The translations under genes were made by a program, and so were the position numbers. A stretch of DNA of 42,107 nt, the filler included, from an uncultured archaeon (GTDB lineage Archaea; Nanobdellota; Nanobdellia; Woesearchaeales; CAIVOO01): assembly GCA_903842985.1 (NCBI GenBank). It is 3 parts of 3 records of this genome, joined end to end, with 100 filler letters (N's around TTAATTAATTAA, not from the genome) between each part and the next. Parts side by side here need not be neighbours in the genome. Positions count along the whole stretch, not along the records: positions 8,296 to 18,974 come from CAIMOB010000059.1; 2 more parts are not named here. The stretch is one strand, 5' to 3'. Every line of letters starts with the position of its first letter. Position 1 is the stretch's first letter. Under the pieces are notes generated by a model. That model was given only the letters and a program-made list of their open reading frames with translations. It did not search any database and had not been told where the DNA came from. This document shows positions 1-42,107 of the stretch, piece by piece.

Positions 1-132
1 ATTTTATGGGTATTTAAACAAAAGTACAAAACTTATTTTTTCTATTGTTGAGTGATGAACCCTTGATTTTATGTTATTATGGCAGGAAAAAACCCCTCGT
101 GCCTGAGCTTGCGCTTCAGGCGCTTTTCCTTT

Positions 133-147
133 AGAAAGTTTTATAAA
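133..147 (+). promoter_or_regulatory. Putative BRE/TATA promoter of the S-layer gene
   Basis: AGAAAG followed by TTTTATAAA about 160 nt upstream of the ATG, implying a long 5' leader. Shine-Dalgarno GGAGGTG at 293-299. Confidence 0.5.
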
Positions 148-304
148 TGACTGATTTTGCAAGCACTATTAGCTCGAACTTGCATATATGAACCATATAT
201 GTAATATAATACTCATGCTTACTTCCAAAATAGCTTGTAATGGGCCATGTGAAAGCATAGCGTCCATACAGGTCCAGTATATATAGACCATTGGAGGTGT
301 TTCA

Positions 305-2743
305 ATGGAAGTAAAAAAAGCAATTAGAAAGGTAATTGCATTAGGAGCAGGAGCAACCATGGTGGGAGCTACGCTTTTCAGTGCAATGGCTGCTGACTTA
401 AGTGCGTTTCCAGCCCCTTTCGTCAAAGACGGAGTGTTTGATGCACTAATAGTAGTTGGTGCAACAGCCGCATCCGAAGACGTTGTAGGAGCAGTTGACA
501 TCGGAGCTTCTATGCAGTTCGAGCTGAAGAAGGAAACCCCTGTTTCTGTGGGTGGTTCTGATGTTTTGATCAGTTCCGGAATAAAAATAAAGGGAACTGG
601 CTCTGAAGTGCTTAACTACAATGAATCTCTTGGAGAGGTAAGAACAACCGCAATTGACGACATAGACATGCCAGTTACATTGGCACAGGGAAGATACACT
701 GAATCAGAGGGAGCAAACGACAACGACGTAACATACACACAAATAGTTACGTTAAATGACACAAACGGAGTAGCGCTGCATGACCAGCCAGACGATGGCT
801 ACAACATGGATGACTACTTGGAATTGTACGATACCAGCCCAATATACAAATATGCGCTGACATTTGACGACCAGGTACAGTACGACAACAGCACAACAAC
901 CACAGCTAAAGATGACTTGGAAGGAACAACCTTGGAAATCCAGGGCAACTTGTACACCATAACAAAGGTTAAGACAGCTTCAGGGAAATTGAGTGAAATA
1001 ACCCTCATGGCTGGCGAGACACTGCTATGGCTGACACAGGACCAGGTCATTACAAAGACAGTTGCTGGCGTTGACCACGAAGTAAAGGTTGTTGACGTAA
1101 CAGACGACGAGGACTCATGCGGAGTATCTGTCGATGGCGATATGGCATGGATAACTGTTGGTTCATCAAAGACAATCAACGGAGTGGATCTAGGAGTGCT
1201 TGACGCAAAGGCAGTACACGCACAACTGCAGGACGTTGACGTTTGTGAATTAAACATTGGAGCAACAGAGATTTTGCTGAAGGACGGCGACAGGCTTCAG
1301 AGAGACGGTGTTGACGTTAAAGATGCACACGTTATCATAGACAGCGTTGCTAAAGGAGAGTGGAACGGATTCTCAATAGAGATGACACCTGAAGACAATA
1401 TCTTCCTTGCAAAAGATAAGGAATATGTCGACCCTGCGCTTGGCAATATCAAATTTGTCATGGGCGGAGTAATGACACCTAGGGAAGATATCAAGCTGGA
1501 GAAAAAGGGTTCCAAGGACGCAATGATAAGCTTTACAAACAACGACGGAAAGCTTGTTGAAGTGCCAATGCAGATTGACACCAATGGTGTAAATAAAATC
1601 ACTTGGGGAAAATCTGACACAAAGCCATTGCTGTTTGAAGGAGACGTCTACCCAATAGCAAACATAGAAAATTCCGACGGCACAATGTTGTTTGCAGTAA
1701 CATCTGGCGGAACAGCGCACGTGATAGAAATATCAAACATTGATGTAGACACTGTAACAGCTGCAAATAGCAAGATTGACTTAAAAGACTTGACCTATGG
1801 AAGAAGCTGGAGTGACAAGCAATTCACTGAAGGTGCTGCAACAAACACAATTGACTTGGGCTCTTTGGGATCAATAACTCTGGTCCTAGATGACGGCGTA
1901 GGAATTAATGCAACTGACGTGACGGCCTATTCAGCTACAGCAGGAGAGTCTGAATCTAACTATGGTGCTAATGTAAAAATACTTGACGCACCATTGCAGT
2001 TCGGCACAGGTCTTGCAATAAATGCAACAGCCAACATCTTAAGAGTTACAGAAGCAGACCTAGACGACTCCAATCTTAAGGCCGAAGGCCCAGCCGTAAT
2101 CAATTTGAACATAATGTACGACGCAGCGAACGACAAAACTATGGAAGCTACCTTGAGCAGCAACTCATGGGCTATCGAAAACTACGGTTCAAATGATAAG
2201 GTTGACAGCAACTCTGATGTAGAGGTCTACACAACGGGGCACGGAACACTTGTTGAGGAAGATGCAGACAAAAGCAGCTATGTATTGATACAATATCCGA
2301 AAGAGGAAGTTGAAGTCAATGCATTCGTTGCACCTGTATCAGCACAGATAACAACCAGAGCTGGCGCAATCACAACAGTGACATTGCCAAAGCTTAACGT
2401 TGGTGCTGCAAGACTTGACTCGGAAATCAGCGACTGGAAAGCACAGAACTTAATTATTGTTGGCGGACCATGCGCTAACAGCGTAGCAGCTTCAGCATTG
2501 GGAGTACCATTTGCTGTAGCAGGCTGTGAAGCAGGGTTTACCGAAGGAAAAGCAATAGTTAAGCTTGTGGACTCAGGAGCTGGAAAAGTAGCAATGGTTG
2601 TTGCTGGAATGTCAGCAATGGACACAAGAAGAGCTACAAGAGTCGTAGCAAACTCTGAAGCCTACACAGCGCAGCTGACAGGCACAGAAGTTGTTGTGAC
2701 AGGTACAAGCCTAACAGACATAAAGGTAAGTGCACCGCAATAA
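305..2743 (+). CDS. S-layer protein
   Basis: 812 aa, acidic. Signal peptide, N-terminal ADLSAFPAPFV..IVVGATAASEDVVGA and C-terminal NLIIVGGPCAN..VAGMSAMDTRRA motifs of the archaeal S-layer N/C domain family. Strong SD and downstream T-tract. Confidence 0.9.
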   Translation: MEVKKAIRKVIALGAGATMVGATLFSAMAADLSAFPAPFVKDGVFDALIVVGATAASEDVVGAVDIGASMQFELKKETPVSVGGSDVLISSGIKIKGTGSEVLNYNESLGEVRTTAIDDIDMPVTLAQGRYTESEGANDNDVTYTQIVTLNDTNGVALHDQPDDGYNMDDYLELYDTSPIYKYALTFDDQVQYDNSTTTTAKDDLEGTTLEIQGNLYTITKVKTASGKLSEITLMAGETLLWLTQDQVITKTVAGVDHEVKVVDVTDDEDSCGVSVDGDMAWITVGSSKTINGVDLGVLDAKAVHAQLQDVDVCELNIGATEILLKDGDRLQRDGVDVKDAHVIIDSVAKGEWNGFSIEMTPEDNIFLAKDKEYVDPALGNIKFVMGGVMTPREDIKLEKKGSKDAMISFTNNDGKLVEVPMQIDTNGVNKITWGKSDTKPLLFEGDVYPIANIENSDGTMLFAVTSGGTAHVIEISNIDVDTVTAANSKIDLKDLTYGRSWSDKQFTEGAATNTIDLGSLGSITLVLDDGVGINATDVTAYSATAGESESNYGANVKILDAPLQFGTGLAINATANILRVTEADLDDSNLKAEGPAVINLNIMYDAANDKTMEATLSSNSWAIENYGSNDKVDSNSDVEVYTTGHGTLVEEDADKSSYVLIQYPKEEVEVNAFVAPVSAQITTRAGAITTVTLPKLNVGAARLDSEISDWKAQNLIIVGGPCANSVAASALGVPFAVAGCEAGFTEGKAIVKLVDSGAGKVAMVVAGMSAMDTRRATRVVANSEAYTAQLTGTEVVVTGTSLTDIKVSAPQ

Positions 2744-2759
2744 GGCTAACGCCTTATTA

Positions 2760-2786
2760 TTTTTTATTTTTTTTCTTTGATTTTTT
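2760..2786 (+). terminator. Oligo-T terminator
   Basis: T-rich tract just after the S-layer stop codon. Confidence 0.6.
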
Positions 2787-2826
2787 CTAAGAAACCTTTT
2801 TCATCACAAATCGCACACAGCAAATC

Positions 2827-3810
2827 TTAGATTACAAGCCCCGTAAAAATATTATGCTTGTCCCTGAGAATTTTAACGCTTACTTCTTTCCCAATTCGTT
2901 CATTGCATTTGACCAATGTTATTGTTCTCCCGTCGGCAACTGCTATTCTCTCGTTTGGAAGCCGTCCTTCGCAGGCGATTCTTGCAGTTACCCTCTGCCC
3001 TTTCTTGAAAGGCTTTGGAAGGGGCTTTGTTTTCCTTATGCCGAAGTCTTCATTGCTCAGGATTAGCTTTGTATTGTGCTTCTTTTCAAGCTCAGCAAGC
3101 CTTGCATAGAACTTCTTCCAGCTCAGCTGTTTTGCCGGATTTCTTCCGCCCCTGTATTTCAGGAAGTTCTGTATCCCAAGCTTTATTTCGTTTCTTTTGT
3201 TTATTTTGAGCGCAAACTGGATTATCTCTTCAATATCCTCGTCGTTGAAGCCAGGCACGAGCACAGGCGCGATTATCAGGTCGCATTTGCCTGGGATGTA
3301 CTCTGCAATTCTTTTTATGCGCTCAATGTCATAATTGCAGCCCGCAATCCTCTTCGCATTTTCAGGATTCAATGAGTTAATTGAAAGGTTTATCCTTGTA
3401 AGCCCTGCGTTTGCCAGCTTGTCTACGATTTTCTCATTCAGAAGCGTGCCGTTCGTGTCCATTGAGATTGTCTTGACATTGCTTATCTTTGAAATCCCTG
3501 CAATTAGTTCAGCCAATTGCGGGTAAAGAAGCGGCTCCCCGTGGGGCCCGATGTGGATTTCTATGCTGTCTTCGCCTACAAAATCAATCAGTTTTTTCAA
3601 TTCCTCGACGAGATAATCCTTTTCAACAATGAAGTCAACTGTCTTTTTCGATTCAATGCCTTCGTCAACAGAGCAGAATATGCAGTTTAGGTTGCAGCCG
3701 GTTACAGGCTTTATCTCTATAATTGATGTGTTCCTGTAAACAATGCCAAAAGCGCCGCTTCCTATAAGAGGCAGGCCAGATTCTTTTGTAATCTCTATTT
3801 TGGGCTTCAT
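2827..3810 (-). CDS. Radical SAM protein with C-terminal TRAM-like domain
   Basis: CNLNCIFC (CxxxCxxC), GEPLLYP, TNGTLL, and a basic beta-rich C-terminus. Confidence 0.85.
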   Translation of the reverse strand: MKPKIEITKESGLPLIGSGAFGIVYRNTSIIEIKPVTGCNLNCIFCSVDEGIESKKTVDFIVEKDYLVEELKKLIDFVGEDSIEIHIGPHGEPLLYPQLAELIAGISKISNVKTISMDTNGTLLNEKIVDKLANAGLTRINLSINSLNPENAKRIAGCNYDIERIKRIAEYIPGKCDLIIAPVLVPGFNDEDIEEIIQFALKINKRNEIKLGIQNFLKYRGGRNPAKQLSWKKFYARLAELEKKHNTKLILSNEDFGIRKTKPLPKPFKKGQRVTARIACEGRLPNERIAVADGRTITLVKCNERIGKEVSVKILRDKHNIFTGLVI

Positions 3811-3871
3811 TGCTTTAAAAAGGACACAAAAACTTTTAAATATATGCCTTGTTTTGTTAGTTTGGGGGAAA

Positions 3872-4507
3872 ATGGAAAAGCCGGCTGTAACCTATGAAAC
3901 ACTGTTTGAAACTCTGAGAAGAGAGAAGTCCAAGGAGGATTTGCAGAAGCTGAGCCCTGAATTCTTTGATGAAATTAAAAAATATCTTGCGGAAAAGAAG
4001 CAGTCAACGCTTTCACAGACAGACAACATATTTTCAGATGTGGAAAAGGAGAAGTTTGAGAGACAGCTTGTGAACATAAAGAAGCTGATAAAGGAATTGT
4101 ATGAAAGAAGGGAAAAGAAGATTATTTCAATGGCAATCAACAAGAGCAGGGTGAATGCTGTTATAGACACTTCAACACTGCTTGCCGGCGAAAGGGCATT
4201 TTTCGATTCAGTCCTCACTGTGCTTAACAATGCAAGGACAGACATTCTTGACAAGATATTCACAGAAAGCGCAGCTTCTGCCCCTGCCCCGACTGTTTCA
4301 AAAGCAGATGCTGAGCCTGAGCAGAAAAAGGAAAGCACTGGCAAGTCAAAGCTTGTGAGATTCCTCTGCGCTGTGCCACAGTTTGTCGGTCCTGACCTTG
4401 AAATCTACGGTCCGTTTGAAGAGGACGACGTAGCTACGCTTGCAGAAGAGGTTTGCGTGGTCCTGGTGAGCAAGAACAGGGCAGAAGAGATAGAAGCTGA
4501 GAATTAA
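3872..4507 (+). CDS. DNA replication complex GINS subunit (Gins15/51 type)
   Basis: LRREK..LQKL...F, LYERREKKI and C-terminal VPQFVGPDLEIYGPF. Start moved to ATG 3872. Confidence 0.85.
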   Translation: MEKPAVTYETLFETLRREKSKEDLQKLSPEFFDEIKKYLAEKKQSTLSQTDNIFSDVEKEKFERQLVNIKKLIKELYERREKKIISMAINKSRVNAVIDTSTLLAGERAFFDSVLTVLNNARTDILDKIFTESAASAPAPTVSKADAEPEQKKESTGKSKLVRFLCAVPQFVGPDLEIYGPFEEDDVATLAEEVCVVLVSKNRAEEIEAEN

Positions 4508-4524
4508 TGTTTCTAAAAGTTCAG

Positions 4525-4636
4525 CGCCTGGGACGGGACTTCCAGACCCGTATTGAGCATTCGAACCCGCGTGACACGGGTTACGTGCCAACTGGATTAT
4601 AAGTCCAGCGCTTTTACCAGACTCAGCCACCCAGGC
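4525..4636 (-). tRNA. tRNA with anticodon UAU (Ile by anticodon), type II body, 21-nt intron at 59/60 (4539-4559)
   Basis: Minus strand reads GCCTGGG TG GCTG AGTCTGGTAA AAGC G CTGGA CT-TAT-AA TCCAG T TGGCACG TAACC CGTGTCA C GCGGG TTCGAA[intron]T CCCGT CCCAGGC G. All stems pair. CCA not encoded. TATAAAAA about 30 nt upstream. Confidence 0.9.
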
Positions 4637-4695
4637 TTTACTGAACTCGCCGGCGAATGGAAAGATTTTTATACTTGAATAGCATATTTCTTGTT

Positions 4696-4726
4696 ACGGG
4701 TTACATGTCAACTGGACTAAGTCCAG
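4696..4726 (-). repeat. Degenerate copy of the tRNA anticodon arm and part of the variable arm
   Basis: acgggttacatgtcaactgga--ctaagtccag versus acgggttacgtgccaactggattataagtccag (4576-4608). Confidence 0.8.
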
Positions 4727-4768
4727 TTTCTTTATTTTTCTTGATGTTTTTAGACTATTTAAGCGCGC

Positions 4769-4788
4769 GTTGTAGCGATCGCTACAAC
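4769..4788. repeat. Perfect 20-bp palindrome
   Basis: GTTGTAGCGA|TCGCTACAAC. Confidence 0.9.
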
Positions 4789-4814
4789 ACAACAGAATGT
4801 ATAGAGGCTGAGAA

Positions 4815-5411
4815 TTAGCTCATTTTCCAATAATGTTCTCCTATCTGGATTCCGCATAGCGTGCAGTGATAATGCTCGCCTTCACGCCCTGCCAGCGCGC
4901 GCCAGGATTCTTCAGGAGAGCGATAATGCTTTTTTTCAAAATCGCCAAGAACAATCCCGCACTGCGGGCAGTCATAGGCAATTGTTCGCGGAACATGCTT
5001 TTCGCTTGCGCACTGAATGCATTGGTACGTGTTCAACTCTCTTTTGTTGTCTTTTCTTGGCGTATAGATGAATGCGCCATCAATCGTGCCTGTTATCTCG
5101 AAATGAATTCCTGGGTGATGCTCGCAGGCAAGCTTGTCAATTGAATCAAAAGTTAACCCAATTTTCCTTGCAATATCTGTTTTTCTTTTTTGGATTTTTG
5201 CGCTTGTTTGCCCGATTATTGCATATGCTGCATGTTGATCCTTAAGTATCTTTTTTAGTTCTTTGTCTTTAGAGCACGCTTCTTTGAGTTTTTTGTTTTT
5301 TCCGAATCCCCCAATAGTAATGGTATCTAGCAGCGACTTTAGCCTTCTTTCATCAAGAAGCAGCGAGAATTCATCAAAATCTTCAGTCCCTGCTTCGCTA
5401 GAATCTGCCAT
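4815..5411 (-). CDS. Hypothetical protein with C-terminal zinc-ribbon motifs
   Basis: Three CxxC motifs (CIQC, CPQC, CTLC). Start uncertain (5411 or 5468). Confidence 0.65.
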   Translation of the reverse strand: MADSSEAGTEDFDEFSLLLDERRLKSLLDTITIGGFGKNKKLKEACSKDKELKKILKDQHAAYAIIGQTSAKIQKRKTDIARKIGLTFDSIDKLACEHHPGIHFEITGTIDGAFIYTPRKDNKRELNTYQCIQCASEKHVPRTIAYDCPQCGIVLGDFEKKHYRSPEESWRALAGREGEHYHCTLCGIQIGEHYWKMS

Positions 5412-5543
5412 TGGAATTTCGATGGATTCGGCATATAAATACTTTGTTGTGCTGGAGAATATTTTCAATACCCTAAATATTGTATATTAGATATAAAGCA
5501 TTTGTACGAAACCTTTTTAAACCTCCCCTATTCTTTCTAGTAT

Positions 5544-5855
5544 ATGAAGCTTCCAAAATCTAAAAAAAGGCTCTGCCCATACTGCAGGAAGCATACAGAG
5601 CACAAGATTACGCAGGCGAAGAAGCGAACCAGAAGCACTGCACATCCGCTCAGCTGGGGCTCAAGAATAAGGATTGAAAGGAGAGGCAGGGCAAGGGGCT
5701 ACGGCAACACAGGCAAATATTCAAAACCTGCAAAGCCAAAAATGACAGGCAAGAAGCAGACAAAGAAGACTGATTTGAGGTATGAATGCACTGTCTGCAA
5801 AAGAATGCATGTTCAAAAAAAAGGATTCAGGGCAAAGAAGGTGGAGTTTGTATGA
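5544..5855 (+). CDS. rpl44e: 50S ribosomal protein L44e (eL42)
   Basis: CPYCRKHTEH, KQTKKTDLRYECTVC; conserved operon position. Confidence 0.95.
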   Translation: MKLPKSKKRLCPYCRKHTEHKITQAKKRTRSTAHPLSWGSRIRIERRGRARGYGNTGKYSKPAKPKMTGKKQTKKTDLRYECTVCKRMHVQKKGFRAKKVEFV

Positions 5856-6037
5856 AGAAAAAGGAAAATCCGGCAAGCAAGTTCATAAAGGTAAGATGCC
5901 CTAAGTGCAAGAATGAACAGGTGATATTCGGTAAAACGACAACCGAAATCAAATGCCTTGTGTGCGACAAGACAATCGGCGAACCCACAGGGGGCAAGAC
6001 GAAGATAAAAGCCCGAATCCTGGAAGTTTTGGAATAA
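5852..6037 (+). CDS. rps27e: 30S ribosomal protein S27e
   Basis: SKFIKVRCPKCKNEQVIF..CLVC..PTGGK; ATGA overlap with rpl44e. Confidence 0.95.
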   Translation: MKKKENPASKFIKVRCPKCKNEQVIFGKTTTEIKCLVCDKTIGEPTGGKTKIKARILEVLE

Positions 6038-6810
6038 TGCTGTTAAAAAGACAAGACTGGCCAGAGGACGGCGAAATAGTTCTTTGCAAAGTAACCAAGA
6101 TTATGCCCAGTTCTGTTTTCTGCAATCTTGAGGAGTACGGCAGAAGCGGAATGATTCATATTTCTGAAATCTCACCCGGCAGAATTAGGAATATACGCGA
6201 TTTTGTAATTGAAGGGAAGATTGTTATCTGCAAGATTCTCGGCATTAACAAGGAGAAAGGCTACATAGACCTTTCATTGAGAAGGGTTTCTGAAAGCATG
6301 AGGCGCAATAAAAATGATGAGATAAAGCAGGAGCTGAAGGCAGAGAAAATTGTTGAGATGATTGCAAAGGACCTGAAAACAGATGTCAGGAAATTTTACG
6401 ACGAAATAACCAAGAAACTGTTCGAAAAATCACCTTTGCTTTACCCCGTGTTTGAGGATGTTGCGCTGAACGGAAAAAAGCTTGTTGATTTTGGCGTTGA
6501 CGAGAAAATAGCGGCAAAATTGGAAGAGCTGATAAAGCAGAAGATAAAAGCGCCTGAAATATTTATAGAGGGCGAATTCAAGATCGCAAGCTACGCGCCC
6601 GAAGGGGTTGAAACCATAAGGCAGGCGCTGTCACTGATTGAAAAAAAGAAAGACACAATAATAAAATACCTTGGCAACGGAAGGTACATGCTTAAGATAA
6701 CTGCAGAGGATTACAAAACAGCTGAGAAGATGCTTAAGGACACAGTCGATTCCACAATTGATTTTGTGCAGAAGAAAGGCGGCTCAGCTGAGTTCATAAG
6801 GGCAGAATGA
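6037..6810 (+). CDS. eif2a: Translation initiation factor 2 alpha subunit
   Basis: S1 domain IHISEI..RIRNIRD, KGYIDLSLRRV; TAATG coupling at 6035-6039. Confidence 0.95.
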   Translation: MLLKRQDWPEDGEIVLCKVTKIMPSSVFCNLEEYGRSGMIHISEISPGRIRNIRDFVIEGKIVICKILGINKEKGYIDLSLRRVSESMRRNKNDEIKQELKAEKIVEMIAKDLKTDVRKFYDEITKKLFEKSPLLYPVFEDVALNGKKLVDFGVDEKIAAKLEELIKQKIKAPEIFIEGEFKIASYAPEGVETIRQALSLIEKKKDTIIKYLGNGRYMLKITAEDYKTAEKMLKDTVDSTIDFVQKKGGSAEFIRAE

Positions 6811-6959
6811 AGCACATAATGAAATGCCCCAAATGCGGGAAATACACAATGAAGGATTTCTGCTGCGAGAAAACAGTTCTGCCGAAGCCCGCAAGATATT
6901 CTCCGATTGACAGGTTTGGTGAGTATCGTAGGAAAGCGAAGAAGGCGAAAGAAAATTAG
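6807..6959 (+). CDS. nop10: Nop10 (H/ACA RNP protein), not in the ORF track
   Basis: Hand translation MKHIMKCPKCGKYTMKDFCCEKTVLPKPARYSPIDRFGEYRRKAKKAKEN; canonical position after aIF2alpha. Confidence 0.92.
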   Translation: MKHIMKCPKCGKYTMKDFCCEKTVLPKPARYSPIDRFGEYRRKAKKAKEN

Positions 6960-7879
6960 TGCATTCTGTATTGTGAAAGGTCTATCCCAAGCTCTTCAGG
7001 CGAGAACTTTGACAAAATCTTGTTGATTTCCTTTATCTTATCAGGGCAGGTAAATGAAATACTTTCATGAGGACTCCTGGTATCTGTGCCGAGAACATTT
7101 GCAATGACAGCAGCAACGTTCGCTCCATTGAATGTTTTATCAACCAATCTATTTATGTCCTGCTGATAGGCGCGCGCCATCCAAAACTCATTTTCAAGCG
7201 CGTAATTGACAGCATTGGCCGTAATCTTCGGCGCGAAATGTGCAATGGCGGCTATTGCGCCGCGTCCGCCTGCCTGAATTGTTTCTACAATGCTGTAATC
7301 ATTTCCAGAAAGTATTGCAAAATCCTTGTGCTTTTTTAATATCTTTCTTATCTTATCTGTTGTCATGGAAGAATCCTTGACCCCCACAATCTTGGGATTA
7401 TCTGCAAGAGCTATTATTGTGTCCAGCTCAATTTTTGAATTTCTCTGCTTGTTGCTGTAAAGTATTATGTTTCCATCGATTTGATTTGCAAGATTTTGAA
7501 AATGAGCATAAACCTCTTTCTGCGACACATCTGCACCGATTGGATGAAGAAATGTTGTTGCGCCTAGCTTCCTTTCTACCCCCTGAGCTTTTTCTATGGC
7601 GTCATCAGTTGAATCTGAGCTGATGCCTACGATAAGCTGCGCTCTGTTTTTTATATACATGCCGACATCAACAGCTATATCAATCTGTTCAGAAGGCTTC
7701 AGCGTTGCGCCCTGCCCAGTTGTTCCGCCAGGTACTATTCCTTTTGCATATTTTATTAACAAATCAATGTATTCATAGAATTTTGGCGTCAGGGCTATTC
7801 TGCATTTACCATCTCCGTTCCGCTTCATCGGCGTGAATAGTGGAACGTACAGGCCTTTAATCTCTGCTTGTTGTATCAC
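6956..7879 (-). CDS. DapA/NanA-family (dihydrodipicolinate synthase-like) aldolase
   Basis: PLFTPM, GTTGQ, ILYS, Schiff-base GVKDSS, LSGND. Confidence 0.8.
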   Translation of the reverse strand: MIQQAEIKGLYVPLFTPMKRNGDGKCRIALTPKFYEYIDLLIKYAKGIVPGGTTGQGATLKPSEQIDIAVDVGMYIKNRAQLIVGISSDSTDDAIEKAQGVERKLGATTFLHPIGADVSQKEVYAHFQNLANQIDGNIILYSNKQRNSKIELDTIIALADNPKIVGVKDSSMTTDKIRKILKKHKDFAILSGNDYSIVETIQAGGRGAIAAIAHFAPKITANAVNYALENEFWMARAYQQDINRLVDKTFNGANVAAVIANVLGTDTRSPHESISFTCPDKIKEINKILSKFSPEELGIDLSQYRMH

Positions 7880-7943
7880 TTTAACCCCCTGCTATACCTG
7901 CCAAACAAAAAGAATTTAAACCTTTCGATACACTTAAAAATGC

Positions 7944-8195
7944 ATGGCAGGCGTGCGCGAGGTCAAAAAGGCAAAATTGTTCATTGGAATGCTTTCCAGC
8001 AATGCTGTTTTGTTTGAAGAAATAAAGAAAGAATTGTCTGTTTTCGGAGGGATTGATTTTGAAAGCGGGATATTCGACTGGGATTTTACCAAATTCTATG
8101 AAGAGGAAATGGGTTCTGGGCTGAAAAGAAAGTTCGTCTTCTTTGACAAAATGATAGCGCCGGATGAGATTGCTGAAGTCAAATTGAAGACAAAC
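7944..8195 (+). CDS. DUF4416-like protein, truncated at contig end
   Basis: KLFIGML..S.IFDWDFTKFYEEEMG.GLKRKF..KLKTN; family recalled from memory. Confidence 0.65.
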
Positions 8196-8295
8196 NNNNN
8201 NNNNNNNNNNNNNNNNNNNNNNNNNNNNNNNNNNNNNNNTTAATTAATTAANNNNNNNNNNNNNNNNNNNNNNNNNNNNNNNNNNNNNNNNNNNN
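8196..8295. other. Artificial contig spacer
   Basis: N run + TTAATTAATTAA (stops in all six frames) + N run, 100 nt. Confidence 0.97.
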
Positions 8296-8381
8296 GCAAA
8301 TTCATCCAGCCAGCGGTGTATTCTTTCATATCTTTTGCCAAATGCTGTTTCGCTTGCCCTGCAATGCTGTTCAAAATTCAT
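8296..8381 (-). CDS. Hypothetical protein, 5' fragment
   Basis: MNFEQHCRASETAFGKRYERIHRWLDEF..., runs into the gap. Confidence 0.5.
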
Positions 8382-8385
8382 AACT

Positions 8386-8643
8386 TTATTTTTTTAAAAT
8401 TTTGTAATATTGAATAGGGGTAATTCCTTCATCATATATGTAACAAGGCATCCCTTTGATAAACGCATTGGCATTCTCCGGTGCTTCCGATTCAATCCTT
8501 TTTCTAAACATTTCATTATCTACCATAGTATCTGATTTAGATGCTACTACATAACCTGGTTCTCTAATTGGTGTAGCTTTTATTGGTTTATTATCAATGC
8601 AGATTTTATCATTTAAATATGTTAATTCTATTAGTGCTCCCAT
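8386..8643 (-). CDS. Hypothetical protein
   Basis: 85-aa AT-rich ORF with GGGGG SD-like motif upstream. Confidence 0.6.
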   Translation of the reverse strand: MGALIELTYLNDKICIDNKPIKATPIREPGYVVASKSDTMVDNEMFRKRIESEAPENANAFIKGMPCYIYDEGITPIQYYKILKK

Positions 8644-8719
8644 TTTAATCCCCCCTATAAAGTTTTATTATTGTAGATATACTTATATTTTTCGCAAAGT
8701 TTGCAGAAATCCTGAAAAT

Positions 8720-9430
8720 CTAACCAACCCTCCCTTTAAGCGATCTTTTTTCCTTATCAACCAGTTTCACTTCATTTATTCTAAGGATTCCCGAATTCTC
8801 CGAGTCCATTTCAACAGCAGAGTCAACAATCTCAAGTCTTTTCCTGAAGTTTGGGCCGTCGGTAACAAGCGTTTCAAATTCTCCGCCTTCACCCACAATG
8901 CTTATCTTGTATTTCCTGTTCAGCGCCTTCAGTTCCCTTAGGGCGTCTGCATCAATAATTCTTCCGAGCCATTTGTCTGAGAAGCCGTCAGCTGCAACTC
9001 CTACAATCATTACCTTGAAATCCTTAATCAGCTTTTCCATGTATTCGTCCTGCGAAACATCCCAGAGCGGAGAGAATATCTTTAATTTTAAGTCAGCGCA
9101 CATCTCCTTCACATTGTTGAACTGGTATTTTGAAGCGATTGCGCCGACTGCAATGCCTTCAATCTTGTATTCCTTAATGGCTCGTTCAAGAGCCTTCCTC
9201 AAATCCTTCATTTCCAATTCTTTTTCCCCTTCTGTCGCCTGCGTTATTAGCGGGATTCCAAGGCATTCTGCAAGCTTCCCAGCCAGATTTATGTTTGGCG
9301 TGTGGAACATGTATGAACTTGGGTTCTCGGAAATGACAGAAACAAGGCATTTGACGTCATGCTCCTTCTGCGCAAGATAAACAGCATAAGTCGAATCCTT
9401 TCCGCCTGAGAATAGTGCTGCGAGTTTCAT
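8720..9430 (-). CDS. dph6: Diphthine-ammonia ligase (Dph6 family PP-loop ATPase)
   Basis: FSGGKDS, SYMFH, GAIASKYQ, PLW, GEGGEFET. Confidence 0.9.
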   Translation of the reverse strand: MKLAALFSGGKDSTYAVYLAQKEHDVKCLVSVISENPSSYMFHTPNINLAGKLAECLGIPLITQATEGEKELEMKDLRKALERAIKEYKIEGIAVGAIASKYQFNNVKEMCADLKLKIFSPLWDVSQDEYMEKLIKDFKVMIVGVAADGFSDKWLGRIIDADALRELKALNRKYKISIVGEGGEFETLVTDGPNFRKRLEIVDSAVEMDSENSGILRINEVKLVDKEKRSLKGRVG

Positions 9431-10920
9431 CTCGGCTTCATCGTAGGGAACAGAATCACATCCCTGATGCTTTTCTGGTCTGTAAGAAGCATAACAAACC
9501 TGTCGACGCCAAGTGAAGACCCGCCTGTTGGAGGCATTCCAGTTTCAATCGCTTCAATGAAGTCTTCATCCATTGGGTACTGCCTTGACTGCTCCTTAAA
9601 AAATTTCTTCTGAAGAATAGGATCGTTAAGTTCGGAATACGCGTTTCCGACCTCCATGCCCATGATGAACGGCTCAAATCTTTCAACGAACTTTGAATCG
9701 CCGGTTCTCAGCGGCTTGCACAAAGGCGTGGATTCAACTGGATGGTCTGTTACGAATGTCGGCTGAATCAGCTTCGGCTCAACTATCTCCTTGAAAAGTT
9801 CGCCAATAATAACGCCTCTTGTAACCTCGCCTTCAAATTTTATTTTGTATTGGTCGGCAAGCTCCCTTAATTCATCATCGCTCATGTCATTCACACTAAT
9901 CCCGCCGAACTCCTCAAGCGCATCAACCATTGTTATTCTTCTCCATTTCTTTGCAAAGTCAATTTCAGTTCCCTGGTAATTTATCTTTGTAGTGCCAAGC
10001 GCCTTTTTCGCTATAAATTTGCACATTTCCTCAAACTCGTCCATGACATCATTGTAATCAAAATATGCCCTGTACCATTCAACCATTGTGAACTCCGGAT
10101 TGTGCGTCTTGTCTATGCCCTCGTTCCTGAAATTCTTGTTAAGGTCATAAACCCTGTCAAATCCGGCGACAATCAGCCTTTTCAAATACAATTCAGGCGA
10201 TATTTTCAAATATAAGTCCATTTCAAGCTCCTTGTGATGCGTTGTGAAAGGCGTTGCAGCTGCTCCGCCGTAAACAGGCTGAAGAATCGGCGTTTCAACT
10301 TCAATGTAATTGTTCTTGTCCAAAAATTCTCTTATTGCAGAGATTATCTTTGCCCTTGCCTCGAAAATCTTCTTTTTTTCTGGGTCAGAAATCAAATCAA
10401 GATATCTTTTCCTGTAAATCAGCTCGGGGTCCTGTATCCCGTGGAACTTGTCAGGCAGTGGAAGCAGGGTTTTGCACAGAAGTGTCAATTTTTTGGTGTG
10501 CACTGTTATTTCTCCTGTCTTTGTCTTGAAAATCTCGCCTTCAATCCCAATTATATCACCCAAATCAAGAAGCTTGAACAGCTTGTATTGGTTTTCTCCG
10601 ACATCATCCTCTTTTATGTAGAACTGGATTTTACCAGTGTGATCAAGTATGTGCGCAAACGCCGCCTTCCCCATCGGCCTTAATGAAACAATCCTTCCTG
10701 CAACAATTGTCTTCTTGATTTTTTCAGAATCCTTCAGAATTTCATCTGCTGTGTTTTTTCTGTCAAACCTGTAAGGATATGGGTTTATGCCCAGCTTTCT
10801 TATCTCTTCCAGCTTCTTGTATCTGTCCTCTATTACTTTTGGCTTGTTTGCCCTGTCATCCTGGGAAGTCTCCTCTTCCCTGACAAGCCTCAGCTTTCCG
10901 TTTTTCTTTTCTTCTTTCAT
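9427..10920 (-). CDS. lysS: Lysyl-tRNA synthetase, class II
   Basis: OB-fold, EVETPILQ..YGGAAATPF, motif 2 FRNEGIDKTHNPEFT, motif 3 GMPPTGG.SLGVDR. Confidence 0.97.
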   Translation of the reverse strand: MKEEKKNGKLRLVREEETSQDDRANKPKVIEDRYKKLEEIRKLGINPYPYRFDRKNTADEILKDSEKIKKTIVAGRIVSLRPMGKAAFAHILDHTGKIQFYIKEDDVGENQYKLFKLLDLGDIIGIEGEIFKTKTGEITVHTKKLTLLCKTLLPLPDKFHGIQDPELIYRKRYLDLISDPEKKKIFEARAKIISAIREFLDKNNYIEVETPILQPVYGGAAATPFTTHHKELEMDLYLKISPELYLKRLIVAGFDRVYDLNKNFRNEGIDKTHNPEFTMVEWYRAYFDYNDVMDEFEEMCKFIAKKALGTTKINYQGTEIDFAKKWRRITMVDALEEFGGISVNDMSDDELRELADQYKIKFEGEVTRGVIIGELFKEIVEPKLIQPTFVTDHPVESTPLCKPLRTGDSKFVERFEPFIMGMEVGNAYSELNDPILQKKFFKEQSRQYPMDEDFIEAIETGMPPTGGSSLGVDRFVMLLTDQKSIRDVILFPTMKPR

Positions 10921-11258
10921 AGCAGTTTGAGCTTCCCGCTCACCTTGTCAACTTCTTTTTCCTTGTCAGGCCCTATTGCAAGGCAGGTTATTGTTCCTGT
11001 CTTGAAAAATGTTTTGCCTGCATCTGTTATTATCACATTAATTAATTTGTTTTTCTTTGCTTCTGCCTGAAGCTTCTTAAGCTCATTCAGGCTCTCGGCC
11101 TTCAAAACAACCTTCTTCATGCCTTCGTCTTCCCACTTCTTTACAATATCTTTACTGGATTTAAGGACAGCGGAAACAGAAGCATGCGCAGCCTGCGCAG
11201 CCAGCTTGCCCTTTGGCATGTTCAAGTCCTGCCTTATGATTATTGCCTGCTTGTACAT
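10917..11258 (-). CDS. pth2: Peptidyl-tRNA hydrolase Pth2
   Basis: KQAIIIRQDLNMPKGKLAAQAAHA, DAGKT, IGP; start at ATG 11258. Confidence 0.95.
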   Translation of the reverse strand: MYKQAIIIRQDLNMPKGKLAAQAAHASVSAVLKSSKDIVKKWEDEGMKKVVLKAESLNELKKLQAEAKKNKLINVIITDAGKTFFKTGTITCLAIGPDKEKEVDKVSGKLKLL

Positions 11259-11340
11259 ATCTGGCTTATATACTGGCTTATTTAAAAAGGTTTCGCACAG
11301 CACAGCAAATTAAATAAATTAGTTCCTTTCATCAAATTGA

Positions 11341-11934
11341 ATGGGAAACGGAAAAATCAAATTAACACCAGTGGACCAGCGCTACATTGCTTCATGTTCG
11401 CCGCTTCCTCACAAGTCAAATTATGCAGAAGCAATGAGATGGAAAGAAATACTGCGAAAGAGTTCAATGGCTGATAAAGAAAAATGGATTCCGATATCAG
11501 AGTTTAGGGTACCGTTTCCAAAAATCTACGTGCTGCATAAGGCGGGAGTTTTCGATGACAGAAGCGTTAAGAGCTATTTTGAAGGAACAGACAGAGAAGG
11601 GCACAACGAAGTATTATATAATTATGCTAAAGATGCAGTAAAACGCAATGATCCAGACCTGCCGGGAATTCTTGCGCACATAGAGCAGTGCTCTGTCAAG
11701 ATTGCACATATTGAAGACAATTTAGCAACAGTAATCGCTTATAGGGATAATTATCCCATAAGTCTTGATATGGAATATCTTGACGTATATCCTGTTACAG
11801 AATATGTTTTTGTCCACGGGAAAAGCAAAAAGGGGGCGATCGTTGTCAGGGGTATTGTGGATTTTGAAGTAGAAGATATGATCAAATGGTTTGAAGCGCT
11901 GCAAAAAGACTCTGAAAATCCGTTTTTAAAATGA
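11341..11934 (+). CDS. Hypothetical protein, possibly a divergent DUF6390-like hydrogenase-associated protein
   Basis: Coupled (ATGA overlap) to the hydrogenase protease; motifs FDDRSVKSYFEG, GHN, IEQC, YVFVHG. Confidence 0.55.
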   Translation: MGNGKIKLTPVDQRYIASCSPLPHKSNYAEAMRWKEILRKSSMADKEKWIPISEFRVPFPKIYVLHKAGVFDDRSVKSYFEGTDREGHNEVLYNYAKDAVKRNDPDLPGILAHIEQCSVKIAHIEDNLATVIAYRDNYPISLDMEYLDVYPVTEYVFVHGKSKKGAIVVRGIVDFEVEDMIKWFEALQKDSENPFLK

Positions 11935-12302
11935 AAATACTTGTTTTTGGTAACCTGCTTGTGAAGAAGGATAGCTTGCCGTTAAGAATTTTGCCGAAGC
12001 TGAAAAAGAAATTCAAGGACATAGAATTCAAGGATATAGACGCCACAGAAGAGCTTCAGGCAGAGGGGCGGGATTTAGTAATTCTCGACGCTGTTGAAGG
12101 GATTGACAAAGTTATGATAATAGAAAATATAGACCAGATAAAGCAAAGCAAGGTATATTCTCTTCATGATTTTGACTTGGGGTACAACCTGAAGCTTCTG
12201 AAAAAGATGAAGCTTATTGATTCTGCCAAGATAATAGGCGTTCCAATGAGAATTTCAGAAAAAGAAGCGCTTGCTCAAATCCAGTTTATTCTAAGGAAGT
12301 GA
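11931..12302 (+). CDS. Hydrogenase maturation endopeptidase (HycI/HybD family), short
   Basis: ILVFGNLLVKKDS, VILDAV, SLHDF; adjacent to the hydrogenase large subunit. Confidence 0.85.
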   Translation: MKILVFGNLLVKKDSLPLRILPKLKKKFKDIEFKDIDATEELQAEGRDLVILDAVEGIDKVMIIENIDQIKQSKVYSLHDFDLGYNLKLLKKMKLIDSAKIIGVPMRISEKEALAQIQFILRK

Positions 12303-13558
12303 GTTGCACAGCTCATGCAGGGGTCATACGCCCTTATCATTTTCTCGACTTCATGCCCTATCCTTGTCTTGCTCATTTTCTTTGCAAGCATCTGTTCGAC
12401 ATAGCTCGCAACATCCTTTTCAAGATGTATTATGTTCTGCTGGGTCGGGATGCAAATGCTTGCGTTCTTCACAATGCCACTGCTGTCAAACTCAATATGA
12501 TAATAAAGTGTTCCGCGCGGAGCTTCAACAACGCCGACGCCAGTTCCAGCTCTAACTTTAACTTCTACAGGCGCCTCCTTCTTGAAGTCGTAATCAAGCA
12601 ATTCCAATGAAGCGTCAAGGTCATGGAGCATTTCAATTGCCTGCGCAAGATTGTTCCTGAAGATGCAGTCAGACGGGAACTCACTTAGGTATTTCTTTGC
12701 GTCTCTTAGAGTATTTTTGTTAAGGCTTTCCTTGTTAAGGTTCATCCTTGCCAATGAGCCGACCATGTATTCCTTGCTTTCAAACTCAACTCCAAGTGCT
12801 GTTGAGTACGGCAGGACAACCTTTTGCAGATGGTCGCCATAATTTTCCTCGTTTATCAGCGTGCCTTTTGCTGTCTTTATTACACCTTTCAGGTAATTGA
12901 AATCGTTGTTGACAAGCGCCACATAATTTGTTTTTCTCTTGAATGTGCTTTTGTCATTGTAGAACAAATTAATGATTTTCAGTATCTTTGGCCTGACAGC
13001 AATAAGCTGTTTTTTCGCGTTTTCCAGCGCAGCTTTTTCAGGTATTTTCGAGAAACCGCCTATGAGCGGAAAATGCGGATGAATAGGTCTTCCGCCGATA
13101 ACAGTGGCAAGCAGGTTTCCGGCAGCTTTGAGATCAAAGCCGTCCTTTACCCAGCCCAGCTCCTGCTCATTGAAATCAAGAACAGAGTCCTTGTTGAACA
13201 AATCAGGCAGGCAGAAAAAATAAAGATGCATTGCATGGTCTCTCAGCTGGCTCGCATACATCAGGAGATTCCTCAGGACAAATGTCTGTTCGCTTGGCTT
13301 CACTCCAAACGCATTTTCAACAGCCTCTGTCGCGCACAAAACATGGGCAGAACTGCATGTCCCGCAGATTCTTGACATTGTGACGGGAACCATGCTGTAT
13401 TTCGCTCCTTTTATTGCAGTTGTGAAGAATCTCTTGTTCTCGCTTATCTTCAGTTTGCAGCTTGATACCTTGCCGTTCCTTGCCTTAACATCAAGATGCG
13501 TGTGTCCCTCTATTTTCGAGACATTCTTTATTTCCAGTTCAAATTCTTCGTCGTGCAT
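12275..13558 (-). CDS. [NiFe]-hydrogenase large subunit (group 3b-like)
   Basis: SKIEGH, L1 RICGTC..AH, EAPRG, PTQQN, L2 YDPCMSCATH, plus cleavable tail FLRINWI. Confidence 0.93.
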   Translation of the reverse strand: MHDEEFELEIKNVSKIEGHTHLDVKARNGKVSSCKLKISENKRFFTTAIKGAKYSMVPVTMSRICGTCSSAHVLCATEAVENAFGVKPSEQTFVLRNLLMYASQLRDHAMHLYFFCLPDLFNKDSVLDFNEQELGWVKDGFDLKAAGNLLATVIGGRPIHPHFPLIGGFSKIPEKAALENAKKQLIAVRPKILKIINLFYNDKSTFKRKTNYVALVNNDFNYLKGVIKTAKGTLINEENYGDHLQKVVLPYSTALGVEFESKEYMVGSLARMNLNKESLNKNTLRDAKKYLSEFPSDCIFRNNLAQAIEMLHDLDASLELLDYDFKKEAPVEVKVRAGTGVGVVEAPRGTLYYHIEFDSSGIVKNASICIPTQQNIIHLEKDVASYVEQMLAKKMSKTRIGHEVEKMIRAYDPCMSCATHFLRINWI

Positions 13559-13559
13559 T

Positions 13560-14024
13560 TTAACTGAATTTTTTAAGATAGCCCTCCATTTTTACAGCGA
13601 GCTCGTCCTCGCTTACAGGACAGCCGTTTATTTGATCGTCAACCTTAACAAACTTACTTATTGGAGATATTTCATCCAGCTGGTGCAGCTTCTTCACCAG
13701 CGGCGCAATCTCCTTTTTTCTTGTCTCATCAAAGCTGTTCCTCTGGTTTGAGGGATAGCCGTTTGCAGCGCCGGAGCCCAGTGCAACAACCATCTGGCTC
13801 TTTTCCCTTATCTCCTTCAGCTTTTTCACTTCGCTCTGCGTGGAAATAGCCCCTTCGACAAATGCAATGTCAAGGCTGCCAATAGTTTCATTTGAGCGCA
13901 GAACCCTTATGTTTTGTATGTCAACCTTGCTGGCATACTCAAAGAATTTCTTGTTCAGCAGTTCAATGAACATTACTGTACAGCCTTCACAGCAGGTAAA
14001 TGAAAAAAATCCTATCTTCATCAT
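13560..14024 (-). CDS. [NiFe]-hydrogenase small subunit, proximal-cluster domain only
   Basis: TCCEGC, FVEGAI, ALGSGA, INGCP; 154 aa. Confidence 0.9.
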   Translation of the reverse strand: MMKIGFFSFTCCEGCTVMFIELLNKKFFEYASKVDIQNIRVLRSNETIGSLDIAFVEGAISTQSEVKKLKEIREKSQMVVALGSGAANGYPSNQRNSFDETRKKEIAPLVKKLHQLDEISPISKFVKVDDQINGCPVSEDELAVKMEGYLKKFS

Positions 14025-14052
14025 TTAAATCCCCTTTACGACTATTGTTGGC

Positions 14053-14250
14053 TTATTTGCGCTTGCAATTGCATGCAGGGCAGCAGCCGAACAGCAGTTT
14101 AATCAATCCCTTGATTGCAATGATGCCGCCTACAAAAATTCCCCAGCTGAACCAGCCGTAAACCGCATTTAATACTATTAGCGCACCCAAAATCAAAAGT
14201 TTTGCACCTTTGCATCGCGGAGCACATTCACATTTTCCTGTTTCTTTCAT
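14053..14250 (-). CDS. Small Cys-rich membrane protein
   Basis: CECAPRC, two hydrophobic segments, CCPACNC; GAGGTG SD. Confidence 0.75.
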   Translation of the reverse strand: MKETGKCECAPRCKGAKLLILGALIVLNAVYGWFSWGIFVGGIIAIKGLIKLLFGCCPACNCKRK

Positions 14251-14267
14251 TTTAGCACCTCGTTTTA

Positions 14268-14480
14268 TTAAAATTTCCCTTCTTTTGAAAGGCCTATTAT
14301 CGCCGCCCTCAGCTTGTCAATGTGCTTTTCCATGTCCTTCTCCATTTCTTCGCACATTGTGTGGCACAGCGGATGACCATGCTTCTTTGCATCCTCTTTT
14401 GCATGCTTCTTCAGATACCAGTTAATCCTGCTGAGGTCATGCAGAAGCCTTACTTTATTGTAATTACAGTCATTAAGCAT
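14268..14480 (-). CDS. Small helical His/Cys protein, possibly half ferritin-like fold
   Basis: NYNK..L....W....H..EDA...GH..C...C...DMEKH; GGAGGTG SD. Confidence 0.7.
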   Translation of the reverse strand: MLNDCNYNKVRLLHDLSRINWYLKKHAKEDAKKHGHPLCHTMCEEMEKDMEKHIDKLRAAIIGLSKEGKF

Positions 14481-14557
14481 CTTCGCACCTCCTTTTTATG
14501 CGTTTATATACTATTTTGTTTAAAAAGCTTTCTTATATTTTATATAATTTATTAGAA

Positions 14558-15901
14558 TCACTTCTGCTTTTTCTTCTGTTCTGGCTTCTTAGTTTCTTCC
14601 TTCTTTACTTCTGTTTTTTCCTTTGGCTCGTCGTCCTCATCTTCTTCGTCATCTTCGTCTCCTTCTTTCTTGACAGACTTCTTCTCTCCAACCATTTCGC
14701 CCTTTTTCCTGATTTTCTTGTGAAGCTCTATTATTTTCTTTTTGTTAACATGTCCGCTAATTGCCCTGTACGCAGCAAACATGGAGACAATGGCAGCTGC
14801 CATCGAGCCGAAGTAAAGCATATTAGTCTTTACCTTGTCCATAAAGGTAACTTTCTGCTTCTGCGCGCTGTTCAGCTGGTCCGCCACATCATTAAAGCTT
14901 GATTCAGCCATCTCAAGGTTTGTCTTTGCTTTTTTGTAGTCACCTTCATACAAATAAAGCTGCGCTTGAGTCACATAATCATAAGCACTTTTTAATGTAT
15001 TTCCAGCAACATCAACTATGTAACCTTGGACCTTTTTGTCCTGGTATTCCTGGTTGAGAAGATTGTATTTTTCCTTCAGCTGGTCAAGCCTGCTTGACAA
15101 TTCAGTAACATTGAATTTTTCAGTTGTCTCATTCTTAACAACTGTTTTCTGCGTCACAGTTATCTGCCCTACAACCTTGTTTTTTAGCACATTATCCGCA
15201 TAAATTTTTATGACAAAGTCAATCATGCCCGGCTTTGAAGCGCTTATTTTCAAAAAAGCGTAGTCTTTCTCGCCGCTTGCAAGGGTTGCAATAGGCGCAG
15301 TTGATTCTGTTGACAGCCCGTCGCCGGTTATATCAACGCGTACGTTCTGCAGGTCAACTGTCCCAGTATTACTGATGAGGATATTTATCTGTGCATCGCC
15401 TGTTTCAATTGTGCTTGGAAAGATTTTTTCAACATTCAGCTCTTCAACACACTTGAACCCAGGATCGTGGCACGCATCGTCGCTGCACACGACGCATCCC
15501 TTATCGCATTTGCTTTTGCTGCACACCAATTCAGGTGCTACAACTGTCTCATTCTTCACCGCTTTCTTCAGGATTTCAACAGTGACTGTATCATTAGCGT
15601 TTTCAGTCAGCTTTGTTTTTGTTGATGAAAAATAAATCTTATAGTCAGGAGATGACTCATAGACAAGTGTAAAGTTTGAAACTGAGTAGCCTTCTGGCAC
15701 GTCAAATGAAGGGAGATGGGATGTGCATTTGGCTTCACAAGCATCATTTACGCCCTTGGAAGTTGTGTAGACTGTATTATTTGCATCCAATGCAGTAATA
15801 TCAACAGAATAGCTTACTTCAACAGCAGTCGCTACTGCAATATTAACCAATAAAAGGGCTATCAGACAAATCCATTTAATTTTTAACAAACTTTTCGTCA
15901 T
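14558..15901 (-). CDS. Membrane-anchored surface protein with CARDB-like Ig domain
   Basis: Signal peptide, Cys-rich segment, ISNTGTVDL Ig motif, helical bundle, TM segment, highly charged tail. Confidence 0.75.
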   Translation of the reverse strand: MTKSLLKIKWICLIALLLVNIAVATAVEVSYSVDITALDANNTVYTTSKGVNDACEAKCTSHLPSFDVPEGYSVSNFTLVYESSPDYKIYFSSTKTKLTENANDTVTVEILKKAVKNETVVAPELVCSKSKCDKGCVVCSDDACHDPGFKCVEELNVEKIFPSTIETGDAQINILISNTGTVDLQNVRVDITGDGLSTESTAPIATLASGEKDYAFLKISASKPGMIDFVIKIYADNVLKNKVVGQITVTQKTVVKNETTEKFNVTELSSRLDQLKEKYNLLNQEYQDKKVQGYIVDVAGNTLKSAYDYVTQAQLYLYEGDYKKAKTNLEMAESSFNDVADQLNSAQKQKVTFMDKVKTNMLYFGSMAAAIVSMFAAYRAISGHVNKKKIIELHKKIRKKGEMVGEKKSVKKEGDEDDEEDEDDEPKEKTEVKKEETKKPEQKKKQK

Positions 15902-16115
15902 TTTAAGTTTTAAATCGTGCTAGCGGTAGTTTATAAACCTTTTTGTCCTATTATTTACTATTAAATTCACTACTCAGTTATGGTAAAAACCAAAAGATTT
16001 AAATATAAGTTGGTATTTCTACTATAATAATATTGCTAAAAAGTGTTTAGGGGGAGTATAAAGGCAAGTATAGCTAAAAAGAGGCTATTCTAAGCTTAGA
16101 TGGGGGTAAATAGAA

Positions 16116-18068
16116 ATGGAAAAAACACAAAATTTGGAAAACGCAGTTGAAAGCTATAATAATATTTCTGGATTAAAGAAAGCATGGAATTTTGCCAAAA
16201 AGGCAGCATTACCTGTGATTGCAGGACTATCTCTTCTTTATGCGATAGAAACTAACGCAAATGCAAAGAGAGATAAGACTCCAATGATCACACCAACGCC
16301 AATTAATTATGCTGACTTTTCTGCGCCTGCAACAAATGCAGTAGCGCCACTAAAGGTTAACAAGCCTTTTGGCGAAAAGAAAGAAGAGCCACCGAAGATT
16401 ATAGCACCTGTGATAGGACCTACAGAAGTTATTGCACCAAAGCCAGTTACAGCTCCAGTAGGAGTCATAATTAAAGAAGAGCCATCAAAACCAGCAGTTT
16501 ATGTTATTAGTCCTGAAAAAAGAGCAAATGAAGCGAGAAAAAATGAAATATACACAAGGCTTGGCTCAAAATCAGGATGCATTCCTGAAAAGGATTTCAT
16601 TGTCTGCACTAAAACAGACGGCGTTGGAGCGCTTGGAGTAATATCCCTGCCTAACACAATCAATTATGATTTAAGCATACTTTCAAAAAACTTTGATTTT
16701 AACAAATATCTGAACAAAAATGTTCTGAAGTCAATACCTGAAGGAGCAACAAGGACAATAAAGCCTTCAAGCGAACTTGGGTTTGTAAGCGTCCTGAAAG
16801 GAATCGGCGCTGAATACCCTACCCCAGAAACAGCAATTGCAATACTTAATACAAATCGCCTTGAACTTTTGTTTAGTGGCTGCGAGGCAGGTTACAATGG
16901 AAAGGAGCTTGAAAAGTTCATGTGCAAAACTCCAAAAAAGCCATTCACTTCTTCAAAAGGTTATGTTTTACTGCCTTTTGGAGGTGGAGAGGGAAAATTC
17001 CAGATAAATCCAAGAAAACTTTCACCAGATGTTCTTGAAGCGCTTGACGCAATGAAAGGCGGAAAGAAGCTTAAATGCGACGAAAGAGAGCTGATAGGGT
17101 TGAATTGTAAGGGAAAAAAGCCAGCAAAAGAACAAGCAATTAAACCAAAACAGACTGAAATGGCTGAAGCAGTTACCGGAACAGCCGGAAGCGGCTGGAC
17201 TAAAGCGTTTTGGAACGCATTCACAAGGAACTCTGAAGGAGAACTATTTTTCAATTACCTAAACGGATTTGAAGATGGAAAAGTAACTGTTTACGACGAG
17301 ACAGGAATGGGCTACCAAGCTGGCTACGGCGGTTCGCAGAATAAAGTTGGAGCAAGCGGAGCGCTAAAACCAAGATTTACAATCATAGGCGGACTGGTTG
17401 GAGGTTTGCACCTTGATGGCGCATACAATCATTCAGTAGGAAGAAAGGACGACAAACTTGCAAATGAGACTCTTGAGGAATTAACTGAGATTGCTTTGAG
17501 AGCAGGCATAGGTCTTGGCTACAGGGTCAATGACAAGGTACTGCTTGAGCTAAAAGGCGGGTACGCACTTTTGGACAACAGCATCAGGACATCTGACGCA
17601 GGACTCAACACAAAAATTGATGATTCACAGCACAAGGGGTACTTTGGGGCAATTGAACTACAGCTACCTCTTCGCTCAAAAGTCGAGGCAGACTACACCC
17701 AAACATGGGGAGACAGGGAAACCACAGTAAGTGGAGAAGGGATAGACCCAATGGTGACTAAGCTTGATTCGAAAAATAAACTAGTGGAAGTCAAAGCAGA
17801 ATCGCTGCCTATAGATCTAAGAAAATTAGGCAGAATTGGTGCTTCGCTTGGGTATGAGAAAGGAATCAGCAAAAACAAACCCAAAGGAGGATCTGATGTT
17901 GAGGTTGACAGCGACAAGCTTGGCGCAGGCATAATTTACGAAAACGGCATATTCAGGTTAGAACTTGGCGGAAAGTACGTAACAAAAATCAATCCGCACG
18001 ACGCAGCTGTCCAGCCAGGAGAAGCTTACGAGCTTAACGGCCGTGTTGGGCTAAAATTCAGAAAATAA
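16116..18068 (+). CDS. Secreted protein with putative C-terminal beta-barrel
   Basis: Extended signal peptide (..TNANA), Pro-rich linker, six-Cys domain, then about 12 amphipathic beta-strands ending YELNGRVGLKFRK. Confidence 0.7.
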   Translation: MEKTQNLENAVESYNNISGLKKAWNFAKKAALPVIAGLSLLYAIETNANAKRDKTPMITPTPINYADFSAPATNAVAPLKVNKPFGEKKEEPPKIIAPVIGPTEVIAPKPVTAPVGVIIKEEPSKPAVYVISPEKRANEARKNEIYTRLGSKSGCIPEKDFIVCTKTDGVGALGVISLPNTINYDLSILSKNFDFNKYLNKNVLKSIPEGATRTIKPSSELGFVSVLKGIGAEYPTPETAIAILNTNRLELLFSGCEAGYNGKELEKFMCKTPKKPFTSSKGYVLLPFGGGEGKFQINPRKLSPDVLEALDAMKGGKKLKCDERELIGLNCKGKKPAKEQAIKPKQTEMAEAVTGTAGSGWTKAFWNAFTRNSEGELFFNYLNGFEDGKVTVYDETGMGYQAGYGGSQNKVGASGALKPRFTIIGGLVGGLHLDGAYNHSVGRKDDKLANETLEELTEIALRAGIGLGYRVNDKVLLELKGGYALLDNSIRTSDAGLNTKIDDSQHKGYFGAIELQLPLRSKVEADYTQTWGDRETTVSGEGIDPMVTKLDSKNKLVEVKAESLPIDLRKLGRIGASLGYEKGISKNKPKGGSDVEVDSDKLGAGIIYENGIFRLELGGKYVTKINPHDAAVQPGEAYELNGRVGLKFRK

Positions 18069-18073
18069 TCACA

Positions 18074-18974
18074 ATGAAAATCAGCAAAATCTTTTCATTT
18101 TTAGTTTTATTCTTTCTAGCTGCAGCTGTTGTAAATGCAACAGGCGTAGCGACAATAACACCAGCGTCTCCTGCAAGCCACAATGCAAACTTGCTTTGCC
18201 AGGTGAGCTCAGGAAGCGGGTACACCTATAAATGGTACAGGAATGGGGGTTTGACTTCAGTTACTTCAAACACAGTTCCGGCAGCCAGCACGAACATAGG
18301 TGAAAGCTGGAAATGCGAAGTCTGGAAGTATCTTGGAGCAGCCGGCGGATGGGTTAAGTACGGCGAAGACACAGTAACAATAGGAGACAGTGCACCTGTG
18401 CTTGCTTCAATTGGAAACAAGAATGTAAATGAAAACGCACTTTTGACATTCACAATATCTGCAACAGATGCAGACGGAGACTCAATAACATATTCAGCTT
18501 CAGGTCTGCCTTCAGGGGCAAGCTTCAGCGGAACTACATTCAGCTGGACACCAACATATGACCAGTCAGGAACATATTCTGCAACATTCACAGCAAACGA
18601 TGGAGTCGGTGGAACAGCTTCACAGACAATCACAATTACAGTAAATAATTTTGACAGGGCTCCTGTTTTGAATTCAATCGGAAACAAGCAGACAAATGAG
18701 AACCAGGCTTTGACATTCTCAATTTCAGGCTCAGATCCTGATGGAAACAGCTTGACATACACTGCTTCAGGGCTTCCAAGCGGAGCAACATTATCGTCAA
18801 GCGGAGCATTCGGCTGGACACCGTCATATTCACAGTCAGGAACGTACCCAGGTATCACATTCACAGTCTCTGACGGCTCATTGACAGCTTCAGAAACAAT
18901 AACAATCACAGTCAATAATGTAAATAGAGTGCCTGGTTTGAATTCAATCGGAAACAAGCAGACAAATGAGAACC
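18074..18974 (+). CDS. Surface protein with tandem Ig/cadherin-like repeats, truncated at contig end
   Basis: Signal peptide; ~90-aa repeats APVL.SIGNK..NEN..L.F.IS..D.DG..TY.ASGLPSGA..F.WTP.Y.QSGTY. Confidence 0.88.
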
Positions 18975-19074
18975 NNNNNNNNNNNNNNNNNNNNNNNNNN
19001 NNNNNNNNNNNNNNNNNNTTAATTAATTAANNNNNNNNNNNNNNNNNNNNNNNNNNNNNNNNNNNNNNNNNNNN
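18975..19074. other. Artificial contig spacer
   Basis: Same 100-nt N/TTAATTAATTAA/N linker. Confidence 0.97.
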
Positions 19075-19143
19075 CGAGGGGGATTTGAACCCCCGACACC
19101 ACGGTCTTCAGCCGTGTGCTCTCCCAGGCTGAGCTACCGCCCC
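19075..19143 (-). tRNA. tRNA-Phe(GAA), 3' end cut by the gap
   Basis: GGGGCGG TA GCTC AGCCTGGGA GAGC A CACGG CT-GAA-GA CCGTG GTGTC GGGGG TTCAAAT CCCCC TCG... Confidence 0.93.
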
Positions 19144-19204
19144 TTAGTCTATTTCTTCTTCCTTGGCTTCAGGAAGCTCTTCTGTTATCTCTTCCTTTGC
19201 TTCC

Positions 19205-19504
19205 TCATGGCCCCCTGCCCTTTTCAACCACTTCAATTGTTCCGAGCCTGCCTGTTGTAAGCTGTTTTTCTCCCTGCCACTCGCTGACATATCCGTTCTT
19301 GATATGCACTTTGTCGCCAGCGTGAACAAGGTCAATCTGTTCGTTCCAAAGGCTTAATTTTATCTCTCCTGTTTCATCCTTAAGCCTGGCATTTGCAACC
19401 CTTCCTGACTTGCCGAACTTATTGAACTCCCTCGCAGCTCCAACTTCAACAACCTCTGCTATTAGCTCCGCATTTCCTTGCTTGACTTCTAAATCCTTTA
19501 TCAT
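19205..19504 (-). CDS. Single-OB-fold ssDNA-binding protein (SSB/RPA); acidic tail continues in the +1 frame to 19144
   Basis: GRVANARLKDETGEIKLSLWNEQ..GD.V.I.NGYV.EWQG..QL. Confidence 0.9.
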   Translation of the reverse strand: MIKDLEVKQGNAELIAEVVEVGAAREFNKFGKSGRVANARLKDETGEIKLSLWNEQIDLVHAGDKVHIKNGYVSEWQGEKQLTTGRLGTIEVVEKGRGP

Positions 19505-19527
19505 GGTAAAAGAAATAAACATATAAT

Positions 19528-20361
19528 TTATAAAGTTTTGCCAAGCGCCTTATCTATATCATTTCCTTGCCAGCCGCTCTGAACAAGCGATTCCTTTATT
19601 TGATCATCTGTATAACCCTGGCCTCTGCTGTTGTCCACATACAGCTTTAATTCAGTGTTTATCTTCGGCTGTTTCTTCTTTGTTAAAAGGAAAATAACCA
19701 AAATAACAAATACGGCGAGCAACGCAATAGTTATTATTAAGTTTGTGAGGTTTATTAGTGTTGCAGGCTTCTGAACAGTTCCTGTTTTCAGCGTTTCTAT
19801 CTCATTCTCAACATCTGCCGGAAGCGCGTAATCGGCGCAGCAGCCAAGCTGCACGCTTCTCATCTGCTCCTTGCTCCATTCAAAATATGCAGCTCCGCAG
19901 TACATCTGCTGGAATTCTGCATCACAGCTTATTGTTCCCCCGCTCTGCACATATTTTGACGGAAATAAGTAATAGCCGGTATTTCTTTGGTTTGCAAGGA
20001 AACTCGCGGGATCTGATTTAAAGCTTTCAAAATTTTCATAGGAGTTGAATTTTATTATGATTGCATTGTTTGACGGATCTGCACAGTACTTGAATTCTGG
20101 GGTAAATGCACCATTATTTTTGACAAGCTCGTAATAATATGTTGTATTCGCGTCCATTTCAATTACAGTACATATCTTTGCTCCCGAACCCAGAACCTTA
20201 AATGCATCGCCTGAAGCAATAACCTGCAAGTCTACCTGAACATCGCTTGACGGCCTTACAACATTTCCAGTAATTGAGCTGTTTGGATTATACAAATTTA
20301 GAATAATAAGCGCTATAAAAACCCCCAAAAGACTGCCTATTACTGCCTCTTTTCCCTTCAT
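19528..20361 (-). CDS. Hypothetical membrane protein
   Basis: N-terminal TM followed by ITGNVV, Cys-containing ectodomain, second TM, C-terminal GY...QI...L...GW motif. Confidence 0.75.
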   Translation of the reverse strand: MKGKEAVIGSLLGVFIALIILNLYNPNSSITGNVVRPSSDVQVDLQVIASGDAFKVLGSGAKICTVIEMDANTTYYYELVKNNGAFTPEFKYCADPSNNAIIIKFNSYENFESFKSDPASFLANQRNTGYYLFPSKYVQSGGTISCDAEFQQMYCGAAYFEWSKEQMRSVQLGCCADYALPADVENEIETLKTGTVQKPATLINLTNLIITIALLAVFVILVIFLLTKKKQPKINTELKLYVDNSRGQGYTDDQIKESLVQSGWQGNDIDKALGKTL

Positions 20362-21848
20362 ATTACCTCAAATTTTACTTCTTTATTTATTAATTTTCTC
20401 AAAATTTCACTTAAATCTTTGATTTTTACCCTTTTTTGCTTTGCGCTGTCCCTCTCCCTTAGGGTTATGTCATTTCCCTTTACAGAATCAAAATCAACAG
20501 TCAGGCAGAAAGGAGTTCCAATCTCATCCTGCCTTAAGTACCTTCTTCCAATTGCACCCGACTTGTCAAATACAGCAACAAAATTCTTGCTTAGCTCATC
20601 ATAAACCTTGTTTGAAATGCTTAACAGCTCATCTTTATTCATCAGAGGAAATATTGCAACTTTGACTGGCGCAAGTTTAACAGGCAGTTTCAGCAGCGAC
20701 TTGCCGTCTTCCTTTTCCTTTTTCTCGTAAAATAAGTCAAGCAGCGCAAAAACAGGCCTGTCTGTGCCAAAGGCAATTTCAAGAACATGCGGGACAATAT
20801 TTTTCTTCAAATCCTCGCTGAACATCTCGAGCTTTTTTCCTGAAAACTTTGCGTGCTGCTTCAAGTCATAGTCTGTCCTGTCATGGATTCCGCAGCACTC
20901 AAACCATCCGAATGTGTTCAGGTTTATCTCCAGGTCCCAGGCGTCATCTGCATAAAATGCTTTCTCTTCGGGAAAATGCTGCCTCATCCTTATCTTTTCC
21001 TCTGGAATTCCAATTTCCCTGAAAAGCTTGTAAGCGATAAACAGGCACCAGGCATATGCCTTGTTTTTCAGATATTTGTTTTTCAGCGCCTCGTCCAGCG
21101 TCATAATCTTTGGCTTTCCTTTTTCCTGCAGCTGGTGCGGCCAAAAAGGCAGCTTCTCGTTTTTCACTTTCTCATATTTTTCAAAACTATCTTTCTGGCT
21201 TTTTTCTATGAACAGCTGTGCTTCTGCCTGCGTAAATTCCCTGCATCTCATCACATGCTGCCTTGGGCTTATCTCATTCCTGTAAGCCTTTCCGATTTGG
21301 AAAACGCCGAATGGAACTTTTTTCCTGAAGAAATCTGCAAATCTCTGGAACGGAAGATATGTTGTTGTCGCTGTTTCAGGCCTGTTGTACGCCTCTGTGT
21401 CAACGCCGACTGTTGTGCGCATCATCAGGCTGTGCTTTTTGATTTCATTTTTGAAGCTGCCTTTGCAGCTTGGGCATTTAATCTTGCTGTCATTCACTTG
21501 TTTTAGAAGGTCATTGTCAGGCTTTATTCCTTGTTCCTCAAGCAATGTGTCAACCCTGAAAATTGATTCGCATTTTGAGCATTGAATCATTGGGTCTGAG
21601 AATCCGCCAAGATGCCCCGATGCCTCCCAAACTTCCTTCTTCATGACAGTCGGGCATTCAACTTCCCAGAAATCATTTGCCTGCAGAACGCTCCTTATCG
21701 CACCTTCCACATTGTTCTTGAGCAGCTTCCCAAGCGGCGCATAAGTGTAGAACCCGGCTGTCCCTCCATATATCTCTGGCTCAGGACCCCATATAAAACC
21801 TTTTTCAACAATATAGCTTACAAGCTCCTTAAGCTTTTCTGCTTCCAT
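20358..21848 (-). CDS. glyS: Glycyl-tRNA synthetase (alpha2 type)
   Basis: EIYGG, VWEASGH, RPETA, YRNEISPRQ..R.REFTQAE, IGRRYLRQDEIGTP. Confidence 0.97.
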   Translation of the reverse strand: MEAEKLKELVSYIVEKGFIWGPEPEIYGGTAGFYTYAPLGKLLKNNVEGAIRSVLQANDFWEVECPTVMKKEVWEASGHLGGFSDPMIQCSKCESIFRVDTLLEEQGIKPDNDLLKQVNDSKIKCPSCKGSFKNEIKKHSLMMRTTVGVDTEAYNRPETATTTYLPFQRFADFFRKKVPFGVFQIGKAYRNEISPRQHVMRCREFTQAEAQLFIEKSQKDSFEKYEKVKNEKLPFWPHQLQEKGKPKIMTLDEALKNKYLKNKAYAWCLFIAYKLFREIGIPEEKIRMRQHFPEEKAFYADDAWDLEINLNTFGWFECCGIHDRTDYDLKQHAKFSGKKLEMFSEDLKKNIVPHVLEIAFGTDRPVFALLDLFYEKKEKEDGKSLLKLPVKLAPVKVAIFPLMNKDELLSISNKVYDELSKNFVAVFDKSGAIGRRYLRQDEIGTPFCLTVDFDSVKGNDITLRERDSAKQKRVKIKDLSEILRKLINKEVKFEVI

Positions 21849-21896
21849 ATATGACTTCAAGCAGGGTTTATTTATATATTTTTGCGTTTTGCAATA

Positions 21897-22442
21897 TTAA
21901 GAAAGAAGCTCCTTGAGAACAGTTTTCCAATTATTCCAGTTAATTCTTCTTTTGGAATTAACTAACCTGTTATATGGCTGGTCGTATATGATATGCTCCC
22001 ATTCAGGGATTTTTACGCCAGTTATTTCAGGGTTATCATCGATAAGCCTGCCCCCTGATACAAGTGTCTTGTCTTTTGCAACGATAATTTTCCTGACCCA
22101 TTCTTTTCCAAGATTTTTCTCCACCCATTTGTATTTTTCCAGGACGCAGTTTTCATACTTTGAAAGAGGGCTTGTGCAGATAAACACATCATGCTTTTTG
22201 CTAATCTCCAGCATGGCTTCGATACTGCCTTCAATTACAGGCAGCGAAAGGTAGAATCCGGGGGCCTGGTAAACAGATTCGACTATTGGGCGCAGTTCCT
22301 TTGGATATTGGTTTTTGGTGTGAAACACAGTTCTTTTTTCAAGCGGAACATAATACTTGTCAGGATGCTGTTTTCTGTAATTGTCTAAAAAACCTTTTTC
22401 AAAATTTGCGATTACCCCATCCATGTCAATTAATATTATCAT
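21897..22442 (-). CDS. 5'(3')-deoxyribonucleotidase (NT5C family, HAD)
   Basis: IDMDGVIANF, ICTSP, EKYKWV, DKT.V.G..LIDDNP, PYN. Confidence 0.9.
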   Translation of the reverse strand: MIILIDMDGVIANFEKGFLDNYRKQHPDKYYVPLEKRTVFHTKNQYPKELRPIVESVYQAPGFYLSLPVIEGSIEAMLEISKKHDVFICTSPLSKYENCVLEKYKWVEKNLGKEWVRKIIVAKDKTLVSGGRLIDDNPEITGVKIPEWEHIIYDQPYNRLVNSKRRINWNNWKTVLKELLS

Positions 22443-22457
22443 GCTTCCAGCAATACT

Positions 22458-23099
22458 TCACTTTTTTCCTTCCCATTCATCCATAAACTCTTTCATGAAT
22501 AGTTTAACAAAATTGTACCTGCGCGTTGCTATTTTTCTTCCAGTTTTTGTATTGAATGATTCCGGATTTATTTTCAATATTTTTTCATAAAAATGAACAA
22601 AACTTGATTCTGATGCAGAACCATCATAATGTTTCCTTGGTTTTGCAGTATCTGAATGTATTGGCCTGTTCGTTTTTCCGCCATAGGCAAATACCCTTGC
22701 AATAGCAATTGCCCCAATTGCATCGAGCCTGTCAGCATCCTGAATTATCCTTGCTTCCTTTGTTTCTGCTTTTAAGCCCCTGCTGAATCTGTGCAGTCTT
22801 ATTGCTTCACAGACTCCTTTGATTTTCTCTTTTGGAAAATCTGTTTTTTCTAAAATTTTTCTTGCAATCTTAGCACCTTCTTCTGCATGGCACTTTATTT
22901 TGCCATTTTCCTCATCCATTCTTGCGATGTCATGCAGCAGGGCAGCTGCCTTTATTATGTCCAGGTCAGCTTTCTCATTTTTTCCCAGTTTTATTGCAAG
23001 CCTGTAAACTCTTTCCACGTGGCTGAATTCATGGCTGCCGCCGGTTTCCATAGACTCCTTTACTTTCTTTTTCAGTTTTTCAAAAAATATTTTATTCAT
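22458..23099 (-). CDS. HD-domain phosphohydrolase
   Basis: H..SHVERV, AALLHDI, QDADRLDAIGAI.IAR, HFYEKI. Confidence 0.9.
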   Translation of the reverse strand: MNKIFFEKLKKKVKESMETGGSHEFSHVERVYRLAIKLGKNEKADLDIIKAAALLHDIARMDEENGKIKCHAEEGAKIARKILEKTDFPKEKIKGVCEAIRLHRFSRGLKAETKEARIIQDADRLDAIGAIAIARVFAYGGKTNRPIHSDTAKPRKHYDGSASESSFVHFYEKILKINPESFNTKTGRKIATRRYNFVKLFMKEFMDEWEGKK

Positions 23100-23100
23100 C

Positions 23101-24312
23101 TTATGCTTCCAGCCACCCAACCTCTTCCTTGCTTAAATCAAGAAAGTCAGCCAGCCCTTTTGCATCTTTTTTGTTCTTCTCAAAAATAACCTTCAGGTAA
23201 GGAAGCGTGCCCTGTAGTGCTTTCTTTGCAGAGCAGTGAGTTTTTAGCGCAATCTTCTCGGCAATGGCTTTTCTTTTCTGGTATCTCATGTTTGCCTGCC
23301 AGAGCTTCAATATCCTTGTTGTCGGCCTGTAGCTTACAAAATTGTCATATTTCTTGTCTTTTGAAACCGCAACCCCTGCTGTCAGGAATGAATTTATGTA
23401 GACAAGATAGCGCCAGTCCTGCCTTCTCATTATTCTTTTCCCAAAGATATCAGCCAGAGAAAGATAGTGATATGCCTTTGCAAGCTCGTGCGGTTTTGTG
23501 TATTCCTTTGGCAGGTTTTCATCCAGCCAAAGAATCAGCTTATCTTTGTCTTCATCAACCCTTTCAAAAGCATCAATTGCAACAAGCGGGTCTGTTGTCT
23601 TGAAAACCTTGGTCAGCCCCTGAATCACAGATTCTGTCTTTTCCCTTTCAGAAAGATTTTCAAGCATTTCTTTTGTCAGTTTCTTGCCAGTTGTCAGGCC
23701 CTCCAAATCATTTATCGCCGCCCTCAAGTCGCCGCCAACCATTCTCGCAAGCATTTTCAGCGCCATTTCGTCAAATTCAATATTTTCCTTTTCGCATATC
23801 TTCTTAAGGACATTGAAAACCTGCAGAGAATTCAAAAGCTCGAATTCAACAAGTTCTGACCTTGTCCTGAGCTCGGAAAATTTCTTGTCAAATGGGTTGT
23901 TCGCAATCATTATTATTGGATAAAATGAATTTTCAATCAATTTTGCAAGGACAGAAACGCCTCCCCTGTCCTCCTGCCCGGAAATTCCGTCAATCTCATC
24001 AAGCATTATTATTTTTCCCTGAAAGAAAAAGCTTTTCTGCTTCAGCGCATTCCCGACAATGCTTTCAATCGCCTCTGCATTCCTTGTGTCAGACGCGTTT
24101 ATCTCAAGCAGTTCACAGTTTAGCTCATTTGCCAGCCCCTTCACAGCTGTGCTCTTCCCGCAGCCAACGGGGCCGTAGACTATCAATGCTTTTTTCTTCT
24201 GCTTTGAGAAGTTCGCAACAAAATCTCTTAGCCTTGCAACTCCTTTTTCCTGGCCTTCAATCTCTTTTAGAGATTTAGGCTCATACCTCTTGACCCAAGG
24301 ACCCCCATTCAT
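23101..24312 (-). CDS. rfcL: Replication factor C large subunit
   Basis: PWVKRYEP, GPVGCGKS, EINASD, DEIDG, GDLRAAINDL, WLDENLP. Confidence 0.92.
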   Translation of the reverse strand: MNGGPWVKRYEPKSLKEIEGQEKGVARLRDFVANFSKQKKKALIVYGPVGCGKSTAVKGLANELNCELLEINASDTRNAEAIESIVGNALKQKSFFFQGKIIMLDEIDGISGQEDRGGVSVLAKLIENSFYPIIMIANNPFDKKFSELRTRSELVEFELLNSLQVFNVLKKICEKENIEFDEMALKMLARMVGGDLRAAINDLEGLTTGKKLTKEMLENLSEREKTESVIQGLTKVFKTTDPLVAIDAFERVDEDKDKLILWLDENLPKEYTKPHELAKAYHYLSLADIFGKRIMRRQDWRYLVYINSFLTAGVAVSKDKKYDNFVSYRPTTRILKLWQANMRYQKRKAIAEKIALKTHCSAKKALQGTLPYLKVIFEKNKKDAKGLADFLDLSKEEVGWLEA

Positions 24313-24408
24313 ATTAACCCAAATGTTTTTTCGCCTTATATAAATATCTATTCTTAAGTATATAAAAAATAGTAAAGCATTTAAATTATCTCACAGATAA
24401 TCCACCAA

Positions 24409-26787
24409 ATGGAGTCTAAACTGAAGGACAAGGCATGGACAAAGGAGTTTGAGAAGCCAATATCTGCTGAATTCCTTAAAAACCCGTTTAAATTTGATAA
24501 AAAGTCATTAAAGCTTGTTTATTCTATAGACACTCCTCCGCCCTACGTTAACACGCCGATTCACATGGGCCATGCAGCAACCTATTCGCTGATGGACATG
24601 TTCGCGAGATTCAGGAGAATGATTGGCTTTGATGTTATTTTTCCGCTTGGATTGGACAGGAATGGGCTGCCGATTGAGATGGCTGCTGAAAAAAAATCCG
24701 GAAAGAAATTCAACGAAGTCAGCAGGGAAGAATTTCTGAAAATATGCGAAAAGGTCCTTGAAGAGGCAAGCACAGAATCAGTTGATTCATTCCAGAAGCT
24801 GGCAATAAGCTTCAACTCCTGGAAGCTCGGCACAGGGATAGGCGACCTTTACCACACAGATTCCGCCGACTACAGGGCATTGACGCAGGAGACATTCATT
24901 GATTTGTACAACAAGGGGCTGATTTATGAGGATGAAAGAGTCAATAACTACTGCCCCGGCTGCCAGACAACATTGGCAGATGCGGAAGTTATTTACGAAA
25001 ACAAGCCAACCATCTTTAATGACATTATTTTCAAGATCAAGGAGACAGGCGAGGAAATAACAATCGGCACAACAAGGCCCGAATTAATCTGCACATGCAG
25101 GATGGTCATATTCAATCCAGAAGATAAAAGATACCAGCATCTCAGCGGAAAAACCGCGCTAACTCCAATTTTTGAAAAAGAAATCCAAATAAAAGCGCAT
25201 CCGATGGCAGAGATAGAGAAAGGAACAGGACTTGCCATGATGTGCTCTGCAGGAGACCTTTCTGACATACGTTTCTTTAGAGAGATGGGAATTGTTCCCG
25301 TTATAGCGATAAGCGCTGACGGGACAATGAACAGCCACGCAGGATTCCTTGAAGGGCTGAAGGTAAAGGAAGCAAGAAAAAAGATAATTGAAACGCTTAA
25401 GGAAAAAGGGCTTCTTGTAAAGCAGACGCAGATAAACCACAGAACTCCAGTCTGCGAGCGCTCAAAAGACGAGATAGAGTTCATAGCAATGAAGGAATTT
25501 TATCTCAAGCAGACAGATTTCAAGGACAAAATGATACAGCTCGCTGACAAGGTAAATTTTTACGCTCCTGAAAGCAAGCAGATTTATCTTGACTGGGTCA
25601 ATTCAATATCAATCGACTGGCCAATATCAAGAAGAAGGTATTATGCAACAGAAGTCCCGGTATGGTGGTGCGAATGCGGAGAGATGATTCTTCCGCCGAA
25701 GGGAAAGTACTACAGGCCATGGAAAGAGCCATCTCCTGTCAAGAAATGCCCGAAATGCGGCTCAGCAAAGATAAAAGGCGACGAAAGGGTGTTTGACACA
25801 TGGTTTGACTCATCAATCTCACCTCTTTACATACTGAAATATTCAAGGGACAATGAATTTTTTGAGAAAAACAGCAGGTGCTCGCTAAGGCCTCAGGGAA
25901 AAGAGATAATCAGGACCTGGCTTTATTATACATTATTCAAGGACTATCTGCTGACAGGCAAGCCAATATTTAGGGATGTTTGGATAAACTATCATATTCT
26001 CGACGACAAAGGGAAGAAGATGTCCAAATCAGCAGGCAATGTTATTGATCCACAGGAGATAATTAAAAAGTTTGGCGCAGAGCCGCTCAGGCTGTGGTGC
26101 GCTGTTGAAGGCAATCTTGACAGCACAGACTTCAGGTGCTCTGAGGAAAGAATCGAAGGCGCAGGCAAGACGCTGACAAAATTATGGAATGTTTCACGCT
26201 TCATCCTGATGTTTCCGGAGCCAGAGGGAAAAGTAGAACTGACTGCGCTTGACAAGTGGATAATAAATGAGATAAACTCAATTGTAAATGATGCAAGAGC
26301 AAAGTTTGAAAAATATGATTTCCACAATCCAATAACTGCGCTTAAAAATTTCCTTTGGGAGACACTTGCCTCGCACTATCTTGAGCTTGTCAAGGGAAGG
26401 GCTTACAATGACAACAGCAAATTTTCAAAAGAGGAGCAGAACGCAGCAGTCTTTACACTGACATACTGCCTTGAGAAAATGCTTAAGGTGTTTGCACCCG
26501 TCATCCCGATGATATCATACAAGATTTACAATGATTTCAAGGGCAAGAACATCCATCTTGAGGAATTTCCGAAAGCTGACAAGAAATACGAATTGGAATT
26601 TACAAGGGAGGAGCTGATGGGGTTAAATTCTTTAATATGGAAAACAAAGAAAGATGCGGGGAAAAGCTTAAAAGCTGAAGTAATTCTTCTGACAATGCCC
26701 GAGAAATTCAAGAGCATCGAGGCAGACCTTAAAGAGGCGCACAGCGTAAAAGAGATAAAATATGGAGAAATTGGGGTGAAAATATGA
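24409..26787 (+). CDS. valS: Valyl-tRNA synthetase
   Basis: IDTPPP, HMGH, TTRPE, DWPISRRR, VFDTWFDSS, KMSKS. Confidence 0.93.
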   Translation: MESKLKDKAWTKEFEKPISAEFLKNPFKFDKKSLKLVYSIDTPPPYVNTPIHMGHAATYSLMDMFARFRRMIGFDVIFPLGLDRNGLPIEMAAEKKSGKKFNEVSREEFLKICEKVLEEASTESVDSFQKLAISFNSWKLGTGIGDLYHTDSADYRALTQETFIDLYNKGLIYEDERVNNYCPGCQTTLADAEVIYENKPTIFNDIIFKIKETGEEITIGTTRPELICTCRMVIFNPEDKRYQHLSGKTALTPIFEKEIQIKAHPMAEIEKGTGLAMMCSAGDLSDIRFFREMGIVPVIAISADGTMNSHAGFLEGLKVKEARKKIIETLKEKGLLVKQTQINHRTPVCERSKDEIEFIAMKEFYLKQTDFKDKMIQLADKVNFYAPESKQIYLDWVNSISIDWPISRRRYYATEVPVWWCECGEMILPPKGKYYRPWKEPSPVKKCPKCGSAKIKGDERVFDTWFDSSISPLYILKYSRDNEFFEKNSRCSLRPQGKEIIRTWLYYTLFKDYLLTGKPIFRDVWINYHILDDKGKKMSKSAGNVIDPQEIIKKFGAEPLRLWCAVEGNLDSTDFRCSEERIEGAGKTLTKLWNVSRFILMFPEPEGKVELTALDKWIINEINSIVNDARAKFEKYDFHNPITALKNFLWETLASHYLELVKGRAYNDNSKFSKEEQNAAVFTLTYCLEKMLKVFAPVIPMISYKIYNDFKGKNIHLEEFPKADKKYELEFTREELMGLNSLIWKTKKDAGKSLKAEVILLTMPEKFKSIEADLKEAHSVKEIKYGEIGVKI

Positions 26788-27167
26788 ATGCAGTTAGTGA
26801 TTTGTTTGATTATAGCAACATAAAAGTGCAGGGAGACAGCCACGTCAAATTGTATATGCAGAATCTGCTTTTGCAAGTTATTTTGAGAGGCAAAATGCTT
26901 TTGAGCGAGTCTTCAAGGAAAAAAATGGCCAGACAAAAGACCATCAGCATAGATGACTTAGGAGATGTTCTTGAAAAAGAAGGTGTCGAGATAGAAAAAA
27001 TAATAAATTCAGGAAACTATATCAAAATAGAAGTTGTCTACAACCCTCCTTTCAGTCTCGTGGAGATTCCTTTCAATAATTTTGGAAAAAAACAAGCTGA
27101 ATTGCTTCTCAACAAAACAGAAGGCAATTACAGAAACAAAGTTGATTTTTGGCAGGGCAGGCGTTAA
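26784..27167 (+). CDS. Hypothetical protein
   Basis: 127-aa ORF with ATGA overlap to valS, filling the gap to cysS. Confidence 0.55.
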   Translation: MNAVSDLFDYSNIKVQGDSHVKLYMQNLLLQVILRGKMLLSESSRKKMARQKTISIDDLGDVLEKEGVEIEKIINSGNYIKIEVVYNPPFSLVEIPFNNFGKKQAELLLNKTEGNYRNKVDFWQGRR

Positions 27168-28576
27168 ATCTTTTTCAGCCTTGGGCCGGAATCGCCGTCG
27201 AGAATCATAAATCCATTTTTCTTTATTTTTTCCCTTATTTCATCTGCCTTAGTCCAGTCCTTTTCCTTTCTTGCTTTTTCCCTGTCTTCAAGAAGTTTTA
27301 AAACATCTTTCGGCGCCTTTGTTTCTTTCTCTTCCTTCAGAATCGCGAATACTTTGTCAAAGTCCTTCACTAAATTATAGCTTTCAAGAACATTCTTCTG
27401 GTCAAGCTTTTTCTCTGCAATGAACTTGTTTATCTTGTTCATGAAGTCAAACATGACAGCAACTGCCTTTGGCGTGTCTAAATCAAAATTAATGGCTTCG
27501 CTGAATTCCTCTTTTGATTTTTCAATCAGCTTGTCAATTTCCTCGTTGTGCCCGCTCTTGGCTTTCAGGTTTTTCAGGACATCCATAAACTCCAGCACCC
27601 TTTTCCAGGCAGTGTCAGCTGCCTTCAGCCCTTCCCAGGTGAAATTCAGCGGCGTGCGGTAATGCGTTATCAAAAATAGGTATCTCAATGCCAGCGGCTC
27701 GAATCCTTTTTTTTCAATGTCCTGCAGCCTCATGAAATTGCCAAGGCTCTTTGACATCTTTTCCCCTTCAATATTCAGGAAGCGGGTGTGCATCCATATT
27801 CTCACAAATTTCTTTCCTGTCGCGCCCTCGCTCTGTGCAATTTCATTTTCGTGATGCGGGAATATATTGTCTTCACCGCCAGTATGTATGTCAAGTTCAT
27901 CACCCAAATATTTTGTAGACATTGCGCTGCATTCAATGTGCCAGCCAGGATAACCCCTGCCCCAGGGCGAGTCCCACTGCATCAGATGCCCTGGCTTTGC
28001 AATAATCCAGAGCGCGAAATCAGCAGGATGCTTTTTTTCAGGATTTACCTCTATTCTTGCGCCGACTTCCAGCTTTTCAACAGTATTTCCTGATAATTTT
28101 CCGTAATCCTTGAATTTTGGCACATTGTAATAAATCCCATCAGTGATTTTATAGGCGTAGCCATTGTCCAATAATTTTTTAATCAGTCCCTGCATTTCCT
28201 TTATGTGCTCTGTTGCCTTGCAGATTATGTGCGGTTCAAGAATATTCAGCTTCCTCCTGTTTTCCATAAATATTTTTGTATAAAATTCACAGATTTGCCC
28301 GGGCGTCTTTTTTTCTCTTTCAGATGCCAGCAGCATTTTGTCTACATCGCCTTCTGTCAGGTGGCCGACATCAGTTATATTCATCACCTGCCTGACTTTT
28401 AATTTGTTGTATTCGAGAACCCTTCGCATTATGTCAGCCATTGTATATGTCCACATATGCCCAAGATGGTCGTAATCATAAACAGTCGGCCCGCAGTTGT
28501 AAATCCTTACAAAATCTTTCTTAACAGGCTTAAACTCCTCTATCTTTTTGCTTAATGTATTGTAAAATTTTATCAT
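27164..28576 (-). CDS. cysS: Cysteinyl-tRNA synthetase
   Basis: [32 protein letters not shown]. Confidence 0.97.
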
Positions 28577-28638
28577 ATGCTATATTCTTGAATAGAAGTT
28601 TATATATTTTTCTGTCAGAGACTTTGTCTTTGATCATC

Positions 28639-29271
28639 CTAGAAATCCGTTTGCGGATTTTTATGATTTTTGCAAACAAACAGCATGTGGGCTTTCTCAA
28701 ACGGCTCCAGCTGTCTGCTGTCCACAATTTCCATCTCTTTTTCAAGCTCTTTCCTGGCTGTTTCGAATATTTCAGCCGGCTTCTTTGTGACATCAACTGA
28801 CCTTGCCTTCACAGCCAGCAGACCAAACCCGCCTTTTTTCAGGAATAGCCTGCAGTTTTTCAGGAAAATCTCAGATTGATTCCTCTGGCTGACATCCTGG
28901 TAAACAACATCAACCTTTGTCACATTTTCAGCGTATCTTTCAGGATGGTTCGCGTCCTCAAGCAGCGGCGCCATGTTCATTTTCCTTTCGCACTCAAACA
29001 CCAAATCCCTGACCATTCTTGGCGAGGAATCCAATGCAAAAACAAAGCCGTTTTTCCCGACAATGTCAGAGACATGCGAAGCTGTTGTGCCTGAAGAGGC
29101 GCCGAGGTAAAGAACAGTGTTGCCTTCTTTTATCCCAATCTCTGAAATGCCCTTTGCAATTGCAGCAGCAAGCTTGCTCCTTCTCGGGTCCCACTCAGAG
29201 GATTTTCCGCTAACTAAATCTTTTGTATAAATCCTTCTGCCTTCAACAAAAACTCCGTTGAACTTGTTCAT
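28639..29271 (-). CDS. flpA: Fibrillarin-like rRNA/tRNA 2'-O-methyltransferase
   Basis: WDPRRSKLAAA, VLYLGASSGTT.SHVSD, DVSQ.NQ, KARSVD. Confidence 0.95.
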   Translation of the reverse strand: MNKFNGVFVEGRRIYTKDLVSGKSSEWDPRRSKLAAAIAKGISEIGIKEGNTVLYLGASSGTTASHVSDIVGKNGFVFALDSSPRMVRDLVFECERKMNMAPLLEDANHPERYAENVTKVDVVYQDVSQRNQSEIFLKNCRLFLKKGGFGLLAVKARSVDVTKKPAEIFETARKELEKEMEIVDSRQLEPFEKAHMLFVCKNHKNPQTDF

Positions 29272-29459
29272 AGCCACTGCGTTCTTGCGTTAATAATCAT
29301 GTAAACTGCTGCCAGCAACGCAAATGTCGGCAGCGCATACTTGTCTGTTGTTAAAAACAAGCCCGCTGATATCGCCAGAGCCACAATTCCGATTATGTAC
29401 TCGACAACACCAATTCTTCTTTTTTTCTTGTCTTTTGCATGCAAAACCTGTATTGCCAT
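29268..29459 (-). CDS. Small membrane protein
   Basis: 63 aa, basic N-terminus and two hydrophobic segments; abuts nop5 and overlaps the flpA start. Confidence 0.65.
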   Translation of the reverse strand: MAIQVLHAKDKKKRRIGVVEYIIGIVALAISAGLFLTTDKYALPTFALLAAVYMIINARTQWL

Positions 29460-29460
29460 T

Positions 29461-30168
29461 TTACCCTCCGAATTTCTTTTTCAATTCTAGCAGGAGCCTG
29501 TCAGCCGCGAATTCGCCCTTGAAAAAATCAACCTTTGCAGCGACCGAAATCTTGTCTGCCAATGCCCTTGCCCTTTTCCCTCTGTCGATCTTCGCCTCTG
29601 AAATAAAAGGATGCGCAAAAATCACGCCGTATTTCGGCGCCTTTGCGCCTGTCTTTATGTGCCTGAACAACGCCTTTTCGGCGCCAAGCATCTGCACTGT
29701 TGATGCAGCCATCTTCGCAAGCCGCTCAAGCGAGCCTGCAATCTCAATCAGCTTCGCGCCAATCAATGCGCCGGCAACTTTTTCCATGTTCGGGCAGTTC
29801 TTCTGCATAAGCTCTTCCACATAGCTTGTCTCATTCTCTTTTAGCTTGTACAAATTGTTTAATTCAGCTGCAAGGCTCCTCATCTGCCTTAAATCATTTT
29901 CAGGAAGCTCCGCGCCCATGCTTCCCTTTTCTTTTTTATCCTGCTTTCTTGTCACAAGCTCTGCAAATTTCTCATTGTCCGGAACATCCTTTGAAAACTC
30001 AGGATTGTAAAGCTCGAACCACTCCCTCAGCCTTTTTGCAAGCAGATTAGTGGCTTTGTTCAGTTCGTCAATGTTGTTTATCGCCTGCACAAGCAGGGTA
30101 TCAAACTTGACGCTTTCTCTGAGCCTCTTCTTTGTCAGCTCAAGGTTCTTTTTGAATAGGTCATTCAT
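29461..30168 (-). CDS. nop5: Nop5 (Nop56/58) C/D RNP protein, N-terminally short
   Basis: RLREWF..YNPE, PN...VAG..IGAKLI, ASTVQMLGAEKALFRH, PKYG. Confidence 0.93.
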   Translation of the reverse strand: MNDLFKKNLELTKKRLRESVKFDTLLVQAINNIDELNKATNLLAKRLREWFELYNPEFSKDVPDNEKFAELVTRKQDKKEKGSMGAELPENDLRQMRSLAAELNNLYKLKENETSYVEELMQKNCPNMEKVAGALIGAKLIEIAGSLERLAKMAASTVQMLGAEKALFRHIKTGAKAPKYGVIFAHPFISEAKIDRGKRARALADKISVAAKVDFFKGEFAADRLLLELKKKFGG

Positions 30169-30231
30169 ATACTCCAATAAAAGAGATAGATATTTAAATA
30201 TTGTGAAAAGCCTGAAAAAACAGAGAATTTC

Positions 30232-31956
30232 TTATTCAGCTTTAGGCTCTTCCTTGTGCCTCAATATAATCTCAATGACAGCTGCATAGGCAGGCCTTGT
30301 TATAAAAACACCAGCTGAAATTCCTATTATTGTTGTTATTGCAAACCCTTTCAATAGGCCAGCGCCCGCGAACAGCAGAGGAAGCATTGAAACCAGCACA
30401 GTGAAATAGGAAGCCATTATTATGAAGAAAGCTCTCTTGAATTTTTCCTTCCAGCTAAGCGTCCTTGCAGCCTCGCCTCTCAATGTTTCATCAGTGATTA
30501 TTATCTGGTCATCAACCCCAGTTCCTATTGCAGCAATTATTCCTGCGATTGCCGCCAAATCAATGTTCCAGCCAATCAATGATGCAACACCAAGCAGGAT
30601 TATTATTTCAGAAACAAGTGTTATTGCAATAGGAAGTGCAATTCTTATTTCCCTGTACTTCAAATAAATCACAAAAATAACGCTGATGGTTGCAAGCACA
30701 GCCATTATCAATGCGCTTCTGCCAAACTCACTTCCAAGCATCGGGCTTATCGAATCTATTTTTACAATGCTTATTTTTACAGGCAGCGAGCCAGTAACTA
30801 AAATTGTCTGCAATTTCTTCATGTTCTGCAGCGCATCATTTGCAGCTTCCTGCTGAATCTTGCCTGTGCCTGAGCCAGAAATCTGGATATCTGTGATAAC
30901 CCTTCCTTTCAAATCAGCGCCTATATTCAATGAGTCAACAGGCTGGTCATCAAGATAAAGGTCAAGTGTTTCATTCAGATAAGGCTCATTGTTTTTTGTG
31001 ATAATGCTCAAATCCTTTGTCGCATCTGCTTCCCTCTTTGCAGCAGCAGGGTTAAGTGCAATCGAAAACCTGAAACTGCAGGCCCATCCTTCCTGGTACT
31101 GGTTGCAGCCCCGATAAGGGTCTATGCCTGAGCAGTCTGCTGACCTGCAGACATAAGTAATATCATTTCCTCCGAGAAAAACACTTTTATTGCCAACCTT
31201 TGCCTCGAACTTTCCCTGAGTTTCAAGCAGGCTTCTGACCTCCTCCTCTGTCACCCCTGCAATCTCAACCCTTATGAACTGGTTGCCAGACAAATCAGAT
31301 GCAGACCTTACTGTCACGTCGCTTATTCCATAAACATTAAGCCTCTGCTCCATGCTTGCCATCATTGTATCAAGCATATCCTTGCTTACCTTTTCTGCCG
31401 GCTGCAATAAAACCCTTGTTCCGCCTTCAAGGTCAAGTCCCTTTCTTATGTTTGTTGTTGGGGCATTGTAGACGCTTAAGCCAATTGACAGGTCATTAAA
31501 ATAAACCTTCTTTTTCTTAGGTGATTCATAGAACTCTGTCTTGTTTATTGTTTTGTTAAGGTTTTTGTCAAAAACCTCAACTGTCTTGTTAAGCTTTTCA
31601 GTCTCATTTGTCGCAACAAGCTCAAACCTGTACTCAGGCTTCACCATGTATGTTCCCTTGTTTGTCTTTATCTGGGCGCTGATATTGTATGCGAGCTTTC
31701 CAAATATATTATAGTAGTCATCAACATTGTTTACCGGCATATTATTTATTGAAACAATTTTCTCCCTTGACATTGGGGAAGCTGTTGGCTTCGGACTCTC
31801 AATTCCACCAACATACGCGGGACTGTCCTTTACAACAGACCTTATGGCAACTCCTTTGTTCCAGAAGTTAGGATAAATTGCAACTACTGAAAGTATCAGC
31901 ACTATAACTAGGAAGATTACCCTTCCGCTCCTGAAAAGTCTCTTAAGTTCTGACAT
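30232..31956 (-). CDS. secD: Protein translocase subunit SecD
   Basis: GLDLEGG, RLNVYG, GSLP, GTGVDDQIII, multiple TM segments. Confidence 0.93.
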   Translation of the reverse strand: MSELKRLFRSGRVIFLVIVLILSVVAIYPNFWNKGVAIRSVVKDSPAYVGGIESPKPTASPMSREKIVSINNMPVNNVDDYYNIFGKLAYNISAQIKTNKGTYMVKPEYRFELVATNETEKLNKTVEVFDKNLNKTINKTEFYESPKKKKVYFNDLSIGLSVYNAPTTNIRKGLDLEGGTRVLLQPAEKVSKDMLDTMMASMEQRLNVYGISDVTVRSASDLSGNQFIRVEIAGVTEEEVRSLLETQGKFEAKVGNKSVFLGGNDITYVCRSADCSGIDPYRGCNQYQEGWACSFRFSIALNPAAAKREADATKDLSIITKNNEPYLNETLDLYLDDQPVDSLNIGADLKGRVITDIQISGSGTGKIQQEAANDALQNMKKLQTILVTGSLPVKISIVKIDSISPMLGSEFGRSALIMAVLATISVIFVIYLKYREIRIALPIAITLVSEIIILLGVASLIGWNIDLAAIAGIIAAIGTGVDDQIIITDETLRGEAARTLSWKEKFKRAFFIIMASYFTVLVSMLPLLFAGAGLLKGFAITTIIGISAGVFITRPAYAAVIEIILRHKEEPKAE

Positions 31957-32827
31957 TTTTATTCTTCTTTTCCAAGTATAATCTTAACAATCCTACATTA
32001 GTAATCCAGGTGTTCCAAAGGTCAGCAACAAGCCCAAAGAATAATATTAGCATTATCTGCTTTAACACTTCAGACGGCATTGTCAGATAGGCAATTCCTG
32101 TTGCAGCCATCGCAGCAAAAGTCATTGTTGTTCCTGTCGAAAGCGCGCCCTTTACTTTTTCAAAAATCTCTCCTTCCCTTTTCAGCACCCTTGTTGTAAG
32201 CAGAATGTCTGTGTCAACAGAATAGCCGATAAGCATGAGCATGGCTGCGATTCCTGCAGTTGAAATTTTTATACCCAAAACAATTGTCATTGCCCAGGCG
32301 AACAGTATGTCGCACAATCCGCAAAGCACAATGTATGAGCTGGTAACAGGATTCCTGAAATAAATCAGGATGACAATAGCCATGAAGACAAATGCAATAA
32401 TCACTGCGATAATAGCTTCCCTAAAAAAGCTTGCACCCAAGCTAGGTCCTGTTGTTTCTGTGTTTATTGTTGTGGCGTGAACATTCTGTTTTATCAGTTC
32501 CACTGTCTTGCCAGGGTCCTGCGCAGTTGTCTCAACAATAACACCCAGCTGTGTTCCTGCCCTTGAAAGCTCCCTTACAACAACATCCTCTCCTGTTCCC
32601 TTGATTAAAAGCAACTTTAATTGGTCAACATCAACTGTCTCGTTTGCCTGCACAGTTATTGTTGTGCCCCCTTTCAGGCTTACGCCCTTGTAAAAGAAAT
32701 CGCCTGTCTTTATGTATAAGCCGCCAATAACTGCAAGTGATAAAATGAGCATGACAAGCGGGAATATAAGCAACTGCTTGTACCTTTTGTCGTAAATTTC
32801 AGATAATTTGGCAAGTATCTTTTTCAT
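31943..32827 (-). CDS. secF: Protein translocase subunit SecF
   Basis: GVSLKGG, GPSLG, LIGYSVDTDILL, GLVAD.WNTW..N. Confidence 0.93.
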   Translation of the reverse strand: MKKILAKLSEIYDKRYKQLLIFPLVMLILSLAVIGGLYIKTGDFFYKGVSLKGGTTITVQANETVDVDQLKLLLIKGTGEDVVVRELSRAGTQLGVIVETTAQDPGKTVELIKQNVHATTINTETTGPSLGASFFREAIIAVIIAFVFMAIVILIYFRNPVTSSYIVLCGLCDILFAWAMTIVLGIKISTAGIAAMLMLIGYSVDTDILLTTRVLKREGEIFEKVKGALSTGTTMTFAAMAATGIAYLTMPSEVLKQIMLILFFGLVADLWNTWITNVGLLRLYLEKKNKNVRT

Positions 32828-32872
32828 TTTCCCCCGTTTGAAAGGAAATAAGTCTGTTTATAAAGGTTTTGG

Positions 32873-34465
32873 TCAGTTCATACATGCGCTGACAAAACCA
32901 TAAAATAGGGGAGAAGGATTCAAAAGTCTTGATTTGAATTCTGGATGCGCCTGTGTAGCGGCATGAAACTTATTTTTAGGAAATTCTATGAATTCAACAA
33001 GTCTCCTGTTTTCAGAAATACCTGAAAAAACCAAGCCATTTTTTTGCAGGACATCATGGTACTTAGGATTTACTTCATACCTGTGCCTGTGCCTTTCAAC
33101 AGCCAAGTTTGATTTGTAAAGATTTTGAACCAATGTTCCTTCTTTCAGCCTTGCAGTGTATGAGCCCAACCGCATAGTGCCCCCTTTCTTATCAATTCCT
33201 ATCTGTTCAGGCAGGATAGCTATTACAGGATTGCTTGTTTTTTCATCAACCTCTTCGGAATTTGCATCCAGCCCGCAAACATTTCTTGCAAACTCAACAA
33301 CTGCCAGCTGCAAGCCAAAGCACAGCCCAAGAAAAGGAATGTTTTTTTCTCTCGCATACCTTATCATTTCTATCTTTCCTTCCGCGCCTCTTGTTCCAAA
33401 TCCTCCGGGGATAATAACACCCCTGACATCCTTTAGAGCTTCCTCGATACTTATTTTTCTTTCCTCTATGTCTGTTGTTTCAATCCATTTAAGGCTAACC
33501 TTCGCGCCCAAATGGGCTCCTGCATGTGCCAAAGCCTCAATTATGCTTGCATAAGAGTCCTTCAATTCTGTGTATTTCCCGCAAATCGCCACCTTAACAA
33601 CTTGCTCTGGATTTTTAATCTTTTCAACAAGCAGCTCCCACTCTGACAGGTTTGTCGCTTTTACGTCAAGTTTTTTAACTAGAAGTTCCACCATGCCCTC
33701 TTTTTTAAACATCAAAGGAATTTCATAAATTGTGTCTATGTCTCTTCCGCTTATAACACACTCTTCATCAATATCGCAGAAAAGAGCTATCTTTTCTTTA
33801 TGCTTTTTTAAAAGCATTTCTTTGCTTCTTGCTATAATTATGTTGGGCTGTATTCCCTTTTCTCTTAGAAGTGCAATGTCCCTTTGCGCCGGCTTTGTTT
33901 TCGGCTCCCCGACAGAATGCAAAAAAGGGACATAAGTTAAATGAACATAGATTATATTATCAGGCCCAACATCTTTTTTCAACTGCCTTACCGCTTCTGT
34001 AAACCAGGCATTTTCTATGTCACCAATCGTGCCCCCTATTTCTATGAGCATTATGTCCGCCTTTTCCTTTTCAGCTATTTCATTGAATCTTTTCTTTATC
34101 TCATCAACAACATGCGGATAAATCTGGATTGTTTTTCCCAGGAACTCCCCTTTTCTTTCTTTTTCAATCACAGAATTGAAAATTTTTCCTGATGTAAGAT
34201 TCCACTCAAATTTACAGTTTGTATTTAGGAATCTTTCATAATGCCCAAAATCCATGTCAACTTCGCCGCCGTCTTCAAGAACAAATACTTCACCATGCTC
34301 TATTGGGTTCATTGTTCCAGGATCCACATTCAAATAGCCGTCGCATTTGACAGTAACAATCTTAAGATTATTTTTAATCAATAATCCTATGGCTGCAGCT
34401 GCTGTGCCTTTGCCAAGCCCTGATAGAACTCCTCCGGTAACTATTATCCACTTTGCAGGATGCAT
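32873..34465 (-). CDS. pyrG: CTP synthase
   Basis: VTGGVLSGLGKG, DPGTMNP, KTKP.Q, PGGFG, CFGLQ, ERHRHRYE, HPE. Confidence 0.97.
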   Translation of the reverse strand: MHPAKWIIVTGGVLSGLGKGTAAAAIGLLIKNNLKIVTVKCDGYLNVDPGTMNPIEHGEVFVLEDGGEVDMDFGHYERFLNTNCKFEWNLTSGKIFNSVIEKERKGEFLGKTIQIYPHVVDEIKKRFNEIAEKEKADIMLIEIGGTIGDIENAWFTEAVRQLKKDVGPDNIIYVHLTYVPFLHSVGEPKTKPAQRDIALLREKGIQPNIIIARSKEMLLKKHKEKIALFCDIDEECVISGRDIDTIYEIPLMFKKEGMVELLVKKLDVKATNLSEWELLVEKIKNPEQVVKVAICGKYTELKDSYASIIEALAHAGAHLGAKVSLKWIETTDIEERKISIEEALKDVRGVIIPGGFGTRGAEGKIEMIRYAREKNIPFLGLCFGLQLAVVEFARNVCGLDANSEEVDEKTSNPVIAILPEQIGIDKKGGTMRLGSYTARLKEGTLVQNLYKSNLAVERHRHRYEVNPKYHDVLQKNGLVFSGISENRRLVEFIEFPKNKFHAATQAHPEFKSRLLNPSPLFYGFVSACMN

Positions 34466-34543
34466 AAATTAGAAAATTCGAACTTTTATTTATCTTTTTC
34501 TGTCCTTTATTGCATATATTATAAAATATTAATGCCAGAAGTT

Positions 34544-35296
34544 TTATAGTTTCCCAAGCTCGTTCTTCAGCTCGTCAAAGACATGGTCAAGCACTTCGGG
34601 CTTCCAGCCGTGCGTTGCCAATGCGCTCTTAATTTCCTCTTTGTTCCTGCCTTTTTCCAGCTCTTCAACTATGTACTCCTGCAGATGCTGTATGGCATGC
34701 CCTGCCTTTCTTTTCTTGTAATAAAGCGCCAGGTCAACAAGCACAGCAACTGCAATTACAGTTGTCAGCATTATGACAAGTATGTGGCTTGCGTTGTAAT
34801 TGACAACAACCTTCTCCTCTGAAGCAGCAGGCGCTGCCTTCTCAACCTCTATCCCCTGCTCGCCAATCTGCATCTTGACAGCATCAACCTTTAACTCTTT
34901 TGGCGGGAACGCTATTTTTATGTTTGCAACAACATGCACTTTCGCACCTATCTGCCCATTTTGCACAGTTGTCTCTGATACAATGACTTTTAAGTCCCCT
35001 TCGTCGAGGTCTTTAGGCAGGGTAAAGTCAATGTTGAATTTCTTGATTTCCTCTGAAGCTGAGATGAACAGCGTTTTCGGAACAGTTGCATATTCCGCAA
35101 GCGAGCCGCTGACAGACATATCAACATACATATCTTTATTTTCATCATTTATTATGTAAATGTTCACTGATTTTTGAACATTTGGCTCGTATTCAACTGC
35201 CTTGTTGTTTGTGCCGATTCCAAGCGCAAGTGCAGAGCTGCACATAAGCACAGCTAGCAAAAACATTACAATCCCTGTCCTGTTTAGCTTATTCAT
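34544..35296 (-). CDS. Membrane-anchored protein with Ig-like ectodomain
   Basis: Signal peptide (..ALA-LGIG), beta-rich domain, TM segment, C-terminal G....I...L...GW motif. Confidence 0.75.
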   Translation of the reverse strand: MNKLNRTGIVMFLLAVLMCSSALALGIGTNNKAVEYEPNVQKSVNIYIINDENKDMYVDMSVSGSLAEYATVPKTLFISASEEIKKFNIDFTLPKDLDEGDLKVIVSETTVQNGQIGAKVHVVANIKIAFPPKELKVDAVKMQIGEQGIEVEKAAPAASEEKVVVNYNASHILVIMLTTVIAVAVLVDLALYYKKRKAGHAIQHLQEYIVEELEKGRNKEEIKSALATHGWKPEVLDHVFDELKNELGKL

Positions 35297-38200
35297 CCTG
35301 GCTGCACCACACCATCAGTTGCGATTTTTTTGCGCCTGCCCCTTCATCAGGCGGTCCTGTTACCTTAAGCTCAATTTCCGCTGAATCATTTTTATCATAG
35401 TACTTCAACCCACCAATTGCAAGCAGCGGAGTTGTCTTTACAATATTATACCAGGAATCATTAAGCGCAGAATCCCAAGCATTGCTTGAATTATCGTCTA
35501 TCCTGAACTGATAATAGGATGACGGATTTGGCTTTGAGAGCCACAAATCAGTTGAATTGATTGAAATATTTAGCTTCAGGTTTCCATTATTCTGGATAAG
35601 CATCGGCGCCGGATTATCGCTTACTGTGCTATTGGTTATTCCAACGCCTATTTCTCCGAAACTGACTTTATTTACCGGCATTGAGCAGGTGATGCTCGTT
35701 ATGATTGTATAGTTTCTTTGCGCGCTGAAGCTTCCATGCAAAACACCTCTCTGGGCCCTGACTTTCCAATTGTACGTTCCGAAATTCATGTCAGCTGGCG
35801 GCGTGTAATTCGTGCTGGATATAGTTACATTTATTTCAGGCGAAGCGAATGACGTGTCATTGTCAACCAGCAGCTGATAGGTGATTCCGCTGCCTGCTAC
35901 AGCTGTCCAATTCATTGTCGGCGTCCTGTCAATGAGGACAGCGTCGTTTGCCGGCGAAATCAACGAAGGCGTTGAAGGAATGGTGCCATTTAAGTCGAAT
36001 TCTCTGCTTTTTGCATTTGTCGCATTATGCCTGCTTCCGACTATCCATGGAACAAGCCTAATTCTGTAGATGCCTGGTTCATAGCCAGTGGTGTTCCAGA
36101 TGTAGTTAAGCCCCACAACTCTTGCAAGAAGCGTTTCAACTCCTGTCCAGGTCCTGTTAAGCAAGATGTCATAGGTTACAGTGCTCATGGCGCTCTGCCT
36201 TGTCCAGTTTATTTCTATCACGCCATCGCTGTAATTCCCTTCTGCAGGGCTTGTCACGCTGCTGAGGCCGCAGTCATTGGAGCCTATGCCGCTTGCAGCT
36301 ATTGATTCTTCATAGAAGTTTCCTTCACCAGCGACGCAGTAATTATTGTTTGAATCTTCTTTGGCAGATAAGTACGGAGGTGTGGTTTTGCTTGGAATCA
36401 CATAATATGTTGAATTTAATGTATCATTAAACAGGTAATTATTAATGCCTCCCTGAGATGTGAATGCATTATGTTTGTAATAGCGGCAGGCGCCAGGGGA
36501 ACTTAATAAAGAGTCTAAAACTGCACAGCCGGTGACGCCATATGCGTAGCATTCTCTGCAGAATATTGTTGACATTTTTCCTGCGCCCTGGCCAAGCACA
36601 GCGCCACTCGTGTCATTGAATAGCAAAAGATCATAATTGTTGGTGCCGTTTGCTGATGTGATTTTTGTGTTGTCCGCTGTTACAACCCCAACACTGACTG
36701 CTGGAATAACAAAAGCGTATGTGTCGCCGAAATTCTCGCCATTGTAATGCATCGGCGAGTAGGAAGTGTAGAAACTTTTTTTGCCGCCCAAGTATGGAGG
36801 TGTTGTTTTGTTTGGAATCACATAATATGTGGAATTGAATGTATCATTTAACAAGTAATCCTGCCCAGCGCCCTGCGCCACAAGCGCATTTTTCTTTTCA
36901 TAGAAGCAGGTTCCTGAATTCAATGCAGCAACCTGTGTGCAATTATAAGGTGCAGTACTTTCTGCAAATACTGTGATATTTCCGTATGGGCCAGGCAGGT
37001 CCATCAGCCACAAATTGAAGTTTTTGGCTCCGTCAGGTATCATTACCAGCGTGTTGTCTGAAGTTACGAAGTTAATGACAGACAGGGTGTCATCTATAAA
37101 GAAATAACTGCTGTTGAAATCCCTGTCGCCGTAATGCATCGGCGAGTAAGATGCATAATATTTCTTGTTTGTATCGCTGTCTTTTACCCCTTTTGAAAGG
37201 AAGTGATTGAGCCGGAATGAATTGTTTGCTCCGTTTACCAAGACATCGAAGTTTCCGCTGTTGTAAATTTTGTTTGAAAATACCTTGTTGCTGTCTGATT
37301 CAATCAAAATGCCCGGCTTCAAGACGCTCAGGCTGTTGCCCAATGATGGACTGAACAGCGAAGCCAATGATTCGCTTATTGTGTTGTTTACCAGAATATT
37401 GTTTGCGAAATAATTATTTGTGGAGTTTTGCCTTGCAAGCAGCAGGGTATAAACTATGCTAATCGTATCATTTATTGCATTGGCAGGAGTTAATGAGATG
37501 CTTGCCGTAGGTGAGTTGCCGATAAATGAATTGTTTACTATGCTGTTGTTGCTTGAGTTCAAAAGGCCGACTCCTCCAAACATTAGGTTTGTGACATTTG
37601 TTGAATAAAATGCGTCATTTACAATGTCAAGACCGAAGCCGGCATTCACCATTGATAGCTTATTGTTTTTTATTGTGGAATCGTATGCGTTCTTCAGTCC
37701 GATGGAAGAGACAAAGTTATCGTCAAAAACAGTGTCATGTATTTTTGTATAATTTGTTGCGTCCGATCTAATCCATAATTTTGCATTATGGTATTTTGCA
37801 TTATTTGATTCGATGGTGTTGTTCAAGCCTCCGACAATAACTAATGCAATTGTTAGATTATTGATTGACAGTTTTTTTAAGTCAACATTGTTTCCATGGG
37901 TAGTTATATTTATATTCAAATCCTTGATAAGCACATCATTATTGCTTGCAACATTATTATTTCCCAAAATATTCATGCTGAATACTTTGCCGTTAACAGC
38001 TGTTGAATTTTCAATTGTTGTATTTGTATGCGAATTCAGGTCAATGCCGCTTTTTTCAATTGCCATCTTATTTCTGGAAATCTTGTTTGAATTTCCCTGC
38101 AGGGCGAAGGAGCCCAGCATTATGTTTAGTTTATTGTTTGCTATATCTGTGACATTTCCATAGCTGTATATTGAAACTCCGCTATTGTTGAATATGAAAG

Positions 38201-41200
38201 AGTTATTTTCAATAATATTGTTGTTTCCTTTGATGTACGCGACAGCTGCTCCAAATGAAACATCATCGTTCTTAACATCAACTTTATCAGCTCTCAGATT
38301 CGCCATAATTTTAAAGCTGTCAAAGGTTAGATTGTTGCTAACTAGGGTCATATTGTTGACATTTGTCGAATAAATTGGACCGAGAATTCCCAAGGCAGTT
38401 GCATCCAGATTAACGCCTGTTACATTTCCTCCAGTTATATTGAATGTACTTCCGCTACTGCTGAAAAGCGATTGGAATATGTATATCAAGAACGACACTG
38501 AGGGATCAATGCCAGTTATGTTTGCCGGGAAAGTCTGGTTTGTAAATTCTTCGTAAACAGAAGATATGTTTTTGATGTACCATGCGTCTTTGTTCGACAT
38601 GAGATTATTGTCCCTGACAGTTACATTATTGCAGTCTTGGATTGTGAGCATTATAAGCAAGTTGTTTTCCACCTTATTTCTTACAATCATTACATTTTTT
38701 AAACCCTGCGCATACAATGCACCCAGCAGACCTACTGTGTTTGTTATATTATTCCCTTCGAAAAGAATTCCATTAGAACTATCTGCGCCAATCAAGCCAG
38801 CAAAAGCTGTGCTTAAGTAAGTAACTGTATTGTTGACTGCACTGCTGTTGTCGCTCGAGGAAAACCTTATGCCTCCAGAAAATTTGAATGTATTATTTAG
38901 CGCATAGGTGTATGGCGAATAACGTGCATAAATCTGCCCGCCGCCGCTTCCACTAAATAAATTAATAGATAGATTCTTGCTTATCTTATTGTTGAAAATG
39001 TTTGTATGAGGAGAATATGAAAGTTCTATTAGGTTTCCAGTTGCGTCTATGTAATTGCCTGTTATGTTGGAATAATACGAAGAAGACAAATACACACTGC
39101 CATTCAAAATTTTATTGTTTATGATGTTGGAATAATTTGAATTAATGATGTAAATATCATATTGGTTATTGTTGATGTTGCAGTTTTGGATTACGTCATC
39201 TCCATAACCATCAACATACACCCCATAATAGTATTCGTTTATATTGCAGTTTTGGACTACATTATCTCCGTAGCCACCAACATACACACCATAGCCATAA
39301 TTATTCCCGATAAGCGTTGCATTGTTGCAGTCCAAAGTTACATCTGAAGCATTTAAAATGATGATGCCATATGCAGCACTGTCATTGAGGTGGAAAGTTC
39401 CGCTGCACAGCGTTGTATCTGAATTGATAAACATGTCATTGTATGGGGGCATACATGTAAGCGTAAACTGCCATGTGTCAGAAAAGTTGCTCCATTCCTT
39501 GCCATCATAGACCCTGACTTTCCAATAACGAGTGCCTTCACTGGTCAGCCCCACCTGCGTGTAATTGTTGCTGCTTGTCACAGTGTTGTTTATTTCGGGC
39601 GATGAAAAGTCATCGTTGTTATCAATCACAATGTTGTATTTATTCTGCACATCACCGTCTTCGTCAGAGTAAGTCCAGCTGAATGTTGGTAAGCTGCCCA
39701 AAATAGAATTATTTGCCGGGCTTGCCACTGCAACTGTCGGGGCGGTGTTGATTGTAATATTGTTGGAGCAGCTTACATCATTTCCATAGCCGTCAACCAG
39801 CAATCCATCTTCATAGCCGTCATTTGGGATTATGCATGCTCTCCATCTCTCTTTGCTTTCTGTCTCTTCTGCAACGATCCTGTCTGTCCTGTTGTTGTAC
39901 AATGCTTTTACCTGCGCTGCTGAAAGCGCCCTGTTGTAAATACTTACTGAGTCAATTTTGCCGTTGAAATGGTAATCTGCACCAGAATTAGTCGAGCCAA
40001 TGCTCAATATTCCTAAATTAGTCATTGTGTTTTCAATGCCATTTTGCGTTTGGCTTAATGTGTTCTCTGCACCATCAATATATAGTTTTGAATTACTCCA
40101 GTCATTATAATCGAAGATTATAGCTAACTGATGCCAGTTTGTATCTGTTATTGTCGAAGCGCTTGTCGCATACCAATAACTTGCTCCGCTGTAAAACATT
40201 TGCAAATAAATTTTGTTATTGTCATTGAATCTGATATAAACTGGTTCAGGAGTTGGGGAATTTTTGTCCAATAAAACTTCATAATCATTCATCGCCCCAT
40301 TTCTTTTTAGCCACATTGAATAAGTTGCTTGGCCTGAAACAATATTCAAACTTGCAGAATTATTAATTGTAACATAGTCATTGCTTCCGTCAAAGCTGTA
40401 GGCGCCTTTCCCATCAAATCCTCCGTTTGAACTCCAGGTCGCCCCATGCACAGTTCCGTTGTTTCCGTAAGGTGAGTAATCCTTTGTCTTTCCAGCTCCA
40501 GCAGAATTGTTTGAATTGAACGGCATGTTCAGAACCATAATCGAAGTTCCGTTTCTGTACCAGTTGATTATGTTAGTTACTGGGTCACCATCTCTGTCGT
40601 AAGTCGAGATATTGTAAACAGTCAAATTCTCATTTGAACCGTTTGTTCCAAATGCCGAGTTTAATCTTGGTCTTCCCTGTGTAGGCAGATTGTTGACAAA
40701 CACCCTCTCATTTTTTGAGACTGTTGTACCGCTTGTGTCATTTGCGTAGATTGTGTAGTTCGTGCCGTGCGTCCAGCTCCCGTTTGTTGTTATCGTTATC
40801 TGCCATAAGTTTCCTGAAATAAAGTTCAAGAATCCTTCAAATATTGTTTCCAGCGCACCCGCGACTGTTTTCCACACCTTTATCCAGACGCTGCTGACCG
40901 GCGCCTCTGTCTGTGCCACTGTTGCATTTATTGTTATATTTTCCCCTGCTTTTACAAGCGTCTTGTTTGTTATCTTCTTTTTGTTCTTGTCATGCAGCTG
41001 TAGCTGTGTTATGTTTGGAGGTGTTGACGATTTAAGGGTAAGAGAATTGCTGAATTCTGTTAACCCATCAGCGTAGCCGTCATTCGGCGTTATTGTTGCA
41101 TTCCAGGTTTCTCCATACACTGTTTCTTCTGCAACAATCCTGTCTGTTCTGCTGTTATACAATGCTTTTACCTGCGCTGCTGACAAAGCTCTGTTGTAAA

Positions 41201-42107
41201 CTCTTACGCTGTCTATTTTTCCGTCGAACGGATAATCATTAACACCGTCAAGAATACCTATCCATAAAGGGTCTGTATTCGTTGTAGTAACCGAACCGCC
41301 AGAAATAAATGTCATTGATTGCGGAACGCCATTATAATAAACTACCCCATCTCCGCTTCCAGTTCCTGATACAGTTGCAACAACATGAACCCATTGTCCT
41401 GTTGATGGATAAGGAGTTTTCCAGCCGACATAATTGCCAACACTATTTTGTATCCATATAAGTGAGCCTCCTGTTCCAGCACTTTCTAATCCCAATCTTC
41501 GACCAGTAGCGCCTGCGTAATCACAAATTGATACTATTGAAGTTGATGCTGACCAACTATCAGCATTTATCCATGCTTCCATTGAAAAAGGAATACCTAA
41601 GGTTACTGAAGGTACTTCTACATAATCATTGCTTCCGTCAAAGCTGTAGGCGCCTTTTCCATCGAATCCTCCATTTGCTATCCAAGTTGCACCATTCACA
41701 GTGCCGTTATTTCCAAATCCCGAGTAGTCCTTTGTTTTCCCAGCTCCAGTAGAATTGTTTGAATTAAACGGCATGTTCAGAACAGTGATTGAATTTCCAT
41801 TTCTGTACCAGTTGATTATGTTTGTTACAGGATCGCCTTCAGCATCATAGGTTGAAACATTATAGACAGTCAGATTTTCATTTGAACCGTTTGTTCCAAA
41901 TGTTGAGTTCAGTATTGGCGTCCCCTGTGTCGGCGGCGTGTTAATTACGCCAAGTATTGTTACATTGTTTGAGAACTTTGTCAGTCCGTCACTGAAGCCG
42001 TCATTGGGGGTGACTGCCGCTTTCCAAATATCTCCGACATTTAATTCCTGCGAGACAATCCTGTCTGTCCTGTTGTTGTACAATGCTTTTATCTGCGCTG
42101 CTGACAA
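35289..42107 (-). CDS. Giant surface protein (>2270 aa, 5' end outside the window): LamG modules, beta-helix and FN3/Ig-like domains
   Basis: LamG motifs GAYSFDGSNDY..W.H..Y.[ND]G..F.GKIDSV..YNRALS; long Asn-rich PbH1/NosD-like region; two P...SPAN..PT..W..DN..F.SP..YWKV-type domains; many N-x-S/T sequons. Confidence 0.9.
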   Translation of the reverse strand: MSAAQIKALYNNRTDRIVSQELNVGDIWKAAVTPNDGFSDGLTKFSNNVTILGVINTPPTQGTPILNSTFGTNGSNENLTVYNVSTYDAEGDPVTNIINWYRNGNSITVLNMPFNSNNSTGAGKTKDYSGFGNNGTVNGATWIANGGFDGKGAYSFDGSNDYVEVPSVTLGIPFSMEAWINADSWSASTSIVSICDYAGATGRRLGLESAGTGGSLIWIQNSVGNYVGWKTPYPSTGQWVHVVATVSGTGSGDGVVYYNGVPQSMTFISGGSVTTTNTDPLWIGILDGVNDYPFDGKIDSVRVYNRALSAAQVKALYNSRTDRIVAEETVYGETWNATITPNDGYADGLTEFSNSLTLKSSTPPNITQLQLHDKNKKKITNKTLVKAGENITINATVAQTEAPVSSVWIKVWKTVAGALETIFEGFLNFISGNLWQITITTNGSWTHGTNYTIYANDTSGTTVSKNERVFVNNLPTQGRPRLNSAFGTNGSNENLTVYNISTYDRDGDPVTNIINWYRNGTSIMVLNMPFNSNNSAGAGKTKDYSPYGNNGTVHGATWSSNGGFDGKGAYSFDGSNDYVTINNSASLNIVSGQATYSMWLKRNGAMNDYEVLLDKNSPTPEPVYIRFNDNNKIYLQMFYSGASYWYATSASTITDTNWHQLAIIFDYNDWSNSKLYIDGAENTLSQTQNGIENTMTNLGILSIGSTNSGADYHFNGKIDSVSIYNRALSAAQVKALYNNRTDRIVAEETESKERWRACIIPNDGYEDGLLVDGYGNDVSCSNNITINTAPTVAVASPANNSILGSLPTFSWTYSDEDGDVQNKYNIVIDNNDDFSSPEINNTVTSSNNYTQVGLTSEGTRYWKVRVYDGKEWSNFSDTWQFTLTCMPPYNDMFINSDTTLCSGTFHLNDSAAYGIIILNASDVTLDCNNATLIGNNYGYGVYVGGYGDNVVQNCNINEYYYGVYVDGYGDDVIQNCNINNNQYDIYIINSNYSNIINNKILNGSVYLSSSYYSNITGNYIDATGNLIELSYSPHTNIFNNKISKNLSINLFSGSGGGQIYARYSPYTYALNNTFKFSGGIRFSSSDNSSAVNNTVTYLSTAFAGLIGADSSNGILFEGNNITNTVGLLGALYAQGLKNVMIVRNKVENNLLIMLTIQDCNNVTVRDNNLMSNKDAWYIKNISSVYEEFTNQTFPANITGIDPSVSFLIYIFQSLFSSSGSTFNITGGNVTGVNLDATALGILGPIYSTNVNNMTLVSNNLTFDSFKIMANLRADKVDVKNDDVSFGAAVAYIKGNNNIIENNSFIFNNSGVSIYSYGNVTDIANNKLNIMLGSFALQGNSNKISRNKMAIEKSGIDLNSHTNTTIENSTAVNGKVFSMNILGNNNVASNNDVLIKDLNINITTHGNNVDLKKLSINNLTIALVIVGGLNNTIESNNAKYHNAKLWIRSDATNYTKIHDTVFDDNFVSSIGLKNAYDSTIKNNKLSMVNAGFGLDIVNDAFYSTNVTNLMFGGVGLLNSSNNSIVNNSFIGNSPTASISLTPANAINDTISIVYTLLLARQNSTNNYFANNILVNNTISESLASLFSPSLGNSLSVLKPGILIESDSNKVFSNKIYNSGNFDVLVNGANNSFRLNHFLSKGVKDSDTNKKYYASYSPMHYGDRDFNSSYFFIDDTLSVINFVTSDNTLVMIPDGAKNFNLWLMDLPGPYGNITVFAESTAPYNCTQVAALNSGTCFYEKKNALVAQGAGQDYLLNDTFNSTYYVIPNKTTPPYLGGKKSFYTSYSPMHYNGENFGDTYAFVIPAVSVGVVTADNTKITSANGTNNYDLLLFNDTSGAVLGQGAGKMSTIFCRECYAYGVTGCAVLDSLLSSPGACRYYKHNAFTSQGGINNYLFNDTLNSTYYVIPSKTTPPYLSAKEDSNNNYCVAGEGNFYEESIAASGIGSNDCGLSSVTSPAEGNYSDGVIEINWTRQSAMSTVTYDILLNRTWTGVETLLARVVGLNYIWNTTGYEPGIYRIRLVPWIVGSRHNATNAKSREFDLNGTIPSTPSLISPANDAVLIDRTPTMNWTAVAGSGITYQLLVDNDTSFASPEINVTISSTNYTPPADMNFGTYNWKVRAQRGVLHGSFSAQRNYTIITSITCSMPVNKVSFGEIGVGITNSTVSDNPAPMLIQNNGNLKLNISINSTDLWLSKPNPSSYYQFRIDDNSSNAWDSALNDSWYNIVKTTPLLAIGGLKYYDKNDSAEIELKVTGPPDEGAGAKKSQLMVWCSQDE

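Follow-up and report, generated by a model that had tools for sequence, protein, structure and literature searches.

Membrane β-barrels are regarded as a defining trait of diderm bacteria and organelles and as requiring Omp85. The locus described here raises the question of whether an archaeon encodes such a barrel and, if so, for which membrane the protein is made. It is located in the 879-kb genome (completeness 92.65%, contamination 1.64%) of an uncultured member of the Woesearchaeales (GenBank assembly GCA_903842985.1), a tiny and probably host-dependent archaeon. The window, by which we mean the whole stretch of 42,107 nucleotides that was analyzed, consists of 3 contigs joined by N-linkers, and the gene of interest is located on the contig here called C59, at window positions 8296 to 18974. 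A preliminary description had interpreted the gene product as an autotransporter-like barrel protein, and most of its individual observations were recovered, whereas the autotransporter label was not.

Architecture of the Exported Protein

The features of the locus, all on the plus strand, were as follows.

15990..16005, +, putative archaeal promoter-like element (BRE and TATA), ~118 nt ahead of the start codon
16102..16107, +, Shine-Dalgarno-like GGGGGT
16116..18068, +, exported barrel protein, whole ORF of 650 amino acids, no Pfam family above cut-off
16116..16265, +, long signal peptide (residues 1-50), with a basic n-region, a weakly hydrophobic h-region and an A-N-A motif
16278..16505, +, Pro/Lys/Glu-rich linker (residues ~55-130)
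16551..17150, +, Cys-containing domain (residues ~146-345), C256 and C270 conserved in the homolog P0003 (alignment A1)
17193..17228, +, amphipathic helix (residues 360-371), from the sequence alignment and a low-confidence model
17238..18059, +, predicted 12-stranded transmembrane-type β-barrel domain (residues 375-648), from the strand pattern, sub-threshold PF13505 matches, Atlas scores of 0.92-0.93 and weak model matches
18074..18974, +, secreted Ig-repeat (He_PIG/Big_9/PKD) surface protein by Pfam, operon partner, truncated at the end of the contig
18140..18400, +, conserved N-terminal domain of the partner, with Cys, Tyr, Trp and Cys invariant in 13 rows

The ORF coordinates given previously, the correspondence of residue 375 to base 17238 and all of the quoted strands were found, and the description was also correct about the 6 Cys residues, the Pro-rich linker and the lack of an α-helical membrane anchor anywhere in the 650-residue protein. 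The best 13-residue hydropathy of the signal peptide was 2.15, and cleavage is predicted at the A-N-A motif. The Cys residues were located at positions 155, 164, 256, 270, 321, and 331, of which only C256 and C270 were kept in the homolog alignment. The domain that contains them had no further match among the proteins of this genome and the other proteins fetched, and scored at most 0.82 in the Atlas feature search. No SLH or peptidoglycan-binding Pfam domain was identified in the barrel protein. The amphipathic helix (WTKAFWNAF) was indeed located upstream of the barrel, but aligned to gaps in both sequence homologs, P0003 and P0002.

A 12-Stranded Barrel Pattern

The alternating strands noted earlier were confirmed in a 12-strand register, which was set by hand. 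In this register, the outward face consisted of 62 residues with a mean Kyte-Doolittle value of 1.97, none of which was charged and 14 of which were aromatic, and the inward face of 50 residues with a mean of -1.45, including 21 charged residues and 12 Gly. The links between the strands alternated between long and short (29/3/21/3/25/3/29/8/21/4/16 residues), and Tyr terminated all 6 up-strands (residues 381, 437, 483, 527, 580, and 621). The polarity of the faces was kept in the 2 homologs, with 2 of 58 and 6 of 55 outward residues charged.

With a strand heuristic, the weights of which had been fixed before the control proteins were obtained, the domain scored 5.12 (z = 4.3 against shuffled sequences), within the range of 7 Escherichia coli outer-membrane proteins (OMPs; 4.88-5.58) and above 26 soluble E. 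coli proteins (at most 4.39) and a background of 693 ORFs (best 5.10). Since the giant Ig proteins reached 4.3 to 5.1 on the same scale, the score is supportive rather than diagnostic. A single ORF stood out as barrel-like in this 92.65% complete genome. Sub-threshold matches to OMP_b-brl (PF13505) were obtained for the query, P0003 and P0002, with E-values of 0.011, 7e-4, and 1.3e-3, respectively. Furthermore, the Atlas placed the domain near bacterial clusters with scores of 0.92 to 0.93, 2 of them with partial Autotransporter annotation (PF03797 in 17% to 34% of the members), although these matches shared 146 to 163 features, compared to typically 170 for pairs within the same family.

The suggested β-signal matched in part. 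Compared to the consensus LGLGYRF, as given in the available text of PMC10629564, the C-terminus (RVGLKF-RK) fitted at the Phe, basic and Gly positions, but not at the Tyr and the first Gly, and the Phe is followed by RK. A terminal Phe was present in 4 of 19 barrels, and most counterparts lacked a terminal aromatic residue.

Structure prediction gave a mean pLDDT of 28.6 for the full-length protein, and 36.5 with a pTM of 0.35 for the barrel domain (AF2, 3 sequences), in which the barrel was left unclosed and 4 long C-terminal strands reached a pLDDT of about 50 to 55. The low-confidence barrel model had no Foldseek match at E ≤ 0.001. In a VIA comparison with the same pLDDT-36.5 model, the best match was CymA (Z = 9.6, rmsd 5.6 over 157 residues), with OpcA at 8.6, KdgM at 8.5, NanC at 7.7, and NalP and EstA at 8.1 to 8.2. 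The best 24 rows were all membrane barrels; PopA was missing among the best 50, which excludes nothing. Sequence searches of the PDB gave nothing relevant. The structural check that had been proposed pointed to membrane barrels in its leading matches, which are weak and rest on an unclosed model. Given the poor AlphaFold models and weak structural matches, we infer closure from the strand pattern, according to which residues 375 to 648 very probably form a closed barrel.

Archaeal Origin of the Gene

Contig C59 carried the archaeal genes dph6 and pth2, for which both proteins (Dph6 and Pth2) scored above the NCBIfam cut-offs. That these genes share a contig with the barrel gene had been noted before and was confirmed for C59. 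The contig also contained genes for a class II LysRS, a sulfhydrogenase-like NiFe pair and a CARDB protein, the last of which was matched in 4 of 6 genomes of the same family; no barrel gene was located next to the CARDB orthologs in the 3 relatives examined. The barrel gene was in the 62nd percentile for the codon score and the 33rd for tetranucleotides, with a low GC3 of 0.34 (6th percentile). Near-identical short contigs covered the archaeal genes on C59 and the barrel gene alike, at a depth of 2.4 to 5.1; these came from 4 runs of one freshwater-sediment study, possibly the source samples, with no piece spanning the locus. A bacterial chimera, which had been named as one of the outcomes that would refute the reading, was rejected on the native composition, the archaeal neighbor genes, the similar short-contig depth and the archaeal-type promoter-like element, and is unlikely. 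The barrel-type feature is real and the gene is archaeal.

A Recurring Operon with a Giant Surface Protein

The barrel gene is separated by 5 nt from the downstream gene on the same strand, which is truncated where the contig ends, at position 18974, such that its listed 318 amino acids include the N-linker. Co-transcription with this Ig-repeat adhesin gene, as proposed previously, was supported by the recurrence of the pairing across the order. In relatives, homologs of the partner of 553 to 1,408 amino acids follow the barrel genes. A search with PF13505 in 331 genomes of the order yielded 9 matches, including the query gene, and in 6 of the 8 others the barrel gene immediately preceded a gene for a secreted Ig/PKD/DUF11 protein in the same orientation, and 2 of these secreted proteins were homologs of ORF 18074. 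The other 2 matches did not fit as operon members, namely G192:C1 and G093:C19, the latter a 195-aa OMP on a 4.9-kb contig that may represent a bacterial contaminant.

As an independent test, a profile of the partner N-terminal domain was searched against 44 genomes, 18 of which were matched; with the 3 training domains left out, 21 ORFs in 20 regions remained. A barrel-like gene was located upstream of 7 of the 10 genes with the domain within the first 40 residues, but of only 1 of the 11 with internal copies only (Fisher p = 0.0075, a value that is overstated, since the family of this genome contributes 7 of the 10). The remaining 3 of the 10 instead faced a divergent AglB-like gene, named from its size and a C-terminus in common with the STT3-confirmed protein of locus L077. 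As the partner domain occurred there without a barrel, the adhesin does not need one. The 8 barrel genes picked by position had C-terminal scores of 4.46 to 5.56 (2 of them under the background 99th percentile of 4.63), z-values of 2.9 to 5.2 and 11 to 13 strand calls, and none of the 8 had a Pfam OMP match. In genome G121, 27 nt separated the gene for P0002, which was found by sequence alone, from a downstream ORF that starts with the partner domain.

In total, the gaps in 15 barrel-partner pairs ranged from -11 to 47 nt, and a TATA-like element was located upstream of 13 of the 15 barrel genes. In the 19 barrels, signal-peptide hydropathy was uniformly weak, at 1.15 to 2.55, compared to strong values of 2.65 to 3.46 in 18 partners. 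The weak class also contained the S-layer-like protein (1.84) and an MltD-like protein of this genome, and overlapped with exported E. coli proteins (1.93-2.8). Many of the loci adjoined AglB, glycosyltransferase and GGR-like genes (STT3 E-value of 2e-40 in a same-genus genome; no STT3 match in this assembly), and carried, further downstream, a gene for an Ig-like protein of 414 to 454 amino acids with a C-terminal hydrophobic stretch. A clear C-terminal helix was lacking in 6 of the 9 complete barrel-associated Ig giants, and the Ig giant at locus L074, which has no barrel gene, ended in the same helix-free domain. Of the 44 relatives searched, 10 showed the operon, a count that depends on detection through one partner domain. 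Across the order, a recurring operon thus consists of a barrel gene and, behind it, the gene for a giant Ig/PKD surface protein.

Rapid Divergence of the Barrels

Two sequence homologs of the barrel were identified. P0003 (609 amino acids, from a Logan contig) matched with an E-value of 8.8e-13 and 30% over 472 residues across the Cys domain and the barrel. P0002 (419 amino acids, from the unpublished genome G121) has the barrel alone in common, represented the single match in 400 other genomes of the order, and is encoded near an archaeal gene, presumably Elp3-like, the product of which is 65% identical to a protein of the query genome. A homolog from the same order carries the NCBI label Candidatus Woesearchaeota, on which basis the order was assigned to Woesearchaeales. 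In a set of 5.8 billion sequences, the barrel region and profile A2 retrieved only the query itself, and profile A3 only P0005, which is identical to P0002. Among 1.84 billion representatives there were 3 matches, of which P0004 was rejected as a low-complexity chance match. No relatives were identified in scans of genomes, metagenomes, viral contigs and phages, in a class sample of 401, or in 41 genomes around G121.

In leave-one-out searches with 18 barrel domains, the held-out sequences obtained E-values of 0.2 to 91, no better than shuffled sequences. The three-sequence profile recovered only the same-genus (E = 0.0034) and same-family (E = 0.0045) counterparts, in register and ahead of reversed decoys (best E = 4.4) and background (best 0.9); iteration from A3 gave clear matches to L077 and L073, a marginal one to L081 and nothing else. 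E. coli NanC was not detected by the family profile. In the same-genus counterpart, the barrel match was this weak (E = 0.003-0.007) while the partner repeats were 62% identical. Judged from these comparisons, the barrels diverge very fast, almost beyond recognition, and the common ancestry of the remaining counterparts is suggested by their position and architecture. The N-terminal regions of the counterparts were unrelated, with spacers of about 45 to 690 residues. LysM-like motifs were seen by eye in some of them, with no Pfam support.

Lack of Bacterial Assembly Machinery

The search for Omp85/BamA that had been called for was negative: PF01103 was matched in none of the 331 order genomes, in a search that matched the controls in 7 of 14. 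In this 92.65% complete genome, there was no match to POTRA, TamB or OmpH, nor to BAM, TAM or Skp components. Autotransporter PF03797 gave no match at E ≤ 0.1 genome-wide, and none at E ≤ 10 on 3 proteins. The genome did contain a gene for an S-layer-like protein (PF05124) and 3 genes with SLT domains (lytic transglycosylases) above the cut-off. Membership in the autotransporter family is not supported, nor is the earlier label, since PF03797 is missing, the helix is private to this protein, the N-terminal regions of the counterparts are unrelated and a terminal Phe is present in only 4 of 19 barrels. Judged by its sequence, the domain behaves as an outer-membrane-type barrel outside the autotransporter and TpsB families. 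The recurrence of the pairing across the order and the absence of Omp85 from 331 genomes make the barrel-adhesin reading in the preliminary description stronger.

Which Membrane Does the Barrel Enter?

The uncharged outer face means that the barrel needs a bilayer, and the signal peptide, predicted to be cleaved, together with the lack of an anchor means that this bilayer is entered from outside the cytoplasmic membrane. Our preferred reading, with a probability of roughly 0.4, is that the protein is an anchor or pore placed in the membrane of a partner cell, likely a bacterium. It is favored because of the single barrel, the S-layer, the patchy occurrence (10 of 44), the extreme divergence, the coupling to an adhesin and the murein-cutting enzymes.

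According to this model, the first gene of a surface operon would encode a Sec-exported protein, the C-terminal 274 residues of which would form a monomeric 12-stranded barrel with a charged, Gly-rich lumen, and the second a long Ig/PKD-repeat adhesin that would make the first contact with the partner, probably a bacterium. The barrel would then be released into the contact zone and, approaching from the archaeon, fold into the partner membrane with no Omp85 machinery supplied by the archaeon. In OMP topology, the turns and the N-terminal domain stay on the side of entry. By analogy, the short turns, the N-terminal domain and the linker would remain on the archaeal side while the long loops cross the bilayer, and the barrel would serve as a tight anchor, possibly also as a pore for small solutes, alongside the peptidoglycan-cutting enzymes of the genome. 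The target membrane, the pore activity and the contact between barrel and adhesin are all putative. Precedents for OMP transfer, in the accessible part of PMC12228718, are a Bdellovibrio OMP that enters the prey inner membrane and PorB, which enters mitochondria. Murein transglycosylases, as well as tlyC, in Woesearchaeota have been interpreted as indicating that bacteria are attacked, with barrels unmentioned in the accessible text (PMC9723730).

Some observations weigh against a partner membrane. The pLDDT values were 28.6 and 36.5 and Foldseek returned nothing at E ≤ 0.001, nothing evident tethers the mature protein to the archaeon, and leave-one-out profiles left most counterparts unlinked by sequence. 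It is difficult for a barrel to insert from outside through a leaflet of LPS. The position in an envelope locus with AglB, glycosyltransferase and GGR genes, and the signal class in common with the S-layer-like protein, fit a role in the archaeon's own envelope equally well.

It is rather unlikely, in our estimate, that Woesearchaeales have an unrecognized second, outer membrane, in which the barrel would be a porin or tether and the Ig giant a surface filament beyond it, with the linker and N-terminal domain facing the cell as in OmpA and OmpM and insertion occurring spontaneously or through a non-Omp85 factor. The adjoining STT3/AglB gene (E = 2e-40, same-genus genome), the first-gene position, the tight coupling and the weak signal peptide in common with the S-layer-like protein are in line with such a membrane, as is the finding that only 4 of 19 barrels end in Phe, which implies no tuning to BamA. 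Diderm archaea exist, DPANN among them, according to the portion of PMC8871954 consulted, and a distant PopA relative in DPANN Altiarchaeales is suggested in that of PMC12228718. However, one barrel-like ORF in a 92.65% complete genome is too few for a full outer membrane, the operon was seen, through one partner domain, in only 10 of 44 relatives, and the genome has an S-layer-like gene and no Omp85, POTRA, TamB or OmpH match.

We consider it improbable that the barrel folds back, from its outer side, into the cytoplasmic membrane of the archaeon itself, where it would act as a gated uptake pore or would anchor the adhesin, which otherwise has no anchor. Neither a second membrane nor a host would then be required, and the helix-free ends of 6 of the 9 complete Ig giants would be accounted for. 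However, an open 12-strand pore would leak ions, the barrel-less giant at L074 has the same helix-free end, and the downstream protein of 414 to 454 amino acids with its hydrophobic stretch is a simpler anchor.

There is likewise little chance that the domain is a soluble β-meander or sandwich, with its apolar face buried in a protein core or lattice. Such a fold would agree with the unclosed AlphaFold model, the scores of 4.3 to 5.1 of the giant Ig proteins, which make the heuristic alone unspecific, and the lack of a PDB sequence match, but not with the 62 uncharged outward residues, the 12 Gly on the polar face, the Tyr at the end of 6 up-strands, the strict alternation of short turns and long loops, or the Atlas, Pfam and VIA leads, which all concerned OMP families or, in the best 24 VIA rows, membrane barrels.

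A true autotransporter or two-partner pore, folded by host BamA in the host periplasm and threading the N-terminal domain or the Ig giant, is very improbable. The 12 strands after an amphipathic helix, the Atlas neighbors with 17% to 34% PF03797, the NalP and EstA matches (Z = 8.1-8.2) and the TpsB/TpsA-like gene pair are set against a lack of PF03797, Omp85 and POTRA, a helix missing in the homologs, a mostly missing terminal aromatic and a partner that itself carries a strong signal peptide, along with Ig domains of the disulfide type.

Taken as a whole, we give slightly better than even odds to an order-wide, fast-evolving family of 12-strand barrels, co-expressed with Ig adhesins at an envelope locus and inserted without Omp85 into a second membrane, either as a grappling or feeding pore in a bacterial host or in an unrecognized archaeal outer membrane. 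The kind of fold is known. What appears to be undescribed is the 12-strand form, encoded in a recurring operon with an adhesin gene and in the absence of BAM. No literature on such barrels or the operon in Woesearchaeota was found in a full-text search that covered few subscription journals; the word stem "archae" was absent from PMC10629564, and the outer membrane was unmentioned in the available text of a study of 208 complete Nanobdellota genomes (bioRxiv 10.64898/2026.05.13.725050). The pairing suggests that these cells grip or pierce a second membrane in a manner not described so far. If the barrel is a host pore, the pair would constitute a device for attaching an archaeon to a bacterium, of a kind without a described parallel. 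The operon provides a concrete protein to localize, refold and use as bait, and its localization would tell whether Woesearchaeales pierce bacteria or own a second membrane. The partner N-terminal domain offers a handle on barrels that sequence searches miss (0 of 8 with a Pfam OMP match).

Comparison with Known Systems

Strand numbers are 12 for KdgM/NanC, 14 for CymA, and 10 for OpcA. The monomeric KdgM/NanC porins resemble the domain described here in having about 270 residues, 12 amphipathic strands and a charged lumen, and, together with the neighboring CymA and OpcA, are at the head of the low-confidence structural matches. The protein differs from them in its archaeal gene, its long N-terminal linker and Cys domain, the tail after the last strand, the lack of BAM in the genome and the lack of a sequence or Pfam match.

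Type Va autotransporters (NalP, EstA, Ag43) similarly combine a signal peptide, an N-terminal region, a helix and a 12-stranded C-terminal barrel, and the Atlas feature score was 0.92. In contrast to them, the archaeal protein has no PF03797, no conserved helix and no BAM or TAM, and most of its counterparts lack the terminal aromatic residue. In TpsB/TpsA systems, too, the genes for a barrel and for a giant secreted adhesin are coupled, but TpsB is a 16-stranded Omp85-family protein with POTRA domains, whereas the barrel here is 12-stranded with neither Omp85 nor POTRA, and the partner has Ig/PKD repeats rather than a β-helix with a TPS domain.

In OmpM/SlpA and OmpA-type envelope tethers, an N-terminal spacer is joined to a membrane barrel. 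The archaeal protein has the same arrangement of spacer domain and barrel, but no SLH or peptidoglycan-binding domain, and the length of the spacer ranges between ~45 and 690 residues among the counterparts. Finally, although Bdellovibrio PopA (Bd0427) is a 16-stranded, plugged pentamer from a diderm bacterium with BamA, it provides a parallel as a predator OMP that is reported, in the part of PMC12228718 consulted, to move into the membrane of the prey.

Other genes and tRNA-like sequences in the window

The window was assembled from three separate contigs, C57, C59 and C60, and the genes on either side of the 2 joins are therefore not true neighbours.

8196-8295, contig join between C57 and C59 (N44, 12-base linker, N44)
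18975-19074, contig join between C59 and C60 (N44, 12-base linker, N44)
305-2743 (+), S-layer-like protein (PF05124)
4545-4636 (-), tRNA-Ile, anticodon TAT (ARAGORN)
9427-10920 (-), class II lysyl-tRNA synthetase (lysS_bact, over cut-off)
11931-14024, compact sulfhydrogenase-like NiFe gene set
19075-19146 (-), tRNA-Phe(GAA)-like sequence, truncated where C60 begins (by-eye reading)
35289-42107 (-), long ORF (>1400 aa)

The S-layer-like protein had a weak signal peptide and lacked a C-terminal helix. The NiFe set consisted of a large subunit, a short small subunit of 154 aa and a maturation protease. The lysyl-tRNA synthetase fitted a bacterial-type model, and its contig is archaeal. In the tRNA-Ile(TAT) call the variable arm was long and the T-arm was degraded at its end, which looks like a Leu/Ser-type body or a pseudo-tRNA. 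The tRNA-Phe(GAA)-like sequence was not called by ARAGORN.

Surface proteins and lytic transglycosylases in the genome

Besides the ORF at 35289-42107, the 879-kb genome (G000) contained nine ORFs of more than 1400 aa, and many of its long ORFs were taken up by β-rich surface proteins. Lytic-transglycosylase domains (L032-L034) were located at the following sites, and two of the three were carried by membrane-anchored proteins.

C40:8026-8379, lytic-transglycosylase domain
C39:111-515, lytic-transglycosylase domain
C4:23170-23484, lytic-transglycosylase domain

Barrel-like genes and Ig giants in related genomes

Genome G004 contained a tandem pair of barrel-like genes (L042, 6822-8591), and the single-contig genome G025 contained two barrel-adhesin loci located apart from each other (L037, L081). 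The barrel-like counterpart at L091 576-2648 had a lipobox-like signal ending in Cys (a by-eye motif) and 13 Cys, from which we infer that it may be tethered by lipid to the archaeal membrane. A 195-aa OMP above the PF13505 (OMP_b-brl) cut-off was identified in L040 (G093:C19); this contig is short, has no clearly archaeal gene and is possibly bin contamination. Near the G240 locus, the end of a second protein was also OMP-like (L036, 1-836).

The long secreted Ig-repeat proteins of L039, L043, L074, L077, L080 and L091 shared a helix-free final domain, and the genes for giants with this ending were usually followed by a gene for a protein of 414-454 aa that has a hydrophobic stretch at its C-terminus. 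The two represent a possible sorting or anchoring pair. The final domain resembles CARDB or a type IX secretion tail.
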